Source: a phage | DNA: 64,000 bases | Sequence record: PZ495249.1 | Strand: one strand, 5' to 3' | Shown: in pieces, positions 1 through 64,000 of the stretch | How the letters are laid out: every line of letters begins with the position of its first letter | Numbering within the stretch: position 1 is the stretch's first letter | Notes under the pieces: generated by a model | The model's database searches: none | Told to the model about the DNA's origin: nothing | What the model saw: the letters and a program-made list of their open reading frames with translations, nothing else | Position numbers and translations under genes: made by a program

Positions 1-404
1 ACTGGTTCAGTCGAATCGGTTGCAGTAGAAATCTTAGGAATGAAGCAAGCCGGATAAAGCCCACACGGTTGAATTAAAGTGCTTCCACTGGAAGAGTCAC
101 CAGATGTTTGGAATGCATTAGATGGATCTCGTTCAGAGAAGATCACCACTCCAATATCCCCCGCTTTAATCGGGAATGAAATGCGTCCAGTACCACCACC
201 ATTTACCATAAAGGGTACATCGTGGAATGTTGGGTAGTCAATTTCATCATCAGTAGAACGTGTGTTCTTTACGATAGATTCCAGTGTAACTGTTTTACCG
301 CCGTAATCAACGCCTGTAACACGTACAGGCAATGATGTATGAACTTCCGCAAGTTGCTCCAGCATTAAACCTCGAAGAGAGGTTACAAAATTAAGAGCGT
401 CCAT
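1..404 (-). CDS. partial CDS, tail/baseplate-associated protein (N-terminus in window, continues past left edge)
   Basis: Minus-strand ATG at 402-404 overlaps the stop of the upstream gene (TAATG); frame stays open to the window edge (MDALNFVTSLRGL...). Confidence 0.4.
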   Translation of the reverse strand, partial: MDALNFVTSLRGLMLEQLAEVHTSLPVRVTGVDYGGKTVTLESIVKNTRSTDDEIDYPTFHDVPFMVNGGGTGRISFPIKAGDIGVVIFSERDPSNAFQTSGDSSSGSTLIQPCGLYPACFIPKISTATDSTEP

Positions 405-1423
405 TATTTACCTTTCTTGATAATTGCGGATACAGATACAGACTCAACTTCTGTTGTCCAATCTTTCCCTTCTTTGTCGCCAGTGTGTGTCACAGACACA
501 ACTTTAAATCCACCATCATAATCATGACTCTTGAGCCAAACTGTTTTCTCTGGTAGAATAGCACCATTCATTTCACATTTGAATTTAACACCATCAGTAG
601 GTTTCTTAGCCTTCTTAGAAGACTTGGTAACTTTCTGGGTTGGTTTAATATCGTTGTGGAAAGGTTCGGGACTTCCTATTAAACCTGTCTCTGGGCTAAT
701 GTACGCACAACGTGCGCTTGACATTTGAGAACGAGGTGTAACATAAACTGAACCATCTTGAATAGACACGTTATGATCGATACTTCGACAAATATGTTCA
801 AGATAGTGCGAAGTGTTTCCGCACATCGCTGTGGCTGATGAAAGTGTTTGGTCTGTGTCAATGTGAATATTACCCTCGGTTGTACCGAGATCTTTCACCA
901 GGTCACTTACTACTTTCTTAACCTTAGTACCTTTTGGATAACTACGACTTGTACGGGCTTCGGCAATGTTAATGCCACCATCAAGGCAATGTAACACTGT
1001 CTTGCGTTCCGTGTTATTGAATGTGTCACTTACCCATTGCACAGTTCCTTTGAAAATCATAACTAAATCTTGACCTTCATATCCAACTGCCAATGCAACT
1101 GCCAAGTTGTTTCGGATAGAACGGTTAATATAGTTTACTGTGTCATCTGATAAGTTATAAATAGTAATCTCTGCCTGATTAGGATCTTTATTATTATCTT
1201 TCTTTACTGTGAAAGATATTTGATGTTCCGTAAGTAGATATAAATTAGCAGACGACTTTGTTGTACTTGAAATCTTTGTGTCCAAATCAACTGTCGATTT
1301 AAATGAAGAGTTCTTAGTACGTTTCTTTGAAGTATCGGTAGCTGTACCGATTAGAAGCTTATAGGCTCTATTTAAGTTAGGAGCCGGAGCTTTCGTATAT
1401 TGTCTTTCTGTTGTATCTGCCAC
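404..1423 (-). CDS. tail/baseplate structural protein, 339 aa
   Basis: Long minus-strand ORF in the tail module, co-directional and tightly packed with neighbours; no recognisable catalytic motif. Confidence 0.45.
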   Translation of the reverse strand: MADTTERQYTKAPAPNLNRAYKLLIGTATDTSKKRTKNSSFKSTVDLDTKISSTTKSSANLYLLTEHQISFTVKKDNNKDPNQAEITIYNLSDDTVNYINRSIRNNLAVALAVGYEGQDLVMIFKGTVQWVSDTFNNTERKTVLHCLDGGINIAEARTSRSYPKGTKVKKVVSDLVKDLGTTEGNIHIDTDQTLSSATAMCGNTSHYLEHICRSIDHNVSIQDGSVYVTPRSQMSSARCAYISPETGLIGSPEPFHNDIKPTQKVTKSSKKAKKPTDGVKFKCEMNGAILPEKTVWLKSHDYDGGFKVVSVTHTGDKEGKDWTTEVESVSVSAIIKKGK

Positions 1424-1434
1424 GTAACCTCCTA

Positions 1435-1854
1435 TTAAGCTTGATCAGATACTGCATCTATGTAGACAAGTGCAAAACGTTTATCTAATCCGGTTGTTGT
1501 GAAACCTGGTCTTCCGTTCATCTTCACTGTGTCTACCAAGAAAAGCTGTCCATCTGGTACTGATTCTAAATGTTTGTACGGCAACAGTAAGTCTAAACCG
1601 TTTGTAATCTTGAAGGTAATACTCGGATCATCCCCAGATAACCCCAACTGACATTGCCAGGATTCATCTCTGGTGTTCCAACGCAGACGAATATCGTAAT
1701 CTACTCCATCCAGTGTTACGGTGTAAGTTTGATCTGGGTATTCTTCTGTCTTGAGATACCATGCGAAATATGTTGAACGGTCGTCAAGGAATACTGCTTT
1801 GTAGCCAGTGTTCGTTGTTGTACGGCTGGCTTGAGAGAATGAAGAAATAGCCAT
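1435..1854 (-). CDS. tail-associated protein, 139 aa
   Basis: ORF in tail module; its start overlaps the stop of the upstream gene at 1854. Confidence 0.4.
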   Translation of the reverse strand: MAISSFSQASRTTTNTGYKAVFLDDRSTYFAWYLKTEEYPDQTYTVTLDGVDYDIRLRWNTRDESWQCQLGLSGDDPSITFKITNGLDLLLPYKHLESVPDGQLFLVDTVKMNGRPGFTTTGLDKRFALVYIDAVSDQA

Positions 1855-2558
1855 TATCTTCCTGTCGGACCTCCGTTGTTAAGATTAGACGTTCCTGTTG
1901 TATCACCAGTACGCTGAGTTAAATCACCCTGTGGTGCAACAACCTTCTGCTTAACTGTGCCACCGACGTTCTTGTTGGCTTTGGTTTTAGTTGCAATTAT
2001 GTTTGTTTCGCCATAGGATACAAGACGAATTTGCTCAAACTCCAATTCAAATTGCATGGCATATTCAGATTGATAGTCGTAAGAAATTCCCTTGAGGATC
2101 ACATTTTCATAAACTCTATGTTCTGTGATAAGAATAATTGGTTGACGCGCATCAAAAATCTGGTCAAGATAGGTGATAGCCTGACTAATACGTGTTCCGT
2201 TAACTCCTGCACTGTAGAGCATGTCCCTCATAAGACGGACAGGCGTTTCAGTTATCATACCCGATAATGTGAATGTGTTGTTCTTAATTTGCACATGGTC
2301 TGATACGTCAGCGCCATTTTCTACAGGATAACTTGTAACGTCTGCTTGACGTTTAATCCCTACACTCGGAACGGCATCGAACACAATGGCTTGAAAGTTC
2401 TGAATGTACTGATCGCTGGAACTGTTGTAGATGCTTGCAAGAATACAAAATCCGTTTTCACTTTTTACCGTAGAACTGGTATTACTATTCTGCGTAGAGT
2501 TAATGGCTCTTTCCATTTCGGACATTTCGCCAGTGTTTTGGCTTGGTTGTGTTGCCAT
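1854..2558 (-). CDS. tail-associated protein, 234 aa
   Basis: ORF immediately downstream of the tape-measure-like gene. Confidence 0.4.
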   Translation of the reverse strand: MATQPSQNTGEMSEMERAINSTQNSNTSSTVKSENGFCILASIYNSSSDQYIQNFQAIVFDAVPSVGIKRQADVTSYPVENGADVSDHVQIKNNTFTLSGMITETPVRLMRDMLYSAGVNGTRISQAITYLDQIFDARQPIILITEHRVYENVILKGISYDYQSEYAMQFELEFEQIRLVSYGETNIIATKTKANKNVGGTVKQKVVAPQGDLTQRTGDTTGTSNLNNGGPTGR

Positions 2559-2639
2559 GTTTTACCTCTTAGTTAGTTTAGGGTGGATCTTCCCATATGA
2601 CTTATTTTAACACATATAGCAAGAGTTTGTCAAGAGAAA

Positions 2640-2666
2640 CGAAAAAACCCCGCCGAAGCGAGGTTT
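2640..2666 (-). terminator. putative intrinsic terminator (minus strand)
   Basis: Minus-strand RNA CCUCGC-UUCG-GCGGGG hairpin followed by UUUUUU, directly after the tape-measure-like gene. Confidence 0.4.
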
Positions 2667-2670
2667 ATCA

Positions 2671-4629
2671 TTATCCGCCAGTTGATGAACCACCACTTGA
2701 CATTTGTAATGTCAGTGACTGAGTGTATGAGTTACTGAATTCATTCATACGAGCATCAAACATGTTCTGGAATCCGTAGCTGTCTGGTGTAATCAGAACT
2801 TGGAACGCCTCTTTAGGGATCGTCAGAGTGTTCTGTACTAATAGTTGAGACTGCGTAGGACGATAAGAGTTAGCACCAAGAGTTGCTTGGTTAGCAGCAA
2901 AACTGTATGGGTCCATACTTGCGTAGCTGTTTGCAAATCCAACCTGGTTCGGACCGAGAGCAGCCTGTCCAGCCATAAGGTTAGGATCTTGTACGCCAGG
3001 GATCATGTTCAGATTGGCTGCGCTATTCATCATACTATTCCAACGAGCTACCAACCAACCAACTGCACTATCTTCATAGTACAAGCCGTTATCGGAAAGT
3101 TTTTCATGCTTATTCTCAGGATTAATACTTACAACCCAACTTGCAAGAGATGCAAGAGCGACAGCAATTTCACCCGCTGATTTACCGATCTCTTTCGCTG
3201 CATTCATGAATAGAGGAACATTCTTCTGGAACTCAGGAGCTTCCTTCATTGCATCCATGAAACCAACCACCATGTTAGCGCTAAAACCGTCACCGAACTG
3301 ATTCATTTTCTCTGAAAGAATAACGTACTGTTGAGCGGCTTTGATTTGTTGATCAGTTAGCGCACCACCAGTTTGAGTTAACTGGCGAACCATGTCCATG
3401 TACTCTTTACCGTTGTCCAGGAACATACGTTGGTAGTGCATTAAGTCATCACCTAAGTTTTCCATTAGACGACCAATCTGCGCAGAGTTCATACCACGAC
3501 GCTGACCTTCATTCACAGTTGCCTGGATAAAGTCAAGAGGTCTGTTCTGGAATTGTTTAAGCTGATCAATGTTCCAACCAAACTGGTTCATGATATCGTT
3601 AATACCGCTATCACCACCTTTCCACTTCCCTGATTTTTGGTCAAAGGTAGAGTTCATCGCAGAGTTACCTAAGCGTTCACGAACGTCTTTGATGTTGTCG
3701 ATTGCTTTGATGATGTTAGCTGAGTCAACACCGTTCACACGTCCCCAGGCTTGCATAGCTAAGATTGCGTTAGGGTTAGTCTGTACGTTCTGAGCACCAC
3801 GAGAAATCATGTTGGTACGTTCAGCACTCTTCGACATTGTTTCCTGAATACGGCGTAGTCCTTCAACCACTCCAGCACCAAGAATAGCCCCTGCAATCAT
3901 GCTTGGGTTAAGTCCTAAACCACCTTCTTTGATTCTATCATAACGACGAGCACGATCTCTTGCTCTTTGATCCTGTTCACGCTTCTGTTCACGTTCACGA
4001 AGTTTACGTTCTCTTTCACGTTGACGAATACGGGCTTTTGCGATAGCCTCTTCTTCACGTTTGACACGGCGACGGCCTCTCACTTCATCTTCGATCTCTG
4101 CGTTCTTAGCGCGGTGAGAACGACGAATGTTATCAAGCTGATGAGCCATTGTTTGGTTTAAACGTTGAAGAGTGATTTGCTCTTGACGATATAAATCTAA
4201 CGTCTGTGAGACAATACGGTTTGCTTGTTGGAGTGTAGCGTTATCGGCTTTTGGAAGCTGTGCTGCTCGGAACGAGAAGTTTTCCATCTTCATGTTCGCG
4301 ATATCATTTCTACGTACAGCCGGATCTACCTTCGGTGGTTTTGGCGGCTTAGGTGGACGTGGAGGAGGTGGCGCGGGTGGTGGATTACCACCGCCAGCAC
4401 CTGGAGGAGGATTGCCCCCTCCGGCTCCGCGCATAGCGTCACGAATACGTTTAGCGTAACGTTCCATCTCTTGCATCTGGCGTCTAATCTTCGTCATGTT
4501 CAATGACGGTTGAATACCTTCCGCAAAATTTTTGATACCTTGGATGGAATCCTTTGCCTCTTTCAGACTCTGTTTATCCACCGTAAAGGTAACGGTGTTT
4601 TTGATTTTCGAAGTGTTAATTTCTAACAA
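2671..4629 (-). CDS. putative tail tape measure protein, 652 aa
   Basis: Position after tube/sheath/chaperone genes; charged coiled-coil stretch (RQRERERKLREREQKREQ...); Pro/Gly-rich repeat GGGNPPPGAGGGNPPPAPPPPRPPKPPKPP. Confidence 0.5.
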   Translation of the reverse strand: MLEINTSKIKNTVTFTVDKQSLKEAKDSIQGIKNFAEGIQPSLNMTKIRRQMQEMERYAKRIRDAMRGAGGGNPPPGAGGGNPPPAPPPPRPPKPPKPPKVDPAVRRNDIANMKMENFSFRAAQLPKADNATLQQANRIVSQTLDLYRQEQITLQRLNQTMAHQLDNIRRSHRAKNAEIEDEVRGRRRVKREEEAIAKARIRQRERERKLREREQKREQDQRARDRARRYDRIKEGGLGLNPSMIAGAILGAGVVEGLRRIQETMSKSAERTNMISRGAQNVQTNPNAILAMQAWGRVNGVDSANIIKAIDNIKDVRERLGNSAMNSTFDQKSGKWKGGDSGINDIMNQFGWNIDQLKQFQNRPLDFIQATVNEGQRRGMNSAQIGRLMENLGDDLMHYQRMFLDNGKEYMDMVRQLTQTGGALTDQQIKAAQQYVILSEKMNQFGDGFSANMVVGFMDAMKEAPEFQKNVPLFMNAAKEIGKSAGEIAVALASLASWVVSINPENKHEKLSDNGLYYEDSAVGWLVARWNSMMNSAANLNMIPGVQDPNLMAGQAALGPNQVGFANSYASMDPYSFAANQATLGANSYRPTQSQLLVQNTLTIPKEAFQVLITPDSYGFQNMFDARMNEFSNSYTQSLTLQMSSGGSSTGG

Positions 4630-4644
4630 GGGATTCCTCCGCTA

Positions 4645-4839
4645 TTACTCGTTAGGGATCATATTCTTGAAGACATTATCCAGTTGTTTAACTGTACGTT
4701 GTTGTCCTCGTTTAATATCATGATCTTTGGCATAAAGCGCCTCAACATATTCTTCGTAAGTCAGATATTCATACAACTTGAGAAGATAGTCCACCCCGTA
4801 GTTATCCAGCGTGTACAATGTTTCAGAGGTGTGTTTCAC
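4645..4839 (-). CDS. small tail-module ORF, 64 aa, possible frameshift extension of the chaperone
   Basis: Short ORF between chaperone-like gene and tape measure, in a different frame. Confidence 0.3.
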   Translation of the reverse strand: MKHTSETLYTLDNYGVDYLLKLYEYLTYEEYVEALYAKDHDIKRGQQRTVKQLDNVFKNMIPNE

Positions 4840-4919
4840 TACTTTACAGAGAATAACTTCATACCATGTTAAGCTAATTGTTTGCGAGGCAATGTCAATT
4901 GCATGTTTAATGGCTGGAT

Positions 4920-5420
4920 TTAGCTCTTCGCCAGGCTCTCTATTCCTTTGAACTGTGTCAACAGTTTTCCGAAACCTCGTTTGAAAAAAGGGGAATAGTT
5001 CACCTCAAGAACTTTCGCAGTTAATTCAATTACGAGTTCAGGGTGAGCAAAGAATAATTCGTCGAAGTTTTCTGATACGTTATGACCAGATTCAGTATAA
5101 ACCTCATCAAGAATTTTCTGGAGGAATAACGCCAGGTTCTTTTCTTCCAATCCTGAGAATAGCTGAATAAGTGCCATCGCAATACGCGCTTCAAGATCCT
5201 CGTCTGCTGACGAAGTAGCCGTGTCATACATGATCATTGGGACAGCTAATACGCTTCCCAGTTCAGGAATCCTTTCAAATACTTTGGTTGGACTCCATTT
5301 TAAAATTCTGAATCGGACAGAACGACCTTCATCAAGTTCAATGTCTACGATTTCTTCTGGACGTGCATACTTTTGGATAGTATTATCTTTCTGTTTTTCC
5401 ATTATATATTCCTCTCTCAA
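4920..5420 (-). CDS. putative tail assembly chaperone, 166 aa
   Basis: Gene between tube and tape-measure genes, acidic; position-based call. Confidence 0.4.
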   Translation of the reverse strand: MREEYIMEKQKDNTIQKYARPEEIVDIELDEGRSVRFRILKWSPTKVFERIPELGSVLAVPMIMYDTATSSADEDLEARIAMALIQLFSGLEEKNLALFLQKILDEVYTESGHNVSENFDELFFAHPELVIELTAKVLEVNYSPFFKRGFGKLLTQFKGIESLAKS

Positions 5421-5449
5421 AAAATAAAGGGCATTGCTGCCCTTTTATA

Positions 5450-5929
5450 TTACTGAATGGTCAGCGCAGAAATTGAGTTCAGCGCGTTAACGCCAACACC
5501 AATTGTTGAGCGAAGCAGAGTCGCATCTTGCAGACCGATTACCCACTGGTTTTCCTGAATAGTGTCACCGATGGTATCGTCTGGTTGACTTTGAATCCAA
5601 CCAATGGTAGTAATGTAGTAACCGCGAGGGTCTTCCAGGTATACGCTGAAAGCTACTGCGCGAGTAGAATACATTTGCTGTGCATAGGCTGAAAGAACTT
5701 CATTAGCCGGAGATGTACGTTGCAAAGACATAGTTAGCGTACCAAGACGGTTACGGCTAAGCGCTAATGAAACATCACCATCAGTACCAGCATATGGGTT
5801 GATGATATCGTTGGTTTTAGATACTACGATCTTAGTATCTGAGGCAAAGCCCCACGGTTCCCAACCACCCAGAGAAAGAATTACCTGAGAAGGGTCGTAG
5901 GCCATCATGCCTGTAAGCATTTTATCCAA
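5450..5929 (-). CDS. putative tail tube protein, 159 aa
   Basis: About 160 aa ORF directly downstream of the sheath-like gene; size and synteny typical of myovirus tube proteins. Confidence 0.5.
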   Translation of the reverse strand: MDKMLTGMMAYDPSQVILSLGGWEPWGFASDTKIVVSKTNDIINPYAGTDGDVSLALSRNRLGTLTMSLQRTSPANEVLSAYAQQMYSTRAVAFSVYLEDPRGYYITTIGWIQSQPDDTIGDTIQENQWVIGLQDATLLRSTIGVGVNALNSISALTIQ

Positions 5930-5979
5930 AGTGGATCTCCTTTACTTGTGTATAAGCGGGGCTTTCACCCCGCCCTCGA

Positions 5980-7386
5980 TTATGAGGATACTGTAGTGCT
6001 GTTAGAGTTCTGTACGTTGGCAGTACGGTTCGTTAGAACGTTCACCTGCACTTTAACGTAGTGGAAGAATCCAGCATATACATACTCAATCACCATACCG
6101 TCTACCAGGCGCTGGTTGATTTGCGCATCGGTCATGTCGGCACGAGATGGGATGTAAACCGTTGGTTTCAGACTCACAAGCAGTCCAGTTTCTTCTGAGG
6201 TAACTACTTCGTTAGAAATAGAACCGTTACGAATACCCACTTGGATTGGGTTTGCCATTACCGCTTGACGAATCAGAGCGATACCAGCAGATGTTGCACG
6301 AACACCGCTTCCAAGCATTGATTGCTGCTTGAACAGAGTGAATAGAGATTCTTCTGTACGAGCTTTGAACCACAGTGAGTGAACAACGTAGTCAACGAAG
6401 AACCCATTAACCATGAAGCCATCACGATAGAACAGTACGCCGTGTTCTTTACGGTAGATGTTACCATTCTGTTGAACAATATAGTTCTCGGAAGTCTGAT
6501 CCAGTTTTTCAATCTCAATACCAACCAGAGTCTTACCGTGAAGGGTAGTCGTACCAGGTTGAGCAGAGCAGATTGAACCTACAACCGCAGCTTCTGGGAA
6601 TACAGTGTCAGCTTTCGTCATCCACAGGGCAAAACAAGTGTTCACATAACCCATGTCGCCAAGGCGTTCAAGGATGTTATCTGTGGCCTTAGTTTTGATG
6701 CCAGGTTCAGAGCTTGAGAAGAAGTACACTTTATCGTGTTCTTCAACATACCCTGCTACGTCAATGATATCCTGATCTACGTGAGAATCAGAAACTACCC
6801 AGAAGTAACTGTTATCTTCGTTAGAGATTGCTGTCAGATCTTCGAGAATAGAGTTCTCATAAGTTGTTACGCTTGTGAAACCTTGGCTTGATACGGAAGC
6901 AAATTTACCTGCTTTCGGTGCGAAGGTCATCTTAGCTCCATCGTTTGCCACGGTGAAGAAAGCGTTATAAGTTGTGTCTGCGTTGATCATTTCGGTTAAA
7001 CCTACTACGATCTCTTGCGCAGTTGCAGTGTCGTCAGAAACGAACTTGAAGTCCTTGCTCTTAGTACCGTTCTTGATAGTTACAATGTAGGTGTAGCTAT
7101 CTGTTACAATCGGTGTTAGAGTGAACTGGTCAACGTCACGTTTACCAACGATTACTTGTTGTGGTGCGAACAGTCCATCAAATAGCAGTTTTGCCATTTT
7201 ATAAGCTGGATCGCTCGTACTGAAACCTGCCGCCAGAAGTGCATCTGACGAAGTGAAGTAGTCAACTAAATTACCTGTTACAGAATGCCCTGTAAGAATT
7301 AGCGGAATGTCGAACTGAACTTCACTAATTGCAGTAGCACCGTAGGTAAGAGTAACGGAAACTACCTTTTCGCGAAAAGTTGCCAT
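5980..7386 (-). CDS. putative contractile tail sheath protein, 468 aa
   Basis: Large ORF upstream of the tube gene; size and position as in sheath-tube pairs. Confidence 0.55.
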   Translation of the reverse strand: MATFREKVVSVTLTYGATAISEVQFDIPLILTGHSVTGNLVDYFTSSDALLAAGFSTSDPAYKMAKLLFDGLFAPQQVIVGKRDVDQFTLTPIVTDSYTYIVTIKNGTKSKDFKFVSDDTATAQEIVVGLTEMINADTTYNAFFTVANDGAKMTFAPKAGKFASVSSQGFTSVTTYENSILEDLTAISNEDNSYFWVVSDSHVDQDIIDVAGYVEEHDKVYFFSSSEPGIKTKATDNILERLGDMGYVNTCFALWMTKADTVFPEAAVVGSICSAQPGTTTLHGKTLVGIEIEKLDQTSENYIVQQNGNIYRKEHGVLFYRDGFMVNGFFVDYVVHSLWFKARTEESLFTLFKQQSMLGSGVRATSAGIALIRQAVMANPIQVGIRNGSISNEVVTSEETGLLVSLKPTVYIPSRADMTDAQINQRLVDGMVIEYVYAGFFHYVKVQVNVLTNRTANVQNSNSTTVSS

Positions 7387-7420
7387 TTATGCTCCTGTTA
7401 GAAACTTTATTCCAATGAAT

Positions 7421-8098
7421 TTATCCGTTAGGATTATTAAATAATGATCCATCACTTGGCACATAAACCCCGTTAGGATTATGAGTGACGTAAACTCTAT
7501 CCAATGTTAAATCCAATGGATAAGGATCATCGTAAGTATCTCTGAATGAAAGAATGTGCATGTTGATTGCTTCAATTGGTGTGGTATCGAGGTCTTCGAT
7601 AATCATCTGCGTATTGAAGGTCATAAACATACGCGCTCTTGGTTCAGTTTTATCTCCATCCAGTACGGTGTTAGCTTGTGCAATATTACTTGCAGATAAG
7701 AAGCCAAGCCCTTTGGAATAAAGATACTGGTATTTTAATTCCTCTGCACCACGAAGAGCAGCCAGAACGTAAGTCATTAACGTCATCGGTCTACCACGAA
7801 CAGCAACAAGTTCTATTTCATACGTGTTGTCCATTGCATAGGATTGAGCCGATTGCGTGAATGAATATCTTTGTGACCACCCGCCTGAGTCATCAGACGA
7901 AACGATCCGTAGTGCCAGGTAGGGTGTTGTTGGTTTGACGAATGGTTTGTCCATTACATAAACCGGAAGCCCCGTTAATCTCTGTAAGAAACTCCCGATA
8001 TTAAGCAGGATGTTATTTTCATACAGTTCAATTTGTTCGTAGATATTAGCCAAAGTTGCCACCTTGTTCCGAATAAGAATATGTGTTGCTTTGGTCAT
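7421..8098 (-). CDS. neck/tail-completion protein, 225 aa
   Basis: ORF in the head-tail joining block; start may be an internal Met because the 5' end overlaps the upstream ORF. Confidence 0.35.
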   Translation of the reverse strand: MTKATHILIRNKVATLANIYEQIELYENNILLNIGSFLQRLTGLPVYVMDKPFVKPTTPYLALRIVSSDDSGGWSQRYSFTQSAQSYAMDNTYEIELVAVRGRPMTLMTYVLAALRGAEELKYQYLYSKGLGFLSASNIAQANTVLDGDKTEPRARMFMTFNTQMIIEDLDTTPIEAINMHILSFRDTYDDPYPLDLTLDRVYVTHNPNGVYVPSDGSLFNNPNG

Positions 8099-8489
8099 CT
8101 AAGATAGCCACACAATGTGTGTGAATCAGGAAGGAAGTTCTTGTCCAATCCTTTAAAGAGTAAATGGAGTACCACAGACCGTCAATTAAGATCATGTCCG
8201 GTAGTTGATTCGTTCCTTGCTGGATGCCTCTGATATCTGTTTTAGTCCAGAAGCTGTATTGAGCCTTAGATCTGTAACCTTCTGGAAGCGCCTGGAGAGT
8301 CTTGCCTGAAATAGGTTGCAAGCTCGCTGCTTCGATGGTAAATTCTTCGTAATCGACAGAGTTACCCATGTTGGCAATTGGCGAATCAGGATCTGAGACA
8401 TAGATTCTTCTACGTCCCTGATATGTTGTAAGATCAAGGAGAGTAAATTGGTCTAATAGCATTAGTATCTCCTTTTTAGTATACATCAA
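8046..8489 (-). CDS. neck/tail-completion protein, 147 aa
   Basis: ORF in the head-tail joining block. Confidence 0.35.
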   Translation of the reverse strand: MMYTKKEILMLLDQFTLLDLTTYQGRRRIYVSDPDSPIANMGNSVDYEEFTIEAASLQPISGKTLQALPEGYRSKAQYSFWTKTDIRGIQQGTNQLPDMILIDGLWYSIYSLKDWTRTSFLIHTHCVAILDDQSNTYSYSEQGGNFG

Positions 8490-8507
8490 AAACAGACTTA
8501 TTGCAAG

Positions 8508-8996
8508 TTATTTTTTCTTGCGACCACGCTTAACGTCTGACTCAATCGAGTTAATCAAGTGAGCAGTGTCGATAAGAATGTGAGTTGACATGTTGCCTCT
8601 GTCTTGACGAATCTTAATTGTCACAGGAGACAGCGGTTTATAACGTTGCAATGCAATTGCTTGCGCAATCCCTTCTCGTGTTGCCTTGGCAATAGGTTCG
8701 AATGCGCCCAATCCTTTACCTCTTAGCAGATAATCTCTGAACACGGATTGCCAGTGTTTAGGTATTTCTTTCGAAGCATGAAGCGCCCCGTCTGTTAAGA
8801 AGGGACGCGCAGGAACATTGTTGCTCTCGTTACCGAATTGTTGAATGGCAGCGATAGTAGGGATTGTGAGATCTGATTCAGGATGCATTTTCGGTTGAAG
8901 GAAACCTGCCTCTATTTCAATATAGTCCAGGGCTTCCATCTTGCGGAAATAATCTTCGAGAGACATATCATCGCCTTTAAGGATCTCACATTTCAT
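8508..8996 (-). CDS. head-tail joining protein, 162 aa
   Basis: ORF in the head-tail joining block. Confidence 0.35.
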   Translation of the reverse strand: MKCEILKGDDMSLEDYFRKMEALDYIEIEAGFLQPKMHPESDLTIPTIAAIQQFGNESNNVPARPFLTDGALHASKEIPKHWQSVFRDYLLRGKGLGAFEPIAKATREGIAQAIALQRYKPLSPVTIKIRQDRGNMSTHILIDTAHLINSIESDVKRGRKKK

Positions 8997-9544
8997 TATT
9001 TGTCTCTTCTGTAATAGCCTATGTTGCCATAATTACGGAGATAATTAATGTTACGTGTTTGTCTATCAACACTTGCAACCCCTCCGAGTCCGTTAACGGA
9101 ATCAGGATCACTGTTGACACGATCAATTTCACGAGCGCTAACGCCACCAACAATCACTTTACTCGTTACGCCACGTCCAGAAGCACAACCAGGAATCATC
9201 ATGTCACCATTGATATATCCATTGTAGATATCTTCCCAAGGTGATTTATATTCTGTTTGTCCGTTACTGAACACAACTTCAACTTGCACCTCTCCGACTT
9301 TTTCTTTGCGAGAGAGAGCACCACCAGATTGACTATTATGATTTAGTATATCGGTGTTCCACAGGTATTCAAGAACAGAGATTAAACTGTTCCACAGTAC
9401 AGCACATTTATTCGAGTCTTCATTCCCAAGAATATCAATCCAAGTTTGGATAATTGGGATTAGCACTTCATCCGGCAATACTTCCTGTGAAGGACTAAAT
9501 ACCAGGATACGAATCATAGGTGCGAGTTCAGTAGCAATAAGCAT
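8996..9544 (-). CDS. head-tail connector/adaptor protein, 182 aa
   Basis: ORF between capsid genes and tail genes; stop/start overlap with the next gene. Confidence 0.35.
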   Translation of the reverse strand: MLIATELAPMIRILVFSPSQEVLPDEVLIPIIQTWIDILGNEDSNKCAVLWNSLISVLEYLWNTDILNHNSQSGGALSRKEKVGEVQVEVVFSNGQTEYKSPWEDIYNGYINGDMMIPGCASGRGVTSKVIVGGVSAREIDRVNSDPDSVNGLGGVASVDRQTRNINYLRNYGNIGYYRRDK

Positions 9545-9554
9545 TACTCACTCC

Positions 9555-9914
9555 TTATTTTTTAAGGGATGTGCGTTGAGATCTTTTCTTAGCTGGAGTA
9601 TCTACGGCTTTAACTTCAATCTTTTCCGCAGGGGCTTGCTCGTCTAATTTGGTATAGTCTTCAAAGCTCACCAGGTAATAACCAACGTGTTCTTCGCTGC
9701 TGAATGGAAGCACTTTAAGACCAGTTTCTTCACGTAGACGCACAAGGAAGTGTACAAAGTTTCCACCAAGTGCTACTCTACCATCAGTTGTGTAGAAGGA
9801 CATTGGCGGCGCAACGCTCAGAGTCTTACCTGCATCGAGAGATGGGGCAAGAGAGGCGAAGTCCATGATCATTTCATGGTATGAAAAATAACGTTTTAGT
9901 TCAGGGCTTGACAT
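9555..9914 (-). CDS. head-associated protein, 119 aa
   Basis: ORF immediately downstream of the major capsid gene and its terminator. Confidence 0.35.
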   Translation of the reverse strand: MSSPELKRYFSYHEMIMDFASLAPSLDAGKTLSVAPPMSFYTTDGRVALGGNFVHFLVRLREETGLKVLPFSSEEHVGYYLVSFEDYTKLDEQAPAEKIEVKAVDTPAKKRSQRTSLKK

Positions 9915-9949
9915 TTGAGTTCTCCTCGTTTATATTCTTCTCATAACAA

Positions 9950-9982
9950 AAAAGCCCACCCGCAAGGGGCAGGCTTTTTAGA
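9950..9982 (-). terminator. intrinsic terminator after major capsid gene (looks bidirectional)
   Basis: GC-rich 8-bp hairpin (GCCCACCC...GGGGCAGGC) flanked by an A-run upstream and T-run downstream on the plus strand. Confidence 0.45.
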
Positions 9983-9993
9983 ATCCGTTAGGA

Positions 9994-10995
9994 TTAAGCA
10001 GTAGTCAGACGAACAACCAGTTCTGGGCGAGTGTTAACTGCCAGAAGAGAGAATTCAGACTGTAGCTGAACTGTACGGTGTTCTGATACCATGAAGGTAT
10101 ACAGTTCACGAGCAACAGTGTTCGCCAGTTCAGGTGTGTCAGCAGGAGCGTAGTGCGCCTGGAACATATCTGGGATACCCATTGGCAGCACGAATGCTTC
10201 ACCAGCAGGGATGTTTCCGTGGATATCTTCGATGTAAGTTACACCGTTCCATTCGAACACTTGAACGTCCATGTTGCCACTCAGACGGTCACGCAGCAGG
10301 TTTGGAGTACCTTGGAAATACTGGTACGCCTGACGCACGAACGGAGAGTTCACCAGAGAGGCGAAGAACTCGCGAGAGCACAGAGCGATGATACGAGTAG
10401 CGGTAGAACCGTCTTGTTTCTCGTCGATGATGTACGCACGAGCTTCCTGTTCTACAGTTGCCGCAGGGGAAACAGTAGTAGAAGTGAAGTCGATTGGTAC
10501 AACTTTCTGTGTTGCGTTCCATTCTGTGTACCAGTTGTACGCAGAGTTAGCTGCACCACCTGGTCCATTGTACGCGAAACCACGTACTGCATCAGCAAAG
10601 ATAGTTTCTTTGGTTTTGGCTACGTCGCGCATGATTTGAGTCATGTAGCGGTTAACAACTTCCGCTTCGGTACGAAGACTATCGTTGATACCAGCCATAG
10701 CGAAGCTACGGAAGGATTGGATATCCTGTGCCTTAATGTTCTTATCCAGAGGGAAGAACGGAATACGGAAGACTTTAACGCTTGGTGCGTCCATAGTCAG
10801 GAAGTTACGTTCACCACCACGTTCACGGGCAGGAATCAGACCATCAGCGTTTTTCTGTTTACCGATTTCGATAGCAGTAGTCGCGTGATAGTGAGTGTCG
10901 AACAGGCCAAGACTTGCGATCAGAGTATCAGGGGTGTCCTGTAACTCGATCATTGGGCTAAAGTCTACAACCTGGTCCAGAATAATAGCTGGCAT
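9994..10995 (-). CDS. major capsid protein, 333 aa
   Basis: Size and position (after decoration/scaffold genes, before a strong terminator) typical of a major capsid gene. Confidence 0.6.
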   Translation of the reverse strand: MPAIILDQVVDFSPMIELQDTPDTLIASLGLFDTHYHATTAIEIGKQKNADGLIPARERGGERNFLTMDAPSVKVFRIPFFPLDKNIKAQDIQSFRSFAMAGINDSLRTEAEVVNRYMTQIMRDVAKTKETIFADAVRGFAYNGPGGAANSAYNWYTEWNATQKVVPIDFTSTTVSPAATVEQEARAYIIDEKQDGSTATRIIALCSREFFASLVNSPFVRQAYQYFQGTPNLLRDRLSGNMDVQVFEWNGVTYIEDIHGNIPAGEAFVLPMGIPDMFQAHYAPADTPELANTVARELYTFMVSEHRTVQLQSEFSLLAVNTRPELVVRLTTA

Positions 10996-11016
10996 GTATT
11001 AATCTCCTATTAATAA

Positions 11017-11409
11017 TTAAGAAGTGAAAACGACTTTTTCAGTCAGTTTCAGATCGTGAGTTTCCAGAGCAGCTACACCAGCGTCGTCGATCAGATTACC
11101 ATTTTTGTAGTAAACTGCGAAACGGTTTAGAGTCAGGTCACGTACACCAACAACTGCGGTGAAAGTGTCACCCACAGCTACATCGTCGATACCGAACAGT
11201 GCATCAGTCCATAGAAGAACTTTAACAGCACCAGAGGCAGCGGTAGCTTCCGTGTTGTCGGCTTGCAGTACAGAACCAATTTTCATGGTTGCAGTTTTAA
11301 CCAGGTTTACTTCGCGAACGCAGTGTCCAAGGTCAGAACTGAATACTCCACCCAGAACAAGGTGTCCGAATTCCTGGCGGTAGTTAGATAATGAAATTCC
11401 AGTTGCCAT
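11017..11409 (-). CDS. putative head decoration protein, 130 aa
   Basis: Small ORF directly upstream of the major capsid gene; Gly/Ala/Val-rich. Confidence 0.4.
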   Translation of the reverse strand: MATGISLSNYRQEFGHLVLGGVFSSDLGHCVREVNLVKTATMKIGSVLQADNTEATAASGAVKVLLWTDALFGIDDVAVGDTFTAVVGVRDLTLNRFAVYYKNGNLIDDAGVAALETHDLKLTEKVVFTS

Positions 11410-11427
11410 TAATTAAATCTCCTGAGA

Positions 11428-12558
11428 TTATTTCTGGGCTTTAGATTTTTTAAGTTCAGCGGCTTTCTGACGAATCAGATCAGAGGCAGATTTAGCAACT
11501 TGTTCTTGGTTGTTAACATCAACACCAACTTCTTTGCCAAATTCTTTCTTCACTGCTTCAACTTCTTCGCGAGCTTTCTCAAATGCAACAACAATAGTTT
11601 CAGCGATATCTTTGTTTTCGATCAGGTATTTAACCAGCGCTTCTACTTTGTCTTCTGCTACGAAATCATAAGATTTGATTACGGTAGCGTATTCGTCTTC
11701 AACACGAGCCAGTTCAGCTTTACGCAGTTCTTCTGCTGCTGCCTGTGCCTTAGCGATTTCTTCCTGAGCAGCGGCTTCGGCTTCTGCTTTCGCTTCGGCT
11801 TTTGCTTTTGCAATTTCTTCTGCTACCTGAGCTTTAATTAGCTCTTGGATTTCCGCAGATTTCAGGATTTCGTCTTTGTCGATATTTTCCAAAGGGATAT
11901 CTCCTTTATTTATGTCGGTTGTGTTTGCAGGGGAATTTGTATTTCCTTCTGCTGGATTATCCTCTGCAATCACAGAGTTCTTATCGGCGCGAGCATCAGA
12001 TGCTTTCACCAGGTAATCTTTTACATGATCAAATTTAATAGCACCTTTAACAAGGTTGCCTAATGCATCGTCGATCAGGTTATCAAAGAAATCCAGAGAG
12101 ACTAAAACATCACCGTCAACTACTTGATAATCTGTTGTCTGCACTACCGGATTAGCCACATCACCAACTTCAACAAGAAGTCCATTCAGTGTAAACTCAG
12201 TAGAGAACATTCCGTAGTCGCTACAGAAAATTACGATACCATTATCAAAGTCGGCATCCACAACATATACCCAATCCCAACCTGATTCGTATTTCTCACG
12301 AACAGCTTCTTGCAGAAGTGACATTAGTTGGTTAAGGTATGATTTACGTAGTTCGGTAACATCTTCACCCATCTTTTCGAGAGCTTCTAATTTCTCAAGA
12401 TTGATTTCAGGGTTGTCACCAGATTTGAAAAGTAAGGGGGTATTAAACCCAGAAGCTGCACCGCCTTGGAAATCGAAGGTATATGCGATGTGCGCTCCGC
12501 ATGAGTCTTCCGTAGCTTTACTTGAAAAGTCTACGTCAGTTAAATAAGTATGTGCCAC
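11428..12558 (-). CDS. putative scaffolding (or protease-scaffold) protein, 376 aa
   Basis: Strongly charged Ala/Glu/Lys-rich coiled-coil C-terminus (AEEIAKAKAEAKAEAEAAAQEEIAKAQAAAEELRKAE); between portal and capsid genes. Confidence 0.4.
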   Translation of the reverse strand: MAHTYLTDVDFSSKATEDSCGAHIAYTFDFQGGAASGFNTPLLFKSGDNPEINLEKLEALEKMGEDVTELRKSYLNQLMSLLQEAVREKYESGWDWVYVVDADFDNGIVIFCSDYGMFSTEFTLNGLLVEVGDVANPVVQTTDYQVVDGDVLVSLDFFDNLIDDALGNLVKGAIKFDHVKDYLVKASDARADKNSVIAEDNPAEGNTNSPANTTDINKGDIPLENIDKDEILKSAEIQELIKAQVAEEIAKAKAEAKAEAEAAAQEEIAKAQAAAEELRKAELARVEDEYATVIKSYDFVAEDKVEALVKYLIENKDIAETIVVAFEKAREEVEAVKKEFGKEVGVDVNNQEQVAKSASDLIRQKAAELKKSKAQK

Positions 12559-12560
12559 GA

Positions 12561-13040
12561 TTAGTCCTTCTTGACTATTCTACCCATAGCGCCAATGCTC
12601 AAGCCTTTAAGAACTCCGTCCTTACGTGCTTGGTATAGCTCTGCGTCGTAGAATTGGATTTTAACGAGAGGTGTACCTTCAACAACGAGTTCGTCACCAA
12701 TATAACAATCAACTTCATTAACCCATGCTTTAACTGGTTTAAATTTGTCAGTGTTTTTCAAGTGACCAAGATTGCCACTTACGTTGGCAATGTTTGCGTT
12801 GAAGTTGTCAACCATCTTTCTGATCTCAAGGTCAGACATACGTTCACCGTGAAGGTCGTCGTATTCTGGTGGACAATACATCACTTCGATAACTTGCATT
12901 TGTTCTTCATCAAACTTATTGTGTTTGATTACTTGCGCAGGTGTATCTTCTGGTGTAGAATCTTGTTGAGATGTGGAATCCTTACCCATAGCTTTAAAGG
13001 TTTCGAATAGATTCCAAAGTGTGTCTTTATTCAGTTCCAT
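12561..13040 (-). CDS. head morphogenesis protein, 159 aa
   Basis: ORF between portal and scaffold-like gene. Confidence 0.35.
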   Translation of the reverse strand: MELNKDTLWNLFETFKAMGKDSTSQQDSTPEDTPAQVIKHNKFDEEQMQVIEVMYCPPEYDDLHGERMSDLEIRKMVDNFNANIANVSGNLGHLKNTDKFKPVKAWVNEVDCYIGDELVVEGTPLVKIQFYDAELYQARKDGVLKGLSIGAMGRIVKKD

Positions 13041-13135
13041 GAGGTTCCTCGTAAAAACAAATATCCCATAAATCTTAGTCTACAGGATATTCGCTTATTT
13101 GTCAATACCTAAATTAAAAATTTTTCAAATTATTT

Positions 13136-14704
13136 TTAATTCGATAAATTTGCTGCTGAGTTGTCGGTTGCTGATGGGCTTGTTGAAGTGCCGTTTCCGG
13201 CTCCTGCTGCGAGTCCATCCCCAGAGCGTGAGGTTTTATCCGGTAAGAACGTAGCTGAGAACTCAGCCCACTTCTCAGGGCTTGTCACAATATCATCAGG
13301 GATACGATAGTTGATTCCACACATTGCGTAGAACTGGTTCATAACTTCTGGTGTCACTGCGATAGCTCCGGCTGCTACCAGTTGCTGGATAGCTTTGGCA
13401 TTTACCTCGATATTAGGATCGCCAATGTCATCACTGACAAACTTAGGCATATCTTCATCAGATAAGAAAATACCGTTAAGGCGAAGCATCTGCGGAATTA
13501 ACTGCGTATTGATGGCTTCTACCACGATATCAACATCACGTTCAATAAAGTGTGATAGTAATGTTTGTTTGTTATCGGATAATGCAAAACTACCTGCATC
13601 TCCGTCACCCATAATCAGAACACCTGCACCGAAACGGTTAAAGATATCCAGCTTACGCTGTTTGATTAGGGCTTGTGTGTCAAACTGTTTACCTGTACCT
13701 TGAACACCCTGGAAAGCAAGATCATATTGACGCATTACCGTTCCTTCGTAAACGTCAGAAGGTAGCACCATGTATGACTGCTCACCTGCGTGTAGGTTGG
13801 CAATATTAGCCTGTAGCACACGTAGAGATTGTGCCTCATCACCTTCTGGGTTCAGAGATGCACGATTAAGAATGTCGCTTGGAACCATCAGCACTGGCAT
13901 ACCGCCAAGGTCTTTTGATACCCCAACAACTTCGTATTCTTGGATCAGAGATTTCTCACGCCATGATCTGTACACTGCTAACAGTGGACTCACACCGAGA
14001 GGGTTATTCTCTGTAATATTGCTCCCGACATAAAGCACCTTATCCATCGGGATTTCTTTACGACCAAGCAGAGATACGTTAGTGCCTGGTGTCACCATAG
14101 ATCCGGTGATATTCTGGTTCACCGTAAGAATTGTGCGACCATCAGCAGAATAAGTGAAAGGCTCTGATAGATCAATTGTATCCTGGGGTCTAAACGCCAA
14201 TTTAGTAATGCGATAGTAACCGAAATACGGACTCTTTGGATCTTCGTCAAGTTCAAATACTTTCTCCGCAAACGCGAAACCAAACTGCTTGTATGTCAGT
14301 AATGAACGAACATACTGGCGAAGTGGAGCGTTCATGTTACGCAGAGCGAAGTCAACAAATTTTGCAGCCTTTCTTGACTTAGCTGATTTAACGTTGTATT
14401 CTATTGTGAAATCAAAGAATGCTCTGTCTACAAAGATATAGGTAGCGTCAAGAGCAGTTGCTACGTCTGGGTCTTCGCCCATCTCTTTGTACGTGCGGAT
14501 ATTCTCTGGGAAGCGAGTTTCATATGGCTGCATGAAATTCGTAAAGGCTTTGATTGAATTAAGCCCGATAGTACCAATTTCAGGCGACAGGAGTAAACTC
14601 TTTTCCTGCTGTGCTGTCTTAGTCGGTGAAAGTGTGGCTTTATTCGTCGTACCTTTGTTCCAGTAATCCGATTTTTTAGTGTACTTACGTTTTTCCGTTG
14701 ACAC
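13136..14704 (-). CDS. putative portal protein, 522 aa
   Basis: About 520 aa ORF directly downstream of the large terminase. Confidence 0.55.
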   Translation of the reverse strand: MSTEKRKYTKKSDYWNKGTTNKATLSPTKTAQQEKSLLLSPEIGTIGLNSIKAFTNFMQPYETRFPENIRTYKEMGEDPDVATALDATYIFVDRAFFDFTIEYNVKSAKSRKAAKFVDFALRNMNAPLRQYVRSLLTYKQFGFAFAEKVFELDEDPKSPYFGYYRITKLAFRPQDTIDLSEPFTYSADGRTILTVNQNITGSMVTPGTNVSLLGRKEIPMDKVLYVGSNITENNPLGVSPLLAVYRSWREKSLIQEYEVVGVSKDLGGMPVLMVPSDILNRASLNPEGDEAQSLRVLQANIANLHAGEQSYMVLPSDVYEGTVMRQYDLAFQGVQGTGKQFDTQALIKQRKLDIFNRFGAGVLIMGDGDAGSFALSDNKQTLLSHFIERDVDIVVEAINTQLIPQMLRLNGIFLSDEDMPKFVSDDIGDPNIEVNAKAIQQLVAAGAIAVTPEVMNQFYAMCGINYRIPDDIVTSPEKWAEFSATFLPDKTSRSGDGLAAGAGNGTSTSPSATDNSAANLSN

Positions 14705-14803
14705 TCCAATCTCCTTAGATTGATGCTGGACAAATAAAACTACCCCAATAAAGGGGTAGACTCTAAAGTTACTTTAACATACTTTGACAACTTTTGTCAA
14801 GCT

Positions 14804-16897
14804 TTATCTGCGACGAGTAGACCAAGGCTGAGCGAAGGAAGCCCTTGAACTGTTTTGCAGTTTTCCGTATCCGGTGGTTGCTCCCATCGGTGTAGGAATG
14901 GCTACAGCTTTGAATACTTGCTCTTTTGACAATGTGTTGAAGCATGATGCCGCAGCATCGGGAATATCGTCTTTAAGCGTTGCGGTAGAACGTTCCCCGT
15001 TGAACGATTCGAGTTCTTTGTAAAAGTGATCCAAAGTCTCTTTGTTCGGGAATGATTCTTCAACGATGTAAACGAAACCATTCTGACATGCACTACTGAA
15101 CGGCATGAAACGCTGGAGCTTCTTCTTGTTACCAGGCATTGCGTCCGGCTTAACAATGAATCCCTCTGCGATCAATTTCTTCGCTGACTCGGTGTATTCA
15201 ATTAAACCTGCACCAGATGGATCTTTCGGTAACACTACCGTCACTTCATCACCATCAATTTTACATTGCTGGAGAATCAGATTATCACGATCACCTGGTA
15301 GGCGACGGAATCGACCAAAGATCTTGCTGTCTTTATCCTTAGCGTCATAATCATAATCACCAAAGATATAAATATTCCCGTCCGAGTCTTTCGCCATCTT
15401 AACAGATGTTGTATAGTCAGGGTAACGATAAGATTCAGTTGGAACAGAAACAGCCTTATCCCATGCTCGCATGTATTTCAGGTTGTTTGGCAGATCTGCA
15501 AACTTGATTACGTTCAGCCATTCGCGCTGGAAGAAACTCTCTTCTTGCGCACGAGCAAACCAGCAACCATCCAGAAGCTGTGCTCTCTTAACCGCAGTCT
15601 GAGATTTCAGAGCAGCAAGATATTTAGGGTTGAGGCGAATCAATTCAGGGTTATCGAAGATTGTACCACCGATGAACACGAAACTCTGTGGTTCAATGTC
15701 AACCATCTCTCCGGTGTTTGGGTTGATGATTTGACAGTTGTCAGGATACTTCTCTTTGAGTTCTTCTGCTGTCTCAGCAAATACTGGTTCATCTTGAACG
15801 ATGATGAAGTAAAGCTGCTTACCGCACATATCTTCACGAGGGAATCCCGCTTCATCCAGATATGGCAACACCCAATTCAATACCCAACTATCTGCATCAG
15901 GGTTACAGGTGCAAAGCATGAATGACGTTTCAGATTCAGAACGAAGACGACCAAGCAGGTATAGGAATTCATACTGTGTGAAGTGTGTCAATTCGTCGAA
16001 ACCAATCATAGAATACTGTGTACCCTGATGGTTAGTCTCTGCTGTTACGTTATCATTCTCTAAGTGGTCAAACTTGAGCGTACCACCTTTCGTTGCTCTG
16101 AATTCCATCTCCATTGCCTGTTCACGAACGTGCGGGCGTAGTGGAGAATATAGTTTCTTAGCCTCAGAGAACAAGCCCCCTGGTTTACGGTGAGCAGTGG
16201 TATTCTTACGGAATAAGATTCCCCCGAAGAGAGGATCTTTGTATGCGTATTTAAGCGCCTTTAAAAGCAGTAGGCGAGACTTACCGCTATTGCCAGTAAC
16301 GAAGATGTGATCGCCACGTCTAAAGACAACATAGCTACTTGGAGTTTCAAAACAGTATTTCTTATCATCGGTTGTCATTACCTCGTGAATTTTCAGGTGA
16401 GTGCTTGGCTTACCTTGAATGTTAAACGGTACACGCTTTCCAAACGGGTTTTCAATATATCCTCTGAGAGGATGCCCTGCTTGTTGTAACGCGATCAGAT
16501 CCCCAACAAGGATCTCGAAATGCTTCTTGGATTTCTTCTTCTTGTAGAATACAAATCGGTGTTCCATACTCAATTCTTGGAATACACCAACACCATTCGT
16601 AATACGATGTAAGTTGTCACTTGTTTCATGTTCTACGAAATACGGTGAAGTTAGTTCAAGACGTTTATTACGAGGATTGTATTGATAAATATCCTCTCCT
16701 GAATATCCGCTGATTGGCTTCCAGCCATCCACTGTCAGATATTCTGTTTCTGCACTGACACATCCCGCAGCCCCACCGTAAATCATTAGCTCCGGCATTA
16801 AATCCATCGCCAGTGTTTGTTTACCTGGTTGTGCTTTTACTTCAATGTCAGCATCTGCCAACGACATATTGGCCTTAGCTTTTGGTGTCCTTGCCAC
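14804..16897 (-). CDS. terminase large subunit, intein-containing precursor, 697 aa
   Basis: Removing residues 46-203 gives GGAAG-SGKS (Walker A GxxxxGKS); Walker-B-like IGFDE downstream; position ahead of portal. Confidence 0.65.
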   Translation of the reverse strand: MARTPKAKANMSLADADIEVKAQPGKQTLAMDLMPELMIYGGAAGCVSAETEYLTVDGWKPISGYSGEDIYQYNPRNKRLELTSPYFVEHETSDNLHRITNGVGVFQELSMEHRFVFYKKKKSKKHFEILVGDLIALQQAGHPLRGYIENPFGKRVPFNIQGKPSTHLKIHEVMTTDDKKYCFETPSSYVVFRRGDHIFVTGNSGKSRLLLLKALKYAYKDPLFGGILFRKNTTAHRKPGGLFSEAKKLYSPLRPHVREQAMEMEFRATKGGTLKFDHLENDNVTAETNHQGTQYSMIGFDELTHFTQYEFLYLLGRLRSESETSFMLCTCNPDADSWVLNWVLPYLDEAGFPREDMCGKQLYFIIVQDEPVFAETAEELKEKYPDNCQIINPNTGEMVDIEPQSFVFIGGTIFDNPELIRLNPKYLAALKSQTAVKRAQLLDGCWFARAQEESFFQREWLNVIKFADLPNNLKYMRAWDKAVSVPTESYRYPDYTTSVKMAKDSDGNIYIFGDYDYDAKDKDSKIFGRFRRLPGDRDNLILQQCKIDGDEVTVVLPKDPSGAGLIEYTESAKKLIAEGFIVKPDAMPGNKKKLQRFMPFSSACQNGFVYIVEESFPNKETLDHFYKELESFNGERSTATLKDDIPDAAASCFNTLSKEQVFKAVAIPTPMGATTGYGKLQNSSRASFAQPWSTRRR
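16289..16762 (-). mobile_element. mini-intein (158 aa) inserted in the terminase P-loop
   Basis: Insert begins with Cys (CVSAETEYLTVDGWKPI) and ends with Asn followed by Ser (HIFVTGN|SGKS), splitting the Walker A motif. Confidence 0.55.
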
Positions 16898-16905
16898 TTA
16901 TCCTC

Positions 16906-17235
16906 CTACTTGGAAATGATACCTTTCTCTTGCAATGTTCTGATATAATTCTGCAAGGATGTTAGTTTAGCTCTATCTTTACTCCACAACACATTGTTTG
17001 AGGCTTGGTTATCAACCACCTCAGAACGGCTCACGCCGCGCTCTATCTGTTTTGTAGTGTAAGGAATAGGGTGAGATGGGTTATCCATGTCTGTAGCGTC
17101 TGGAGCCTTAATCTGCTCCGTTGCTACCGCTTTGCATTGATCAATTAGAATCGGTTGGGAAGCTTTCGTTGATGATGCGCAGCCCGTCATCGCGAGGGGC
17201 AAAGCAAGACATAGAGCCAGCAGAAGTTTTCGCAT
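16906..17235 (-). CDS. putative o-spanin (outer-membrane lipoprotein), 110 aa
   Basis: Internal start MRKLLLALCLALPLAMTGC is a lipoprotein signal with lipobox; gene overlaps the i-spanin 3' end in another frame. Confidence 0.5.
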   Translation of the reverse strand: MRKLLLALCLALPLAMTGCASSTKASQPILIDQCKAVATEQIKAPDATDMDNPSHPIPYTTKQIERGVSRSEVVDNQASNNVLWSKDRAKLTSLQNYIRTLQEKGIISK

Positions 17236-17584
17236 AGTCAGTCTTCTCTTGGTTAGTCTTCCTTTCTTTCTTATCAAGTTGCTCACGAAGATCTTTGTTC
17301 GTTGCTGAAAGAGAGGTGATTTGTTTATTAAGATCAGTTCTGTCCTTGTCGGCTTGTGCCTGGAGAACATCAAACTGTTGTTTAGCTTTTGCCTGATTAT
17401 TCTTATCAACTTGCACTTGATATGCAATACCAGCACCATACCCTTCTTGGTATATGCTGTCTCGGATACTTGCTGCACATAGATATAGAACAATCACAGA
17501 TGCAATGATGAGAATAGCACTTCTCACCCACTTATTCTGAAATATCTTCGCCAGTAGGCTCAGGAATGTCGTCATAATCTGCAA
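17141..17584 (-). CDS. putative i-spanin, 147 aa
   Basis: N-terminal transmembrane helix (SAILIIASVIVLYLCAA) followed by a charged coiled-coil periplasmic region; overlapped by the o-spanin gene. Confidence 0.5.
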   Translation of the reverse strand: MQIMTTFLSLLAKIFQNKWVRSAILIIASVIVLYLCAASIRDSIYQEGYGAGIAYQVQVDKNNQAKAKQQFDVLQAQADKDRTDLNKQITSLSATNKDLREQLDKKERKTNQEKTDYAKTSAGSMSCFAPRDDGLRIINESFPTDSN

Positions 17585-17610
17585 ACCTTATCTTCGGGAG
17601 ACTCGGTGAA

Positions 17611-17787
17611 TTATTCTTGATTTGTTTCACTGCCATTGGCTGAGCTTCTTGAAGAATCTCTTCCCATGTCTTTTCCGTCATCATAATCTAATTCCTCATC
17701 GAGATCCCAGTTACGGGAATAATCATTCTTCTTGTCACGGTGGACAGAAGAACGGTTAAAGTCATTCTTTGCTACATAGTTTCTCAT
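17611..17787 (-). CDS. small ORF, 58 aa, hypothetical
   Basis: Strong SD (AAGGAGGAAAGT) before ATG; acidic product; below the 60-aa cutoff of the supplied track. Confidence 0.3.
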   Translation of the reverse strand: MRNYVAKNDFNRSSVHRDKKNDYSRNWDLDEELDYDDGKDMGRDSSRSSANGSETNQE

Positions 17788-17947
17788 ACTTTCCTCCTTT
17801 TCTTTGATCTTATCACAAAACGCACAGTAATTGCAAGCATTTTAAACGAAAAAATCCCCTAACCTTTCGGAGAGGGGCGTTAAATAACGAGGAGGATGGG
17901 AGCAAGGCTCCCAAGAGAGGAGAGATGTTAATCAAGCAGACACTTGA

Positions 17948-18247
17948 TTAGATTGAGATTTTAAGACGTTCAGTACCAGCAGACTCAGGCGTTTCCTCGT
18001 CGGCTTCTTCCATTGCTTCGTAATGTTCTTCCAGCCATCCTTCGACTTGCTCTTTGACAGTCTTCGCTGCTTGGAAGCGCAGATTCTTGGGTGCTTGATC
18101 GTCCATAACAAGTTCGACGATATATTTCATAGCAGCCAGATATTTATCTGCGAACAGTTCCTTTACTTGTGCCTGGGCAGCGTCCATCGCGTAGATTTGC
18201 TGCATCTCGGCTGTTGGTCTACCACGACCACGTTTTAGTTTTGGCAT
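17948..18247 (-). CDS. hypothetical protein, 99 aa (possible small terminase or DNA-binding protein)
   Basis: Basic N-terminus (MPKLKRGRGRPT), acidic C-terminus; location upstream of packaging genes. Confidence 0.35.
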   Translation of the reverse strand: MPKLKRGRGRPTAEMQQIYAMDAAQAQVKELFADKYLAAMKYIVELVMDDQAPKNLRFQAAKTVKEQVEGWLEEHYEAMEEADEETPESAGTERLKISI

Positions 18248-18311
18248 AATTGCACCTCCTAATAATTCATTTTAACATGAAATTATTAGTTTGTAAAGTA
18301 ATTTGTTTTGG

Positions 18312-18337
18312 ACAAAAGAAAACCCGCCGGAGCGGGT
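18312..18337 (-). terminator. intrinsic terminator at the downstream end of the tRNA array
   Basis: Minus-strand CCCGC-UCCG-GCGGG hairpin followed by a U-run. Confidence 0.45.
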
Positions 18338-18449
18338 TATCAGATTTGCGTTTAGAAGTCGCAACCCTTCACTCTTAGAAGGAACCAGGCAAGGTCTTCG
18401 AAGATACCGCTGGAGCGGAATTTGGTATTCAGACTTGCGTCTTCAATAT

Positions 18450-18524
18450 TGGTTGTAGCAGATGGAATCGAACCATCATCAATCGGTTATCAGCCGAACG
18501 TATTAGCCGTTATACTATGCCACA
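18450..18524 (-). tRNA. tRNA-Ile (anticodon GAU)
   Basis: Encoded CCA, 7-bp acceptor, T-arm GATGG-AATCGAA-CCATC, anticodon loop reads CUGAUAA. Confidence 0.55.
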
Positions 18525-18530
18525 ATTGTT

Positions 18531-18613
18531 TGGCATCCAGGTGAGGAATCTAACCCCTTGAAACTGGTTTTGGAGGCCAGCAACGGGAACACCCATTTTT
18601 AATCTACCCAGAT
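18531..18613 (-). tRNA. degenerate tRNA-like element or pseudo-tRNA
   Basis: Preceded by the ATTGTTTGG boundary motif; acceptor stem possible with two G.U pairs; T-loop degenerate (AATCTAA); no clean anticodon arm. Confidence 0.2.
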
Positions 18614-18619
18614 ATTGTT

Positions 18620-18695
18620 TGGAGGCGGGAGCCGGAATCGAACCGACCTGCGACAAGCATATGAAACTTGTGAGTTCCCAGAACTCTATCCCGCA
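18620..18695 (-). tRNA. tRNA-Met (anticodon CAU)
   Basis: CCA encoded; T-arm GCCGG-AATCGAA-CCGAC; anticodon loop UUCAUAU; position 1-72 appears mismatched. Confidence 0.5.
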
Positions 18696-18699
18696 CTTT

Positions 18700-18775
18700 T
18701 GGTTGATAGTAAGAGAATCAAACTCTTCTCACAACGCCGTATGAAAGCGTCCGAAACATCAGCTTCACACTATCA
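18700..18775 (-). tRNA. tRNA with CAU anticodon (Met, fMet or Ile-lysidine)
   Basis: Perfect acceptor (TGATAGT/ACTATCA), T-arm AAGAG-AATCAAA-CTCTT, anticodon loop UUCAUAC. Confidence 0.5.
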
Positions 18776-18776
18776 A

Positions 18777-19040
18777 TTAAACACGATGGATTATTTTAAC
18801 TGTCTCACCCTTATCATTCATAAGGTAGGCACTTTCATTCCTATGAATAAAGTCCGTAGAGTTGCCACTAATGACACTTGCAATAACACCATCCAGCTTA
18901 TCATAACCTTCAAAATGATATTGGATGTGTATATTTCCATCAAGTTCTATATAATGTTCTTCTTCATCTACCTCGTAAGGTACTGAGTCATAAATTTTTG
19001 TCCCTTTGGGGAACTTGCGAACTATTTTCAATGTATACAT
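18777..19040 (-). CDS. hypothetical protein, 87 aa, inside the tRNA array
   Basis: ORF with good SD (GAAGGAAATACT-ATG); no recognisable motif. Confidence 0.4.
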   Translation of the reverse strand: MYTLKIVRKFPKGTKIYDSVPYEVDEEEHYIELDGNIHIQYHFEGYDKLDGVIASVISGNSTDFIHRNESAYLMNDKGETVKIIHRV

Positions 19041-19124
19041 AGTATTTCCTTCGTAGTGTTTATATTAGTAATATGCCGTCCCAAGCCGAACGGCGATTAG
19101 TGTTTTAGCTTGGCATTGATAATA

Positions 19125-19199
19125 TGGTACTTCCTGGAGGAATCGAACCACCGACGCTCACCTTGTAAGGATGACGTTCTACCATTGAACTAAGGAAGT
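19125..19199 (-). tRNA. tRNA-Val (anticodon UAC)
   Basis: CCA encoded; perfect acceptor ACTTCCT/AGGAAGT; T-loop AATCGAA; anticodon loop CUUACAA. Confidence 0.55.
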
Positions 19200-19272
19200 A
19201 TGGCGGGGATTTTCCGCACTGTCTATCGCGATATGGACTCGGACAGTGTTCTCGGCTAAATACCCCATTGTT

Positions 19273-19359
19273 TGGTACATCAGGTCAGACTCGAACTGAC
19301 ACGCCCTCACGAGCACTGGAACCTAAATCCAGGGCGTCTACCAATTTCGCCACTGATGC
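19273..19359 (-). tRNA. tRNA-Leu (anticodon UAG), type II
   Basis: 87 nt with long variable arm; T-arm GTCAG-ACTCGAA-CTGAC; anticodon stem CTGGA/TCCAG; loop UUUAGGU. Confidence 0.55.
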
Positions 19360-19367
19360 ATTTAATT

Positions 19368-19444
19368 TGGTGGAGAAGTGGAGAATCGAACTCCATACTC
19401 GAAGGTGCAAACCTCGTGTTTTAACCGAATATTACTACATCCCC
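19368..19444 (-). tRNA. tRNA-Ala (anticodon UGC)
   Basis: CCA encoded; T-arm TGGAG-AATCGAA-CTCCA; anticodon loop UUUGCAC. Confidence 0.45.
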
Positions 19445-19506
19445 AATTTGTATACACTACACAGAAGATAGGTCTGATTGCCTCGGCAGTTGCCGTAGTG
19501 TTTATC

Positions 19507-25244: not shown

Positions 25245-26942
25245 CTATTTCACCTCAATCAGATGATTCATAACCTCTTTATCCAGACGCGCACGAATAT
25301 CGTTGAAATCTTCATCTCGACCGTTCACCTGCGGAATCAGCACATCTCCGTTACGGAAGATTGGCTGCAACAGGTTATCTTCATCGTTGATCTCGTTGAA
25401 GGAGATGTTGTCAACCTGACGGATAACACCATCGTCACCACGAACAACTTTGATGAAGCCTTTCGCAGAGCGTTTACCTGGATCAGTTTTCGGCTCTTTG
25501 CTCACCATGATTTCGTAATCGTCAATGAAGCAACCAGTAGCTTTCACAGCAATACCGAAGGTATCACGAGTGTTGAACTGGTAGGTGAAGCTACCAACAC
25601 CGAATACGATGTTTGAGGAAGCAAAACCGTTACGTTTCAGACGAGACAGAATTTCAATCTCACGCTGAACAGTGATTGAATCACCGTAAATCATGCCGAT
25701 ATGAGTATCCAGCACTTTGTAACCTTTGTTGTTCACTTCACCACCGAAGATTTCCCACAGGATCTGGATAGAACCTACCGCCTCATGGCGTGGAATCTCA
25801 CGGTCTTCGTCGATCAGCCAGTAAATATTCTCTTCTTTCAGGAACGCAACTTCTGTCAGGATATGACGAGAAGTGTTAATGAAGTGTTCACGATTCTCGA
25901 ACTCTTCAATATGATAACCAGCAACAACATGTACCGGATTACCTGAGTCAGGGCGAATAACCAGGCGACCATCACGAGCCATAATCTCTTCTTTCAGTTC
26001 GCTCAGGATGCGAGTCAGTACAGTCCAGTAATCGTAGGAGTCAGCAACGTAAGAGCAGAAACCTTTAGGAACCACTTTGGTAATAAAGTGCAGCAGGAAT
26101 TCTTTCTCTGCAAGATAACGGAGGCCATCAACATCACCTGCGAGGTGAGGGAAATGCTCTTCGAGATCTTTTACGATACGACTGATGTTTGTAGTTGCCA
26201 CAGAGTGCTCAGACGCAGGGATACTACCAGCAACGAAATCATCTTCATCAATACCGTAGTATTCGTAAACCGCGTCGATTGCCAGAATGTTATCTGTACC
26301 AGTGAACGCTGCCAGGTGAGCGATACCGCTCTTATAGCCGTCTTCAATACAAGATAAACCGCGCAAACTGAAATCGTGACACTGGAAATTAACGTGATCC
26401 ACATTGTCACAAGTTGCCAGTGCATATGACATTGCCACACGCTTGTACTGGAACGCAGCAGTTGCGTTGGTGATCGCTTTCCAGCTTTCGGTTGACATTA
26501 CGGTTTCAACGTAGTTAGTCACCCAGAAGAATTTCTCAATCGTATTGTGAATGGTATAAACCGGAACACCAATCGGAGACAGAATACCTTCTGGCAGAGC
26601 ACGAATTTCCAGAGGCAGGTAGCCTAAATCGTGCAGTTCACCCCAACATTCAGCGCTTGGCGCAGATTCACCGAGTGATTTTTTAGCCATGCGATCAAAA
26701 CGCTTAACGGCTGCTTCTCGCTTCATCTTGAAGAATTTCTTCCACATGCCTACCATTGAGTCCATCACCATACGGCGGAAGCCGATGACGATAACACCGC
26801 GAGCATTTTTATCTGCGTAATGCGCAAAGTTCTTGTCATTACGTGGAGTCAGGTTAGAGAAGATCAGTTTAGTGTTTGGATTGTACATTGGCTTGTGACC
26901 AGGTTTGTACCAATCGGCAGCAGACGGTGCATAAATTTCCAT
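25245..26942 (-). CDS. nicotinamide phosphoribosyltransferase family protein (NAMPT/NadV-like; candidate Namat of an NAD+ reconstitution pathway), 565 aa
   Basis: Length and motifs typical of NAMPT-family enzymes (GSIPASEHS, IRPDSGNP, GMIYGDSI, FGVGSFTYQ); adjacent to a PRPP-synthetase-like gene. Confidence 0.7.
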   Translation of the reverse strand: MEIYAPSAADWYKPGHKPMYNPNTKLIFSNLTPRNDKNFAHYADKNARGVIVIGFRRMVMDSMVGMWKKFFKMKREAAVKRFDRMAKKSLGESAPSAECWGELHDLGYLPLEIRALPEGILSPIGVPVYTIHNTIEKFFWVTNYVETVMSTESWKAITNATAAFQYKRVAMSYALATCDNVDHVNFQCHDFSLRGLSCIEDGYKSGIAHLAAFTGTDNILAIDAVYEYYGIDEDDFVAGSIPASEHSVATTNISRIVKDLEEHFPHLAGDVDGLRYLAEKEFLLHFITKVVPKGFCSYVADSYDYWTVLTRILSELKEEIMARDGRLVIRPDSGNPVHVVAGYHIEEFENREHFINTSRHILTEVAFLKEENIYWLIDEDREIPRHEAVGSIQILWEIFGGEVNNKGYKVLDTHIGMIYGDSITVQREIEILSRLKRNGFASSNIVFGVGSFTYQFNTRDTFGIAVKATGCFIDDYEIMVSKEPKTDPGKRSAKGFIKVVRGDDGVIRQVDNISFNEINDEDNLLQPIFRNGDVLIPQVNGRDEDFNDIRARLDKEVMNHLIEVK

Positions 26943-27011
26943 TTGTTTCTCCTTTCTCTTGTTTGTTTCGATGAGGAGAAGATTAAGTTATCCTCTCCAC
27001 AAAGTCAACAC

Positions 27012-27911
27012 TTATTTGTAATTTTTACGAAGATTGCCGTTCAGAATGAAATTCTGGAGCGCTTGTTGGTTTAACACCAGTTTACCTGTCTCGTCAACAT
27101 TATTCTCCCACACATTGAAAGAATGGATGCAATCAAAGTGCTCATTTAGTTCTTTCATACCCTTAGAGAAGATACCGTGGGTAACGAACAGTTCAATCTT
27201 ACCAGCGTTACGTTCACGCAATACTTTGGCAAGCTCAATGAAAGTACGACCACCATCGCAGATATCATCCACGATCATCAAATTCTTACCGCAGAAGTCC
27301 TCGACGTTGATGTTGGTCTTGACAATATCTCCGGTCTTCGTATCACGGATTTTCTCTGCACAGTGTACAATGAGTTGCATTGGTTTAGCCAGTTTGAAGA
27401 TTTTCTTCAAGGCTCCACCGTCTGGACTAACCAGATCAAACTCTTCCATACGGAGTTTCCAGTTAATCGCGAACATTGCAATCTCTTCTTGTGGGATAAC
27501 AAACAAGTTATGGATTACAGCCGGAGTTACATCACTGTGCGGATCAGCAACAGTCACACGGTCAAAGTTAAGGTTGTTAAGTGCTTCTGCAAACGCACCG
27601 ATACCATTGGCTTCACCTGGTTCACACACTCGGTCTTGTCGAGCATATGGCACATAGAGCATAACAAGCTCTGTTGTGTGAGGGATGAATTTAAGAATGT
27701 TATCAATTGCATTCTTAGTCATCAGCAACACCATGAAGTCATTACCTGATCTTACTTCGTGATGGATAATCACACGAGAACCTGGTTCAGTTAATGCAAT
27801 CATCGTGTCTGCATCAACACGTACATGTTCTTCTCCGCCAGAGAAGGTGAATGTTTTGATTGGTACAGGATAAACTTCACTGTTGTGTGGGTGCATGATA
27901 TCAATCTTCAT
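27012..27911 (-). CDS. ribose-phosphate pyrophosphokinase family protein (Prs-like; candidate Adps), about 300 aa
   Basis: PRPP-binding-loop-like LMIVDDICDGGRTF; start placed at MKIDIM because the longer track ORF overlaps the upstream gene. Confidence 0.65.
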   Translation of the reverse strand: MKIDIMHPHNSEVYPVPIKTFTFSGGEEHVRVDADTMIALTEPGSRVIIHHEVRSGNDFMVLLMTKNAIDNILKFIPHTTELVMLYVPYARQDRVCEPGEANGIGAFAEALNNLNFDRVTVADPHSDVTPAVIHNLFVIPQEEIAMFAINWKLRMEEFDLVSPDGGALKKIFKLAKPMQLIVHCAEKIRDTKTGDIVKTNINVEDFCGKNLMIVDDICDGGRTFIELAKVLRERNAGKIELFVTHGIFSKGMKELNEHFDCIHSFNVWENNVDETGKLVLNQQALQNFILNGNLRKNYK

Positions 27912-28113
27912 TGTCTTCCTCCTCTTCTTCAATTTCTTCAATTTCACTTAAACGATCAAGAATTGTCTGAGCCTGGTCCCAGAGAGCATCATAGGCTCTA
28001 CGCTCACGAGGAGATAGCTGTGAAGGTCTGAAATCATCTTGGTACATCTTATCAATAATATCTTGCATATCGTTCGATGTATTCTCGAACATACAATAAC
28101 TCATGTTTGACAT
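27901..28113 (-). CDS. small acidic protein, 70 aa
   Basis: ORF upstream of the Prs-like gene; C-terminal EIEEIEEEEEDNED. Confidence 0.35.
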   Translation of the reverse strand: MSNMSYCMFENTSNDMQDIIDKMYQDDFRPSQLSPRERRAYDALWDQAQTILDRLSEIEEIEEEEEDNED

Positions 28114-28129
28114 ATCTTTCTCCTTGGTT

Positions 28130-28380
28130 AGTTGATGGACAGGAGTATAGATATGTAAGATCAGTAAGTCAACTACTTTCTTAGTATGAATTAATTAAGG
28201 AATAGATTGACTCAGGTATGTTAGATCTGATACATTGACAGACATGAAAGATATCTATACAGACAACTCTACTGTCTAAGAGATCTAAGTGAAACAGAAT
28301 GAGAGAATCTCCCCTCGCTTCGCTCGGCAAACTTCGTGTTTAGGGTAGCATGTTTCAAAACAAAAGTCAATACCTCAAAG
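28130..28380. promoter_or_regulatory. divergent control region between minus-strand and plus-strand gene blocks
   Basis: About 250-bp AT-rich ORF-free spacer with several TTGAC(A/T) hexamers (e.g. TTGACTCAGG, TTGACAGACATG) and TATA-like boxes on both strands. Confidence 0.35.
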
Positions 28381-28387
28381 GAGAAAA

Positions 28388-28528
28388 ATGAAAATTAATT
28401 TAGAACAAGTAAAAGACCTCACACCTAAGTATAAGAGAGGCGGTGCATCACGCCGTAGAACGCTGCGTGAGGGCATTGACAAGCCACGGTTAGTGGTTTA
28501 TCATCCAGAGAAAGAAAACGGCTCATAA
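28388..28528 (+). CDS. small basic ORF, 46 aa, first gene of the plus-strand block
   Basis: SD CAAAGGAGAAAA-ATG; MKINLEQVKDLTPKYKRGGASRRRTLREG... Confidence 0.3.
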   Translation: MKINLEQVKDLTPKYKRGGASRRRTLREGIDKPRLVVYHPEKENGS

Positions 28529-28546
28529 CGCGATACAGGAGGTCTG

Positions 28547-28849
28547 ATGGACTTTACGCACACAACTTTGATGGGAGAGCTTCACGGATTCTACAATGGT
28601 GAAGTTTTCTGTGCTGCTTACCACGACGATGATATGTCAGTGGAATGGGAGCAACTTGAATTTATCTCGGAGAAAGCCAGTGTGATGGTTGACTTCGACC
28701 ACATCGAGTGGTACATTGGCAACTCTGTTAAGGTGGTAGGTTTGGATCGTAACCAGATCATTGATCTTGATTGCAAATTAATCAACTTCCAATTTGGGAA
28801 TAAGATTCCCTTGGAGCGACAATTACAACTCGTTTGTGAGGAGGAGTGA
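28547..28849 (+). CDS. hypothetical early protein, 100 aa
   Basis: ORF with SD (ACAGGAGG); acidic. Confidence 0.4.
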   Translation: MDFTHTTLMGELHGFYNGEVFCAAYHDDDMSVEWEQLEFISEKASVMVDFDHIEWYIGNSVKVVGLDRNQIIDLDCKLINFQFGNKIPLERQLQLVCEEE

Positions 28850-29073
28850 TGAGTAAATATCAAAAAGGTATCTGGTATCCTTGGGGAGAAAGCGGGGATA
28901 AGCGTAATGGTTTCCCGCCTGTCCCGCTTGGTACAAAAGTAACTGTTCGTCATCGTGACGGTGACGTGATTCCTGATCAGTTTGTAGGGTATGGTGCTGC
29001 CGAAACATGGGTAGTAATCAATGACCGTTACTGGGACGGTGATATCATGGCTTTTATGGTTGAGGAGGAATGA
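28846..29073 (+). CDS. hypothetical early protein, 75 aa
   Basis: ATGA start/stop overlap with the upstream gene. Confidence 0.4.
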   Translation: MMSKYQKGIWYPWGESGDKRNGFPPVPLGTKVTVRHRDGDVIPDQFVGYGAAETWVVINDRYWDGDIMAFMVEEE

Positions 29074-29285
29074 TGGAGACTATCTACCGTGTAACCCTGG
29101 GTGGTATTCATGATGTTAAATCGACGTACAACTACGCAGAGGCGAAGGAACACTTCCTTATGTGGGTTCAAGAGGAGATTATGGATGAAAAGGTGGCTTA
29201 TAAAAGTGTGACGCTAACTGCCGATCATGAGCCAATCCTGGAGTATATTCGTCAACCCTACCCAGAGGAGTTTGACAATGAGTAA
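29070..29285 (+). CDS. hypothetical early protein, 71 aa
   Basis: ATGA overlap with the upstream gene. Confidence 0.4.
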   Translation: MMETIYRVTLGGIHDVKSTYNYAEAKEHFLMWVQEEIMDEKVAYKSVTLTADHEPILEYIRQPYPEEFDNE

Positions 29286-29517
29286 ACATCCGATCACAGG
29301 TGTTACCTACTCTTGCGTTGGTAAGGGTGGACTGTATTCAGTGCTAAGTTTCCCTACCCCTGCTGGTGTATCGAAGGTATTTGATCCTATTGTGATCTAC
29401 GAAGACCTTCGTACTGGTGCGCAATATTGGCGTTTTCAGGGCGATTTCTTAGATCGTATGGAGGTGGTGAGTGGCGAAAACACCGAAGAAGCAATCCGCT
29501 CGAAAACCCGCTACTAA
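29278..29517 (+). CDS. hypothetical early protein, 79 aa
   Basis: ATG at 29278 overlapping the upstream stop (ATGAGTAA). Confidence 0.35.
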   Translation: MSKHPITGVTYSCVGKGGLYSVLSFPTPAGVSKVFDPIVIYEDLRTGAQYWRFQGDFLDRMEVVSGENTEEAIRSKTRY

Positions 29518-29809
29518 GCGTACAACGCCAGCTAAATCGCAAACTGCACCGAAACCTAAGTTTGACACGGAGGCATTTGTCTTTGACACACCGATTGAGA
29601 AGATTGAAGAGGCGCTCCAACGCCTTGAAGAGCAGGAGGCAGATCCTATGGCTGAACCTCTCACGCAGGATCAACTCTACTGGTGGGGATGGTGGACATT
29701 GCACATGCCTGATGCAAAAAGACGTGGCATGACTACGGTTCCGATTTGTGCGAAAGAGTCTGCGGTGTTGGGGCTTTACGAGAAACCGAAAGGGAGGAAG
29801 AAGAAATGA
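29471..29809 (+). CDS. basic protein, 112 aa, Lys/Pro/Thr-rich N-terminus
   Basis: GTG start preceded by GGAGGTGG; N-terminus AKTPKKQSARKPATKRTTPAKSQTAPKPK; overlaps the previous ORF in another frame. Confidence 0.35.
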   Translation: MAKTPKKQSARKPATKRTTPAKSQTAPKPKFDTEAFVFDTPIEKIEEALQRLEEQEADPMAEPLTQDQLYWWGWWTLHMPDAKRRGMTTVPICAKESAVLGLYEKPKGRKKK

Positions 29810-29961
29810 AACTACGTATCACTGATATCCGAGCGTTTGACAACTATCACATAGCCTTGTCAATTCTTGGCGCACATAATGTAGGTGATGTGTTGGAGTA
29901 TAACGAACATATGCCTATCTTCGATATCTTGATCGAAAAAGGTTGGGTGCAAAAGGTATGA
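29806..29961 (+). CDS. hypothetical protein, 51 aa
   Basis: SD GGGAGGAAGAAGAA-ATG. Confidence 0.35.
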   Translation: MKLRITDIRAFDNYHIALSILGAHNVGDVLEYNEHMPIFDILIEKGWVQKV

Positions 29962-30302
29962 GAATCTGGCTTGATGATTTACGTGATCCAAGAGATTACG
30001 GATACCCTGATGCCATCTGGGTTAAAAACTCCATTGATTTCAAGCTGCAACTTATTGATTGTCTGCTTATGGAAGATGATGGTGATAGCCTGGTAGCGAT
30101 CCACTTTGACAACGATATTGGAGAAAAGACCGAAGGTTATCACCTCTTCTTAAAAGTGGAGGAGATCATTCATGCTGGAAAATTCAAGGGCTTGAAAGAA
30201 ATCTTTGTCCATACGTCGAATTCAGGGGCGGCTCAGAAATTTATGCTTGCAAAAGACGGGTTAGCTCGTTATGATGTGAACATAATTCGTAAATACTATT
30301 GA
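29958..30302 (+). CDS. hypothetical protein, 114 aa
   Basis: ATG overlapping the upstream stop (ATGA). Confidence 0.4.
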   Translation: MRIWLDDLRDPRDYGYPDAIWVKNSIDFKLQLIDCLLMEDDGDSLVAIHFDNDIGEKTEGYHLFLKVEEIIHAGKFKGLKEIFVHTSNSGAAQKFMLAKDGLARYDVNIIRKYY

Positions 30303-30313
30303 GGAGAGATAAC

Positions 30314-30481
30314 ATGTGGAGCACACCATCAAGAGGCCAACTGCCTAACCAAAACGAAGTTGTTGTGGCTGTCAGTCCAGAGGGTAAGGAATTGGAGATG
30401 TACCGAATTGGCAATCTGTGGTTCCCTGTCGGTGACACATGTTATGTCTACTGGACACCTGTAATGTGGAGGAATAAGTAA
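30314..30481 (+). CDS. hypothetical protein, 55 aa
   Basis: SD GAGGAGAGATAAC-ATG. Confidence 0.35.
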   Translation: MWSTPSRGQLPNQNEVVVAVSPEGKELEMYRIGNLWFPVGDTCYVYWTPVMWRNK

Positions 30482-31044
30482 TGTTTGTGACGAGTGATCG
30501 CCACTTCTGGCATGATAAAGTGCTGGATTTTCAGGCGCATACCCGCCCATTCTCTGATTTAGAAGAGATGCATGAGGCATATATTAAAGAGTGGAACGCC
30601 TGTGCAACCAAACCTGGGGTGAAAATGTTCCACTTGGGAGATTTCAGTTTTGGTCTTCAAGACCAGACAGAAGAAATCTGCAAGCGTTTGCAGGGTGATA
30701 TCACCTTCATCGTTGGCAACCATGACCGCAGCTATACCCGTTCCGTAATGGAAAAGTATGGGCGTGTCGTCTGGTATGATGAAGTGAAATATCAGAAACA
30801 CTTCTTTGTATTGAGCCACTACCCTATGCTCACCTGGAACAAATCCCACAAGGGGAGTATCATGTTACATGGTCACGAGCATGGCAACTTGGTGCATCTC
30901 GAAGAGGAGCGTGGTAAAACTATGGATGTGGGCGTAGACGTTCACGGTCGCTTCTTACATTTCGATGAAATCATTGAGATTATGAAAGACCGTCCTATGC
31001 GCATGGATCATCGTAAATTTAGAGGGGAGGATATTATCCGATGA
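30481..31044 (+). CDS. calcineurin-like metallophosphoesterase, 187 aa
   Basis: Motifs SDRHFWH, GDFSFG, GNHD, HGHEHG. Confidence 0.55.
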   Translation: MFVTSDRHFWHDKVLDFQAHTRPFSDLEEMHEAYIKEWNACATKPGVKMFHLGDFSFGLQDQTEEICKRLQGDITFIVGNHDRSYTRSVMEKYGRVVWYDEVKYQKHFFVLSHYPMLTWNKSHKGSIMLHGHEHGNLVHLEEERGKTMDVGVDVHGRFLHFDEIIEIMKDRPMRMDHRKFRGEDIIR

Positions 31045-31199
31045 GTACAATTTATATACTGTTTGCTCTGTTCACCTACGGTGAGAGTAACAGTTCTTTT
31101 GATAAGGAATTCAACTCACAAGGTGCTTGTATCATGGCTATGAATGAAGGTGTCAGTAAGCGGATATTTACCCGCGCAATGTGCGTACCGAAGGGCTGA
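31041..31199 (+). CDS. small hydrophobic ORF, 52 aa
   Basis: SD GGGGAGGATATTATCCG-ATG; N-terminus MSTIYILFALFTYG. Confidence 0.3.
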   Translation: MSTIYILFALFTYGESNSSFDKEFNSQGACIMAMNEGVSKRIFTRAMCVPKG

Positions 31200-31201
31200 T
31201 T

Positions 31202-31444
31202 ATGCGTATACCTGATGATTTTTATACCCACGAAGATACGTGGAGAAAGGCTCTTGAGCGTCTGATCGAACTGGAGCCAGTAACGGGTGAACCTGATGAA
31301 GATAACAGAGGGTTCTGGCAACATGAATTGAATGCGTTCAACCGCGCCTATGCAGAACTTCATGAAGGTTGTCCTCATGATGGCGCTACCTACTATGATA
31401 TGAGTGGGCGTGAACGCTGCGGAATGTGTGGAGGTGACATGTGA
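31202..31444 (+). CDS. hypothetical protein, 80 aa, Cys-containing
   Basis: ATG near the upstream stop; C-terminal RCGMCGGDM. Confidence 0.4.
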   Translation: MRIPDDFYTHEDTWRKALERLIELEPVTGEPDEDNRGFWQHELNAFNRAYAELHEGCPHDGATYYDMSGRERCGMCGGDM

Positions 31445-31632
31445 GTACACTGAAACGTGGAGACACTGTTATGTTGAAATTCCCATTAGGTGGTACTTGG
31501 AGAAAACTTCTTCTGGTAGAACAAACACCGTACTTGGATAATAAAGTCGATGTAATCTACTTTGATACGCAAGAACGTATTTGTCGTGATCGCCTCCACA
31601 TTGATCTTGTAGAGAAAGTAGGAGAAGATTAA
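31441..31632 (+). CDS. hypothetical protein, 63 aa
   Basis: ATGA overlap with the upstream gene. Confidence 0.4.
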   Translation: MSTLKRGDTVMLKFPLGGTWRKLLLVEQTPYLDNKVDVIYFDTQERICRDRLHIDLVEKVGED

Positions 31633-31817
31633 TGAAAAGTTTTGTAGTTCCTTGGTTAGATTGTCCTTGCACATCTCATAATATTGAGGTAAGCTCGGAG
31701 AAAGGTGATGAACTCTATCTTTACTTTGGCGATGAAGTGAAGTGTCTCGATTGTGGTCGAGAGGGTGTCATTGAAACAGATGATTGCTGCGCATACGCAG
31801 TGTGGGAGGATGATTGA
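31632..31817 (+). CDS. zinc-ribbon protein, 61 aa
   Basis: CPC...C and CLDCG...CC cysteine pairs. Confidence 0.4.
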   Translation: MKSFVVPWLDCPCTSHNIEVSSEKGDELYLYFGDEVKCLDCGREGVIETDDCCAYAVWEDD

Positions 31818-31993
31818 TGGCTGATTTCAGCTCGACAAAACGGAATGCTTCTCTTGAGGATTGGGGAGAAGCTCTTGAGTGTATGGTTGAACTTAACGGT
31901 AAATCGTTCGACATTACAGAAATGGAGATCGAGGCAGCTTATGAAGCATATAAGCGTGTAGACGATTTCTATTATGAAGAATGGGAGGACTGA
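31817..31993 (+). CDS. hypothetical acidic protein, 58 aa
   Basis: SD GGAGGATGATTG-ATG; below the supplied track cutoff. Confidence 0.35.
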   Translation: MADFSSTKRNASLEDWGEALECMVELNGKSFDITEMEIEAAYEAYKRVDDFYYEEWED

Positions 31994-32217
31994 TGAGTAC
32001 AGCGATTTATGTGAAAGGTAACGATTTAAATCAAGAAATGCTATTCTCTTTCGGAGATGGTACAGACATTGATGTAATCTACGACGATGTGGTAGCGGGG
32101 CTGTTAAATCAAGGCTTCATCACTGTTACAGACTTCATGGTAACTTCTTCTGAGTATCTCGATGTAGATCTATTAGAGATGATGGAAGCTGTGCAGAAAG
32201 AAGTGTACAACTGGTAA
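31993..32217 (+). CDS. hypothetical protein, 74 aa
   Basis: ATG overlapping the upstream stop (TGATG). Confidence 0.4.
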   Translation: MSTAIYVKGNDLNQEMLFSFGDGTDIDVIYDDVVAGLLNQGFITVTDFMVTSSEYLDVDLLEMMEAVQKEVYNW

Positions 32218-32226
32218 GGAGAAAGA

Positions 32227-33345
32227 ATGCAGCAAACAAATCCTACCCTATACGGGAAAGACTCGAAAGGTAATATCAAAGAGTGGTCTGTTTACACTGA
32301 CGGCGCAACTGTGACGGTAGCTCACGGTCGTCTTGGTGGTAAGATCACCACTAAGTCCTATGAAGCGGAAGCTAAGAACGTTGGACGTTCCAATGAAACA
32401 ACTCCGGCTGAACAAGCCGAATCAGAAGCCTTAGCCAAATGGACTAAGCAACTCAAACGTGGGTACTACCACACCATTGAAGAAGCGAAAGAGCATGAAC
32501 CTTTCACGCCCATGAAATGCCAGGACTATAAAGACTTCTCACACAAAGTGAAGTTCCCTGGTTATGCACAATACAAGTTGAATGGCTTACGCTCCATGAT
32601 CAACGATGATGGTGAATGCCTGTCCAAAGCTGGTGAAGTTTATAAGCTCCCTAACCACTGGTCGCCTATCCCTCAGTTTATTCAAGAAGATTTCGGATAT
32701 CCGTTAGATGGTGAAGTGTTTGCTGGTCTTGGTGTTATGAGCCTACAGGTCATCAATGGTGCATGGAAGAAGTACAAACCAGGTATCACTGAGCAATTAA
32801 GTTACTACGTCTACGACATTCCAGTGCCAGATTTGCCTTTCAAGAAACGTGTTGAATTCCTGAAAGACTTGGCAGAGATGATTGTGGATGCTGGTCTGGA
32901 AAACCTGATCCATGTTGTCCATTCCGAATACATCGAAAACCAAGAGCAGTTAGACGCTTTCTATGAGAAAGCCCTGGCAGATGAGGCCGAAGGTATTGTA
33001 TGGCGTAACGAAGACGGTACTTATGAGTTTGGTAAACGTTCCTATGATGTGATCAAACGTAAACCTCGTGCAACTATGGAAGTCAAGGTAACAGGTATGG
33101 TTATTGATAAAAATGGTGATGGGGTATTGACAGGGATTACAAAAGATGGTAAGATTGTCGAATTCCTGATGAGGAAAGATTCACATCCTACCATCAACTA
33201 CCGCAAAGCAGAAAACGCCGTCAAACTTATCGATCACTTTGTTGAAATTGAATACGAAGAGTTATCTGACGCTGGCGTACCTACAAAACCAGTTGGCATT
33301 CGTCTGAGACAAATGATCGAAGGTACATGGGAACCTGCCGAATAA
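32227..33345 (+). CDS. ATP-dependent DNA ligase, 372 aa
   Basis: Nucleotidyltransferase motifs: I KLNGLR (Asn in place of the usual Asp), III LDGEVF, IV EGIVWR, V DVIKRK. Confidence 0.6.
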   Translation: MQQTNPTLYGKDSKGNIKEWSVYTDGATVTVAHGRLGGKITTKSYEAEAKNVGRSNETTPAEQAESEALAKWTKQLKRGYYHTIEEAKEHEPFTPMKCQDYKDFSHKVKFPGYAQYKLNGLRSMINDDGECLSKAGEVYKLPNHWSPIPQFIQEDFGYPLDGEVFAGLGVMSLQVINGAWKKYKPGITEQLSYYVYDIPVPDLPFKKRVEFLKDLAEMIVDAGLENLIHVVHSEYIENQEQLDAFYEKALADEAEGIVWRNEDGTYEFGKRSYDVIKRKPRATMEVKVTGMVIDKNGDGVLTGITKDGKIVEFLMRKDSHPTINYRKAENAVKLIDHFVEIEYEELSDAGVPTKPVGIRLRQMIEGTWEPAE

Positions 33346-33354
33346 GGAGAAAAC

Positions 33355-33537
33355 ATGTTTTACGCAATTTTATTTGTGTTGTTCCTGATTGTGTGCGCAA
33401 TCTTCATTCTCGCTGAAAGCGAGAATAGAAGCCTCGTTACCGCAGTGGCACGAATCCTCGACTCCCTGTTTGCAGGGATCGGCGCGGCTGTCAGCACTTG
33501 GGCGCTGGCACAATACTTAACCAGTTTATTCAACTAA
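33355..33537 (+). CDS. small membrane protein, 60 aa
   Basis: Two hydrophobic helices (FYAILFVLFLIVCAIFILA; GIGAAVSTWALAQYL). Confidence 0.4.
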   Translation: MFYAILFVLFLIVCAIFILAESENRSLVTAVARILDSLFAGIGAAVSTWALAQYLTSLFN

Positions 33538-33546
33538 GGAGAAAAA

Positions 33547-34275
33547 ATGATCGAAGGATTTTTCAAGGACATTAAAGTAGACAAGCAGTTTTTCATCGAC
33601 GCAGCAAAGCATATCGTTGAGTGGAATGCGAAAGCTCGTGGTGGAGAAACTCCAGAGTTTACCCAAGAGATGTTCATTTCTCAGATCGGATTTGTCCGTG
33701 AAGAACTGAAAGAGTTCCAAGATGCAGCACAACTTAACGATCATGTCGAAATGCTTGACGCAGCGGCTGATGTGTTTGTTGTGGCATCCTATCTGGCATT
33801 TATGTTCTGGGGAGAAGAGCGAGTTAATCTCATGCTGTCTCAGAATGTAGGCGATGTTTTCCCGTCAAACATCTATGATGAGTTCAATCAGATCGATGCA
33901 ACGTTCACTGAGGCTGCTCAGATGGCTATCATGACTCTCGGTATTACCCGTATGGCTCGCGACACTCTGGTGAGATCTGTGTATAACGAGAAGAAAGTGG
34001 TGAAAGAAGTGCTGAAAAGCAATGACTCTAAGTATCCAACACGTAGACAAATTCTTGCAGTGTGGGAAACAAAGGACATTGATTTCGCACTGGAGCAAGA
34101 ATGTGCAGCAATTGAAGATCGTAACAAAGACCGTCCAGAAGGTGCATATACCGGAGTTCATGCTGTCTATAATGAAAAGCAGAAGGTGTATGTATTCTTT
34201 GATGACAAAGGTAAAATTATGAAACCTTCCACCTTCGTTAAACCTGATATTGGGGCTATCGTTGGAAAATCCTAA
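33547..34275 (+). CDS. hypothetical protein, 242 aa (possible MazG-like NTP pyrophosphohydrolase)
   Basis: Acidic helical pattern REELKEFQD...EMLDAAAD resembling the MazG E-x2-E...E-x2-D signature; weak. Confidence 0.3.
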   Translation: MIEGFFKDIKVDKQFFIDAAKHIVEWNAKARGGETPEFTQEMFISQIGFVREELKEFQDAAQLNDHVEMLDAAADVFVVASYLAFMFWGEERVNLMLSQNVGDVFPSNIYDEFNQIDATFTEAAQMAIMTLGITRMARDTLVRSVYNEKKVVKEVLKSNDSKYPTRRQILAVWETKDIDFALEQECAAIEDRNKDRPEGAYTGVHAVYNEKQKVYVFFDDKGKIMKPSTFVKPDIGAIVGKS

Positions 34276-34372
34276 TTCATTAGGGCTGGCTTGCCCCAAC
34301 GCTGTGGGCGAGCCTGGAACTCTTGGAGGAAAGGGTGATACTGGGAGGTTGATTTTGACTAAGGAGGAAATC

Positions 34373-34657
34373 ATGTTTGAACAAAATCAAATCTTCCAAC
34401 AAGGACTCGTTCAGATTATTCGCAATCTCAAGAATGCGGGTATTGAAGATATCACAACCGAGATCGTAGGATTACACAATGGTAACAAAGGTATGAAGTT
34501 CCGCTTCTATACCGAAGACCAATGGGTATCCAATCCAGCTAATCGAGCAAACGAGGCGGTGAAGCTATTCGGTAAAACTTACAAGGGTGAGTTTAAGATG
34601 CCAGATCATATCGTTGCATATGATAAGGTGAAGTATTTTGTTGTTGAAGTAAAATAA
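34373..34657 (+). CDS. hypothetical protein, 94 aa
   Basis: SD AAGGAGGAAATC-ATG. Confidence 0.35.
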   Translation: MFEQNQIFQQGLVQIIRNLKNAGIEDITTEIVGLHNGNKGMKFRFYTEDQWVSNPANRANEAVKLFGKTYKGEFKMPDHIVAYDKVKYFVVEVK

Positions 34658-34666
34658 GGAGAAACT

Positions 34667-35551
34667 ATGTTTGCTAAAAATTTCAAATCTGTTCTGCCTC
34701 TGGCTGCTGGTGAAGGTTTATCTCTCTCTGCGCTGAATAGCATTACAGATCGTCCACTGGATTTCGTTATCGCAGAAGGACAGCAAGCCCACACCATTGG
34801 GCTGGTAAAGTTTGAGGACGACAACTCCTACGTGAAAGAGTTCTCTGGCCTCCAGATGATCAACGTTGGTCAGTCTGTGAAGAAAGTGAACAAGAAGAAA
34901 GTTAAACGTCTTCTGGCAGCAAAAATCAAAACTATGGAAGAAGCTTTCCTGCTGGAAAATCCAGGTAAAGAGTTCTTCTTGGATAAAGAAAGTAAGAAAG
35001 CTGTAGAAGCGGATATCATTTTCTCCCTGCTCCCTGAGACAGAGGCAGATGATTTCTACAACTACGTAGTGGTTGATACGACTACCGATATTGTGTATGT
35101 TATCAATGGTAGCAAGAAAATCAGCGAAGAAATCTCTATCTTCCTGCGTGATGTTCTGGGTAGCTTCCCTGTAATGGGCTTTGGTGTTCATGAAGAAGTA
35201 ATCGTGAAAGGCTTCGGTGACATTCTGGAAACTCACGAACATGAACGCCTGACTCTGGGTAACTACATCAAACTGGAAGATGATGAAGGTGTTGTAGTGT
35301 GGAGCAAAGAATCCCTGTACGAGTCTAAGGCTCTTGAACTGAAAGAAGATGGTAAGTCTGTTGTTGCTATCGGTTTGGAGTTTGACGGTGTAGTGAACTT
35401 TGTTGTTGATAAGGAGTTCCGCCTTAGTGGAGTGAAGTTCCCGAAATACTTCAACGATGAGGAAGGAAGTATCGAAGCGGCAGCACTGCTGTGCTTCAAC
35501 GAGATTCGTGGTGTGCTTGCTGATCTGAAAAGCGCAACTTTCGATAAATAA
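34667..35551 (+). CDS. hypothetical protein, 294 aa
   Basis: SD AAGGAGAAACT-ATG; acidic; no motif recognised (RdgC-like was considered but is unsupported). Confidence 0.35.
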   Translation: MFAKNFKSVLPLAAGEGLSLSALNSITDRPLDFVIAEGQQAHTIGLVKFEDDNSYVKEFSGLQMINVGQSVKKVNKKKVKRLLAAKIKTMEEAFLLENPGKEFFLDKESKKAVEADIIFSLLPETEADDFYNYVVVDTTTDIVYVINGSKKISEEISIFLRDVLGSFPVMGFGVHEEVIVKGFGDILETHEHERLTLGNYIKLEDDEGVVVWSKESLYESKALELKEDGKSVVAIGLEFDGVVNFVVDKEFRLSGVKFPKYFNDEEGSIEAAALLCFNEIRGVLADLKSATFDK

Positions 35552-35554
35552 ATC

Positions 35555-35584
35555 TTGACTTAGGTACTTCGTTTGTGTTAGTAT
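35555..35584 (+). promoter_or_regulatory. sigma70-like promoter
   Basis: TTGACT - 17/18 nt - TAGTAT upstream of the gene at 35626. Confidence 0.35.
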
Positions 35585-35625
35585 GCCCTCCTACTTAGTT
35601 AGGTGGGCTTTTAAAGGAGAACATT

Positions 35626-35835
35626 ATGAATAAGATTCTGATGGCTTTACTGTTAGTGGCAAGTGCTCCTGCAACCGCAGGGCAGATTACTATTCCAAAC
35701 TCTGGTGAGGCTGTGAATGGTGACACAAAAGTTTGCTTCTATTCCAACTCCAATTATGACTTCACCTACGAAGTATCCGCAAATCGTCAGTGTCCTGGGA
35801 CACGCACGTTTAGTACAGACGAGGATGATGAATAG
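35626..35835 (+). CDS. small secreted protein, 69 aa
   Basis: Signal peptide MNKILMALLLVASAPATAGQ; SD AAAGGAGAACATT-ATG. Confidence 0.45.
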   Translation: MNKILMALLLVASAPATAGQITIPNSGEAVNGDTKVCFYSNSNYDFTYEVSANRQCPGTRTFSTDEDDE

Positions 35836-35949
35836 GAGGAGTAAATCGGTTACATATTAATTGAGCCGGAAGACCTACACAAATACGTTGATGAAGATAC
35901 GATTGCAGCAATTGACTACGATCAGATAGCATTCCAAGCAGCATCTGCA

Positions 35950-36981
35950 TTGGAAAAGCGCAGTATCCACGCCGTACACAAGGCTTCCGGTAACGTAAAA
36001 GAGTTTGCGAATAGAACAGAGTTTTGGGGAAATAAGAAGCACGAAATTGAGGGCTGGCTCGGAGCACTAAATGCATCACGAGAACAAGAAGGTAAACGCC
36101 CATTCACCAAAGAAGATTTTGATATCTTAGACGTGCAAGAAGTACCTGAGAAAATAGCTTTCACATTCCAAGCTGCAAAGACAAAAATCGCTGGTATCAT
36201 GGAACATCTCAAACTGAGAAAATACTGTGGTGTTATCGGCGTAGGCAAGACCTTCCGGCATTCCTTCGCGATGCCAACAGAATACAAATCTGAACGATCT
36301 GAAATAAAACCTCTTCAACTATCTGACACGAAAGATTACCTTGTGGAACAACACAATGGTAACGTTGTTACGGGACTTGAAGCAGATGACGCTCTGGAAA
36401 TCTTCGGTTACTCCGGCTGGAAAGCCTATAAAGAAACTGGAAAGTTCTCACACATCGTAGTGTCAATTGATAAAGATAGTCTCTCGACTCCAAGTTTGCT
36501 CTTCAACTTCTACAAAGAAGACGGCGTTTTCAAACAACCTTACATCATTCTTATCGACGATTCGATTGGTGAGATTTGGGTTGTCGAAAAGGGCAAGAAG
36601 AAAGAGATTAAGGGTTGGGGTAGTATGTGGTTGGCTTATCAGATGCTTATGGGCGACAAGACAGACAGTATTCGTCCTTACCAGGACTTCGGTATCAAGT
36701 TCGGAGATATGGCTTGCTTCAATCTGATCTCGGAGTGTAAGACACAAGCTGAATTATTCAACACAGTTAAAGCCCAATATCACAAGTGGTTCCCCGATGG
36801 TGTAAGTTTTACATCGTGGGATGGAACAGATACTTGGATGGAAACTGATGCATGGATAGAAACAATCTTCCAACTGGTCTACATGAAGCGTTGGGAAAAT
36901 GATGAAACAACATTTGAGAGTATGTTAAAAGCATACGAAGCAGAACAGGACGAAGCACTGTCCATTCAGGAGGAAAATTGA
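35950..36981 (+). CDS. FEN-family 5'-3' exonuclease / flap endonuclease (start uncertain)
   Basis: GLEADDALE acidic motif and H3TH-like LMGDKTDSIRPYQDFGIKFGDMA; first in-frame start is TTG at 35950 with no SD; frame is open upstream to 35845. Confidence 0.5.
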   Translation: MEKRSIHAVHKASGNVKEFANRTEFWGNKKHEIEGWLGALNASREQEGKRPFTKEDFDILDVQEVPEKIAFTFQAAKTKIAGIMEHLKLRKYCGVIGVGKTFRHSFAMPTEYKSERSEIKPLQLSDTKDYLVEQHNGNVVTGLEADDALEIFGYSGWKAYKETGKFSHIVVSIDKDSLSTPSLLFNFYKEDGVFKQPYIILIDDSIGEIWVVEKGKKKEIKGWGSMWLAYQMLMGDKTDSIRPYQDFGIKFGDMACFNLISECKTQAELFNTVKAQYHKWFPDGVSFTSWDGTDTWMETDAWIETIFQLVYMKRWENDETTFESMLKAYEAEQDEALSIQEEN

Positions 36982-37943
36982 GTAAATTAACAAACGAGCA
37001 GAAAGTTGCAATCACGTCAATGAAAGCTGCTGGTTATTCTTCACGTCACATCGCCGCTACCGTACTTGGTAGCGCAACTCGTAAAAGTACAGTCAACGAC
37101 TTCCTTGCACGAGAGAATTTTGACGAAGTGTTCGAAGTTGAAGATGCAGTTAAAAAGCCTGTAATAAAGATTATTGACGTTGAGACAGCGCCAGAAATCG
37201 TTTACAGCTTCCGCAGATTCAAGGCTTTCATTTCGCCAGATCAGGTGATCAAACGTGGCTACCTGCTTTCCTACTCCATCTCTGATCTGTACACCGGAGA
37301 AGTAGAAGGTAAGAACCTTAGCGATTATCCGCTGTTCGACATTGATCATACAGATGATTGGGAATTATGTCAAGACCTGTGGCGTATTCTGGACGAAGCC
37401 GATGTTGTTGTAGCACATAACGGTTATAAGTTTGACCGAGCTTACATCAACCAACGTTTCGCATTCCACGGTATGCAACCACCATCTACCTACGTAGTTG
37501 TGGACACATTGAAAGCTGCCAAGAAACAATTTGCATTACCATCCAACTCCCTGAAAGAGATGGGCGCATACTTCGAAACCGAAAGTGAAAAACTGGATAA
37601 CGAAGGATTCCCACTCTGGAAAGCATGTTGCGAAGGTGATCGAGATGCGTTCGGACGTATGCAGACTTACAACGATGGTGATGTTGTGTCACTGCGTGAT
37701 CTGTATATCAAAATCCTTGCGTGGATTCCTCAGCACCCTAACCTGGCAGCATACTACGAAGACGAGCTGCGTCGTTGCCCTCGTTGTGGTAAAGACCATC
37801 TCGTACCAGTGGCTGGTAAGTTCTATAACACCGCTGTCAGTACGTTCCAAGTGTTACGTTGTACTTCATGTCAGAGCCTGTCTCGTGGACGTGTTAACCT
37901 GCGCAGCAAAGAGAAACGTGCCTCAACCGTTATCGGTATTTAA
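36978..37943 (+). CDS. DnaQ-like 3'-5' exonuclease with N-terminal HTH and C-terminal zinc ribbon, 321 aa
   Basis: DEDDh-type motifs IDVETAPE, HNGYKFDRAY, YNDGDVVSLRDL; CPRCG...CTSCQ ribbon. Confidence 0.55.
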   Translation: MSKLTNEQKVAITSMKAAGYSSRHIAATVLGSATRKSTVNDFLARENFDEVFEVEDAVKKPVIKIIDVETAPEIVYSFRRFKAFISPDQVIKRGYLLSYSISDLYTGEVEGKNLSDYPLFDIDHTDDWELCQDLWRILDEADVVVAHNGYKFDRAYINQRFAFHGMQPPSTYVVVDTLKAAKKQFALPSNSLKEMGAYFETESEKLDNEGFPLWKACCEGDRDAFGRMQTYNDGDVVSLRDLYIKILAWIPQHPNLAAYYEDELRRCPRCGKDHLVPVAGKFYNTAVSTFQVLRCTSCQSLSRGRVNLRSKEKRASTVIGI

Positions 37944-37947
37944 TATA

Positions 37948-37972
37948 AACCCGCTTCGGCGGGTTTTTTATT
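37948..37972 (+). terminator. intrinsic terminator
   Basis: CCCGC-TTCG-GCGGG hairpin followed by TTTTTTATT. Confidence 0.5.
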
Positions 37973-37981
37973 GTTAAAGGC

Positions 37982-38011
37982 TTGACACAGAACCACCGAT
38001 TGTAGTAGAAT
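37982..38011 (+). promoter_or_regulatory. sigma70-like promoter
   Basis: TTGACA - 18 nt - TAGAAT directly after the terminator. Confidence 0.4.
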
Positions 38012-38045
38012 TCAATCACTGAGTGGACTATCCAAAGGAGGAAAC

Positions 38046-38474
38046 ATGAACCCAGTTGAATTTACAGATTACGAGTCATTTCGTGAATACTCTGCCGACT
38101 CCGGCAAGAACAACGCTGCGCGAGCACTGTACCGTCAGTTTATTGACCTTAACGGACTTGAACGAAACACACATATCATTGATGACGATGGTGTGATTAT
38201 CGGACGAGATAACCGCCAGCAGGTGATGATAAACGGTAGTATGTACGCCGTATCTGTGGGCGACAATAAAGAATGTCGTCAATATGATGTAGAAGACTAC
38301 AACGGTATTCTTCACATTGATCCTCGCAATGGTTTGGTTAGCATCAGTTACAAGGATGATCTCCAAATCAACACCAAGTCTCCTAACCTAATCAGGAGCA
38401 AAACCAAGACTCCAGCTTGCAATGCGAAGATGAAAAACCACCGCAAGGTGTTTGGTCTTAAAATCTGGCGTTAA
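38046..38474 (+). CDS. hypothetical protein, 142 aa
   Basis: SD AAAGGAGGAAAC-ATG. Confidence 0.4.
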   Translation: MNPVEFTDYESFREYSADSGKNNAARALYRQFIDLNGLERNTHIIDDDGVIIGRDNRQQVMINGSMYAVSVGDNKECRQYDVEDYNGILHIDPRNGLVSISYKDDLQINTKSPNLIRSKTKTPACNAKMKNHRKVFGLKIWR

Positions 38475-38531
38475 GCTGAAACACAACTTATCATTCAAGG
38501 GGCTTCTGCCCCTTTCTGCATTGGAGAAAAT

Positions 38532-38933
38532 ATGTCTGACGCTCTAAAAACTCAGGTCGATGGCGACCATTACAAGAAACAAAAAATCCAACCTATTGAA
38601 TTAGCTTACCTTATCGGTGCAACACCATGCTTCACTAAGCTGGCGAAGTACATGACACGAGACAAGGGTGATCGTAATATTAACCTTGACAAGGCTATTC
38701 ACTGTGTTAATATCGAGAAAGAAATTCATGAAACCGCTATGTACCACATTCTTGATAGCTACCCTTTACTGGCTAACCCTGCAAGGTTAGGTCAGGCTGA
38801 AATGCTCATCAACATCTTCTCAGAAGATCCGTTTGTGCAAGCCGCGCTGAAAGCAATGATCAGACAGGACTACGACGAGGCAATTGCCGAAGTTGAAGCC
38901 CTGAAAAGGTTATTAAATGTCAAGCACGAGTAA
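38532..38933 (+). CDS. hypothetical protein, 133 aa
   Basis: N-terminal VDGDHYKKQKIQPIELAYLIG segment; family not assigned. Confidence 0.4.
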   Translation: MSDALKTQVDGDHYKKQKIQPIELAYLIGATPCFTKLAKYMTRDKGDRNINLDKAIHCVNIEKEIHETAMYHILDSYPLLANPARLGQAEMLINIFSEDPFVQAALKAMIRQDYDEAIAEVEALKRLLNVKHE

Positions 38934-39120
38934 GCAATATGGAGAAGGTGAGGTTTATAAGATCTACAATCGCAAAGGCGACAAGCTCTTACAAACTATC
39001 ACCATGCCGGAGAGTATGTGCAAAGCAGGTCTGGATAGAATGTTGTTCTTCAAGTACAACATTGCCCCAGGCGATTATGTAGCTAAGAAGGTGAGTAACA
39101 TTGGCGAACAAGGAACCTAA
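38917..39120 (+). CDS. hypothetical protein, 67 aa
   Basis: Short ORF overlapping its neighbours. Confidence 0.3.
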   Translation: MSSTSKQYGEGEVYKIYNRKGDKLLQTITMPESMCKAGLDRMLFFKYNIAPGDYVAKKVSNIGEQGT

Positions 39121-39679
39121 GATTGTATGGGGTGAGGGAACCCCCTGGAGAACCCAAGCAGAATTCTACACGTATTTGCGAGGTTGTCTAAGGAGAGCAT
39201 GGATTCGACACCCCAACAAGATTAAACGTATTAACGCACTACGCTACCAAGTTGATCGACTTGACAAAGACGGTAACGTAATGCGAGATAAGAAAACAGG
39301 TAAACCAAAGAAAATCTGGAACTGCAAGTGTGAACTCTGTGGACACACAGGCGGAATGAAAGATTTCCAAGTAGACCACATCCACGCCGCAGGTGCGCTA
39401 ACCTGCTATGAAGACCTTCCAGGTTTTGCTCTAAGACTCCTCTACGTAAACGAAGAAGACCTACGAGTAGTTTGCAAGAAATGCAACTCAATCCTCGCAT
39501 ATGCTGATAAGCACAACTTATCGTTCGTAGAAGCGTCGGCGGAGAAAGAAGCCATTGAAATCTGTCGTACTAAGAAGGACAAACAGTGGCTTGAGAAACG
39601 TGGAGTGAAGCCTGAAAGTACAATAATTAAGCGAAGAAAACAGATAGTGAAAATACTTCTTGATCTTGCGCAACAATAA
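39101..39679 (+). CDS. HNH endonuclease, 192 aa
   Basis: CELCGHTGGMKDFQVDHIHAAG ... CKKCN (Cys pairs flanking catalytic His). Confidence 0.5.
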   Translation: MANKEPKIVWGEGTPWRTQAEFYTYLRGCLRRAWIRHPNKIKRINALRYQVDRLDKDGNVMRDKKTGKPKKIWNCKCELCGHTGGMKDFQVDHIHAAGALTCYEDLPGFALRLLYVNEEDLRVVCKKCNSILAYADKHNLSFVEASAEKEAIEICRTKKDKQWLEKRGVKPESTIIKRRKQIVKILLDLAQQ

Positions 39680-39719
39680 CGTAATATAAGCCCCATCAGA
39701 CGGGGCTTTGAGGAGAACC

Positions 39720-40319
39720 ATGAGAATCGTCTGTGACTGTGATTTAGTAATAGCTCCGGCTGATGTTCCCTGGCTTGCCTGGTTGAATGCTGTGAGTGGT
39801 GACAATGTTGTATTGCCAGCAACTGGCAAAGATGCACATTACGACCTATCTGCATACTTCCCAGACTTCGAGAAGAGGTTTGGTATCGACCCGCATTCCT
39901 TCTGGGATAATCAGCATCTGTACGACACAATGGGTACAGTGCCAGGCAGCGTGAATACTCTTAACTATCTTGGTAAGGCTGGAGATACCCTTCTCATCGC
40001 AAGCCACACCAAAGGTGGACATTTTAGCTCCAAGTACCGCTATATAAAACGCAACCTCCCTGAATTTGATTTCGGACGAGGAACAGGTAATGGCTTCTTT
40101 GCGACGAAGGAGAAATACCTACTCCCCTGCGATATAGCAATTGATGATCGGGCAGAGAATCTCGTCTTATTCCCAGATCATGTAGTGAAGGTGTACTTCA
40201 ACACCATATATCAAGATCCATTCTTGGAAGAATTAAAAACCATGCCGAACGTACTGATAACTTCCATCGAAGATCCTTGGAAGGATGTATTCAATGCGGT
40301 TGACATTTATCATAAATAG
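39720..40319 (+). CDS. HAD-superfamily phosphatase (putative 5'-deoxyribonucleotidase), 199 aa
   Basis: N-terminal MRIVCDCDLV (DxD nucleophile motif); SD GAGGAGAACC-ATG. Confidence 0.4.
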   Translation: MRIVCDCDLVIAPADVPWLAWLNAVSGDNVVLPATGKDAHYDLSAYFPDFEKRFGIDPHSFWDNQHLYDTMGTVPGSVNTLNYLGKAGDTLLIASHTKGGHFSSKYRYIKRNLPEFDFGRGTGNGFFATKEKYLLPCDIAIDDRAENLVLFPDHVVKVYFNTIYQDPFLEELKTMPNVLITSIEDPWKDVFNAVDIYHK

Positions 40320-40327
40320 GAGGAGAC

Positions 40328-40633
40328 ATGGGTAAAGTAGTTATAAATACTTGTTACGGCGGTTTCGGCTTATCTGCTTTCGCCGTAGATAAGATGGAAG
40401 AAAGAGGTTATAAAGTTGATCGATACGAGTTCGGTAGTTTCCTGGATGACAATATTCCTCGACATAATCCAGATTTAATAGCAGTCGTAGAAGAATTAGG
40501 TGAAGATGCGAATGGATTCTGCGCTGAATTAACTATCGTAGAATTTGATGGTAATGTTTATCGCATTGATGAATATGATGGTTATGAAAGTGTAGTTACA
40601 CCAGAAGACCAGAAGTGGATTGTAATTGAGTAA
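40328..40633 (+). CDS. hypothetical protein, 101 aa
   Basis: SD AGGAGACATG. Confidence 0.4.
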   Translation: MGKVVINTCYGGFGLSAFAVDKMEERGYKVDRYEFGSFLDDNIPRHNPDLIAVVEELGEDANGFCAELTIVEFDGNVYRIDEYDGYESVVTPEDQKWIVIE

Positions 40634-40639
40634 GGAGAA

Positions 40640-41611
40640 ATGATGGTAGATATTAGCGCAAAAGTAATTGCACACTCTCACAACGGATGTGGGAATGAAA
40701 TTGTAACCTTCGAGTTGGAATATCCTCGAATTATTCATAGTGAATTGATGACTCACCGTTTATTCAGTCGCAATGCTGCATCGAGTCGAGCTATTCCGGT
40801 GAAGACACTGATCGAAATGGTTCGTCAAGAGCCAGCAATGCCCTATCGCTTTGGTGCAAATCAACCAGGGATGCAAGATAAGGGTGTAGAACACGATGGG
40901 ATCGTAGGTGCAGGATATACTGGTCGTGAGTGGTGGAATCTTGCTGCGCTTAGTGCTGCTCGCTTTGCAGAAGAACTGGCAGAGGCTGGTTATCATAAAC
41001 AAGTTGTTAACCGTCTTCTGGAGCCGTTCCAACGCATGAAGACCGTTCTGACTGCCACAGAGTATGAAAACTTCTGGTGGCTGCGTGTAGACGCTGACGC
41101 TGATCCAACTATCGAAGCCCTTGCGAAAGCGATGCATAAAGAATATGAAGCATCTGAACCAGAACTCCTACAACCTGGTCAATGGCACACGCCATATGTT
41201 GATCACATCTATGTGCTTGCAGCAGGTAGTGGAGATTTAGATCCTCCTGTATTTGATGGTTATTGTGTCTATGATGAAGACAATCATCCGGTACGTTTAA
41301 CTACCGAAGAGGCGAAATCTATTTCATCCTCGTGTTGTGCTCAGGTGAGTTATCGCCGTCTTAACTCGACTAAAGATAAAGCCCTTGATATTTATGGACG
41401 TTTACTTACAGGGCGTAAGGTACATGCTTCTCCATTCGAACATCAGGCAACACCAATGCAAGAAACGGATGGATATAAGAATATGGAACCGTATAAGTGT
41501 AATTGGGAAGAAGGTGTCACACACATGGATCGAGATGGTGATCTGTGGTCAGGCAACTTCAAAGGCTTCATTCAACATCGTCAGCTTTTGGACAATCACA
41601 CCAAGTGGTGA
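40640..41611 (+). CDS. thyX: ThyX-like flavin-dependent thymidylate synthase, 323 aa
   Basis: ThyX-type signature THRLFSRNAASSRAIP (RHR-x7-S-like) and HASPFEH; longer than typical ThyX. Confidence 0.5.
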   Translation: MMVDISAKVIAHSHNGCGNEIVTFELEYPRIIHSELMTHRLFSRNAASSRAIPVKTLIEMVRQEPAMPYRFGANQPGMQDKGVEHDGIVGAGYTGREWWNLAALSAARFAEELAEAGYHKQVVNRLLEPFQRMKTVLTATEYENFWWLRVDADADPTIEALAKAMHKEYEASEPELLQPGQWHTPYVDHIYVLAAGSGDLDPPVFDGYCVYDEDNHPVRLTTEEAKSISSSCCAQVSYRRLNSTKDKALDIYGRLLTGRKVHASPFEHQATPMQETDGYKNMEPYKCNWEEGVTHMDRDGDLWSGNFKGFIQHRQLLDNHTKW

Positions 41612-41628
41612 TTTAGTTCAAAATCCTA

Positions 41629-41657
41629 TTGACTTTTAGTTGAGATTCATGTAAGAT
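41629..41657 (+). promoter_or_regulatory. sigma70-like promoter
   Basis: TTGACT - 17 nt - TAAGAT, followed by a GGGAGAG/CTCTCCC hairpin before the next start. Confidence 0.35.
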
Positions 41658-41709
41658 AGCATAACGTTGGGAGAGCTATGTCTCTCCCTTGAGAAGAGAA
41701 GGAGAATTT

Positions 41710-42120
41710 ATGTCATTAATCAATACAACCGTTTGGGCGACCGTAAGCATGTCTACCATTGAAGCAACCCCTATCTGGCAAGAAAAATTAGCACAACACA
41801 ACGGCTATATCCCTAAACAAGAGTACGGTACTGTTCTTAAACAAGCACTCGTAACATTAGGCATGGCTAACGATGGTTCATACACCGTCGAACGAAACGT
41901 CAATATTCGAAGTAATAATGACCTTCGTACTGTATATGCAAATACCACCTTGTACACTTTCCCTGTACGATCTAATTATCCATACAAACGTGTATATCAG
42001 AATCGTGATATTCTACATTTCGGAGAAGAAGGTTTTACTGGTTGGGGCGTATCTCACATCAAAATGGAAGACTTCGGAAATGAACATGATCCATCAAGAG
42101 AAGATGGTTCAGATTTCTAA
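41710..42120 (+). CDS. hypothetical protein, 136 aa
   Basis: ATG with SD GAAGGAGAATTT; the track ORF starts earlier at a non-ATG codon. Confidence 0.4.
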   Translation: MSLINTTVWATVSMSTIEATPIWQEKLAQHNGYIPKQEYGTVLKQALVTLGMANDGSYTVERNVNIRSNNDLRTVYANTTLYTFPVRSNYPYKRVYQNRDILHFGEEGFTGWGVSHIKMEDFGNEHDPSREDGSDF

Positions 42121-42132
42121 TTGAGAGGCCAA

Positions 42133-42381
42133 ATGACCGATAGCAATAAATATCAAGGCTGTGAAATTGAAGTCTATTACGATGAAACGGTAGGTTGCAA
42201 TGTTACAGTTATTAAAGACACATCAAAACGATTATCCCCGAAAAGACAAGAAGCAGACAGGAAAGCAAAAGAGAAAGGGTTTGAAGATATAAACCATTTC
42301 GAAGGATTCTTATATGCCAACGGCTTATTTAATGAAATGCGCGGTGGATATGATGTTGATGTATTAAACATGCACAATTAA
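42133..42381 (+). CDS. hypothetical protein, 82 aa
   Basis: ATG with SD GAGAGG. Confidence 0.4.
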   Translation: MTDSNKYQGCEIEVYYDETVGCNVTVIKDTSKRLSPKRQEADRKAKEKGFEDINHFEGFLYANGLFNEMRGGYDVDVLNMHN

Positions 42382-42396
42382 GGTTAGGGAGTAGAA

Positions 42397-44646
42397 GTGA
42401 TTCGATATGTAACTAAATCCAACGGCAAGAAAGAAGAGTTTAATCCAGAGAAACTTCGTAAATGGTCGGAGTTTGCTGCGGGTAAACTTAACTGGTCGGA
42501 AATTGAGTTAGAAGCTGTTAAACGTTGTTACGATGGTGTGTCCACTCGTGATCTGCATAAAGCAATGATCTCTGCGTGTATTGACAAGAAAACCCAAGCG
42601 TACAGCGATATGGCTGGTCGATTACTTCTCGGTATGATTTACAAACAGGCGCATGGGGGATACCACAGTATCCCTTCCCTGAATGAGTTCTATAAAGATA
42701 TGGTGAGCCGAGGCCACTGGATCAAGATGGACTATACCGACGAAGAAATCAAAGAGATCGGCAAGATCGTTAAACACGATAAGAACCTTGGGTACGGTTA
42801 TTCTGTACTTCGTCAAATGTCAGATAAATACCTGGTGAAAGATGCCGTGAACGATATTGTTCACGAATCTCCTCAGTTCCTGTTTATTGGTGTTGCGATG
42901 AAGGTAATGGAGATTCAGCCGAAGGAACGACGCATTGAAGATATTAAGCGACTGTATACCTATGTCAGTGATCTTAAAATCAACCTGCCGTCACCTTATC
43001 TGACGACACTGCGTACTCCGATCCCTGGTAGTGCTTCCTGCTGTCTGTTCCGCGCAGACGACACAGCAGAATCACTGGCAATTGCAAACTACTTGGCACA
43101 CGAGTATACTCTGAATAACGCTGGTATTGGTGTTAACCTCCAGACTCGTGCAACGGGGCAGGGCGTTAAGAACAACCGTATTATCCACGGTGGACTACTT
43201 CCTTACCTGAAATGGATGGAAGATAGCGTAGGTGCATCGAAACAGGCAAGTCGTGGTGGTAGTGCTACCGTCACATACACAATCTTGGAACCAGACTTCG
43301 AAGACTTGATCCGAATCAAGAACCCGACAACTCCGGTTGACAAGCGTGTAGATAAATTAGATTATTCAGTCGTGGTTAACCGTTCCTTCTTACGCCGAGC
43401 AGCAAAAGGTGAAGAATGGATGCTGGTAAGCTGTGATGATGCTCCAGAACTCTACGAAGCACTCTACAAAAGTGAAGAAGAGTTTGATGAGGTTTATGAT
43501 CGTGTTAGTCGTAAGCGTATCAAGAAAAAATTCGTTAAGGCGCGTGACCTGCTGACCGAGATTATTGTTCAACGTGCAGAGACAGGACGTATTTATATGT
43601 TCTTCGCTGATAACGTAAACAATCACACACCGTTTACTGATACTGTATATCAGTCAAATCTGTGTCAGGAAATCTTCCTGCCGACGAAAGCATTCCATAA
43701 GATGACGGATCTTTTCACTGGGGAAAATACCGAGGATCAGGAATTAGCTCTGTGCTTCCTATCTTCTATCGTGGCTGGTCGAGTTAAACCAGAAGAATAC
43801 GAAGATGTAGCCTACTACACCGTATTGACAATCGACAACGTTATTGAGACAATGGTTTACCCATTCAAACACAATGAGATCACAGCGAAAGCTCGTCGCT
43901 CCATCGGTGTTGGGATTACAAACCTCGCTCATTACCTCGCAAGTAACTTCGCGACATACTCTGATCCTTATGGTAAGAAACTGATTCACGAGTTAGCTGA
44001 ACGCCACTATTTCTGGTTGGCAAGTGCATCTCTTCGCCTGGCGAAAGAGAAAGGTAATGCTGAGTGGATTGACAAAACCAAATGGCCTCAAGGTTGGCTA
44101 CCAATTGATACCTATTCAAAAGCGGTAGATGATATTGGCAACTTCGAGTTGAAAAACGATTGGGAAGGATTACGCCAAGAGATTATCGCTCAGGGTGGTA
44201 TCCGCAACAGCGTATTAACCGCTATTGCACCAAATGAATCAAGTAGCCTGGTGAGTAACACTACCAACTCTGTATATCCAGTACGTGACACAATCATGTA
44301 CAAGCAGAGCCAGAAAGGTAACGTGTTGTTTATTGTGCCGGATTACGAAAAGCTGAAAACCGTTTATCAGAGCGCATGGGATACCCCTGCGAAAGATATT
44401 GCTGAAATGTACGGATTGTTAACCAAATTCATGGATCAGGGTATTTCCTGTGACGAATGGGCTGACTATTCTAAAATGGAGGGTGGTCGTCTGTCTATTA
44501 AAGCTCAGATGCAATTCATCTTCACGTTTGCCAAATTAGGCGGTAAGTCTCTGTACTACTTGAATAGTAGAACCAAATCAGCCGAATCTCTCGCCCAAGA
44601 GGATTCCGGTTTTGGTGAAGATGGTTGCGAAGCGTGTAAGATGTAA
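42397..44646 (+). CDS. nrdA: ribonucleotide reductase large subunit (class Ia NrdA-like), 749 aa
   Basis: N-terminal ATP-cone (RYVTKSNGKKEEFNPEKL); typical length; C-terminal Cys pair (CEACKM); nrdB follows. Confidence 0.8.
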   Translation: MIRYVTKSNGKKEEFNPEKLRKWSEFAAGKLNWSEIELEAVKRCYDGVSTRDLHKAMISACIDKKTQAYSDMAGRLLLGMIYKQAHGGYHSIPSLNEFYKDMVSRGHWIKMDYTDEEIKEIGKIVKHDKNLGYGYSVLRQMSDKYLVKDAVNDIVHESPQFLFIGVAMKVMEIQPKERRIEDIKRLYTYVSDLKINLPSPYLTTLRTPIPGSASCCLFRADDTAESLAIANYLAHEYTLNNAGIGVNLQTRATGQGVKNNRIIHGGLLPYLKWMEDSVGASKQASRGGSATVTYTILEPDFEDLIRIKNPTTPVDKRVDKLDYSVVVNRSFLRRAAKGEEWMLVSCDDAPELYEALYKSEEEFDEVYDRVSRKRIKKKFVKARDLLTEIIVQRAETGRIYMFFADNVNNHTPFTDTVYQSNLCQEIFLPTKAFHKMTDLFTGENTEDQELALCFLSSIVAGRVKPEEYEDVAYYTVLTIDNVIETMVYPFKHNEITAKARRSIGVGITNLAHYLASNFATYSDPYGKKLIHELAERHYFWLASASLRLAKEKGNAEWIDKTKWPQGWLPIDTYSKAVDDIGNFELKNDWEGLRQEIIAQGGIRNSVLTAIAPNESSSLVSNTTNSVYPVRDTIMYKQSQKGNVLFIVPDYEKLKTVYQSAWDTPAKDIAEMYGLLTKFMDQGISCDEWADYSKMEGGRLSIKAQMQFIFTFAKLGGKSLYYLNSRTKSAESLAQEDSGFGEDGCEACKM

Positions 44647-44649
44647 TAT

Positions 44650-44676
44650 CAAGGGGCGAAAGCCCCTTTATTTTTC
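44650..44676 (+). terminator. intrinsic terminator after nrdA
   Basis: AGGGGC-GAAA-GCCCCT hairpin followed by TTATTTTTC. Confidence 0.45.
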
Positions 44677-44687
44677 TAAGGAGGATT

Positions 44688-45026
44688 ATGAATTCTATAA
44701 TCGTATTGTCTGGAGTAACAAAGCTATTACCACTCAAGAATTATGTCCTGGTTGATCCAAAAGATTTCACATTAGATTGGTGTTGTCAGTTTATCGGGGG
44801 AATGAATTTTACGAATGCGGAGATCTGGGAGTCTTCTGACTCTAAGGCAACTGCATATACACTCTCCAGAGTAAGAACTTATGGTTCAGAATTTAGTGTG
44901 CTACTGACACAAAGCGTGTGGAATGGTCTGGAAGAATACTATCGAGAACATGGTGTGGAAGAGAGTGAGATAGAAGTGTTAAAATCATGGTGTGATATTG
45001 TGGAGGATTTAAATGGCAGCAATTAA
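44688..45026 (+). CDS. hypothetical protein, 112 aa, between nrdA and nrdB
   Basis: SD TAAGGAGGATT-ATG. Confidence 0.4.
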   Translation: MNSIIVLSGVTKLLPLKNYVLVDPKDFTLDWCCQFIGGMNFTNAEIWESSDSKATAYTLSRVRTYGSEFSVLLTQSVWNGLEEYYREHGVEESEIEVLKSWCDIVEDLNGSN

Positions 45027-46098
45027 TTTACATAACGAAACTTACAAAGAGGGTAAATACCCTGTCTTCTTAGGTGAACAACTGGGGATCTTTGATTCTA
45101 TTAACGTCACCTATCCTGAAATGCATCGTCTTTATAAGCTCCAGAAAGCCCAAGATTGGGATGAAAACGAGGTGAATCTGGATCAGACACGTAAAGACTT
45201 CGTAGCATGTTCTGCAAATAACTACGATGTGATGATCAAAAACCTTTCGTTCCAGTGGGAGAATGATTCCCTGGCGAAATCTATTATCACGTTGTTCGCT
45301 CCTTTCCTGAGTAACAATGAAGCCTGTGCAATGATGATGAAGCAGTCTGAAATTGAAGTGCTTCACGCTCTAACTTACTCTGAAATTATCCGTCAGTGTA
45401 TTCCAAATCCGAACGAAGTGATCGAACAGATTATGGAAAATGACCGTATCTTCCAGCGAATGGGTATTGTGGAAGAAGTCATGTCCGAACTGTACGAAGC
45501 TGGTCACAAGTATGCACTTGGTGAACTGGAAGCAAATGACGATCTGCGTCTACTGATCCTGAAAGGTATGATCGCTCTGATTGGTCTGGAAGGTATTCAG
45601 TTTATCTCTTCCTTCTCTGCAACATTCGCCCTGGCAGAACAGCAACTGTTCGTCGGTGCATGTAAGCTGATTCAGAAAATTATGTTGGATGAGATCTTGC
45701 ATGTTAAGATGGATTATGCTATTATTGACGCACTGATGAAGGAACCAGAGTGGAAGAAAGTTTACGATGAGAACATTGATGAACTGACTGCTATTCTGGA
45801 TACCATTATCGCCCAAGAAGAAGATTGGTGCGACTACCTGTTCAGTGAAGGTCGTGTAATTGTCGGTCTGAATGCTGAACTGTCCAAACAGTGGGTTTAC
45901 TTCAACGCCGCCCCTATCTATCGTCGTCTGAAAATGAAACACAAATTCCGTTCTCCGAAACAAACGCCTCTGGCGTGGATGGATGTGTGGCTCAACCCAG
46001 ACCAGATTCAAGCGGCTGCTCAGGAAATCCAACGTACTGACTACAAACTCAACTCTGCCAATAAAGATGTGGCAGACGATGAAGAATTTGAGTGGTAA
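45013..46098 (+). CDS. nrdB: ribonucleotide reductase small subunit (NrdB-like), 361 aa
   Basis: Ferritin-like helical protein of the right size directly after nrdA; acidic C-terminal tail (DDEEFEW). Confidence 0.75.
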   Translation: MAAINLHNETYKEGKYPVFLGEQLGIFDSINVTYPEMHRLYKLQKAQDWDENEVNLDQTRKDFVACSANNYDVMIKNLSFQWENDSLAKSIITLFAPFLSNNEACAMMMKQSEIEVLHALTYSEIIRQCIPNPNEVIEQIMENDRIFQRMGIVEEVMSELYEAGHKYALGELEANDDLRLLILKGMIALIGLEGIQFISSFSATFALAEQQLFVGACKLIQKIMLDEILHVKMDYAIIDALMKEPEWKKVYDENIDELTAILDTIIAQEEDWCDYLFSEGRVIVGLNAELSKQWVYFNAAPIYRRLKMKHKFRSPKQTPLAWMDVWLNPDQIQAAAQEIQRTDYKLNSANKDVADDEEFEW

Positions 46099-46107
46099 GG
46101 AGCAATA

Positions 46108-46245
46108 ATGTTAGATGGTGATGTGTGCCAGGTTTGTGGTGGCACTGGTCAAGTTTATGTCGGCGGGGGCTTTAGCCCTTGCTGGACTTGTAACGGCTTC
46201 GGAGTAATTCCGAAACAAGAGGAGGAAGAAAAGGATGGGGATTGA
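46108..46245 (+). CDS. small zinc-ribbon ORF, 45 aa
   Basis: SD TAAGGAGCAATA-ATG; CQVCGG...CWTCNG. Confidence 0.3.
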   Translation: MLDGDVCQVCGGTGQVYVGGGFSPCWTCNGFGVIPKQEEEEKDGD

Positions 46246-46561
46246 TATTGGCTGGAGAATGGTACAGGGTGCTACACTGGATGTGTGGGAAGAGGCTTTC
46301 GGAGAAGATGAAACATTTCTGGAAGATTATGACGGAGACATGGCAGGTTTCTTGGAAGATCACTTGAATGTTGTAAGGGTATCGCCGTGGTTTGATGCAG
46401 ATAGCTCAGATTGTATCTTCGGTGTTAAACTTGCAGGTGGTGATTACTCCAAGGATATAGATCTTGCTGAACTTGCTGTTAAGGCAAAAGAAATAGCACA
46501 CGATCTCAAGAGTAAGTATGGTATTGATACCACTACCATTTGTAGTCAGAACGTCTACTAA
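46235..46561 (+). CDS. hypothetical acidic protein, 108 aa
   Basis: ATG with SD GAGGAGGAAGAAAAGG. Confidence 0.4.
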   Translation: MGIDIGWRMVQGATLDVWEEAFGEDETFLEDYDGDMAGFLEDHLNVVRVSPWFDADSSDCIFGVKLAGGDYSKDIDLAELAVKAKEIAHDLKSKYGIDTTTICSQNVY

Positions 46562-46570
46562 GGAGAAAGA

Positions 46571-47566
46571 ATGCGATACCTGGTGACAGGTGGGCTTGGA
46601 TTTATTGGGAGCGCGGTAGTGCGCTCTCTGCATAAAAACCCACTTAACGAAATCTATGTTGTTGACAAATGGGGCTATGCCTCCGATCCACGTAATCTTA
46701 CACTCACCCCAGATGTAAGATTCTGTAAGTTAGACTTGACAGACCTCGTGTTAACTGTTAAGATGCTGGCTGACATTAATCCAGATTACATTATCCACTT
46801 GGCGGCTGAAAGCCATGTTGACAATTCAATCTCTGCTCCAAAAGCATTCATTGAGTCAAATGTAATCGGTACGTTCAATCTGCTTGAAGCAGTGCGGTAC
46901 ATGGGTAACAGATCAAAGCTCAAGAAGTTCCTACATGTCTCCACAGACGAAGTGTACGGCGATTTGAGCGTAGAAGATGTTCCGTTTACCGAAGACACAC
47001 CTTATGCCCCAAGTAGCCCGTACAGCGCGTCTAAGGCAGCGAGTGACCATCTGGTACAAGCTTGGCATCGTACCTACGGAATTCCAACCGTAATTACCAA
47101 TTGCTCGAACAACTTTGGTGCATATCAGCATCCAGAAAAGTTGATTCCCCGTGTAATTACGAGTATCATGATCGGTAAACAGATTCCTGTCTATGGGAAC
47201 GGTTTACAAGTAAGGGATTGGTTGTTTGTCGATGACCATGTAGATGCCTTGCTTCTGGCACTCACCGAAGGTAAGGTGGGAGAAACATATAATATCGGTA
47301 GTCGCAACCCTCGTACCAATATGGAAGTAATTTATATGATCTGTGATTATATGGATGCTGTCCATGCAGACAAGGGTTTCTATCCTGCATCAAATCTTAT
47401 TAAATTCGTTAGTGATCGCCCTGGTCATGACACTCGTTATGAGATTGATCCTACGAAGTTGGAGACAGAGTTAGGATGGGCTACTGAGGGTACATTCGAA
47501 GAGAAACTTTATCAAACCATTGAGTGGTATATTGCTCACGACTTATGGTGGCAGAATAAAGTTTAA
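46571..47566 (+). CDS. rmlB: dTDP-glucose 4,6-dehydratase
   Basis: N-terminal Rossmann GGLGFIGS; short-chain dehydrogenase catalytic YxxxK (YSASKAA); 331 aa. Confidence 0.8.
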
Positions 47567-47574
47567 GGAGGAGC

Positions 47575-48501
47575 ATGAAAGGTATTATCCTTGCGGGTGG
47601 CAGTGGCACTCGTTTGTATCCGGTGACTAAAGGGGTAAGCAAGCAATTGCTCCCCATTTACGATAAACCGATGATCTACTATCCACTATCTGTATTAATG
47701 CTGGCAGGGATAAACGATATCTTAATTATCACAACACCCGAAGATCAGCGTAATTTCCAACAGCTTCTTGATGACGGAGAAGACTTAGGAATCAGCATCA
47801 CCTATGCAACTCAGGATCAACCAAGAGGGTTGGCAGAAGCCTTTATTATCGGTGAAGATTTCATTGGTGATGATTCTGTAGCCCTTGTCCTCGGAGATAA
47901 TTTATTCTTTGGACAAAGTTTCGGTACTCTCTTACATTGTGCAAAAGAGCATGTGGAATTCTATGGCGGAGCCGGAGTATTTGGTTATCGAGTGAACGAT
48001 CCTGAACGATTCGGTGTTGTAGAGTTCGATGACTCAGGTAAGGTTGTGAGTATTGAAGAGAAACCTGTTAATCCTCGCAGCAATTATGCAGTTACTGGAC
48101 TTTATTTCTACGACAATTCTGTGATTCAGAAAGCCAAAGAAGTGCAACCTTCTGCTCGTGGTGAATTGGAGATTACAGACATTAACGAAATGTACCTTAA
48201 AGAACGTGCGCTCCAAGTGTGGAAACTGGGAAGAGGTTTCACTTGGCTTGACACAGGTACACATGCAAGTTTAATGGAGGCATCTCAGTTTGTGCATACA
48301 ATTGAGAAACAGCAAGGAATGAAACTCGCTTGCCTTGAAGAAATTGCATTTATGAATGGGTGGATTACAGCAGAGCAACTTATTCTGACAGGAACTGCCC
48401 TGGCTAAAACAGAATATGGACAATATCTGCTTTCATTAGGAGGGGTTAGATGGAAAGCACAATTAACGTCAGAGAAACCAGCATTGAAGGTCTTGTCGTA
48501 A
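47575..48501 (+). CDS. rmlA: glucose-1-phosphate thymidylyltransferase
   Basis: Signature N-terminus [39 protein letters not shown]. Confidence 0.85.
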
Positions 48502-49019
48502 TAACACCGAGGGTGTTCGGTGATGACCGAGGATTTTTCCTTGAGTCTTTCAACCAAGCCCGATATGATAACCTTATTGGTGAACACACGTTTGTTCAAG
48601 ATAACCACTCCCGTTCTACGAAAGGAGTCCTCCGTGGACTCCACTACCAAGAAACAAATCCCCAGGGGAAATTAGTGAGATGCACAAGCGGCATGGTATT
48701 TGATGTGGCTGTGGACTTACGTGAAGGTAGTCCGACCTTCGGAGAATGGGAAGGTGTTGTACTTAGTGAACAAAACAAAACGCAATTCTGGATTCCACCA
48801 GGATTCGCTCATGGCTTTGTCGTTATCTCAGACGTAGCCGATTTCGAATACAAATGCACTGAATATTACGATCCAACCTCGGAACGCAGTTTACTCTGGA
48901 ATGATCCTGATGTAGCTGTCGATTGGGGATTTGACTTAATCTTTGGTGATGAAAATTATCAGCCTATTCTATCTCAGAAAGATCGAGAGGCCAAAACCCT
49001 ACGGGAGATTTTTGGATGA
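48450..49019 (+). CDS. rmlC: dTDP-4-dehydrorhamnose 3,5-epimerase
   Basis: Cupin epimerase motifs ([17 protein letters not shown]); SD TAGGAGGGGTTAG-ATG; overlaps rmlA 3' end. Confidence 0.75.
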
Positions 49020-49852
49020 AACGATATTTAGTATTGGGTGGTAATGGTCAATTAGGCCAAGCACTCAATAAAGTGAAGCCGGAAGATGTAGATTTAATTT
49101 ATCCTGAACGTTGTGATATTACCGATTTCAAACAGGTGAAGGATCTAATCGTACAAACTATGCCGGAAGCAGTTATCAACTGCGCAGCATATACAGCCGT
49201 CGATAAAGCCGAAGAGGATATGCAGACTGCAATTAGTGTTAATGCATACGGTGCTGCAAATATTGCGAAAATCTGTGGTGAACTTTACATTGACTTAATT
49301 CACATTTCGACGGATTATGTCTTTGATGGTTCATTCCCTGGTATTGAGGGTGCTGAAACAAATCCGTTAAATGTCTACGGTTACTCCAAGCGTTTCGGTG
49401 AAGAATTAGTTCACGCGGTTCATCCTGGGGCATTAATTATCCGTACAGCTTCTGTGTATAGCGAATTCGGTAACAACTTCCTGAAAACTATGTTAAGCCG
49501 CTACAACGGCGGTCAACGTGAGTTTGATGTTGTCTGCGATCATTACTCCTGTCCAACATATGCTCCAGATCTTGCTGAAATGATTTTCACAATGTTGGAA
49601 TATGGTGTTGGTGGTCGTATTCTTCATTACGCAGGTAAAGAATATTTAAGCTGGTATGACTTTGCGACACGTATCTTCTGGGAAATAGATATGACGGTTA
49701 AAGTAAACCCAGTATCTGCTGCTCAGTATAACTCCAAGGCAGTACGACCTGCCAAATCCTATCTTGAAACCAAAGGGTTCCTGACTCCAAAACCAGTAGC
49801 CCACGGTATTAACGAATCACTGAAAGTTCTATTAAATAAGGAGAGAGAATGA
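49016..49852 (+). CDS. rmlD: dTDP-4-dehydrorhamnose reductase
   Basis: N-terminal Rossmann LVLGGNGQLG; 278 aa; position after rmlC. Confidence 0.75.
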   Translation: MKRYLVLGGNGQLGQALNKVKPEDVDLIYPERCDITDFKQVKDLIVQTMPEAVINCAAYTAVDKAEEDMQTAISVNAYGAANIAKICGELYIDLIHISTDYVFDGSFPGIEGAETNPLNVYGYSKRFGEELVHAVHPGALIIRTASVYSEFGNNFLKTMLSRYNGGQREFDVVCDHYSCPTYAPDLAEMIFTMLEYGVGGRILHYAGKEYLSWYDFATRIFWEIDMTVKVNPVSAAQYNSKAVRPAKSYLETKGFLTPKPVAHGINESLKVLLNKERE

Positions 49853-50115
49853 ATTTTGTAATCTATGGTAAACCTGACTGTCAATTCTGCACTATGGCTA
49901 AGCAGCTATTAGAGATGCGAGGTCAGGAGTTTAATTACCTCACCCTGGATGTAGATTACACTCTTGATCACATGCAAGCAGTGGTCGTAGAGAAAACAGG
50001 AATTCCACCACGTACATTCCCACAAATTTTAGTGCAGGAATCGGACGTTGCGGAGTACAAGCACGTAGGAGGTTTCACCGAACTACGTGATTTCATGGCT
50101 CAGATTGCGGAGTAA
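49849..50115 (+). CDS. glutaredoxin/NrdH-like thiol-disulfide redox protein, 88 aa
   Basis: N-terminal YGKPDCQFC (CxxC) thioredoxin-fold pattern. Confidence 0.6.
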   Translation: MNFVIYGKPDCQFCTMAKQLLEMRGQEFNYLTLDVDYTLDHMQAVVVEKTGIPPRTFPQILVQESDVAEYKHVGGFTELRDFMAQIAE

Positions 50116-50119
50116 CAAT

Positions 50120-50266
50120 ATGAAAGGTAAACAGAAACGTAAGATCTTTTCTCGTGCTTTGGCAGCGGAGCTAAAGTCCAACATCAAGAAAACGAAACCA
50201 AAACGTGAACCATCTCCAGAACACGCAATGTTCGACGAACTGGATCACGGCGAGGTTGACGCATAA
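50120..50266 (+). CDS. small basic ORF, 48 aa
   Basis: ATG at 50120; MKGKQKRKIFSRALAAELKSNIKKTKPKREP... Confidence 0.25.
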   Translation: MKGKQKRKIFSRALAAELKSNIKKTKPKREPSPEHAMFDELDHGEVDA

Positions 50267-50273
50267 GGAAAAC

Positions 50274-50774
50274 ATGGCTAAAGTAGTAGATGAGTTTGAT
50301 ATGCTACGCCTTGACGAGGGACTAAAGCTCACCGTCTATACAGATACCGAAGGGTATTGGACAGTGGGTATTGGTCATCTCTTAACGAAAGTCAAAGATA
50401 AAGCGGTTGCTATCGCTGAACTGGATAAGCTGGTAGGTCGTAAGACCAATGGTGTTATCACAGAAGACGAAGCACGTACAATCTTCAAGAAAGACGTTGA
50501 AAAGGCTATCAAGCAGGTTAAACAGAGTAAGATTCTATCTCCGATTTACGATAAGGTGAGTCCTACTCGTAAAATGGCAATTGTCAATATGGTATTCCAA
50601 ATGGGGATTGCCGGAGCAGAATCTTTCCAAAATAGCTTGACATTAGTGAGCAATTCGTACTATACTCAGGCTGGTATCAATTTACGTAAAAGTAAGTGGT
50701 ACAAACAAACGCCTAATCGTGCAGAGCGAGTTATCAAGGTTCTTACATCTGGAACACTTGATGCTTATAACTAA
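50274..50774 (+). CDS. T4-type lysozyme (GH24 endolysin), 166 aa
   Basis: Near-colinear with T4 lysozyme: EMLRLDEGLKLTVYTDTEGYWTVGIGHLLTK (catalytic Glu/Asp/Thr context), SKWYKQTPNRAERVI; SD AAGGAAAAC-ATG. Confidence 0.85.
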   Translation: MAKVVDEFDMLRLDEGLKLTVYTDTEGYWTVGIGHLLTKVKDKAVAIAELDKLVGRKTNGVITEDEARTIFKKDVEKAIKQVKQSKILSPIYDKVSPTRKMAIVNMVFQMGIAGAESFQNSLTLVSNSYYTQAGINLRKSKWYKQTPNRAERVIKVLTSGTLDAYN

Positions 50775-50775
50775 C

Positions 50776-50800
50776 AGAGGGGCGTAAGCCCCTTATTCAA
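50776..50800 (+). terminator. hairpin (terminator or RNA-processing element)
   Basis: AGGGGC-GTAA-GCCCCT hairpin followed by a weak T-tract. Confidence 0.3.
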
Positions 50801-50811
50801 GGAGTGCTACT

Positions 50812-51564
50812 ATGGGAAATAAACCAGCAAAGTCTCCACGTCAGAAGCTGGCTGCTAATGACCAGAGACAAAGCCGTTATGCGGCGAAAGCTGTGGGGAA
50901 CGATGACTACCGTCTTGACGAATTCTATCCAACCGAGGCTCAGGAAGAGATTGTGCATAGCATGGTCTGGAATGACCTTACGATTGTGAATGGACGTGCA
51001 GGTACTGGTAAGACAACAACCGCTCTGTGGAAAGCGTTACAAATGCTGAAAGCAGGTGATGTACGAAAACTGCTCTTCCTGAAAAACCCAACTGAGGTGG
51101 GTGACGATCAGATTGGTTTCTTATCTGGTGACAAGTCAGAAAAACTGACTGCGCACTACGAGTCTACCAAACGAATTTTCCAGCAATTCATGACCGCAAA
51201 CAAACTGGAAACAGATATTGCTAACGGTAAAATCGAACTAAACATTCCTAACTACGCACTGGGCGCTACCTGGGATAACACAATCATCCTGATTGACGAA
51301 TCTCAGTTAATGTCTCCCGATACCATCAAGCTCCTTCTGGAACGTACTGGTATCAACTCTCGTGTTGTCGTTATCGGTGACGTGAAACAAACTTATGCTA
51401 TCAAACATCGTAAAAACGGACTCGCAGATCTTGTAGATCGTGTAGCTCCGGCTGATGAAGACGGCTATCACACACCTGTAACCGACTTTATCGGATACGT
51501 TGAACTGTCAAGCGATGAGAACCAGCGTTCACGTCTGTCTCAGTTCATCACGGAAATTTATTAA
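50812..51564 (+). CDS. phoH: PhoH-like ATPase, 250 aa
   Basis: Walker A GRAGTGKTT; Walker B IILIDESQ; typical PhoH size. Confidence 0.7.
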   Translation: MGNKPAKSPRQKLAANDQRQSRYAAKAVGNDDYRLDEFYPTEAQEEIVHSMVWNDLTIVNGRAGTGKTTTALWKALQMLKAGDVRKLLFLKNPTEVGDDQIGFLSGDKSEKLTAHYESTKRIFQQFMTANKLETDIANGKIELNIPNYALGATWDNTIILIDESQLMSPDTIKLLLERTGINSRVVVIGDVKQTYAIKHRKNGLADLVDRVAPADEDGYHTPVTDFIGYVELSSDENQRSRLSQFITEIY

Positions 51565-51601
51565 TTTAACAAGGCAGGGAAGCCACTTTTATGGAGGATA
51601 A

Positions 51602-52093
51602 ATGGCATTTGTTGAAATAGGTAGAAGCGGTATTGACGAGTGTTACCAAGCGGGTTTAGTAAAGCCGAACGAGTTCCGGCAGATTTATGTAAACAAGATT
51701 GAACAAGAGATCGCTCTCTTACTTGAAAACCTAACACTTAAACAAAAGTGGGGAATGTTCAAATCTTGGTTAAAGAATGAGGATTGGATTTTATCCCATT
51801 ACCAGGAACTTTCTGATAGTAAAGACGGACTGTTTGAGTGTATAATAGAGATAGCCGCCTCAAATCCACAACTTCTTCATATTGATGAAGAAGATTCCAA
51901 ACTACTTTTCCTAAGCAGTATTTTCCACAAGAAATCCTTACTCGTTCGAGAGTGCAGTGATTTATTTAATCACCCGCTCACCCGTACCGAGAAGATTCTG
52001 GTGGACAAAGAAACGTTACGCGCAATTGACTATCTACGAAAATACGTGAACGGTGGAAAAGCAGTTCTTAAAACATTGCAGGAGGAAGAATAA
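51602..52093 (+). CDS. hypothetical protein, 163 aa
   Basis: ORF with SD (ATGGAGGATAA). Confidence 0.4.
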   Translation: MAFVEIGRSGIDECYQAGLVKPNEFRQIYVNKIEQEIALLLENLTLKQKWGMFKSWLKNEDWILSHYQELSDSKDGLFECIIEIAASNPQLLHIDEEDSKLLFLSSIFHKKSLLVRECSDLFNHPLTRTEKILVDKETLRAIDYLRKYVNGGKAVLKTLQEEE

Positions 52094-52782
52094 TGACAAC
52101 GATTATTGCAACAAAGACTAAGATTCTAAGCGACGGTAAAACTACCGTAGGCAATCGTGTAGACGATTACGACTTTAAGAAAGTACGTAAGATTGGGGAT
52201 TATCTGGTCGGTGGCGCTGGTCGTCTAACCTCCATCCTCACATTCTTCGCCTGGTTTGAGCAGAATCTGCAATGTCAAGCGGCACAAGAATCTATCCCAG
52301 GGTTGATGATTCAATCAGATCCTGACAAGGACGACGAAGACTTCATTGCGTTAGTTGTCCATCCTGACGGTAAAATTTTCATCCACGAAGGTGCTGATCC
52401 TCGTCGAGCATTCCCAATCGAGCGTGAATACTACGCTGTTGGTAGTGGTGCAGACTTCGCATTAGCGGCGCTTGATGCCGGAGCCACTCCAGAACAAGCA
52501 ATGGAAGTTGCAAAACTCCGTGATGCTTTCTCGGGTGGTGAAACTTTCGTAGAAGAACGCGAAGAAATTGTTGACATTACTGATGAAGATCTGAGAAACT
52601 TCTCAAGAGAGCAGCTTCTGAATCTGCTTCTTACTGGTTCTCCAGAAGGTGATGCAGCACAACAGTTGCTGGCTACGCCGGAAGAAGAACATCCTAAAGG
52701 TGATACTGGTGAAATGGGAGTTTCTTGTGGTATTCCTGGTGTTGCAGGTGCTACTTTTACAACTCCTTCACTGGGCGCTTAA
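52093..52782 (+). CDS. HslV-like N-terminal-nucleophile peptidase with acidic C-terminal extension, 229 aa
   Basis: MTTIIATKTKIL...GNRV...KKVRKIGDYLVGGAGRLTSILTFF and AVGSGADFALAA parallel HslV (Thr at position 2). Confidence 0.55.
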   Translation: MTTIIATKTKILSDGKTTVGNRVDDYDFKKVRKIGDYLVGGAGRLTSILTFFAWFEQNLQCQAAQESIPGLMIQSDPDKDDEDFIALVVHPDGKIFIHEGADPRRAFPIEREYYAVGSGADFALAALDAGATPEQAMEVAKLRDAFSGGETFVEEREEIVDITDEDLRNFSREQLLNLLLTGSPEGDAAQQLLATPEEEHPKGDTGEMGVSCGIPGVAGATFTTPSLGA

Positions 52783-52786
52783 TACT

Positions 52787-52806
52787 ATGCCCCTTCGGGG
52801 GCTTTT
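52787..52806 (+). terminator. intrinsic terminator
   Basis: GCCCC-TTCG-GGGGC hairpin followed by TTTT. Confidence 0.4.
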
Positions 52807-52817
52807 AAGGAGGAGAT

Positions 52818-53258
52818 ATGTTAGAAATTCCAGCTTCATTCATGGATAAGAACGTCCATGCATACCAGCAAATCTGTAAGCGAGCAAAGAATACACTGGA
52901 TGCTATTGTCAGCAAACGTTATGTCATTTCTGAAAAGAAATGGTTCCGTACTATTCACTACGAAGTGAACGTTTTCGGTGAATGCAAACACAGAACAGGA
53001 TCTACCGAGAGAATTCTGGAATGGATGCTTGAAAACGACCATATTTCCTCTCAAGACTATCAACTGCTCAAGTTCTACGACATGTCCAACATGGTAGATA
53101 TTGTCATCGACAATCTCCAGGAACGCCGTAACGAGAGCGATAAGGTGTCTGTGAATATGGATGAAATGCAACTCCTGTATTACATTGGAACGTTCACAGA
53201 AGACCCCACTTTAACGAAAGAGGAACTTCTTTTTGGCGAACAAGTACGACCGACCTGA
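52818..53258 (+). CDS. hypothetical protein, 146 aa
   Basis: SD TAAGGAGGAGAT-ATG. Confidence 0.4.
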   Translation: MLEIPASFMDKNVHAYQQICKRAKNTLDAIVSKRYVISEKKWFRTIHYEVNVFGECKHRTGSTERILEWMLENDHISSQDYQLLKFYDMSNMVDIVIDNLQERRNESDKVSVNMDEMQLLYYIGTFTEDPTLTKEELLFGEQVRPT

Positions 53259-53742
53259 GTCGGATTATTACCCAACACCACAAAAGTGTATTGAAGCACT
53301 GTTCAGTGTTATTGATTTTAAAAATTTGAGAGAAGAGGGTTGGCACTTTGCCGAGCCATGCCGAGGGGAAGCATCTGCGATTTATCAGCACTTCCCCGAA
53401 GGTTCAGAATATTGCGAGTTAGAAGAGGGTAAAGATTACTTTGCCAGTGTATGGGAAACCAAACCGGACATTATAATCACAAACCCTCCATTCAAACTGG
53501 CATTAGAGTTCTTGCAAAAGAGCTTACAAGAAGCAGACGTATCTATCTACCTGTTACGTTTGGGATTTCTGGAATCTAAGAAACGTCGAGATTTCCATAA
53601 AGCCAACCCTCCAACCAACTTGATTATTCTCTCTGAGCGACCATCGTTTGTTGCGGGTGGCACAGACAAGACAGCGTATGCCTGGTACGTCTATGATCCA
53701 AAACAAAGGCTTGGGCTTACCCAACCTTTCTATTTTGTATAA
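53233..53742 (+). CDS. small putative DNA N6-adenine methyltransferase-like protein, 169 aa
   Basis: DYYPTP, EPCRGEAS (SAM-binding-like) and IITNPPF (motif IV NPPF); start codon uncertain. Confidence 0.4.
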   Translation: MANKYDRPESDYYPTPQKCIEALFSVIDFKNLREEGWHFAEPCRGEASAIYQHFPEGSEYCELEEGKDYFASVWETKPDIIITNPPFKLALEFLQKSLQEADVSIYLLRLGFLESKKRRDFHKANPPTNLIILSERPSFVAGGTDKTAYAWYVYDPKQRLGLTQPFYFV

Positions 53743-53751
53743 GGATGATTA

Positions 53752-53955
53752 ATGGCCTACAACTACTATCTTGTGTATGTTCACGAGAACACGAAAGAAG
53801 ACACTGGAACGAACGTCTACGCTGAGTCGGAAGACCATGCAAAGGCTATCGGGGCAGTTCTTCTTACACGCATGACAGGGGAAGAATTTACATCGGCTGA
53901 TGTTTACGCAGAAGTAGATCCTGATATGCAAGAAGATGATATCACAACCACTTGA
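53752..53955 (+). CDS. hypothetical acidic protein, 67 aa
   Basis: ORF with SD (AAGGATGATTA). Confidence 0.35.
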   Translation: MAYNYYLVYVHENTKEDTGTNVYAESEDHAKAIGAVLLTRMTGEEFTSADVYAEVDPDMQEDDITTT

Positions 53956-53980
53956 CAATAGTTTTGTGTTAGTGCATACT
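53952..53980 (+). promoter_or_regulatory. sigma70-like promoter
   Basis: TTGACA - 17 nt - CATACT upstream of the recombinase gene. Confidence 0.3.
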
Positions 53981-54005
53981 CATTGAAACAGCATAGGAGG
54001 GTGTC

Positions 54006-54668
54006 ATGAAATTCGTACTTTACCATCGTCTTTCCAAAAAGAAACAGCAAGGCAACCAATACGGTATTGAATCACAGGAAGTTGATATTCAACGTTTCCT
54101 GGACTCGCAAGAGAACTATACCGTGATCGGGACTTTCGCTGAATACTACTCTGGTAAAGGTGACTGGAAGCAACGTAGAGAACTGGTGAAAGCCGTGGAA
54201 CTCTGCAAAGCAACTGGTGCAACACTTGTGGTTGCAAAGGTTGACCGTTTAGGTCGTAACACTGCCTCAGTTGCAACGCTTCTCGAAATGGTGAATGTTC
54301 GTATTGCTACGATGCCCTCCGCTGAGAATATGGTGATTAATATCCTCGCCGTTCTCGCAGAAGAAGAAGCACGAGCGATCTCTGATCGTGTGAGAAAAAG
54401 TTTGAAAGTTGCCAAAGAGAAAGGTATACTCCTTGGTGCTGCAAATGAAAAATACAATCGTACAGATTACTCTAAGAGAGAGGAATCAAAGCGCTCTATG
54501 GAATTTGCCATGAGCATGAAAGATTCCCTTGTTGCTTTCCGTTCAATGAACACACCGTTCATGACAATTGCAAAGCATCTTAACGAAAGCGGTAAAACTA
54601 CTATCCGAGGCAGCAAGTTTGATGCGAAAGCTGTCCAGCGCTTATGTTCTAAGTTAGAAATCAACTGA
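54006..54668 (+). CDS. serine recombinase (resolvase/invertase family), 220 aa
   Basis: Catalytic-domain motifs YHRLSKKKQ (Ser nucleophile), LVVAKVDRLGRN, and the E-rich helix EEEARAISDRVRKSL. Confidence 0.5.
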   Translation: MKFVLYHRLSKKKQQGNQYGIESQEVDIQRFLDSQENYTVIGTFAEYYSGKGDWKQRRELVKAVELCKATGATLVVAKVDRLGRNTASVATLLEMVNVRIATMPSAENMVINILAVLAEEEARAISDRVRKSLKVAKEKGILLGAANEKYNRTDYSKREESKRSMEFAMSMKDSLVAFRSMNTPFMTIAKHLNESGKTTIRGSKFDAKAVQRLCSKLEIN

Positions 54669-54679
54669 GGAGGTTTGGT

Positions 54680-54874
54680 GTGATTACCCATGAGGAGACA
54701 ATCGTCAAGAATTTTCCGTCAAAACGTCAGATGGTGGAGTTTGTCCATTTTCTGGAGGCTGACGAAATACTTATCCAACGTCAAGGGGAAACCTGGAACG
54801 TTTTATACAATGCCAACAAAACCACTGTAACTCTGTCCGAAGATGATTTCTCCGAGGTAGACGTTATGAGTTGA
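54680..54874 (+). CDS. hypothetical protein, 64 aa
   Basis: Short ORF after the recombinase gene. Confidence 0.35.
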   Translation: MITHEETIVKNFPSKRQMVEFVHFLEADEILIQRQGETWNVLYNANKTTVTLSEDDFSEVDVMS

Positions 54875-54892
54875 GTTTTAAGGAGTACAACT

Positions 54893-55465
54893 ATGCGTTT
54901 AGCTTCAACAGGTAAAATCAACACGACCAATGTCCTAACGGCTGTTGGTCTATTAAGCAAACATTTTGTACCCGCAAATTTACCAGTTTGCGTAGACTTC
55001 GATCATGTCTTTGATATTGCAAGTCCTTCACGCTGCTTTGCCCGTAGTAACATCGAGAATCCCAGTGAGAATCTATTTTACATCGTTAAACCATCTCAGG
55101 CGATCCTGAATCAAGTGGAAGCGGGTATTATTCTCCCAGGTAAATACTTCTCACTACTTCCGTGTAAATCAATTGCTATCGAAGATAGCGTAAATTATGC
55201 CAACAACTTAGTTGTTGCTGCCTACATTGTGTCAGAACAAGAATCTACCGCAGAATTAGCGAACGTAGTCAAAAGTGTTTACGATGCAATGGGTGTTGCT
55301 TACACAACCTTTATCTGTGAGGATAAACCTCATTGCGTAGAGTTTGTGGTTAACGGTGTAACAGTGTGTAGAGTAGAAACATTCTTAGTATATGATTATT
55401 ATGTTTCAGTAGCCAGTGTAGTATCTGAACCTGTGTTCAGTATTGCATGTTCACTAACTTATTGA
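54893..55465 (+). CDS. hypothetical protein, 190 aa
   Basis: ORF with SD. Confidence 0.4.
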   Translation: MRLASTGKINTTNVLTAVGLLSKHFVPANLPVCVDFDHVFDIASPSRCFARSNIENPSENLFYIVKPSQAILNQVEAGIILPGKYFSLLPCKSIAIEDSVNYANNLVVAAYIVSEQESTAELANVVKSVYDAMGVAYTTFICEDKPHCVEFVVNGVTVCRVETFLVYDYYVSVASVVSEPVFSIACSLTY

Positions 55466-55475
55466 GGAGGAGGGA

Positions 55476-55787
55476 ATGAGAATCACAACAGAAGGTGCTT
55501 TAGTCAACAAAGGTAGGGAGATCTTGGAAAGCCATTTCCCAGACATTGAGAAAACTCCTGGTTATCTTGGCTGGCGTATGCAAGAAACTGTGGATTTTCT
55601 CCCTCATCAAACTTCAATATTTCTTCTCGTCAAAGTAGAAGGTGACACGCCATACAAAGATGTAGCGGAGCACATCGAAAGAGTAGAAGACGTGGCTTAC
55701 GCCGAATTTGCCTACCTGGATATCGCACCAGAATTAGAAGGGAAGGTGAATATATTTATTCTAATGGATTTTGAGGAGGAGACATGA
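55476..55787 (+). CDS. hypothetical protein, 103 aa
   Basis: SD GAGGAGGAGGG-ATG. Confidence 0.4.
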   Translation: MRITTEGALVNKGREILESHFPDIEKTPGYLGWRMQETVDFLPHQTSIFLLVKVEGDTPYKDVAEHIERVEDVAYAEFAYLDIAPELEGKVNIFILMDFEEET

Positions 55788-56521
55788 TCTTATATAAACA
55801 CATCGATCTGAATGATGATCAAGAGTTGTTCATTGTTGGTGATTTGCATGGTTCATATGACCTGTACACCAAGGGTGCTCACATACTTGGTATTCGTGAA
55901 GAAGATGTGGTGATTTCCCTTGGTGATTTAACAGATCGTGGGGAACAGAACTTGCGTTGTGTACTGGAGTTCACCAGAAAGAAAAACCACTATGCTATTC
56001 GTGGTAATCACGAGGACATGATGATCCGTGGTATGCTGGAAGGTAGCAGAGACTACTACCAGTGCTGGTATCAAAATGGTGGCTGGACTGTCTGGAACGA
56101 AATGGGTGAAGAAGGTGTAACTCTTCTTGCCACAATGGTAGAAGAACTGCCTGTGGTGTTGACAGCCTCACATCGTGGGAAAACATATGGCTTCATTCAT
56201 GGTGGATATCCTTCTGTTTTTGAACACTTACCACTTACCGATATTCCAAAACTTAATCTTGAAGGTGAGCGCCTCCAGGCTTTTGCTGAAAGTTTAATGT
56301 GGGATCGCGATATGGTAACTTGTGCTCAGGAAGGTCTAAGTCTGCCGAAAGTTCTTGGTGTGGATTATGTCTTTCATGGACATTCTTACGTACCGGAGCC
56401 GTTGATCAACGCCAACCGTGTTTATATGGACACTGGCGGTGTATTTAACAACAATCTCACCTTTGCATACTTTGATGTGGATGGTGAACTTAAATTTTAT
56501 TCAACTCTTGAGGAGGATTGA
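55784..56521 (+). CDS. PPP-family serine/threonine protein phosphatase (lambda-phosphatase-like), 245 aa
   Basis: Metallophosphatase motifs GDLHG, GDLTDRG, GNHE. Confidence 0.6.
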   Translation: MILYKHIDLNDDQELFIVGDLHGSYDLYTKGAHILGIREEDVVISLGDLTDRGEQNLRCVLEFTRKKNHYAIRGNHEDMMIRGMLEGSRDYYQCWYQNGGWTVWNEMGEEGVTLLATMVEELPVVLTASHRGKTYGFIHGGYPSVFEHLPLTDIPKLNLEGERLQAFAESLMWDRDMVTCAQEGLSLPKVLGVDYVFHGHSYVPEPLINANRVYMDTGGVFNNNLTFAYFDVDGELKFYSTLEED

Positions 56522-56787
56522 TGTATAAAATTACAATCAAGCGAACTGTTGGAGATATCGTTACAGAAACGACTATTGAGACAGATGACCTTGAATTAGC
56601 CAAAGAAATTTTGGTGTCAGAAGAGATTATCAAAGTTGAAACTGATGTTCCGAATGAGAGTATTGATCCTGGTATGGAATCTCTGAAAGAACTATGGAGA
56701 AAACATCTGGACGATATATGGAAAAACCCGCGCACAGGCGTTCCATATGAAACAGGAACTCCCTGGCCTTTCACAGTAACTTGTTAA
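56518..56787 (+). CDS. hypothetical protein, 89 aa
   Basis: ATGA overlap with the upstream gene. Confidence 0.4.
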   Translation: MMYKITIKRTVGDIVTETTIETDDLELAKEILVSEEIIKVETDVPNESIDPGMESLKELWRKHLDDIWKNPRTGVPYETGTPWPFTVTC

Positions 56788-56796
56788 GGTGACGAT

Positions 56797-57369
56797 ATGA
56801 GCGACTTATTTTATACGGGCGTTGGAAGTCGTGATATCACAGATGAAGAATGGGATGTAATGGTAGCTGTTGCCAAATGGTTGGCACAGTGGTGTAAACT
56901 TCGATCAGGTAAAGCCGGAGGTTCGGACTCTGCATTTGAATATGGGGTGTCCTTATCGGACTTCCCTGACAACAAGGAGATCTATATTCCTTGGCCTAAA
57001 TTTGAAGGGAATGAAATTCCAGGTGAAAAGATTTCTCTTGATCGTCCAGACAGCGTAAACTATGCTCTGACTTTGCAGTATGCGAAAGAGATTCATCCGG
57101 CTTGGGATAAACTTTCTCAGGGTGCTAAGAAATTACATCAGAGAAACATACACCAAGTGTTGGGACGAGATCTGGAAAACCCTGCACCATCCATATTCTT
57201 GCTGGCGTGTTCAGACGAGGATAAGAACGGAGATGTGAAAGGCGGTACTCGAACTGCTTGGCTGCTGGCTAAGAAGTTTAATGTTCCGTGTTTCAATATT
57301 CGAGGAAAAACGAAAAGAGAGATCTTCGAATTTATTCAACCTATCTTGAAGGAGAAACTTAATGCTTGA
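56797..57369 (+). CDS. DprA/Smf-like (SLOG-superfamily) Rossmann-fold protein, 190 aa
   Basis: YTGVGSRDIT ... LRSGKAGGSDSAFEYG parallels the DprA core (GSR...SGxAxGxD). Confidence 0.35.
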   Translation: MSDLFYTGVGSRDITDEEWDVMVAVAKWLAQWCKLRSGKAGGSDSAFEYGVSLSDFPDNKEIYIPWPKFEGNEIPGEKISLDRPDSVNYALTLQYAKEIHPAWDKLSQGAKKLHQRNIHQVLGRDLENPAPSIFLLACSDEDKNGDVKGGTRTAWLLAKKFNVPCFNIRGKTKREIFEFIQPILKEKLNA

Positions 57370-57898
57370 TGCATATCAAAGGGGCGGTGCTCGCCCCAAT
57401 ATCAGTGAGATGTATAGTCCGGTTGTCGATTTAACACCAATGATCACTAAACGTGTTATGGATACTATCGAGAAAGGTACATGGGTGGTGAGTGATAAGA
57501 TTGAGTTTCGTTATCACAAGACGATTGTTGCTGTTAGTGACAATGGCGCGGCAATGAATGTTCCATTCTATCCCTTGGATAAGACTCTCACTCAAGAAGA
57601 GATTGAGGAAATTAACCTCCACGTCCTGGGTTATGTCCCATTTGAGAATACGGTCATCCAGACCTACACCACTCTAATGGTAAATGAGATCCTACGCGCA
57701 ATTACCCGTGTCTTGGATGAGGGTGTAAGAAAAATCATCGTACATTTCTGTCCCGCTGATACACCGGAATATGCTAACACTGTGGCTTATCCGCTGTATG
57801 GTTTTATTGCTAATGGTGTTCTTCAAATGGAAACTTCTTTCCTGATTGAAGAAATAAAAAATGACTTTTCTGTTGACATAGATCAAGGTGGTTGGTAA
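57362..57898 (+). CDS. hypothetical protein, 178 aa
   Basis: ORF overlapping the end of the SLOG-like gene. Confidence 0.4.
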   Translation: MLDAYQRGGARPNISEMYSPVVDLTPMITKRVMDTIEKGTWVVSDKIEFRYHKTIVAVSDNGAAMNVPFYPLDKTLTQEEIEEINLHVLGYVPFENTVIQTYTTLMVNEILRAITRVLDEGVRKIIVHFCPADTPEYANTVAYPLYGFIANGVLQMETSFLIEEIKNDFSVDIDQGGW

Positions 57899-57936
57899 AC
57901 TCTTCGGAAATTGTCAATAACAACTGGAGGTAAGAG

Positions 57937-58095
57937 ATGAAAACGACAGAACAACTGATCGCGCAGAAACTGGAAGAAGCAATTGTGATGGCTCGTGCTG
58001 AGGGCTTAGGTCAAAACTATTTCAACATCACCCTCGAAGATGGTGAAAATGTTGAAGTGAACGTTCAATGGCGATCTTCTTCCTATGACTGCTAA
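57937..58095 (+). CDS. small protein, 52 aa, member of the C-terminal WxSSSxxC family
   Basis: SD GGAGGTAAGAG-ATG; ends ...NVQWRSSSYDC-stop; below the supplied track cutoff. Confidence 0.4.
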   Translation: MKTTEQLIAQKLEEAIVMARAEGLGQNYFNITLEDGENVEVNVQWRSSSYDC

Positions 58096-58378
58096 TGTGG
58101 GATTAGAACACTCCTTCCTTGCCTCTTGGCAAGGATGGGATGAAGTGGGAAGTGCAGGTGATCTTTGCTTCTATGGTTGCACTTTAGCGAACCACCTGAA
58201 AGGGATGGAGCCAGAGGGAACCAAGGAGATTATTACAATCTTCCTGATGAGTGAGTCAACTGTGCAATTTGACTTCTACGGTGAGAGCGCGTTTTCTGAC
58301 CCTCGTGATGCTTACTTGGGAAGCAAAGCATTTAAAATTAAAGCAGTATTAGAAGAGGAGATTCCTTGCGATGAGTAA
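58085..58378 (+). CDS. hypothetical protein, 97 aa
   Basis: Track ORF; start uncertain; no tail motif. Confidence 0.3.
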   Translation: MTANVGLEHSFLASWQGWDEVGSAGDLCFYGCTLANHLKGMEPEGTKEIITIFLMSESTVQFDFYGESAFSDPRDAYLGSKAFKIKAVLEEEIPCDE

Positions 58379-58790
58379 ATATGTAACTGGTCAAATTTTT
58401 GAAGACAACTGGGATGACGAAGTGGGGCGTATTGTATACGCTAACGGCATCTGGTCTAACGATGAAGACCGCGCTGCCTTTGAAGATTCGTATGGCGGAA
58501 TGCCGGACGATATGCCAGAGGTGATCCTGTACGAATTCATGTACCATGATGAATTTGTCGAGGGCGAAGCAGCGATCAAAGATTTTGTTCGTGAGCATGG
58601 CCTTATCGACGTTGCAGAGCGTGAGTGTAAAGATCGAGAACGCCAAGTGATTGTTGATACCCTGAATGCAATGGGCGTAGATACCGCCGATCTGATTGTT
58701 TCAGAAGGTCGTGTTTACATGGGGAGCGACGAGTGTGAAGCCTATATTCAAGGCAGTCATGCTTGGTGTTCAAGTAGCATGATTTGCTAA
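58371..58790 (+). CDS. acidic protein, 139 aa, WxSSSxxC family
   Basis: Ends ...GSHAWCSSSMIC-stop. Confidence 0.45.
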   Translation: MSKYVTGQIFEDNWDDEVGRIVYANGIWSNDEDRAAFEDSYGGMPDDMPEVILYEFMYHDEFVEGEAAIKDFVREHGLIDVAERECKDRERQVIVDTLNAMGVDTADLIVSEGRVYMGSDECEAYIQGSHAWCSSSMIC

Positions 58791-58799
58791 GGAGAGTGG

Positions 58800-59234
58800 A
58801 TGTATAATAACACTGATAATCTCGAAGTCGGAAAAGACTTCTACGATCTGAATACTGGTGAGTATGTCTTTACCGTTATTTATGATGGTGACGACGACAC
58901 CCGCATCCTGGTAGAAGGTATCCCAACAAAGGTGCAGAGTCAGTATAGTGATTACATGTATGATATCGTGGCATACAATAAGGACACTATGCACCCTTTA
59001 GACGAAGATGATGTGAACGATATTTGTTACAACAATTTGATTGTCACAAAGGAATATCTGGACGCCATCAATGCCACGAAACAAGTATTGATTAATATCT
59101 GGGAACAATCTGGTATTCAAGAACCATTCGTGTATGAAGATGGGAATTTCTATGTTGGTAAAGAACAAGTTCTTTCAGCCCACATTAATTCCGGCTACGA
59201 ACACGGTTGGATTTCGAGTAGTATCTGCTGGTGA
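58800..59234 (+). CDS. acidic protein, 144 aa, WxSSSxxC family
   Basis: Ends ...YEHGWISSSICW-stop; SD AAGGAGAGTGG-ATG. Confidence 0.45.
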   Translation: MYNNTDNLEVGKDFYDLNTGEYVFTVIYDGDDDTRILVEGIPTKVQSQYSDYMYDIVAYNKDTMHPLDEDDVNDICYNNLIVTKEYLDAINATKQVLINIWEQSGIQEPFVYEDGNFYVGKEQVLSAHINSGYEHGWISSSICW

Positions 59235-59458
59235 GTGTTGGAACTGTAGCGGTATGGATAAAGTCTGAATCTGGTGATGATTATCTGTACTGCTTTGAGA
59301 ACCAATCCTTAGAGCAAATTTCCAACAATCTGACAGAGAACCTGGAAATGTTTTGCCCTATTTGTGATTGGAAAACTACCGGAGACAATAAAGACTTCGT
59401 TAGTGATGTTAAGATGTTTATGTCGGATTTATATGATAAATCATGGGAGAGAGAATGA
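59231..59458 (+). CDS. hypothetical protein, 75 aa
   Basis: ATGA overlap with the upstream gene; no tail motif. Confidence 0.4.
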   Translation: MSVGTVAVWIKSESGDDYLYCFENQSLEQISNNLTENLEMFCPICDWKTTGDNKDFVSDVKMFMSDLYDKSWERE

Positions 59459-59649
59459 GTGAATTTAAAACAGTAAGTGAAGCAGTGGCAGCGGCAAATG
59501 CTGCCCTCGCTGAGGCAGAACGCCTATCTCTGGAAACAGGTGAAGGGTTTGGTTTCCATCCGTGTTATGGTATGGGCGGTTACTTCGATCCAGAAGAAGA
59601 AAACGAGTACACTGGGGATCACTGGTTCCCATCTTCACTGGGTTGCTAA
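59455..59649 (+). CDS. small protein, 64 aa, WxSSSxxC family
   Basis: Start at ATG with SD GGGAGAGAGA; ends ...GDHWFPSSLGC-stop. Confidence 0.45.
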   Translation: MSEFKTVSEAVAAANAALAEAERLSLETGEGFGFHPCYGMGGYFDPEEENEYTGDHWFPSSLGC

Positions 59650-60005
59650 TGCAGCCATTTGAGTGTAAAGTGTTTATTGCAGGGCATGAAGTTATGCCCT
59701 TTGATGAAAACGTGAGTATTGAGATAAGGAGAACACCTGTGGACAAGAAAGAAATTGAAAACCTGATCCGTGAAAAAACTGCTGCTGCCGAAGCCTACAT
59801 GCAGTCTGTGAAAGACGAAGTGGCTGAACTGGCAGATAAAGCTGGCGTTCAGGCTTATTGGGGCGAATATGGTAGCGGTGAAACCTACTACCCTGTTGGT
59901 ACAGATGTAAATGCCGAATACATCGGTTGGGAAGCGAGTGAGTATGCAGATGAGAACGGTATCCTGACTCAAGGTATGTGGATCTCTTCAAGCTCTATGT
60001 GCTAA
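59649..60005 (+). CDS. acidic protein, 118 aa, WxSSSxxC family
   Basis: ATG overlaps the upstream stop (TAATG); ends ...TQGMWISSSSMC-stop. Confidence 0.45.
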   Translation: MQPFECKVFIAGHEVMPFDENVSIEIRRTPVDKKEIENLIREKTAAAEAYMQSVKDEVAELADKAGVQAYWGEYGSGETYYPVGTDVNAEYIGWEASEYADENGILTQGMWISSSSMC

Positions 60006-60018
60006 GAGTGTAACTATT

Positions 60019-60045
60019 AACCCGCTTCGGCGGGTTTTTTATTGC
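60019..60045 (+). terminator. intrinsic terminator
   Basis: CCCGC-TTCG-GCGGG hairpin followed by TTTTTTATT. Confidence 0.5.
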
Positions 60046-60052
60046 CTGAGTA

Positions 60053-60081
60053 TTGACACGTTAATCAAAACCTGGTAAACT
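60053..60081 (+). promoter_or_regulatory. sigma70-like promoter
   Basis: TTGACA - 17 nt - TAAACT directly after the terminator. Confidence 0.4.
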
Positions 60082-60111
60082 CTGGGAATCATTTAAGAGA
60101 GGAGAAACATT

Positions 60112-61041
60112 ATGATTATGGTTGGTAGCCGTGGTTTAGAGATTCAATTAGAACGGGAGGCTAAGAAATTTTATCGCCCTTGTCTTGATCTTGACTTTCT
60201 TTGCACAGAGAAGGAGTGGAGTATAGCATTCATCCGTTACACCCACGAAGAAGGCGTTGAGCTTGTGGAACGTACTGGCAACAAAGGTCATGTCAAACTG
60301 ACAGATGGGACACATATCGAGTTTGATATTGCTCAACCTGGCGATAGCACAGATATTCTGATCCAATATTGCAAGGCAAACCCACAGAGTATGTTCCTTA
60401 ACAACGGTGATTTCGTGGCTCCGGTGGATGTTCTGTATCTGCTGAAAATGAGTCATCGTTATAAGAAGAATAGCCCTCATTTCTTCAAGACCATGAATGA
60501 TATCCATTTCATGCGTTCTCTTGGGGCTAAGATCCCAGTGGAATTAGAAGAAGTGTTTAAGCTGCGTGAGAAAGAGACTTACGATTACTCACACCCAAAT
60601 CTGGATGTGAAGAGCAAAGACTTCTTCAAAGGTGATGAAGTGCCGTATGTTTACGATCACGACACGATTCATGAAGCAGTGGCGGTGTTGGGTGTACCTG
60701 CATACAAATCTTACATGAAAGATGACAGCGAAGTGATGACTTCCAAAGAGAAGTTCTTTGAACAGGAAAATCATATCCGTCTTCTCGGTGTGTACGAAGA
60801 GAGCTGCGTACTGGCACTGGAACGTTCGCAGATTCCGTTCAATTTCGAGGTTCCGGCTCGTCAGAGTTTTGTTATGGCACTTAGTAAAGTTTGCACATCG
60901 ATCACTTCCGGCTGGTTCCGTGAGTACGCCTGGGAGAACTTCGGGGTTGTCATGAAGTTCTATGAAAGCATGGGTGAAACTGATTACATTGAGCGATTCA
61001 AAGCTAATCAACACCTGGTTAAACCATTCGAGGGGGAATAA
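60112..61041 (+). CDS. hypothetical protein, 309 aa
   Basis: SD GAGAGGAGAAACATT-ATG; no motif recognised. Confidence 0.4.
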   Translation: MIMVGSRGLEIQLEREAKKFYRPCLDLDFLCTEKEWSIAFIRYTHEEGVELVERTGNKGHVKLTDGTHIEFDIAQPGDSTDILIQYCKANPQSMFLNNGDFVAPVDVLYLLKMSHRYKKNSPHFFKTMNDIHFMRSLGAKIPVELEEVFKLREKETYDYSHPNLDVKSKDFFKGDEVPYVYDHDTIHEAVAVLGVPAYKSYMKDDSEVMTSKEKFFEQENHIRLLGVYEESCVLALERSQIPFNFEVPARQSFVMALSKVCTSITSGWFREYAWENFGVVMKFYESMGETDYIERFKANQHLVKPFEGE

Positions 61042-61431
61042 ATGGGTTATTTAAATGATACATACATCACACCTACTAAGGATCAATTAAGTATGGCTCT
61101 TATTAAGGTGAAACGTGTGCGCGAACTCTACAAACCAATTAATGAGCGTTTGGAGAAGGAGACAGTAGAGGTTAAAAGTTGGTGGGGTTTACGCCGTAAG
61201 GTGATGACTAAAGATCAGCACATCCGTAAAGCTAACGAAAATTCTTTCATGCCGTTTTATGGTCGTGCATTTCTGCTCGGATACATAACAGCAGAAGAAT
61301 ACCAAATCTGCCGTTTCCTGATGGAGGCTCCAGGAGTGAAGACACTCCAAAAATGGGAAACAGCGGAGAGAGTATATCTTTGTGAAGATGACCACAGACA
61401 GTTGATGTTTGCTTTAACTGAGGAGATTTAA
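61042..61431 (+). CDS. hypothetical protein, 129 aa
   Basis: ATG immediately after the upstream stop. Confidence 0.4.
   Translation: MGYLNDTYITPTKDQLSMALIKVKRVRELYKPINERLEKETVEVKSWWGLRRKVMTKDQHIRKANENSFMPFYGRAFLLGYITAEEYQICRFLMEAPGVKTLQKWETAERVYLCEDDHRQLMFALTEEI

Positions 61432-64000: not shown

Follow-up and report, generated by a model that had tools for sequence, protein, structure and literature searches.

A complete dTDP-L-rhamnose gene cassette between nrdB and glutaredoxin in a Stephanstirmvirinae phage and its possible role in supplying phage glycosyltransferases

The window analysed here, a 64-kb stretch of phage DNA (64,000 nucleotides, PZ495249.1), carries four rml genes and a glutaredoxin gene (grx) between the ribonucleotide reductase genes and an endolysin gene, with the following features along the region.

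42397..44646, + strand: nrdA, class Ia ribonucleotide reductase large subunit (Ribonuc_red_lgN/lgC on the orthologue in metagenome contig L006; annotated as nrdA in relatives)
44651-44668: terminator-like hairpin after nrdA
45013..46098, + strand: nrdB, ribonucleotide reductase small subunit (Ribonuc_red_sm on the orthologue; same annotation in relatives)
46235..46561, + strand: conserved 108-aa protein, phrog_15453 (PHROGs E=6.9e-33), directly upstream of the cassette
46571-47566, + strand: rmlB, dTDP-glucose 4,6-dehydratase (step 2), intact ORF of 331 aa
47575-48501, + strand: rmlA, glucose-1-phosphate thymidylyltransferase (step 1), intact ORF of 308 aa
48450-49019, + strand: rmlC, dTDP-4-dehydrorhamnose 3,5-epimerase (step 3), intact ORF of 189 aa
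49016-49852, + strand: rmlD, dTDP-4-dehydrorhamnose reductase (step 4), intact ORF of 278 aa
49849-50115, + strand: grx, glutaredoxin with a CQFC active site, intact ORF of 88 aa
50274..50774, + strand: endolysin (phage lysozyme; Pfam Phage_lysozyme, 3.2e-12), next conserved gene in the syntenic block
50812..51564, + strand: phoH-like ATPase (Pfam PhoH, 3e-37), closing the conserved nrd...phoH block and found at the same place in FKP3, Tr1 and UPEC06

The list of open reading frames returns exactly the five + strand genes rmlB-rmlA-rmlC-rmlD-glutaredoxin given in a preliminary description of this DNA, and nrdA and nrdB lie upstream of them, as that description had also said. The genes are closely packed. 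rmlB starts 9 nt past the upstream stop and has the Shine-Dalgarno sequence TAAGGAG, the rmlB/rmlA spacer is 8 nt long (TAA-GGAGGAGC-ATG), rmlA and rmlC overlap by 52 nt, a C-terminal extension of ~19 aa in RmlA running into rmlC, and both the rmlC/rmlD and the rmlD/grx junctions are 4-nt overlaps (ATGA). This arrangement is compatible with the translational coupling proposed earlier. No intrinsic-terminator-like site was found on the + strand between nrdB and the endolysin gene. The endolysin itself likely starts at an internal ATG that gives 166 aa, the length of its orthologues in three metagenome contigs (L006, L007 and L013). A Pfam search with the 108-aa protein ahead of rmlB returned no hit, and the same ORF stands immediately ahead of rmlC in Klebsiella phage FKP3.

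When whole-protein scores are compared with the curated NCBIfam equivalog cut-offs, all four Rml proteins pass: RmlB with 427.6 bits against TIGR01181 (cut-off 365.1), RmlA with 469.1 bits against TIGR01207 (360.65), RmlC with 252.2 bits against TIGR01221 (155.75) and, by a modest margin, RmlD with 250.4 bits against TIGR01214 (224.05). Pfam assigns them to GDP_Man_Dehyd/Epimerase (1e-81), NTP_transferase (3.5e-75), dTDP_sugar_isom (2.8e-72) and RmlD_sub_bind (5.9e-75), respectively. Each protein aligns end to end with a solved structure and its catalytic motifs are intact. The best PDB match of RmlB is E. coli RffG (1bxk, 8.7e-111), against which the GxxGxxG NAD+ site and the catalytic Thr-Asp-Glu and YxxxK residues are kept (the last as YSASK). 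RmlA (4ho0, 5.4e-127) conserves the GGSGTRL loop, the Asp of LGDN, the Lys of EEKP and the Asp of WLDTGT. In RmlC (2ixi, 3.2e-63) the segments RGLHYQ, GKLVR, EYKCTE (Tyr) and SQKD align, so that the His, Lys, Tyr and Asp of the cupin-fold active site are all present, and in RmlD (3sc6, 2.5e-49) the same is true of GNGQLG (NAD(P)H site), STDYVF (Thr) and YGYSK (YxxxK). From these family assignments, the four genes are predicted to encode an intact and active pathway with every step from glucose-1-phosphate to dTDP-L-rhamnose, as originally claimed. The identity of RmlD to characterised RmlD proteins is moderate, and its product may instead be the C4-epimer, 6-deoxy-L-talose.

Differences from 99%-identical metagenome contigs are overwhelmingly silent. 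There are 25 synonymous and 2 non-synonymous differences in rmlD (pN/pS ~0.02), 2 and 0 in rmlC, and 16 and 1 in the glutaredoxin gene, while an identical RmlB protein occurs on 9 metagenome contigs. These counts indicate strong purifying selection on the rml proteins, which supports a function for the pathway and, together with the intact motifs, speaks against inactive pseudo-copies, one of the two conditions under which the preliminary description would have been refuted. The GC content of the rml genes (0.41-0.44) is close to that of the window (0.435). Homologues of RmlD grade without a break from 99% to 50% identity within a single clade of phage proteins, while no bacterial RmlD exceeds 47%. 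The gene has thus long been in phages and was not recently acquired from the host.

Comparison with bacterial operons points the same way for the cassette as a whole. The rfbBDAC genes of E. coli and Salmonella and the rffG/rffH genes of enterobacterial common antigen (ECA) synthesis encode the same four enzyme families with the same chemistry, and the proteins of the window pass the same equivalog models. RmlB of the window is nearest to E. coli RffG, whereas RmlD is nearest to Bacillota and Bacteroidota types, and the enterobacterial-specific models are failed (PRK10217, 391.7 vs 698 bits; PRK15480, 426.5 vs 588; PRK09987, 127 vs 308). Gene order in the window is B-A-C-D inside a phage nucleotide-metabolism block, unlike bacterial rfb/rml genes, which lie in a polysaccharide locus. 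The cassette is not host-derived.

The window is assigned by sequence comparison to a myophage of the Stephanstirmvirinae, the phi92/phAPEC8 subfamily, sharing 78-83% nt identity with Klebsiella members across structural and replication modules. The rml cassette is a known hallmark of this subfamily, annotated already in phi92, phAPEC8 and ~130 others; Olsen 2020 and then Maffei 2021 remarked on the complete pathway, which is discussed in PMC7552041, PMC8594841 and PMC10844046. The cassette occupies one and the same locus in approximately 130 sequenced Stephanstirmvirinae genomes from several genera, with 60-90% aa identity, and we consider it vertically inherited in the subfamily. The synteny nrdA-x-nrdB-(small ORFs)-rml genes-grx-small ORF-endolysin-phoH is shared by the window, FKP3, Tr1 and metagenome contigs. 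The order rmlB-rmlA-rmlC-rmlD recurs in phi92 (Justusliebigvirus; gene_065 rmlC, gene_067 rmlB), phAPEC8 (Phapecoctavirus) and Citrobacter phage Tr1, where nrdA/nrdB directly precede the cassette and grx, a small ORF, endolysin and phoH follow it. The window nevertheless belongs to another species or lineage: its nearest isolates show ~81-83% nt identity over about half of the region, the phi92 orthologues of RmlB and RmlC share 72% and 76% aa identity with its proteins, and rmlA and rmlC overlap by 52 nt here versus 10 nt in Tr1.

Phage UPEC06, one of the Vequintavirinae, has the block nrdA-nrdB-hyp-grx-hyp-endolysin-phoH but no rml genes, and the cassette is therefore an insertion into this block. 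By the same comparison, nrdA opens an ancestral nucleotide-metabolism block that received the rml genes, and the glutaredoxin is part of the ancestral nrdAB-grx block and not of the sugar pathway. A CxxC glutaredoxin does stand beside the rml genes, as first described (Pfam Glutaredoxin, 2.5e-10; phrog_22 thioredoxin domain, 1.3e-19); it is probably the reductant of NrdAB.

Two natural variants of the locus were found. The sequenced phages most closely related to the window are the Klebsiella 'Sichuanvirus' phages (phi1_175008, KP13-26, KP2025, FKP3). They have the same flanks and retain rmlC, rmlD and grx at 81% nt identity (RmlC up to 91% aa in phi1_175008), but cleanly lack rmlB and rmlA, homology to the window beginning ~13 nt before the rmlC ATG. 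The host ECA enzymes RffH and RffG could supply the first two steps of the pathway. The Klebsiella variant fits a situation in which RffH and RffG do so and L-rhamnose is the product that matters. In the viable isolate Escherichia phage cardinal, the locus has collapsed to a chimera of the RmlB N-terminus and the RmlD C-terminus, joined at the shared HISTD motif, with rmlA and rmlC missing; the pathway is therefore accessory and not essential for lytic growth.

As the preliminary description had it, no glycosyltransferase (GT) lies in the 64-kb window, and tblastn with the glycosyltransferases of relatives found no homologue there. Its proposal to look for a rhamnosyltransferase elsewhere in the genome was answered in part, since relatives do encode glycosyltransferases outside the window-equivalent region. 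The subfamily conserves four soluble ones. In close metagenomic relatives the stretch upstream of the primase/helicase gene contains GTa, GTc and GTd (BME3 has four consecutive glycosyltransferases there), and downstream of the window-equivalent end they encode a 210-aa GT-A protein; this GT-A enzyme, GTb, would lie a few kb beyond the end of the window. The database source of one GTa orthologue (P0209) is a 153,725-bp JGI contig, and an RmlB identical to that of the window is also found on a 153,725-bp contig. In the 'Sichuanvirus' phages the GT-B set is reduced, GTc/d being present as a single copy or a truncated copy. Phage database counts for Escherichia and Klebsiella match across these genes: 106 and 8 for RmlC, 106 and 9 for GTa, 107 and 10 for GTc/d, and 113 and 9 for GTb. 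The association between rml and glycosyltransferase genes is co-inheritance inside one clade and is phylogenetically non-independent.

The GTb model, a confident one (pLDDT 95.7), shows a GT-A fold, and its DDD motif is invariant. Fold searches return generic GT-A similarity and do not resolve the acceptor. At the sequence level, the homologues of GTb include proteins annotated as glycosyltransferases in mycobacteriophages of clusters F and C, among them Rita (23-31% identity, E 1e-10 to 2e-12).

During infection, RmlA would join glucose-1-phosphate and dTTP, RmlB would dehydrate the product to dTDP-4-keto-6-deoxy-D-glucose, RmlC would epimerise C3 and C5, and RmlD would reduce C4 to give dTDP-L-rhamnose. 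This donor would then be used by the four soluble glycosyltransferases encoded outside the window (GTa, GTc, GTd and GTb), which together would build a rhamnose-containing glycan on an acceptor other than DNA. Having its own four-step pathway, the phage would have the donor sugar in any host, including those whose O-antigen or capsule loci lack rmlC/rmlD. We lean slightly towards the reading that the inherited cassette between nrdB and grx is functional and feeds phage glycosyltransferases acting on a non-DNA acceptor, inferring both activity and coupling.

Of the candidate acceptors, virion proteins come first, though tentatively. Glycans of mycobacteriophage capsid and tail tube proteins are reportedly attached at Ser/Thr-rich C-terminal extensions. 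In the window, the C-termini of the major capsid and tail tube proteins are ordinary and carry no such extension, and only the tail sheath among the three proteins ends in a Ser/Thr/Asn-rich 16-mer. That the rml cassette and the four glycosyltransferases build a rhamnose glycan on virion proteins, with the tail sheath C-terminus as candidate site, is a rather doubtful proposal. The capsids of mycobacteriophages Che8 and Rita are described as glycosylated in PMC11256854, citing Freeman 2023, and these phages resemble the subfamily in encoding several soluble glycosyltransferases; the mycobacteriophage-homologous GTb gene is a feature of relatives, outside the window. We found no report of glycosylated Stephanstirmvirinae virions in the literature. 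The Ser-rich tails of the 57.9-60.0 kb family, suggested earlier as a target, consist at 58.4-60.0 kb of just a short conserved C-terminal W-x-S-S-S-x-C motif, and nothing ties them to glycosylation. Mimivirus and chloroviruses synthesise UDP-L-rhamnose and encode viral glycosyltransferases, such as PBCV-1 A64R. These giant viruses are eukaryotic viruses using a UDP route as opposed to the dTDP route seen here, and the fold similarity is generic GT-A.

The host envelope could be the target instead. The phage glycosyltransferases may add the sugar to a glycan carried on a lipid, be it LPS core, O-antigen or ECA. Alternatively, RmlC and RmlD may divert the shared intermediate dTDP-4-keto-6-deoxy-glucose from ECA. 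In both cases the infected cell would present changed receptors, leading to superinfection exclusion or to less progeny lost on debris. These phages bind surface glycans, and ECA is a proposed receptor of Vequintavirinae and relatives (PMC8594841). Diversion would need exactly what the Klebsiella relatives have kept, rmlC and rmlD alone, and near the downstream glycosyltransferase of FKP3 there is a match to a YjbF/GfcB-like (group 4 capsule) lipoprotein, just below cut-off (E=2.3e-5). However, no membrane or flippase partner of the GtrA/GtrB type was seen with the phage glycosyltransferases, the lytic cycle is short for any remodelling of the surface, extra rmlA and rmlB would enlarge the intermediate pool rather than starve it, and there is no experimental hint of such an effect. 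We regard envelope manipulation by either route as unlikely.

DNA hypermodification, in which dTDP-rhamnose would be the donor for rhamnosylating a hydroxymethylated base as in T4 glucosyl-hydroxymethylcytosine, follows a hypothesis of Olsen et al. 2020 and was proposed in PMC7552041. The position of the cassette inside a nucleotide-metabolism module, between nrdB and grx, is suggestive in this respect, and by analogy from the literature T4 likewise has glycosylation genes among those of nucleotide metabolism. GTb proteins also show weak, sub-threshold similarity to the TET-associated glycosyltransferase family PF20691 (E=6.8e-5 and 23.3 bits against a cut-off of 27.5 in BME3; E=0.009 in FKP3). 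T4, however, uses host UDP-glucose and GT-B enzymes. Phi92-like phages, relatives of the window's phage, are exceptionally sensitive to restriction-modification systems (PMC8594841). A Pfam scan of ten ORFs at 32-42 kb recovered ligase, MazG-like, RdgC, RNase H-like and NT5C-like genes but neither a ThyA-type hydroxymethylase nor a TET/JBP dioxygenase, and the thymidylate synthase is of the ThyX type. Four glycosyltransferases also exceed the number used by known DNA glycosylation systems. Given the restriction sensitivity and the lack of a hydroxymethylase or TET gene among these ORFs, we judge DNA rhamnosylation quite improbable.

That the genes are decaying or neutral cargo, remnants of something acquired long ago from a bacterial rfb locus and with no role in infection, is hardly credible: the viability of cardinal with its chimera and the loss of rmlB and rmlA in the Klebsiella relatives could be taken in its favour, but strong purifying selection on proteins with intact catalytic motifs, retention of one locus across those ~130 genomes of several genera at 60-90% aa identity and a composition fully matching the phage all oppose it.

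Since the cassette is textbook biochemistry and the hallmark of a well-sampled subfamily, the window adds just one more member. The question it raises is why purifying selection maintains a dTDP-rhamnose supply of their own and four glycosyltransferases in ~130 virulent coliphages and relatives, when DNA modification, which would be the first guess, is at odds with their restriction sensitivity. Ready natural comparisons are available in the Klebsiella phages that have only rmlCD and in cardinal with its RmlB::RmlD chimera. If the acceptor lies in the host envelope, a lytic phage would be manipulating receptors in a novel way. If the virion carries the glycan, Stephanstirmvirinae would, like giant viruses, bring their own nucleotide-sugar supply, and theirs would be the first glycosylated virions that we know of among phages of Gram-negative bacteria. 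Phage glycosylation would then extend beyond actinobacteriophages, with a bearing on antibody recognition and pharmacokinetics of subfamily phages characterised as therapy or biocontrol candidates.

All five + strand genes of the preliminary description were recovered in the ORF list. They are closely spaced, lie downstream of nrdA and nrdB and are followed by the endolysin gene and phoH:

42397-44646, + strand, nrdA, upstream of the rml cassette
45013-46098, + strand, nrdB, upstream of the rml cassette
46571-47566, + strand, rmlB, 331 aa
47575-48501, + strand, rmlA, 308 aa
48450-49019, + strand, rmlC, 189 aa
49016-49852, + strand, rmlD, 278 aa
49849-50115, + strand, glutaredoxin gene (grx), 88 aa, with a CQFC motif

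A TAAGGAG upstream of rmlB contains the stop codon of the preceding gene, the rmlB-rmlA junction reads TAA-GGAGGAGC-ATG, and ATGA overlaps are found at both the rmlC/rmlD and rmlD/grx junctions. The 52 nt overlap of rmlA and rmlC (48450-48501, different frames) gives RmlA a C-terminal extension of ~19 aa past the part aligning to solved RmlA structures, whereas in Citrobacter phage Tr1 the same genes overlap by only 10 nt. The + strand shows no terminator-like site from nrdB through the endolysin gene; nrdA has a clear one on its 3′ side (44651-44668). JGI gene calls of 108 aa for rmlC and 73 aa for grx, an apparent truncation, proved to be a gene-calling artefact, as the underlying DNA follows the window collinearly and keeps its reading frame. 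Further along the + strand, 52093-52782 encodes a 229-aa protein with an acidic, low-complexity C-terminal region, whose orthologue in Klebsiella phage FKP3 is annotated as an HslV-family peptidase, and 54006-54668 encodes a 220-aa serine recombinase (orthologues with Pfam Resolvase; DNA invertase in the FKP3 annotation) among the early genes of a virulent phage.

All four Rml proteins exceed the curated NCBIfam equivalog cut-offs: RmlB scores 427.6 (cut-off 365.1), RmlA 469.1 (360.65), RmlC 252.2 (155.75) and RmlD, by a modest margin, 250.4 (224.05). Full-length alignments were obtained for RmlB with E. coli RffG (1bxk, 8.7e-111; GxxGxxG, STDEVYG and YSASK kept), RmlA with 4ho0 (5.4e-127; GGSGTRL, LGDN, EEKP and WLDTGT kept), RmlC with P. 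aeruginosa RmlC (2ixi, 3.2e-63; RGLHYQ, GKLVR, Tyr and KD kept) and RmlD with 3sc6 (2.5e-49; GNGQLG, STDYVF and YGYSK kept). Metagenome contigs with DNA ~99% identical to the window encode an identical RmlB, and the differences from the window amount to 25 synonymous and two non-synonymous in rmlD, two and none in rmlC, and 16 and one in grx, a pattern of strong purifying selection on these three genes. Because cut-offs are passed, catalytic motifs are intact and selection is strong, the identification of the four genes as rml enzymes in the preliminary description is upheld, and they are not inactive pseudo-copies. In GC content (0.41-0.44) they are level with the window (0.435). Judged from sequence alone, the final product could be either L-rhamnose or its C4 epimer.

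By sequence comparison the window belongs to a Stephanstirmvirinae myophage. Matches to its structural, tRNA and replication modules come from Klebsiella phages KP13-26, FKP3, KP2025 and phi1_175008 (78-83% nucleotide identity over 50-67% of the query), a group proposed as genus 'Sichuanvirus' (PMC11726925), with Justusliebigvirus a more distant match. The species is distinct from these sequenced relatives. Near-identical sequence occurs in metagenome assemblies only, e.g., JGI contig Ga0496123_0000130 (153,725 bp). None of the four window proteins searched returned an exact record, and no viral contig contained the 44-mer that closes the window. A metagenome scan with the FKP3 primase/helicase, dominated by a low-complexity pattern, returned one locus, 41% identical. 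Two metagenome contigs, L011 and L013, share identical window proteins yet have a neighbouring protein just 79% identical, so they were rejected as the window's own genome and are regarded as mosaic relatives. Genes turn from the - strand (structural, tRNA) to the + strand (replication, nucleotide metabolism) at ~27-28.5 kb, where the GC skew also reverses sign, from about -0.1 to +0.15-0.2.

The rml cassette is already known and discussed, and the window adds another member. By tblastn, 170 phage records have a match to RmlC and 144 to RmlB; the majority (~130) are Stephanstirmvirinae, and the genes are annotated as rml in phi92 (gene_065 rmlC, gene_067 rmlB) and phAPEC8. Olsen et al. called the location amid DNA metabolism 'peculiar' and speculated on glycosylated hydroxymethylated nucleotides (PMC7552041). 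Maffei et al. 2021 described a 'putative dTDP glycosylation machinery' in phages that they showed to be nonetheless 'exceptionally susceptible' to RM systems (PMC8594841), as restated in PMC10844046. Literature searches returned no demonstrated role for phage rml genes and no report of glycosylated Stephanstirmvirinae virions.

Comparison with relatives separates the glutaredoxin from the pathway. UPEC06, of the sister subfamily Vequintavirinae, has the order nrdA-x-x-nrdB-hyp-glutaredoxin-hyp-endolysin-phoH without rml genes; the window has this block with rmlBACD inserted between nrdB and grx. Since UPEC06 has the block without rml, the glutaredoxin is a conserved ribonucleotide reductase partner that neighbours rmlD for historical and not for functional reasons; the preliminary description was right that a CxxC glutaredoxin gene follows the rml genes, and its grouping with the pathway is abandoned. 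The cassette was not acquired recently from an enteric host, because enterobacterial-specific models failed by wide margins, the closest RmlD structures are Bacillota-type and the phage clade is continuous: in a search of 5.8 billion proteins, RmlD homologues run from 99% to ~50% identity on ~150-kb phage-sized contigs, with bacterial RmlD (Bacteroidota, marine Gammaproteobacteria) at <=47%.

Within the subfamily the locus varies. The Klebsiella 'Sichuanvirus' phages, the nearest relatives among sequenced phages, carry rmlC-rmlD-grx only (FKP3 L001:7998-10007), rmlB and rmlA being cleanly absent (window equivalent 46561-48450); homology with the window starts ~13 nt before the rmlC ATG, and in both the locus comes after one and the same 108-aa ORF (phrog_15453). 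Since the B-A-C-D order is common to Justusliebigvirus, Phapecoctavirus, Tr1 and the window lineage, parsimony favours loss in the Klebsiella group. In all Enterobacterales RffH/RffG supply dTDP-4-keto-6-deoxy-glucose for ECA, so RmlC and RmlD are the minimal set for dTDP-L-rhamnose in any such host, suggesting that L-rhamnose itself is the relevant product. In Escherichia phage cardinal (L024 3501-4409) the locus is a single in-frame 302-aa chimera, RmlB residues 1 to ~125 fused to RmlD ~97 to 278 at a shared HISTD motif, with rmlA and rmlC deleted. Cardinal is a viable isolate with a collapsed locus, a naturally rml-null representative of the subfamily, which makes the pathway accessory.

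The preliminary description saw no glycosyltransferase in the window, and tblastn with the relatives' enzymes agreed, giving no match there. Relatives nevertheless have four soluble glycosyltransferases conserved in the subfamily (GTa to GTd), which in E. coli phage BME3 are encoded one after another, directly 5′ of the gene for the primase/helicase:

GTa, 187 aa, phrog_14179
GTb, 228 aa, GT-A, phrog_2456
GTc and GTd, paralogues of 324 and 314 aa, GT-B-like, phrog_7162

The glycosyltransferases match RmlC in database counts, which in Escherichia phages are 106 for RmlC, 106 for GTa, 107 for GTc/d and 113 for GTb, and in Klebsiella phages 8, 9, 10 and 9. The GT-B set of the Klebsiella relatives is reduced (GTc/d single or truncated). 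For the exact genome of the window we infer the presence of these enzymes; a GTa orthologue (P0209) comes from a 153,725-bp JGI contig, and the contig with identical RmlB is likewise 153,725 bp. The lineage nearest the window has the order GTa-GTc-GTd-89 aa-primase/helicase-PolA, and the GTb-type enzyme (210 aa) is relocated downstream of a SIR2 gene, a few kb past the window-equivalent end. This SIR2-family gene (L011 12402-13217, L013 16145-16960) falls at or just past the window end (~63.5-64.0 kb); after it the opposite strand carries a cluster of small genes together with the GT-A glycosyltransferase, near which FKP3 has a near-threshold YjbF/GfcB-like (group 4 capsule lipoprotein) match (E=2.3e-5).

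GTb has an invariant DDD motif and a confidently predicted GT-A fold (pLDDT 95.7). Its fold search identified neither donor nor acceptor, returning only generic GT-A/GT2 neighbours: chondroitin polymerase, GlfT2, WrtF, protein O-GalNAc transferases (ppGalNAc-T), the Listeria rhamnosyltransferase RmlT, dTDP-binding SpsA and the viral STIV A197 and PBCV-1 A64R. Outside the subfamily its phage relatives by sequence are only 559 mycobacteriophage records and a few other actinobacteriophages (clusters F and C, E down to 2e-12). Among them is Rita, whose capsid proteins, like those of Che8, are described as bearing glycans in PMC11256854, citing Freeman et al. 2023.

We lean, by a slender majority of our confidence, towards the cassette being a donor-supply module whose sugar the phage's own glycosyltransferases would use on a non-DNA acceptor. 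Four soluble glycosyltransferases with a dedicated donor pathway look like oligosaccharide-assembly machinery for a cytoplasmic acceptor, closer to mycobacteriophage and giant-virus cases than to DNA glycosylation. Virion proteins would be the leading candidate acceptor, held tentatively, and the fuller claim that the cassette and the four conserved enzymes build a rhamnose-containing glycan on them is a shade more doubtful. A simple carry-over of the mycobacteriophage model is opposed by a check for Ser/Thr-rich glycosylation tails, which showed ordinary C-termini on both the major capsid protein and the tail tube protein of the window. The tail sheath gene (5980-7386, - strand) ends in a Ser/Thr/Asn-rich 16-mer, NRTANVQNSNSTTVSS (5980-6030), conserved in the subfamily as NRTANSQNSNSSTVSS in phi92 and, richer still, NRTSSSTTSNSSTTSS in FKP3, whereas the rV5 equivalent, DKVGS-KSTNAVAMTE, is less Ser/Thr-rich; it is a possible O-glycosylation site, a lead rather than evidence. 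The 'Ser-rich tails' of the preliminary description come down to a short C-terminal motif, conserved and Cys-terminated, W-[ICV]-[ST]-S-S-x(0-2)-C, in a family of small paralogous proteins (58371-58790, 58800-59234 and 59562-60005, + strand; e.g., WCSSSMIC, WISSSICW, WISSSSMC), with five such paralogues in FKP3 (L001:18235-19882).

Manipulation of the host envelope, a further use of the sugar, is rather improbable. Bulk DNA rhamnosylation keeps a small probability through weak sub-threshold TAGT matches of GTb, but is unlikely because of the published restriction sensitivity of these phages (PMC8594841) and because ten ORFs at 32-42 kb searched against Pfam include no ThyA-type hydroxymethylase or TET/JBP dioxygenase; they encode DNA ligase, MazG-like, RdgC, RNase H-like, NT5C-like and divergent ThyX-type proteins beside NrdAB. 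Upstream nucleotide-pool genes are:

33547-34275, + strand, MazG/PRA-PH-like pyrophosphatase
39708-40319, + strand, NT5C-like deoxynucleotidase
40640-41611, + strand, divergent ThyX-type protein (Thy1 only 36.6 bits, partial model coverage)

That the cassette is junk cargo we consider hardly credible. The rml sequence finding is ordinary in itself, and the question of the acceptor is a real one that can be approached experimentally.

Follow-up and report, generated by a model that had tools for sequence, protein, structure and literature searches.

The gene studied here is located in a 64-kb stretch of phage DNA, the whole of which was analysed (hereafter the window), and is the third of a block of three genes (Table 1). 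As the first-pass annotation had reported, a PhoH gene lies two genes upstream of the peptidase gene. The gene between them is referred to here as X. The TAA stop codon of X overlaps the ATG of the peptidase gene as TAATG at positions 52091–52095, which indicates translational coupling of X and the peptidase. The peptidase starts with M-T-T-I-I, and the motifs noted in it earlier, VGNRV, KKVRK, GGAG and AVGSGADFALAA, were all found in the open reading frame.

Table 1. Features of the PhoH-X-peptidase block and of the peptidase (aa, amino acid residues)
Feature	Position	Strand	Description or basis
Sigma-70-like promoter match	50637..50666	+	TTGACA-18-TATACT, 11/12, upstream of PhoH; consensus match only
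GC-rich hairpin	50777..50794	+	Between lysozyme gene and PhoH; -13.9 kcal/mol, z -3.5
PhoH-like P-loop ATPase	50812..51564	+	First gene of the block
Gene X	51602..52093	+	163 aa, phrog_14834, all-helical, directly upstream of the peptidase
Ribosome-binding site	52080..52085	+	AGGAGG, 7 nt before ATG, within the 3' end of X; sequence
Peptidase coding sequence	52093..52782	+	229 aa; predicted PPH-type Thr1 peptidase, phrog_1040, phi92 gp058 orthologue
Catalytic core, aa 1-155	52093..52557	+	Beta-sandwich, long helix H1 (aa 45-67), H3/H4 (aa 120-128 and 133-143), last strand (aa 151-155); AlphaFold, Foldseek
Thr2 codon	52096..52098	+	Predicted nucleophile Thr1 after Met removal; invariant column in alignment A1, homologue counts
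D14 codon	52132-52134	+	Catalytic equivalent
K30 codon	52180-52182	+	Catalytic equivalent
Acidic loop, aa 68-84	52294..52344	+	IPGLMIQSDPDKDDEDF; net charge -5; replaces HslV helix H2 and pore region
S118 codon	52444-52446	+	Catalytic equivalent
D144 codon	52522-52524	+	Catalytic equivalent
S147 codon	52531-52533	+	Catalytic equivalent
Conserved C-terminal module, aa 159-186	52567..52650	+	IVDITDEDLRNFSREQLLNLLLTGSPEG; predicted helices aa 164-169 and 172-181
Variable acidic tail, aa 187-229	52651..52779	+	Short predicted helix aa 188-193; AlphaFold
Hypervariable cassette	52713..52776	+	Last ~22 codons; alignment A3
Hairpin	52789..52806	+	GCCCC-UUCG-GGGGC then UUUU, directly 3' of the peptidase stop; -10.8 kcal/mol, z -0.9

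The order PhoH-X-peptidase was found in every related locus whose peptidase was at least 43% identical, the PhoH of one of them (L008) being known only from its list of called genes. The genes 3' of the block varied between loci, and the flanks were rearranged. In Vibrio phages, PhoH was just upstream of the peptidase, and in an Aeromonas phage a PhoH-like gene was about 2.7 kb upstream. Homology of X with the same-position genes of Vibrio phage qdvp001 (gp057) and Aeromonas phage 4L372D (227) was also considered and was rejected (phmmer E 0.5–0.9). Moreover, phage VEcB carries a natural deletion that fuses residues 1–115 of PhoH in frame to the peptidase from residue 63 to its end. Given this deletion across the block, which was found in one isolate, the peptidase gene is probably an accessory gene that is dispensable for growth in culture.

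The hairpin 3' of the peptidase gene is a possible terminator or RNA-stabilising hairpin ending the block. Because it was no better than shuffled sequence and was absent from the sites reported by a scan for terminator-like sites, the end of an operon at this position is only suggested. An Rfam scan gave no match near the peptidase locus; the sole Rfam matches were 17 tRNA genes at 18.4–23.8 kb. The exact peptidase sequence was not found in a collection of 15 billion proteins, nor did the PADLOC models of anti-phage defence and counter-defence match it at E ≤ 0.1.

Fold, active site and C-terminal extension

Residues 1–194 of the peptidase matched positions 14–201 of the 277 positions of the phrog_1040 profile, which is annotated as peptidase HslV family (E 9.4e-55, 187 bits). 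The score against the Pfam Proteasome family (PF00227) was 23.4 bits with a cut-off of 22.4, and the best matches in a sequence search of solved structures were all HslV (E 2e-4 to 1e-3). The structure predicted by AlphaFold as a monomer had a pLDDT of 85.8 and possessed an alpha-beta-beta-alpha sandwich. Its Foldseek matches in the PDB included HslV, archaeal 20S beta subunits and BPH (E 1e-10 to 1e-8, probability 1.00), and 43 viral structure clusters matched it at E ≤ 0.001. The predicted fold is that of Ntn hydrolases and proteasome beta subunits. Thus, the proposed likeness of the N-terminal 170 residues to HslV and proteasome beta subunits stood as far as the fold is concerned, but the end of the core is close to residue 155 rather than residue 170.

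The label "HslV-like" likewise describes the superfamily fold correctly but does not extend to HslV proper. For the NCBIfam HslV equivalogs TIGR03692 and NF003964, the peptidase reached scores of 29.9 and 27.9 bits, respectively, whereas the cut-offs are 137 and 157.75. Given that it is below the HslV cut-offs and lacks both helix H2 and the features that face HslU, it belongs with a separately described branch of phage proteasome homologs. This branch, PPH/RPC, was described in silico by Fuchs, Alva and Lupas in 2021 (PMC8665760), and the absence of helix H2 is one of the features given for it (PMC8665760). The nearest sequence relatives of the peptidase were proteins of about 130–190 amino acid residues, most of which started with MTT. 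Its homologs were identified in 167 phage records, 107 of which were from Escherichia phages, and in 28 IMG/VR loci. When 60 records were sampled evenly across the 167, the sizes of the genomes carrying the peptidase ranged from 115 to 161 kb, and none was above 161 kb. A search of bacterial genomes for close copies of the peptidase returned only relatives with 26–43% identity and one contig of 425 bp.

Residues T2, D14, K30, S118, D144 and S147 are the equivalents of Thr1, Asp17, Lys33, Ser129, Asp166 and Ser169, respectively. All six classical active-site positions, as well as the GGAG motif that marks the glycine oxyanion site, were conserved in about 225 homologs, and the six residues formed invariant columns in alignment A1. 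In these 225 homologs, whose identities extended down to about 30%, D14 was kept in 214 of 216, K30 in 217 of 219 and D144 in 209. At the position of S118, 204 homologs had Ser and 16 had Thr, and at that of S147, 211 had Ser or Thr. The nucleophile, on whose conservation the first-pass annotation had made its proposal depend, was Thr in 196 of the 200 homologs that covered the position and Ser in the remaining 4. Thr directly follows the initiator Met, as had been noted before, which means that the phage peptidase has no propeptide. Thr at position 2 permits removal of Met, and host methionine aminopeptidase exposes Thr1 of E. coli HslV. Searches of the literature found no published assay or experiment on any member of the phage branch.

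The extension that follows the core had been described as acidic and roughly 60 residues long. It is indeed acidic, with a net charge of -10, but comprises about 74 residues, of which helices form the first part and a disordered tail the second. The two-helix module at residues 159–186 was confidently predicted by AlphaFold and was common to the homologs of Escherichia, Klebsiella, Vibrio and Aeromonas phages. Judged from these sequences, this module is a hallmark of an extended subfamily. The mean pLDDT of the tail was 76 for residues 191–200 and 44–51 from residue 201, with residues 208–221 below 50. Moreover, the cassette at the end of the gene was only about 50% identical, with insertions and deletions, to metagenomic phage contigs that were 99–100% identical elsewhere. 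HeH/SAP-like C-terminal ends were also considered for the homologs of Vibrio and Aeromonas phages and of KP13-16 and were rejected, as no Pfam domain was found at E ≤ 0.1.

HslU-facing surface and partner ATPases

No homolog of E. coli HslU, ClpX, Lon or ClpP was found in the window by tblastn or phmmer (E > 0.2), and none was found within 6 kb of the peptidase in 35 related loci. The earlier observation that no AAA+ HslU-like gene is adjacent to the peptidase therefore holds for the window, for the 35 related loci and for the phi92-like group. HslU-like genes were found in 164 phage records, of which only 4 were named Escherichia phages, compared with 107 Escherichia records for the peptidase. 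HslU is, however, encoded in the genome of the host. The phage peptidase could thus dock on host HslU in place of HslV and either redirect ATP-dependent degradation or titrate HslU.

Comparison of the residues that face HslU suggested that such docking is unlikely. Residues 68–84 of the predicted structure are coil with a pLDDT of 80–91, and helix H2 of HslV, which is on the ATPase-facing side, is gone. The residues of HslV that form the pocket for the HslU tail are F54, F57, Q114, A79 and K80 (PMC6429459). The phage peptidase retains F57 and has a similar residue, L, at F54, which would favor docking, but the other three pocket residues, Q114, A79 and K80, are replaced by P, Q and S. The basic pore cluster of HslV, which consists of R86, R89 and K90 (PMC5777263), is also replaced as a whole: these residues aligned with K79, E82 and D83 in a local sequence alignment. 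D81 and E82 were kept in at least 90% of the close family (alignment A1), and some three quarters of the 225 homologs had D or E at these positions. BPH, which derives from HslV, likewise has an acidic loop at its pore and lacks an unfoldase, and HslU was not recovered with it in a pull-down (PMC5777263).

Another feature bearing on docking is the sequence DEDLRNF in the extension, which resembles the C-terminal DEDLSRF of HslU. When the window was translated in all six frames, no other 7-mer matched DEDLSRF at five or more of its seven positions; about two such matches were expected by chance in the window. DEDLRNF is, however, internal and followed by a helix, and D at its third position was found in only 25 of 75 relatives. 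Mimicry of the HslU tail was therefore rejected and DEDLRNF kept only as a weak lead. With the basic pore cluster changed to an acidic loop and one of the five pocket residues kept, the comparison argues that the phage peptidase would act independently of HslU, as proposed for BPH.

Proposed function and alternative explanations

The best explanation of these results is that the gene probably encodes an active Ntn threonine hydrolase of the proteasome-beta/HslV superfamily that belongs to the phage PPH/RPC branch (phrog_1040). Thr at position 2 suggests that host methionine aminopeptidase would remove Met and expose Thr1. The peptidase may then assemble into a ring like those of HslV and BPH, with the active sites inside, although Fuchs et al. 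warned that some homologs may have a non-ring architecture (PMC8665760). By analogy with BPH, it would cleave peptides or unfolded or disordered proteins without an ATPase. The acidic loop, the two-helix module and the acidic variable tail might serve in gating or in recognition of substrates or partners. Since BPH is without a demonstrated substrate, the analogy carries little mechanistic detail.

The peptidase could also be an Ntn enzyme other than a general protease, such as a connectase-like ligase/transpeptidase or an enzyme that processes a single target. [quoted passage not shown] In addition, substrates of BPH were not found by standard assays (PMC5777263). The phage peptidase, however, has no insertion of the connectase type between its strands S3 and S4, and its predicted structure contains helix H1, whereas connectase is without the whole first helix pair. 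It also keeps the full catalytic set of the proteasome, including the equivalents of Asp166 and Ser169. This alternative is thus quite unlikely.

It is very unlikely, too, that PhoH, X and the peptidase form one machine in which PhoH would be the ATPase, X an adaptor or cap and the peptidase the degrading chamber. The invariant order of the three genes between rearranged flanks, the position of PhoH in the Vibrio and Aeromonas phages, the overlap of X with the peptidase gene and the loss of parts of the whole block in VEcB are all in favor of such a machine. The block is also flanked by hairpins, of which only the upstream one was better than shuffled sequence. A more elaborate proposal, which is speculative and which we consider slightly more doubtful still, is that of a phage degradation module: the coupled X would cap or adapt the ring, PhoH or the tail would deliver host targets or targets bound to nucleic acid, and the tail cassette would be swapped to follow changing targets. 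If the PhoH-X-peptidase module were true, it would pair an ATPase with a protease in a way that has no described precedent.

The first-pass annotation had suggested that the peptidase acts on a family of tagged proteins, five open reading frames at 57.9–60.0 kb that share the C-terminal motif W-x-SSS-x-x-C. That the peptidase processes or degrades these proteins is extremely improbable: they share one phage with it, about 5 kb apart, but no sequence or positional coupling was found, their C-terminal module (phrog_899) was identified in 425 phage records that include many T4-like phages (165–183 kb, above the range sampled for peptidase-carrying genomes), and no member was found in the 8.5-kb stretches around the peptidases of the Vibrio and Aeromonas phages. 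For one T4-like relative of these tagged proteins, the label "inhibitor of prohead protease" was rejected as unreliable, as the neighboring names in its record look shifted or positional.

Under the preferred explanation of a PPH/RPC-type threonine hydrolase, the gene is a clean representative of its branch with an intact active site. As a finding of a genome scan, it repeats an existing annotation. Proteasome-family proteases borne by bacterial viruses have been recognised only through sequence analysis, and the identity of a substrate would reveal what a phage gains from its own ATPase-free relative of the proteasome. The phages of this group infect E. coli and Klebsiella, are easy to handle and are used in therapy collections. 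Moreover, the VEcB deletion and the conserved three-gene block can guide experiments.

Comparison with known proteasome-family systems

The peptidase family is already known, with annotations that date back to 2012 and a description from 2021, and the gene studied here is a further member. Its closest named relative for comparison is gp058 of phage phi92, annotated as peptidase HslV family/putative 20S proteasome, with which it shares 75% amino acid identity over residues 1–202. The phi92/phAPEC8-like myoviruses (Stephanstirmvirinae) have the same domain layout. The synteny with phi92 is also identical: rml genes, glutaredoxin, lysozyme, PhoH, gp059 (X), gp058, gp057 and DNA methyltransferase. 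The peptidase differs from these orthologs in its last ~25 residues, which form another tail cassette, and the DNA of the phage in the window is about 72% identical to that of the nearest isolates and 99% identical to IMG/VR contigs.

Similar to PPH and RPC, the peptidase has no propeptide, a catalytic triad and a compact group-I core without H2, and is carried by a tailed phage. PPH, however, is about 140 residues long, whereas the peptidase of 229 residues also contains the conserved helical module and the tail. Many of its closest sequence neighbors nevertheless comprise only 130–160 residues. RPC, which possesses a C-terminal domain, is tabulated for Proteobacteria only, whereas the peptidase in the window is phage-borne.

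With HslV, the peptidase shares the fold, the MTTI N-terminus with Thr1, and the GxAG and GSG motifs, and the identities in structural alignments were 20–24%. Different from HslV, it has no hslU gene and no H2 and possesses the acidic loop and the extra extension of 74 residues. BPH (PDB 5ovs/5ovu), which was among the top structural matches, is similar in being an HslV-derived stand-alone protein with an acidic loop in the pore region and no partner unfoldase. BPH nevertheless retains both H1 and H2, is a tetradecamer encoded on bacterial chromosomes and is without a C-terminal extension, and the sequence of the peptidase is no closer to BPH than to HslV. Finally, jumbo phages such as the Erwinia phages RAY and Special G combine a proteasome-family protein with an HslU-like ATPase, whereas the phi92-like group carries its proteasome-family protein without such an ATPase.

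Family identity and active site

The open reading frame that the first-pass annotation had described as an HslV-like peptidase was found in place (table), and the motifs quoted for it, namely the N-terminal MTT, VGNRV, KKVRK, GGAG and AVGSGADFALAA, were all present. The peptidase matched phrog_1040 ("peptidase HslV family") with an E value of 9.4e-55 and the Pfam Proteasome model with 23.4 bits against a cut-off of 22.4, the latter over residues 11-61 only. The top matches in a search of the sequences of solved structures were all HslV (E 2e-4 to 1e-3). The similarity to the HslV/proteasome family is not due to chance. Moreover, the AlphaFold model, which was built on 38 homologues and had a mean pLDDT of 85.8, matched HslV, archaeal 20S beta subunits and the Betaproteobacteria proteasome homologue (BPH) in Foldseek at E 1e-10 to 1e-8 with identities of 20-24%, and the proposed HslV/proteasome-beta fold is borne out by this prediction.

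Features of the peptidase, its neighbourhood and the tagged family (nucleotide positions in the window unless another record is named; aa, residues of the peptidase)
Feature	Position	Strand	Detail
Gene X, 163 aa, phrog_14834	51602-52093		upstream of peptidase
AGGAGG ribosome-binding site	7 bases ahead of peptidase ATG	+	sequence
Peptidase ORF, 229 aa	52093-52782	+	coordinates confirmed in sequence
Replaced tail cassette, last ~22 codons of peptidase	about 52713-52776	+	compared with contigs L010:4793-5025 and L011:6508-6740
Beta-sandwich core	aa 1-155		AlphaFold model
Long helix H1, single	aa 45-67		AlphaFold model
Coil at HslV H2 position	aa 68-84		AlphaFold model, confident (pLDDT 80-91)
Helices H3/H4	aa 120-143		AlphaFold model
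Final strand of core	aa 151-155		AlphaFold model
Conserved module IVDITDEDLRNFSREQLLNLLLTGSPEG	aa 159-186		two short predicted helices, aa 164-169 and 172-181
Helices beyond core	aa 164-169, 172-181, 188-193		AlphaFold model
Low-confidence tail	from about aa 200		AlphaFold model
Fusion of PhoH 1-115 and peptidase 63-end, in frame	MT932211.1 21543-21962		Escherichia phage VEcB, protein P0060
C-terminal ends of the five tagged ORFs			WRSSSYDC, WCSSSMIC, WISSSICW, FPSSLGC, WISSSSMC

When 225 homologues, down to about 30% identity, were aligned to a profile from a 38-sequence alignment, the six classical proteasome active-site positions were near-universal. The Thr nucleophile, on which the earlier proposal depended, was conserved as Thr1 in 196 of the 200 homologues covering the position and replaced by Ser in the other four. 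The equivalents of Asp17 and Lys33 were found in 214/216 and 217/219 homologues, respectively. Among the 225 aligned, the Ser129 equivalent was Ser in 204 and Thr in 16, the Asp166 equivalent was kept in 209 and the Ser169 equivalent was Ser or Thr in 211. Most homologues start with M-T-T; thus, the family has no propeptide. Methionine aminopeptidase cleaves the initiator Met ahead of Thr, which is how E. coli HslV gains its Thr1. The M-T-T start and the active-site conservation indicate that enzyme activity is probably maintained by selection.

The family identification is firm, and the peptidase is an additional member of a family already known, annotated and computationally described. It was present in 167 phage records (tblastn), many of which carry labels such as "peptidase HslV family", "HslV family peptidase", "putative 20S proteasome" and "putative proteasome component". 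Fuchs, Alva and Lupas described phage-borne proteasome homologues in a 2021 survey, in which the clusters PPH and RPC comprise the homologues without helix H2 (PMC8665760). Our literature search found no experimental studies of PPH/RPC-type phage homologues. The orthologue in phi92, gp058, was 75% identical, and synteny between the window and phi92 held gene for gene. The window DNA shared only about 72% identity with the nearest isolates, but 99% with three metagenomic contigs in IMG/VR. The window phage belongs with the phi92/phAPEC8-like myoviruses as a diverged relative.

The C-terminal extension

The extension consists of a conserved module followed by a tail. The module pattern, h-T/S-x-E-x-h-x-x-h-S/T-K/R-E-E/Q-L-h-x-h-h, held across the enterobacterial relatives and was recognisable in the homologues of Klebsiella KP13-16, Vibrio and Aeromonas phages (34-46% identity), and is therefore a hallmark of the extended peptidase subfamily. 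The tail ranged from 5 to about 90 residues, and 50 of its 53 distinct versions were acidic (net charge -3 to -10). The last part of the window tail was only about 50% identical to its metagenomic twins, with 9-nt and 3-nt indels, between identical flanks in contigs otherwise 99-100% identical, and looked like that of P0002, which is less closely related (82% identity). Such a pattern points to an exchange of the tail cassette by recombination rather than drift.

Within the extension, DEDLRNF (protein residues 164-170; listed at window 52164-52184) resembles the C-terminus of E. coli HslU, DEDLSRFIL; no other 7-mer from the window, translated in all six frames, reaches 5/7 identities to it. 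Chance alone would give about two matches of this kind somewhere in the window, and the stretch is internal and only partly conserved, with a third position that is not conserved. The likeness may be taken as a lead only.

In the Vibrio, Aeromonas and Klebsiella KP13-16 homologues (loci L003-L006), the C-terminal 40-60 residues look like a helix-extension-helix (SAP/Rho-N-like), for example LKGWAKALGIKFAHNISEATLVERV; no Pfam domain was reported in them. A separate subfamily of metagenomic homologues (P0061-P0070 and P0080; locus L009) carries a C-terminal domain of 100-200 residues, which ends in KWRLHNA or WKLADE, has CxxC-like pairs and had no Pfam match.

The PhoH-X-peptidase block and the tagged family

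The order PhoH-X-peptidase was found in every related locus whose peptidase was at least 43% identical, usually with a lysozyme gene ahead, PhoH of contig L008 being known from its called-gene list only. The TAA stop of X and the ATG of the peptidase share bases in TAATG, an overlap indicating translational coupling. A strong consensus match to a sigma-70-like promoter and a GC-rich hairpin (z -3.5 against shuffled sequence) lie ahead of PhoH; the GCCCC-UUCG-GGGGC-UUUU hairpin after the peptidase stop was no better than shuffled sequence (z -0.9). The model of X was all-helical and confident (pLDDT 93.4), and family and fold searches with X gave no informative match. The genes 3' of the block varied: the window has a DNA methyltransferase there, L008 rml genes, L009 Dam and KP13-16 a phosphatase.

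X always lay between PhoH and the peptidase within the enterobacterial clade. The Vibrio and Aeromonas phages lacked X and retained a PhoH or PhoH-like gene upstream of the peptidase, and the short PPH-type loci had neither within 5-6 kb. Thus, the block is clade-specific, and shared ancestry may explain it. That the three products act as one machine is highly improbable. The propagating isolate VEcB carries a fusion that amounts to a natural deletion, in which the C-terminal half of PhoH, all of X and the catalytic N-terminal part of the peptidase are missing; the block is therefore dispensable for propagation, provided that the VEcB assembly is correct.

Aeromonas phage 4L372D has two adjacent phrog_1040 genes (L005:3432-3983 and L005:4001-4885). 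The first, 4L372D_228 (183 aa, E 9.6e-26), has Thr after its start codon and lies directly upstream of the 294-aa homologue, an arrangement that suggests a possible hetero-oligomer. In the window and in phi92 alike, a dTDP-rhamnose pathway set (rmlA, rmlC and rmlD-like ORFs; window 47575-49852) precedes the glutaredoxin and lysozyme genes; in L008 the rml genes are downstream of the peptidase instead. Seventeen tRNA genes (Rfam gathering hits) are clustered at 18453-23838 on the minus strand.

Five small ORFs at 57937-60005, which end in W-x-SSS-x-x-C, had been named as possible substrates. Two show a match to phrog_899, in the C-terminal part of that profile. A tblastn query with one of the five hit 425 phage records, T4-like genomes of 165-183 kb being numerous among them, whereas the peptidase-carrying records, sampled as 60 spread evenly across all 167, were 115-161 kb. 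Thus, the tagged family and the peptidase do not track each other, and the substrate proposal found no support.

Relation to HslV, HslU and BPH

The peptidase is not HslV proper, as the two NCBIfam HslV equivalog models scored 29.9 bits (cut-off 137) and 27.9 bits (cut-off 157.75). With E <= 0.001, a full-library phmmer search gave 1714 cluster representatives; those ranking first were roughly 130-190 aa, mostly with an MTT start, and not canonical HslV. The basic pore cluster of HslV is R86/R89/K90 (PMC5777263). In the HMMER alignment with E. coli HslV, these residues correspond to K79/E82/D83, which sit within an acidic loop of net charge -5 (SDPDKDDEDF). At least 90% of the close family share D81 and E82, and about three in four of the 225 homologues have an acidic residue at these positions. 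HslV is reported to grip the C-terminal tail of HslU through F54, F57, Q114, A79 and K80 (PMC6429459). Only F57 is identical in the peptidase; F54 is replaced by L, and Q114, A79 and K80 by P, Q and S, two of these three being within the lost H2. HslV K28, which binds the terminal carboxylate of HslU, aligns with D25.

No homologues of HslU, ClpX, Lon or ClpP were found in the 64-kb window or within 6 kb of the peptidase gene in 35 related loci, in agreement with the partnerless gene noted at first. Phage HslU-like genes were concentrated in jumbo phages (164 records, four named Escherichia), compared with 107 Escherichia records for the peptidase. The peptidase is probably independent of HslU.

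It would most likely be an ATPase-independent Thr1 peptidase. It probably assembles into a ring, in which the acidic pore-side loop and the modular C-terminal extension would probably control access or targeting. Its closest analogue is BPH, an HslV descendant whose pore loop is likewise acidic and which lacks an unfoldase.

Follow-up and report, generated by a model that had tools for sequence, protein, structure and literature searches.

A conserved small serine recombinase gene in a phi92-like phage: genomic context and possible function

Almost every phage of the phi92/phAPEC8 subfamily (Stephanstirmvirinae), a group of virulent myoviruses, carries a gene for a small serine recombinase, and this gene is under strong purifying selection. 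We followed this gene in a stretch of phage DNA 64,000 nucleotides long (sequence record PZ495249.1; the whole stretch is called the window below). It has been annotated since the publication of the phi92 genome, and the copy in the window is an orthologue; the modest new observations reported here are the conservation of its promoter and a relocation of the gene that resembles the movement of a cassette. A functional study of the recombinase in phi92-like phages was not found in the literature. The explanation that we consider the best one, and favour tentatively, is that an intact, selected and early-made recombinase may act at a single phage site in resolution or cyclisation of DNA and not as an invertase switch. 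Our confidence that its substrate would be a single site in replicating phage DNA is low, this site being predicted only.

The recombinase and the phage that carries it

The product of the gene (Table 1) is a serine recombinase of the resolvase/invertase superfamily with an intact active site. It matches the Pfam profile PF00239 (Resolvase) over residues 4–140 with a score of 74.4 bits (cut-off 23.3, E = 1.3e-20) and PHROG 125, named "DNA invertase", at 1.3e-29, and among the solved structures of the PDB its matches are the resolvases Sin, Tn3 and gamma-delta, with Gin matching less strongly. The original prediction of a serine recombinase in this open reading frame was exact in position, and the motifs that it quoted are in place together with the profile matches. 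YHRLSKKKQ occupies residues 6–14 (nt 54021–54047) with the nucleophile Ser10 at nt 54033–54035, VDRLGRN occupies residues 79–85 (nt 54240–54260) with DRLGR at 54243–54257, and the long helix E spans residues 108–138 (nt 54327–54419) in the AlphaFold model. Tyr6, Arg8 and Ser10 are in register with Tyr6, Arg8 and Ser10 of gamma-delta resolvase, and VDRLGRN corresponds to its Asp67, Arg68 and Arg71. In an alignment of 27 homologues with 32–92% identity to the query, D80, R81, R84, E121 and R128 are invariant, and Y6, R8 and the catalytic serine S10 itself are conserved in at least 90% of the sequences, the rare exceptions including the N-terminally truncated P0080. Recombination sites and a conserved catalytic serine were the two observations by which the prediction was to be judged; the serine is conserved, whereas the sites were not found.

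In the AlphaFold model (pLDDT 87) the catalytic beta-alpha-beta core is followed by helix E, a linker of lower confidence and a C-terminal domain of four helices (residues 162–170, 172–180, 185–194 and 207–216). In Foldseek searches the catalytic core superposes on the catalytic domains of Sin, TP901-1 and gamma-delta, while the best structural match of the whole chain is the Bxb1 integrase (E = 1.6e-7 over 251 columns). The C-terminal part carries a conserved motif, IAxxLNxxGxxTxRGxxFxxxxVxRL, which resembles the beginning of the recombinase domain in large serine recombinases (IAxxLNxxGxxTxxGxxWxxxxVxxIL), and the C-terminal domain probably binds DNA. At the position after helix E where the resolvases and invertases carry their minor-groove motif Gly-Arg, the alignment places Gly-Ala-Ala-Asn. 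Pfam searches with the whole 220-aa protein and with the C-terminus alone detected neither HTH_7 nor PF07508, a zinc ribbon or a coiled coil, and the C-terminus alone gave no Pfam family match at all.

The cut-offs of the named small recombinases in NCBIfam were not reached (YneB, 31.1 bits against 175; Mpi, 28.7 against 272), and the best alignment in that collection was to positions 10–227 of the CcrB profile, at 34.7 bits against a cut-off of 900. At E ≤ 1e-10 an exhaustive search returned 2,422 cluster representatives, the majority of them 210–245 aa long and alignable end to end at 33–40% identity, and the recombinase is therefore one clade within a large family of short, uncharacterised serine recombinases.

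Table 1. Coordinates of the recombinase gene, its parts and adjoining elements in the window
Feature	Position	Strand	Details and basis
Sigma-70-type promoter	53952..53980	+	TTGACA (53952–53957), 17-nt spacer, CATACT (53975–53980); 10/12 match
Promoter-plus-gene cassette	53956..54679	+	Missing at the same backbone position in Phapecoctavirus
RBS AGGAGG	53995..54000	+	5 nt 5' of the ATG; read from the sequence
Small serine recombinase CDS	54006..54668	+	220 aa plus stop, ATG start; ORF list, Pfam, PHROG
Catalytic domain and helix E (residues 4–140)	54015..54425	+	Pfam, conserved columns, AlphaFold, Foldseek
Putative DNA-binding four-helix C-terminal domain (residues 162–216)	54489..54653	+	AlphaFold model
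gp052 homologue	54680..54874	+	64 aa, GTG start; backbone gene, outside the cassette

The phage represented by the window is an uncultured member of the Stephanstirmvirinae related to phi92, a placement based on protein identities, on the phi92 gene order and on a DNA identity of about 72%. The latter value was obtained by blastn with Justusliebigvirus and with Klebsiella phages KP13-26 and FKP3; megablast of the window gave no match. The GC content of the window is 43.5% versus 37.5% in three cultured relatives. The recombinase is 87% identical at the amino acid level to phi92 gp053 (YP_009012384.1) and the Justusliebigvirus orthologues, which have the same length, 79% identical to a Klebsiella phage protein, about 59% to the Phapecoctavirus proteins (e.g. 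phAPEC8) and 50% to that of FBKp34; homologues in large Vibrio and Shewanella phages show 33–48% identity. An identical protein is encoded on 15 metagenome contigs, the longest of 153.7 kb. The gene order of the window is that of phi92 and is found on metagenome contigs as well: lysozyme, PhoH, gp059, HslV-like protein, gp057, methyltransferase, gp055/gp054, recombinase, gp052, gp051, gp050, NinI phosphatase, gp048 and DprA-like protein.

Elsewhere in the window, the large structural open reading frames encode a baseplate hub, tape measure, sheath, major head protein, portal and large terminase, and those for metabolism and replication encode NAMPT, PRPP synthetase, ligase, an RdgC-like protein, exonucleases and a polymerase subunit. 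Further ones specify an HNH protein, thymidylate synthase and the DprA-like protein, and RNR and a dTDP-rhamnose pathway are encoded as well. The genes around the recombinase serve replication and recombination (ligase, RdgC-like, exonuclease, DprA-like). The assignment of the gene to the early region of a virulent phage agrees with this picture, since it lies in the DNA-metabolism (early/middle) block and the cultured relatives are described as strictly lytic (cf. PMC10282059). The accompanying claim that the window holds no lysogeny module held up among its 20 largest open reading frames, where neither an integrase nor a repressor was found.

Comparison of the gene with that of phi92 gave pN = 0.105 and pS = 0.83, the latter value being saturated. 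In six of the metagenome contigs with the identical protein, 11–23 nt are changed relative to the window, and every one of these changes is synonymous. A homologue is present in 161 phage records, of which about 135 (an estimate from identity bands and organism names among these matches) are of the Stephanstirmvirinae type, compared with 137–139 records matching the flanking backbone. The conserved residues, the exclusively synonymous divergence and the number of records, similar to that of the backbone, together argue for a nearly universal, selected component of these genomes in which catalysis has evidently been retained, as far as the sequences allow one to judge.

The promoter and the relocation of the gene

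The promoter is located 26 nt upstream of the recombinase gene, and its −35 hexamer overlaps the stop codon of the gp054 homologue. Promoter-like matches are no more numerous in this region than in its shuffled versions, so the 10/12 match by itself proves nothing. Nevertheless, a TTGAC(A/T) hexamer, a spacer of 17–18 nt and a −10-like hexamer stand 5' of the recombinase gene in all eight lineages compared (the clade of the window; phi92/alia/A145; phAPEC8/MRostami-2023b; phiWec179; FBKp34; Shewanella 1/40; Vibrio P1; qdvp001), and the hexamers are kept in spite of differing spacer sequences and in spite of the location of the gene at another locus. The presence of the element in all lineages, the one with the relocated gene included, supports a real promoter, and with it the predicted ownership of an upstream promoter by this gene. 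From its conservation we infer transcription by the unmodified host RNA polymerase, which would mean early expression. The AGGAGG motif is also the annotated RBS of phi92 gene 053. Between the recombinase gene and the downstream gp052 homologue no terminator-like site was found, and the two are probably co-transcribed.

The backbone of the Phapecoctavirus MRostami-2023b is collinear with the window, and the recombinase gene is absent from it between the homologues of gp054 and gp052: the former is followed by 45 bp containing a hairpin and an RBS and then by the gp052 and gp051 homologues. The recombinase gene of this phage is found instead at 10027–10692, about 16 kb away and in the opposite orientation relative to the backbone, in a left-end block of small early genes (cf. 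the phAPEC8 annotation). In FBKp34 it apparently lies in the left-end block too, and in Shewanella 1/40 it is two genes from a DprA-like gene, which is reminiscent of the phi92 layout. The empty site between gp054 and gp052 and the relocated, reversed gene in Phapecoctavirus indicate that the gene behaves as a single-gene cassette carrying its promoter. At the cassette edges, in the comparison of the window with MRostami-2023b, we found neither repeats nor a target duplication; the neighbours have not moved and there is no cargo. Mobilisation of cargo, an idea taken from PMC13552941, was accordingly rejected, because the neighbouring genes stay in place when the recombinase gene moves.

Between the genera, the recombinase is 59% identical at the amino acid level and the flanking backbone proteins are 55–84% identical. 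Since the recombinase has thus diverged in step with the backbone, its history reads as one of prolonged vertical inheritance during which a self-contained expression cassette was relocated at least once, and not as that of a recent invader. The suggestion that the gene marks a mobile cassette is therefore upheld as to its precise presence or absence and its second locus, but not as to recent mobility, as the divergence of the gene has kept pace with that of the backbone and no cargo accompanies it.

These observations bear directly on the possibility that promoter and recombinase form a selfish element which moves within and between phage genomes and is of no benefit to the phage. The clean single-gene difference between the gp054 and gp052 homologues, the other locus and orientation in Phapecoctavirus and FBKp34 and the promoter that accompanies the gene everywhere would all suit such an element, as would the association, in bacteria, between small serine recombinases and mobile defence cassettes (PMC13552941) and the Aeromonas homologue that is found next to a large serine recombinase within an integrated element. 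We nevertheless regard a selfish element as unlikely. There is one copy per genome, its presence is near-universal, the inter-genus identity points to vertical descent, the edges lack the marks of transposition described above (repeats, target duplication, cargo), and the order of domains is opposite to that of IS607-type serine transposases.

Candidate sites and possible functions

Near the gene, no significant dyad or res-like site was detected in the window, phi92 or phAPEC8. The 50-bp gap upstream of it accommodates the promoter and the RBS only and leaves no room for a res of the Tn3 type. A genome-wide dyad census revealed, close to the right end of the genome and outside the window, a conserved dyad of 35 bp that occurs in one copy and is not part of the terminal repeat. 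The census also returned clusters of GATAATGATAATCATTATC-like palindromes, which were considered as recombinase sites and rejected; to judge from the consensus, these are presumably Fur boxes.

More clues are offered by the wider family. In IMG/VR, relatives are encoded by 489 of 600 candidate stretches, and neighbourhoods were sampled at 80 loci, with gene starts set by a simple longest-ORF rule. Within two genes of the recombinase, the large terminase accounted for 10 of 69 downstream and the small terminase for 6 of 52 upstream open reading frames; the other neighbours included a few tyrosine integrases, primases, a methyltransferase and a DprA-like protein. Strong dyads (at least 10 matched arm bp, span of 26–49 bp) were present at −56 to −4 of the recombinase start at 9 of 35 loci, whereas among other genes preceded by a gap of similar length the count was 15 of 195 (odds ratio 4.2, p = 0.004). 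Several of these dyads share TACAAA...TTTGTA arms, in three marine phages the dyad overlaps the recombinase promoter, and there is one strong dyad per locus within ±4 kb. In the window and its relatives such arms occurred only as chance matches in coding sequence. The layout in the wider family is that expected of a recombinase which binds one site at the side of its gene, for autoregulation and/or as a single crossover site, and not that of local inversion.

In the mechanism that we tentatively favour, the host sigma-70 promoter travelling with the gene would ensure that the recombinase is made early. Its dimers would bind a dyad-symmetric site and two such sites would synapse as a tetramer, in which all four strands would be cut with 2-nt overhangs and phosphoseryl links through Ser10, the subunits would rotate and the strands would be religated. 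These steps, from the binding of dimers to religation, are established for the serine recombinase family. A single site per genome would be present as direct repeats only where the DNA is multimeric, concatemeric or terminally repeated; recombination between two such copies of the site would then lead to resolution or cyclisation, an outcome comparable to that of Cre/loxP of P1 or of plasmid resolvases. Resolution of replication multimers, likewise suggested in the original prediction, is thus conceivable.

In weighing the single-site role we counted in its favour the replication and recombination neighbourhood, the single dyads in relatives and the common position next to terminase genes in smaller phages, where one would expect terminal redundancy; the absence of the candidate site from the window and the close relatives searched was counted against it. 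The terminase adjacency in smaller phages may merely mark a hot spot for accessory genes. The phi92 genome has fixed ends with direct terminal repeats of 343 bp. As phages with terminal repeats of this kind package from concatemers, it is not obvious that monomerisation would be useful to them. The authors describing phage SKA64 speculated that the recombinase keeps concatemers as single genomes (PMC10282059).

Apart from the single-site role, the enzyme might be directed early in infection at the DNA of the host or of a competitor (a host locus, prophage, defence island or satellite) in the service of takeover or counter-defence. A promoter for the host RNA polymerase would give the immediate early expression that this demands, the searches for a site in the phage genome came up empty, and among the neighbours are genes of a counter-defence type, for example one for an orphan DNA methyltransferase and one for Sir2. 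Host Pin-type recombinases are reported to alter phage adsorption (PMC12529663, 10.1101/2025.03.28.646004). We find this use of the enzyme doubtful, given that PADLOC does not match the recombinase and that homologues are carried by phages of very different hosts; as these include phages of Escherichia, Klebsiella, Vibrio, Shewanella and Cellulophaga, one conserved host target is disfavoured.

A broader generalisation of the single-site role may also be put forward, though it is probably too bold: the family of approximately 220-aa proteins could be a widespread and so far unrecognised phage module of "one gene, one site" that serves for cyclisation or monomerisation independent of host RecA or for site-specific exchange between co-infecting genomes. 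If this were true, it would be the serine-recombinase counterpart of Cre/loxP in virulent phages with terminal repeats, and in the phi92 clade the site would lie away from the gene.

The inversion switch, one of the functions suggested in the original prediction, fared worse. A DNA invertase controlling phase or host range, like Gin of Mu or Cin of P1 and acting for example on a tail-fibre region, would accord with the "DNA invertase" label in GenBank and PHROG and with the multiple tail fibres and spikes of phi92-type phages. In the window, however, we found no pair of inverted repeats of the crossover type, only tRNA-derived repeats, RBS regions, terminators and pairs at chance level. Self-BLAST of three complete relatives put together from unannotated records (J. 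alia OZ035799.1, "A145" MG065645.1 and MRostami-2023b OQ031492.1) likewise yielded no pair of crossover sites among the repeats of at least about 28 bp, and in both searches shorter or more divergent sites could escape notice; these repeats were rho-independent terminators, tRNA genes, AT-rich or self-palindromic elements and tail-fibre gene repeats.

Pairwise comparisons of the genomes were collinear apart from one segment of 0.9–1.3 kb (alia 74599–75579), situated where leftward and rightward transcription diverge, and it is this segment that could speak for an invertase. It is inverted between alia and MRostami-2023b and also within Justusliebigvirus (PHB05), in the latter case with 92.6% identity versus 96.7–98% in the flanks. 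Its junctions lie at gene starts and ends, lack inverted repeats and are accompanied by indels of about 200 bp and, in alia, by a fused gene, and for these reasons we rejected the inversion as a product of the recombinase. The segment gives the impression of an old, rearranged allele that homologous recombination has spread, and not of a conservative site-specific switch; an ancient recombinase-mediated origin of it is still conceivable. It is also outside the window, with about 37 kb between it and the recombinase gene, whereas the known invertases are encoded immediately next to the segment that they invert. The similarity to Gin chains is weak and partial (residues 55–154, E = 0.02). With only this remote resemblance and with neither HTH_7 nor the Gly-Arg motif, the database name "DNA invertase" is, on sequence grounds, best read as a family label and not as a finding, and an invertase function seems to us very improbable.

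Equally far-fetched is a recombinase-derived DNA-binding regulator that has lost catalysis, such as an autorepressor or a regulator of early genes: the dyads overlapping the gene's own promoter in several family members, as in autoregulating resolvases, and the failure to find a partner site would fit it, but the catalytic residues are conserved down to about 32% identity, which would not be expected were the chemistry dispensable.

Relevance and comparison with known systems

What task a site-specific recombinase with intact catalytic residues fulfils in a phage that is strictly lytic is a modest but genuine question. It has a practical side, as genes of this kind are red flags for lysogeny in the screening of phages for therapy and phages of the phi92/phAPEC8 type are therapy candidates. 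Recognition of the gene as a conserved feature of a virulent subfamily, unrelated to lysogeny, may aid such screening. A paper of 2026 that tied small serine recombinases to mobile anti-phage defence cassettes assigned no function to the recombinase (PMC13552941). Experimental handles are offered by the cassette of promoter and gene, by its relocation between genera and by the upstream dyads in distant members of the family.

The closest systems are phi92 gp053 and the orthologues in Justusliebigvirus and Phapecoctavirus, which share synteny and promoter type with the gene of the window. The Tn3/gamma-delta and Sin resolvases resemble the product in catalytic fold, in the Y-x-R-x-S and D-R-L-x-R motifs, in helix E and in overall size, but they are only about 20–25% identical to it, and the recombinase differs from them in the lack of HTH_7, of the Gly-Arg motif, of a res with three subsites and of a transposase neighbour. 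Phage backbone genes stand where the transposase partner of a resolvase would be looked for. In Tn3-type resolvase systems res overlaps the tnpR promoter, and the promoter-overlapping dyad of some members of our family is similar to this arrangement. With the Gin, Hin, Cin and Pin invertases the recombinase shares superfamily, size and carriage by phages; it differs in that we found no flanking inverted sites, no adjacent invertible segment, no close kinship to Gin or Hin and no HTH_7. The invertase-bearing phages that are known are temperate.

The large serine recombinases (Bxb1, phiC31, CcrB, TP901-1) are mirrored only in the first helices of their recombinase domain, and the protein does not belong with them: it has 220 aa instead of 400–700, and neither attP/attB nor lysogeny is associated with it. 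Membership in the IS607 type is also contradicted. In serine transposases of this type a MerR-like HTH at the N-terminus precedes the catalytic domain, which in the protein from the window is itself N-terminal, and ISC1926 TnpA matches the recombinase in the catalytic core only. The tentatively favoured action at a single phage site finds its nearest parallel in Cre/loxP of P1, a functional analogue only, Cre being a tyrosine recombinase and P1 a temperate phage; there, one site per genome suffices for the cyclisation of terminally redundant DNA and for the resolution of dimers.

Inverted segment and the recombinase neighbourhood

In the relatives of the window phage, a segment of 0.9-1.3 kb lying outside the window at the point of divergent transcription and carrying three small genes is found in opposite orientations in Justusliebigvirus and Phapecoctavirus. 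The same segment is also flipped within Justusliebigvirus, in PHB05, and probably likewise in VEcB, PD06 and others. No inverted repeats were found at the junctions of the segment, which are marked by indels of about 200 bp and, in J. alia, by a fused gene.

Inside the recombinase ORF, a second promoter-like match (54402-54430; TTGAAA, 17-nt spacer, TATACT; 10/12) could be due to chance or could drive the genes that follow as an internal promoter. A bacterial homologue, 40% identical, is located at one margin of an integrated element in Aeromonas sp. 55A (contig JBQBEH010000001.1, locus L025, 8001-10218). It lies 58 bp from, and convergent with, the gene of a 501-aa large serine recombinase, so that serine recombinases of the small and the large type form a pair there.

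Palindromes and dyads

Palindromes that fit the E. coli Fur-box consensus GATAATGATAATCATTATC, one of them at 17/19, form clusters outside the window, in the terminal repeat of phi92 and on either side of the region with repeats of tail-fibre-type genes; within the window the motif is nearly missing, being represented by one 9-mer. The 35-bp dyad ATTAGCAGCCTATG-CCGGACA-CATAGGCGGCTAAT is single-copy and is situated about 0.45 kb before the right terminal repeat of phi92; it is kept from one genus to another, its two arms changing in concert, and may serve as a signal for packaging or replication. Three genera share an all-A/T palindrome of about 30 bp, AATTAAAAAT...ATTTTTAATT, which directly precedes a TTGACA promoter in the stretch separating the portal gene from the neighbouring minus-strand ORF 12561..13040; a regulator might bind it, or it could act as an UP element.

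Positions of the features in the window and in related phages
Feature	Genome	Position	Remark
Inverted 0.9-1.3 kb segment	J. alia OZ035799.1	74599-75579	= L011 24599-25579
Inverted 0.9-1.3 kb segment	MRostami-2023b	133615-134877	locus L018
Inverted 0.9-1.3 kb segment	PHB05	3124-3994	in locus L019
Fur-box-like cluster	phi92 NC_023693.1	1-343	locus L009; terminal repeat
Fur-box-like clusters	J. alia	about 80200-80310, 91355-91430, 92359-92572
Fur-box-like cluster	MRostami-2023b	about 140330-140410
35-bp dyad	J. alia	91790-91824	outside the window
35-bp dyad	A145	55481-55515	outside the window
35-bp dyad	MRostami-2023b	148629-148663	outside the window
All-A/T palindrome	window	13112-13141
All-A/T palindrome	J. 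alia	3684-3716
All-A/T palindrome	MRostami-2023b	63431-63458
Metabolic gene blocks	window	46571-49852 and 25245-27947	dTDP-rhamnose-type, NAD salvage
ORF between the RNR genes nrdA (large subunit) and nrdB (small subunit)	window	44647-45012

Gene content and lineage

Four genes of the phage make up a dTDP-rhamnose-type pathway (dehydratase, thymidylyltransferase, epimerase, reductase); others code for the NAD salvage enzymes NAMPT and PRPP synthetase and for an HslV-like peptidase (52093-52782), and a Sir2 homologue is found just past the window limit in the metagenome contig L003; all of these are common to phi92. Twenty-three tRNA genes are clustered on the minus strand (18450-23838), and the CTA-anticodon tRNA at 22066-22140, labelled 'tRNA-Pyl' by ARAGORN, is in practice a potential amber suppressor. 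The ORF between nrdA and nrdB varies even between near-identical metagenome contigs, comprising 113 aa in L003 (529-870) and 222 aa in L004 (199-867), and phi92 carries an HNH endonuclease at this place, which suggests a presence/absence polymorphism of a homing endonuclease.

The GC content of the window is 43.5% versus 37.4-37.6% in three cultured Stephanstirmvirinae, and its DNA identity to the relatives is only about 72%, yet synteny is conserved. The GC gap and the low identity suggest that the window belongs to a new lineage at the level of a genus, which may have a different host.

Follow-up and report, generated by a model that had tools for sequence, protein, structure and literature searches.

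The 64,000-nucleotide stretch of DNA analysed here (hereafter the window), whose source is a phi92-like myovirus of the Stephanstirmvirinae, encodes a single-domain SLOG protein of 190 aa (positions 56797-57369, plus strand, ATG start) that is an ordinary member of a known and catalogued, biochemically uncharacterised phage family, PHROG 768. We tentatively propose that its pocket for a single nucleotide acts on ADP-ribose-linked nucleotides in counter-defence. This reading is favoured over single-stranded DNA (ssDNA) handling of the DprA type, because all identifiable domain fusions of the family involve NADAR or DUF4326, and because two distant phages have a DUF4326 gene just ahead of their SLOG gene and the relative FKP3 encodes DUF4326 at another place in its genome.

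The window protein matches the PHROG 768 profile over its full length (E = 1.4e-58, residues 2-184 against profile positions 2-182 of 191) and has 255 database homologues, which places the gene far beyond chance. Its AlphaFold model is one domain from end to end (pLDDT 96), a three-layer alpha/beta structure built around a central parallel sheet, in agreement with solved SLOG structures, and its top Foldseek matches were SLOG proteins only, with DprA and ShosA ranked first. The family is present in 1,439 of 50,697 phage records and, when clustered at 50% identity, forms about 6,000 groups, which makes it one of the commoner accessory-gene families in phages of medium and large size. The PHROG label, 'DprA-like DNA recombination-mediator protein', is used by many phage records with a homologue (for instance phi92 gp047, phAPEC8 gp185, PAK_P5 gp148, and RB49p164) and is a similarity-based annotation. 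The literature searched contained no biochemical work on PHROG 768 proteins and no experiment in support of the term 'recombination mediator'. Searches of Pfam, NCBIfam, PADLOC and, by phmmer, the PDB with the window protein as query gave no matches. The median net charge of the family is 0, and thus these are not basic DNA-coating proteins.

Multiple alignment of 45 homologues, 38-86% identical to the window protein, revealed 19 invariant residues, most of them in the 'RN' helix and in or beside three loops, those that follow strands 1, 2, and 4. The first of these loops, G10-S11-R12 (56824-56832; this and the following motifs are on the plus strand), is invariant, and SpDprA, RpDprA, HpDprA, and E. 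coli Smf have their GSR at the aligned position. In SLOG proteins, this loop contacts phosphate or nucleotide. Strand 2 and the GxD element, R36-S37-G38-K-A40-G-G42-S-D44 (56902-56928; R36, S37, G38, A40, G42, and D44 invariant), align to 'SGLARGID' of DprA and to 'RHGDADGVD' of the YAcAr protein Seurat gp80. The aromatic loop after strand 3, Y63-I-P65-W66-P-K-F69 (56983-57003; Y63, P65, W66, and F69 at least 90% conserved), aligns to 'PAPW' of Seurat gp80, and R89-N90 of the same protein align to R116-N117 of the RN helix, L113-H114-Q-R116-N117-I-H-Q120-V-L-G123 (57133-57165; H114, R116, N117, Q120, and G123 invariant). The Gly-rich loop after strand 4, G149-G150-T151-R-T153-A154 (57241-57258; G149, G150, and T151 invariant, T153 and A154 at least 90% conserved), is the counterpart of PGGxGTxxE in LOG and SGSLxTA in DprA, without the acidic residue, and was aligned to 'RSGSLVTA' of DprA at low stringency and to 'PGGAGT' of Seurat gp80. 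The invariant G10-S11-R12 and G42-x-D44 constitute the SLOG signature, the GxD/E part of which has been described for the superfamily (PMC6459960). The initial annotation, which had read a GSR...SGxAxGxD core of the DprA/Smf fold standing without any other DprA domain, was correct on both counts: the core is real and invariant in the 45 homologues, and structure prediction, which it had proposed as a check, returned a single-domain SLOG fold.

Domain fusions of the family were surveyed in the best 150 listed representatives plus one protein from the first search (P0085). Four proteins were fused to NADAR (P0259, P0261, P0289, and P0346) and four to DUF4326 (P0085, P0361, P0362, and P0396); save for SLOG domains within two polyproteins, the extra domains that Pfam could name were exclusively NADAR or DUF4326, and fusions to recombination or DNA-binding domains were not seen among the surveyed representatives. 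The two polyproteins, P0259 and P0261, are about 1,480 aa long and combine a SLOG domain of the window type, an adjoining YAcAr SLOG, an LDcluster4 SLOG, and NADAR. Unnamed fused domains, N-terminal in P0358 and P0383 and C-terminal in P0341 and P0363, had no Pfam or PDB matches; two such domains were also sought in the window with phmmer and small HMMs and were not found there. To our knowledge, no activity of DUF4326 has been established experimentally.

Gene neighbourhoods point in the same direction. In two distant phage contigs, the SLOG gene is preceded at 0.7-0.9 kb by a DUF4326 gene; a third contig has, likewise upstream, genes for PRPP synthetase and NAMPT as well as a faint match to Macro. 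FKP3, the closest annotated relative, encodes a stand-alone DUF4326 protein (68 bits), a Sir2 protein, and NAMPT with PRPP synthetase. The window itself contains the NAMPT homologue (84% identity); searches of its 64 kb for NADAR and DUF4326 with phmmer and small HMMs found nothing, and a Macro gene was likewise not detected. Co-occurrence in one genome counts for little, since large phages carry many accessory genes. Recurrent association of SLOG with NADAR, Macro, or DUF4326, as in the network predicted by Iyer et al. 2022 (PMC9503650), is a feature seen at the level of the family and not inside the window. This lack in the window weighs against the ADP-ribose reading, as do the closeness of the family to DprA and two wider observations: only 7 of the 150 listed representatives have a named fusion partner, and ADP-ribose-related genes are absent from most of the approximately 13 neighbourhoods inspected.

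The fusion and neighbourhood evidence links the family to NADAR and DUF4326, and hence to the arms race over ADP-ribose and NAD. DNA guanine is freed of ADP-ribose by NADAR, and T4 gp30.3/AdfN has been proven to counteract DarTG1 (PMC11543638, PMC11825919, PMC11125620). The conserved loops GSR, SGxAxGxD, IPW, and GGT, together with the LHxRNxxQ helix, form the usual SLOG pocket for one nucleotide. According to the counter-defence reading, the phage would deploy this pocket against host defences that rely on ADP-ribose or NAD. The ligand, which the protein would bind and might also cleave, would be a nucleotide bearing ADP-ribose, either a signal molecule in free form or a base modified with ADP-ribose on phage ssDNA, and the protein would act beside enzymes such as NADAR and DUF4326, which are fused to the same domain in other viruses. 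If the link to ADP-ribose is true, the standard annotation misleads, and a common and easily testable counter-defence factor has been overlooked; the window copy adds nothing beyond its family.

The main alternative, which we regard as possible and somewhat less likely, is that the pocket binds phage ssDNA and protects it, or helps to load host RecA or a phage recombinase, in the course of recombination-dependent replication or repair of DNA damage inflicted by defence systems. Bacterial DprA/Smf is a RecA loader in natural transformation, and it is the family closest to the window protein both by sequence and in Foldseek; the GSR and SGxAxGxD segments align profile-to-profile with E = 7e-6. 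Both published ssDNA-binding motifs of DprA, 'G-S/T/A-R' and 'F/L/Y-x-x-R-N/D', the latter in the helix before the penultimate core strand (PMC3950713), are present as invariant patterns: G10-S11-R12 is aligned to the GSR of DprA, and L113-H114-Q-R116-N117 fits the second pattern, but neither hhalign nor MAFFT brings it together with the RN motif of DprA. A lone DprA domain suffices for ssDNA binding in H. pylori (PMC3950713), and a phage DprA/Smf protein has been proposed as an extra ssDNA-binding protein (PMC7824862). A DNA ligase gene is located 2-4 kb upstream in three phage groups. Phage PhiDruSM1 without either its ligase (ORF55) or its SLOG protein (ORF83) is sensitised to Avs type III (preprint, bioRxiv 10.1101/2024.04.14.589459); the family of this defence system commonly uses DNA-nuclease effectors. 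Even the fusions could be accommodated, as NADAR substrates include ADP-ribosylated ssDNA and a fused ssDNA binder would make sense.

The sequence similarity to DprA is, however, confined to the N-terminal part of the protein. Weak matches to the Pfam DprA family (PF02481) came from 37 of the 45 homologues and cover only their N-terminal 45 or so residues (profile positions ~45-112 of 212); the window protein itself had no match at E<=1. Assignment to PF02481 was rejected, since the best individually checked member scored 26.3 bits, below the gathering threshold of 29.6. Comparison by hhalign with E. coli Smf and a 27-sequence DprA alignment, using default, low-mact, and global settings and the C-terminal halves only, aligned confidently no more than the N-terminal 48 columns. 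The phage family differs from DprA in a C-terminal half that is not alignable, in its own insert of about 45 residues between strand 3 and the RN helix, and in the lack of the SAM and winged-helix (DML1-like) domains, which are common, although not universal, in DprA; the bacterial DprAs retrieved here combine PF02481 with PF17782 and/or PF25317. Finally, the fusion partners of the phage family are NADAR and DUF4326 and not, unlike in DprA, DNA-related domains.

It is improbable that the protein is a LOG-like nucleotide phosphoribohydrolase, which would split AMP or some other free nucleotide at the N-glycosidic bond and thereby reshape nucleotide pools or destroy a nucleotide needed by a defence system. 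The catalytic motif PGGxGTxxE of the LOG/YgdH cytokinin-type phosphoribohydrolases and the Moco carrier protein is not conserved in the family: the window protein reads K-G149-G150-T151-R-T153-A-W, with D44 as the sole invariant acidic residue. Hydrolysis of the LOG type is disfavoured because T153 replaces the acidic residue present in LOG and in ORF83 of PhiDruSM1 (D114). Matches to the Pfam Lysine_decarbox/LOG families were found in 0 of 45 members, and AMP binding has been predicted only with AlphaFold 3, and there for another family.

The SLOG gene, preceded by a Shine-Dalgarno-like AAGGTGA (56787-56793, plus strand), overlaps a gene for an acidic protein of 178 aa (57362-57898, plus strand, ATG start; PHROG 8569), which has its own ribosome-binding site, AGGAG (57350-57354, plus strand), and starts within the last codons of the SLOG gene. 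Both sites were read from the sequence. The 8-nt start/stop overlap, ATGCTTGA (57362-57369, plus strand), may mediate translational coupling of the two genes, and overlaps of 8-11 nt also occur in FKP3, phAPEC8, and phiWec186. Upstream are a Metallophos/NinI-like phosphatase gene (55784-56521; PF00149, E = 7.6e-15) and an 89-aa ORF (56518-56787), and downstream a run of small ORFs with C-termini W-x-SSS-x-x-C begins at 57937. A consensus scan found a promoter-like TTGACA-17-CATACT (53952-53980, plus strand) 5' of the gene run holding both genes, which is only suggestive, as the total of promoter-like sites in the scan was not above the shuffled expectation. A TG-extended TTGACA-17-TAAACT (57873-57901, plus strand) at the end of the 178-aa gene precedes the small tagged ORFs, and its architecture recurs at 60053-60081. 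The first intrinsic-terminator-like hairpin 3' of the gene pair on the plus strand is at 60019-60036; the same scan gave no plus-strand terminator-like sites from 53725 to 60018.

By sequence, the 178-aa protein is a paralogue, shorter and diverged, of the major capsid protein that the phage itself encodes (333 aa, Phage_cap_E; 9994-10995, minus strand; PF03864, E = 9.5e-40). It matches PHROG 8569 with E = 1.5e-23, and a profile of 19 homologues found Phi92_gp124 (PDB 21uy_N, E = 2.1e-9) and the PhiTE capsid protein (E = 0.0027). Direct comparison with the capsid gene of the window gave E-values of 6.7e-6 (blastp), 2.2e-11 (hmmsearch), and 3.2e-6 (hhalign). The similar segments, 63-122 and 127-165 of the partner against 74-129 and 280-320 of the capsid protein, are collinear, and the likeness to capsid proteins of the Lambda-E type (PF03864) consists in 'IPFFPLDK' with the next helix and in the C-terminal 'H-x-x-PADT...LY.F' strands. 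The partner has about half the capsid length and lacks counterparts of capsid residues 1-52 and ~140-280. Its AlphaFold model (pLDDT 79.9) found only weak local capsid matches of about 46-50 columns in Foldseek, and a Pfam search gave no match. Given the segmental similarity, the absence of a Pfam match, and the short Foldseek matches, its assignment as a capsid protein was rejected.

We give little credence to a joint reading, in which the SLOG pocket, taken as a single-base pocket of the DprA type, would recognise ADP-ribosylated bases on phage ssDNA (DarT-type damage) and remove the adduct or pass the site to NADAR/DUF4326-type enzymes, as a new class of anti-DNA-ADP-ribosylation factors, while, separately, the capsid-derived mini-protein would serve as a decoy or modulator for capsid-sensing host systems. 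A two-gene module, in which the SLOG and capsid-derived proteins act together, for example as a sensor and a capsid-like decoy or assembly factor, appears less plausible still. In its favour, the overlap of start and stop is conserved, the numbers of phage records agree (133 with the partner, 133 with a SLOG homologue of at least 60% identity), and the genes are neighbours in all relatives inspected. However, this adjacency is seen only within one subfamily, where the whole block of about eight genes is syntenic; outside it the downstream genes are unrelated, even in a distant phi92-like contig of otherwise similar synteny, and a fusion of SLOG and partner was not seen among the surveyed representatives. 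The partner co-occurs with the SLOG gene only within Stephanstirmvirinae, and no similarity to it was found downstream of the SLOG genes in PAK_P5, a Vequintavirinae-like phage, and two metagenomic phages, on which ground a family-wide two-gene system was rejected. The capsid-derived gene, a small curiosity, is specific to its phage lineage and probably stands outside the SLOG mechanism. Both ORFs of the initial annotation were confirmed with their coordinates and overlap, as was their position between a PPP phosphatase and the tagged small-protein family (with the 89-aa ORF intervening after the phosphatase); its interpretation was supported in part.

Among known systems, ShosTA offers the least probable explanation, a phage copy that stands in for the unstable DprA-like antitoxin ShosA during host expression shut-off and silences ShosT: ShosA requires its SAM architecture, dimerisation, ssDNA binding, and RecA binding, whereas the phage protein lacks SAM, is no nearer to ShosA than to ordinary DprA, has no PADLOC match, is flanked by a phosphatase, the 89-aa ORF, and the capsid-derived ORF, and belongs to a family whose spread over phages of many hosts is far broader than expected of a ShosTA-specific mimic. 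Unlike ThsA, the Thoeris effector with a SLOG sensor of gcADPR, the window protein has no fused or adjacent effector (SIR2, TM, or Macro). The known phage signal sponges Tad1, Tad2, and Acb2 have folds unrelated to SLOG.

The YAcAr/YspA proteins (PF10686), represented by ORF83 of PhiDruSM1 and Seurat gp80, are likewise stand-alone phage SLOG proteins, and their homologues are also fused to DUF4326. They share with the window protein the motifs G-G/S-R-D, R-x-G-x-A-x-G-x-D, P-W, R-N, and GG(x)GT, and Seurat gp80, which we take as the ORF83 orthologue since it has R, N, T, and D at positions 89, 90, 112, and 114 as reported for ORF83, aligns with the window protein motif by motif. Nevertheless, YAcAr is a separate family (hhalign E of only 0.003; a weak YAcAr match in 1 of 45 members, E = 0.068). 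At the PF10686 threshold of 28.2 bits the window protein gives no match, whereas the score of Seurat gp80 is 65.2 bits. The window protein has 60 additional residues and, after GGT, no acidic residue; T153 stands where the Gly-rich loop of ORF83 has D114. Deletion of ORF83 lowers plating on Avs type III, in line with a counter-defence role of related SLOG proteins, and its dimer and RecA residues are reported absent (same preprint); this phenotype, described in a preprint for a different SLOG family, could equally reflect DNA repair.

The closest parallel to the counter-defence reading is the viral SLOG-Macro-NADAR-DUF4326 network of Iyer et al. 2022 (PMC9503650), in which viral stand-alone SLOG domains, also found fused to Macro, NADAR, and DUF4326, are predicted to act on ADP-ribose derivatives, and most viral SLOGs are placed in a 'YpsA-like clade'. 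Stand-alone SLOG proteins in medium and large phages are common to that network and to the family studied here, and the NADAR and DUF4326 fusions of the network were recovered independently in our survey.

The SLOG gene (56797-57369, +) belongs to a very large, catalogued phage family of uncharacterised function and is an ordinary member of it. Its 190-amino acid product, which has no sequence match of its own in Pfam, NCBIfam, PADLOC or PDB, belongs to PHROG 768, 'DprA-like DNA recombination-mediator protein', and matches it over the full length (E 1.4e-58). With tblastn, 1,439 of the 50,697 phage records searched contain a homologue, among them Klebsiella, Pseudomonas (PAK_P type), Escherichia, Aeromonas, Vibrio and Acinetobacter phages as well as T4-like and jumbo phages. 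An exhaustive profile search with the family yielded 6,004 clusters at 50% identity, of which 1,986 reach E<=1e-30; most of these proteins are stand-alone and 170-200 aa long. Multiple alignment of 45 homologues (38-86% identity to the query) revealed 19 invariant positions: G10, S11, R12, R36, S37, G38, A40, G42, D44, H114, R116, N117, Q120, G123, S132, G149, G150, T151 and N167. The GSR...SGxAxGxD core recognized in the initial annotation is thus present and invariant, and the SLOG/DprA-like fold proposed there is correct: AlphaFold predicts the structure with very high confidence (pLDDT 96.3), and Foldseek places H. pylori DprA first (E 5e-6), followed by ShosA, ThsA, Moco carrier protein, YpsA and LOG. 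No biochemical study of a PHROG 768 member came up in a literature search.

The nearest named family by sequence is DprA. Weak matches to PF02481 are observed in 37 of the 45 homologues, and in a profile-profile comparison the family matches a set of 27 bacterial DprA domains at E 7e-6. All PF02481 matches in the family are under the curated cut-off and span strand 1 to helix 2 only (GSR...SGxAxGxD), and no significant similarity was detected between the C-terminal halves of the SLOG family and DprA. Two signatures of ssDNA binding have been described for DprA, G-S/T/A-R and F/L/Y-x-x-R-N/D (Wang et al., PMC3950713). The window protein has the first, and the second is present as the pattern L113-H-Q-R116-N117 with invariant Arg and Asn, which was not placed opposite the DprA motif by any alignment method used. 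The protein has a family-specific insert of about 45 residues (roughly 65-110) with conserved IHPAW and lacks SAM and winged-helix domains, in line with the initial remark that no other DprA domain is present; the net charge of the family is centred on zero. Because of the partial, sub-cut-off Pfam matches, the unaligned second motif, the insert, the missing domains and the zero-centred charge, we file the protein in a distinct viral SLOG family, DprA-like but not DprA. There is little foundation for the standard 'recombination mediator' label; besides this, the analysis adds to the initial annotation a link to NADAR and DUF4326 and a capsid origin of the lineage-specific neighbour.

The link to NADAR and DUF4326 comes from the family's own fusions. 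About 20 of its 150 best representatives contain extra sequence, and the only extra domains nameable by Pfam are NADAR (homologues P0259, P0261, P0289 and P0346) and DUF4326 (P0361, P0362 and P0396, as well as P0085, a homologue of the first search). In two polyproteins of ~1,480 aa the SLOG domain of this family is combined with a YAcAr SLOG, an LDcluster4 SLOG and NADAR. No recombination or DNA-binding domain was seen among the fusions surveyed. Two further fused domains, N-terminal of ~125 aa (P0358, P0383) and C-terminal of ~140-170 aa (P0341, P0363), have no Pfam or PDB match, and one of the two contains the motif 'VFVFG(A/S)N...HGAG(A/G)A'; their identity could help to show the substrate of the family.

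Nine diverse metagenomic phage contexts were compared. In two of them a DUF4326 gene is located 0.7-0.9 kb upstream of SLOG, and in a third PRPP synthetase, nicotinamide phosphoribosyltransferase (NAMPT) and a faint Macro match are found upstream. In three of the nine (contigs L018, L019 and L020) the SLOG gene is closely preceded, either directly or with one or two small genes in between, by a gene for a glutathionylspermidine-synthase-like ATP-grasp ligase (PF03738), and a functional link between the two is possible. A 'COOH-NH2 ligase' also occurs in Klebsiella phage FKP3. A DNA ligase is encoded 2-4 kb upstream of SLOG in two contexts, and likewise in PAK_P5.

From these fusions and neighbourhoods we tentatively propose that the pocket would hold ADP-ribose-linked substrates, with a role in counter-defence. 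Built from the RN helix and the loops that follow strands 1-4, it is the generic SLOG single-nucleotide site, which accommodates AMP in LOG and one flipped thymidine of ssDNA in HpDprA. The ligand could be either a signal in free form or a base of ssDNA that carries ADP-ribose, and the protein could either cleave it or only bind it. NADAR enzymes take ADP-ribose off guanine in DNA, and for T4 gp30.3 (AdfN) a function against DarTG1 has been demonstrated (PMC11543638, PMC11125620, PMC11825919). In a survey of viral SLOG domains, Iyer et al. reported that these are fused to Macro, NADAR and DUF4326 and predicted that they act on signals derived from ADP-ribose (PMC9503650); the same group had earlier suggested phage DprA/Smf as an additional ssDNA binder (PMC7824862). 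Both functions considered initially, ssDNA handling and nucleotide-signal binding, are thus already in the literature. The main rival, DprA-like ssDNA handling or repair, is supported by the sequence affinity to DprA, the nearby ligase genes and a joint ligase and SLOG phenotype against Avs-type defence, and we regard it as rather doubtful. Nucleotide hydrolysis of the LOG type is improbable, as the window family lacks the PGGxGTxxE motif of LOG; since the acidic residue is missing, the sequence leans towards binding or non-LOG chemistry.

The best protein-level matches of the window are FKP3 (Justusliebigvirus, Stephanstirmvirinae; 85% identity) and the phi92 and phAPEC8 relatives; its sole match at the DNA level is Klebsiella phage KP13-26 (72% identity). 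FKP3, the closest annotated relative, encodes a stand-alone DUF4326 protein (68 bits), a Sir2 protein, NAMPT and PRPP synthetase. The window has a NAMPT homologue at 25245-26987 (-), 84% identical to that of FKP3, and neither NADAR nor DUF4326 was detected within its 64 kb. In FKP3, PRPP synthetase adjoins NAMPT, and the Sir2 gene lies just past the point corresponding to the window's end; the three resemble a toolkit of the same phage for NAD+ salvage or for countering NAD+ depletion. The FKP3 gene at 24992-25366 (PP895363.1) is annotated as 'NrdA-like ribonucleotide reductase' and actually encodes the DUF4326 protein (PF14216, 68 bits). The same label is found in several other phage records and appears to be a propagated misannotation; DUF4326 genes occur in 1,163 phage records (tblastn), and in T4-like phages the gene is named nrdA.1.

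The SLOG ORF and its 178-aa partner (57362-57898, +) are present and overlap exactly as first described, both with Shine-Dalgarno-like sequences; by sequence reading, the partner starts 8 nt ahead of the SLOG stop (ATGCTTGA). A Metallophos/NinI-like phosphatase (55784-56521) and an 89-aa ORF upstream, the pair itself and a downstream run of small ORFs with a common W-x-SSS-x-x-C tail form a single co-oriented gene run. The sole terminator-like hairpin on the + strand past 53725 in a consensus scan is at 60019-60036. Three intergenic promoter-like TTGACA-N17 sites (53952-53980, 57873-57901 and 60053-60081, all +) have a perfect -35 hexamer and a 17-nt spacer, two of them with identical TG-extended TAAACT -10 hexamers, and may be host-sigma70-dependent promoters of the phage that split the region into transcription units. 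Given the co-oriented run and the positions of these sites, co-transcription of SLOG and its partner, as initially claimed, is plausible, but for a unit of about eight genes and not for the two alone. The gene order (HisRS-like, hypothetical, phosphatase, hypothetical, SLOG, 178-aa ORF, small ORFs, DUF7275) is identical in FKP3, phAPEC8, phiWec186 and PsgM04F.

Five small ORFs in a row (57937-58095, 58371-58790, 58800-59234, 59443-59649 and 59562-60005, all +) start after the promoter-like site at 57873 and end at the hairpin. They have no Pfam match, and their tails (WRSSSYDC, WCSSSMIC, WISSSICW, WFPSSLGC and WISSSSMC) could act as a tag for modification, targeting or degradation. A serine recombinase/DNA invertase (54006-54668, +; PF00239, E 1.3e-20), encoded here in an otherwise virulent-looking phi92-like myovirus, is kept in FKP3 and a distant relative. 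The 190-aa protein of 54893-55465 (+), which matches PHROG 4806 'histidyl tRNA synthetase' and is far too short for one, and the 309-aa DUF7277+DUF7275 protein (60112-61041, +) are conserved throughout the subfamily.

The partner (PHROG 8569, pI 4.6) is a shortened, diverged paralogue of the major capsid protein encoded by the same phage, as follows from sequence matches. In PDB, a profile of 19 partner homologues detects gp124, the major capsid protein of phi92 (E 2.1e-9), and the capsid protein of PhiTE (E 0.0027), and the partner matches the window's capsid gene product (9994-10995, -) by blastp (6.7e-6), hmmsearch (2.2e-11) and hhalign (3.2e-6). The significant segments are collinear: residues 63-122 ('PFYPLDK' and a long helix) correspond to capsid 74-129, and 127-165 ('HFCPADT...YGF...LQMET') to 280-320, the first ~50 and middle ~140 capsid residues being absent. 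Further matches, weaker and each insignificant by itself, suggest that 'RGGxR' is also kept, as is the N-terminal segment of the capsid protein, with the order of the two swapped. The AlphaFold model has pLDDT 80, and Foldseek matches to capsid proteins are weak and local (46-50 columns only). The partner was detected in 133 phage records, which with few exceptions are named as phi92/phAPEC8-like or related phages, and the same number contain a SLOG homologue at >=60% identity. Outside the phi92/phAPEC8-like lineage it was not found beside the SLOG genes of PAK_P5, a Vequintavirinae-like phage and two metagenomic phages. A two-gene module is slightly more improbable still than LOG-type hydrolysis. 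Mimicry of ShosA, second in the Foldseek order, is very improbable.

An experimental phenotype is available for ORF83 of PhiDruSM1, 'Smf/DprA' by HHpred, whose deletion in a knock-out screen reduced plating on Avs type III (bioRxiv 10.1101/2024.04.14.589459). A later preprint predicted AMP binding by ORF83 via R89, N90, T112 and D114, with the DprA dimer and RecA residues absent, and reported DUF4326-fused homologues in amoeba viruses. Seurat gp80 (130 aa), a YAcAr (PF10686) SLOG, has exactly these four residues at the same positions and is therefore taken as a putative ORF83 orthologue. Its motifs correspond one by one to those of the window protein (GGR/GSR, RHGDADGVD/RSGKAGGSD, PW, RN and GGxGT/GGT), whereas the two families are separate (hhalign E 0.003), and T153 of the window family takes the place of D114 in ORF83.
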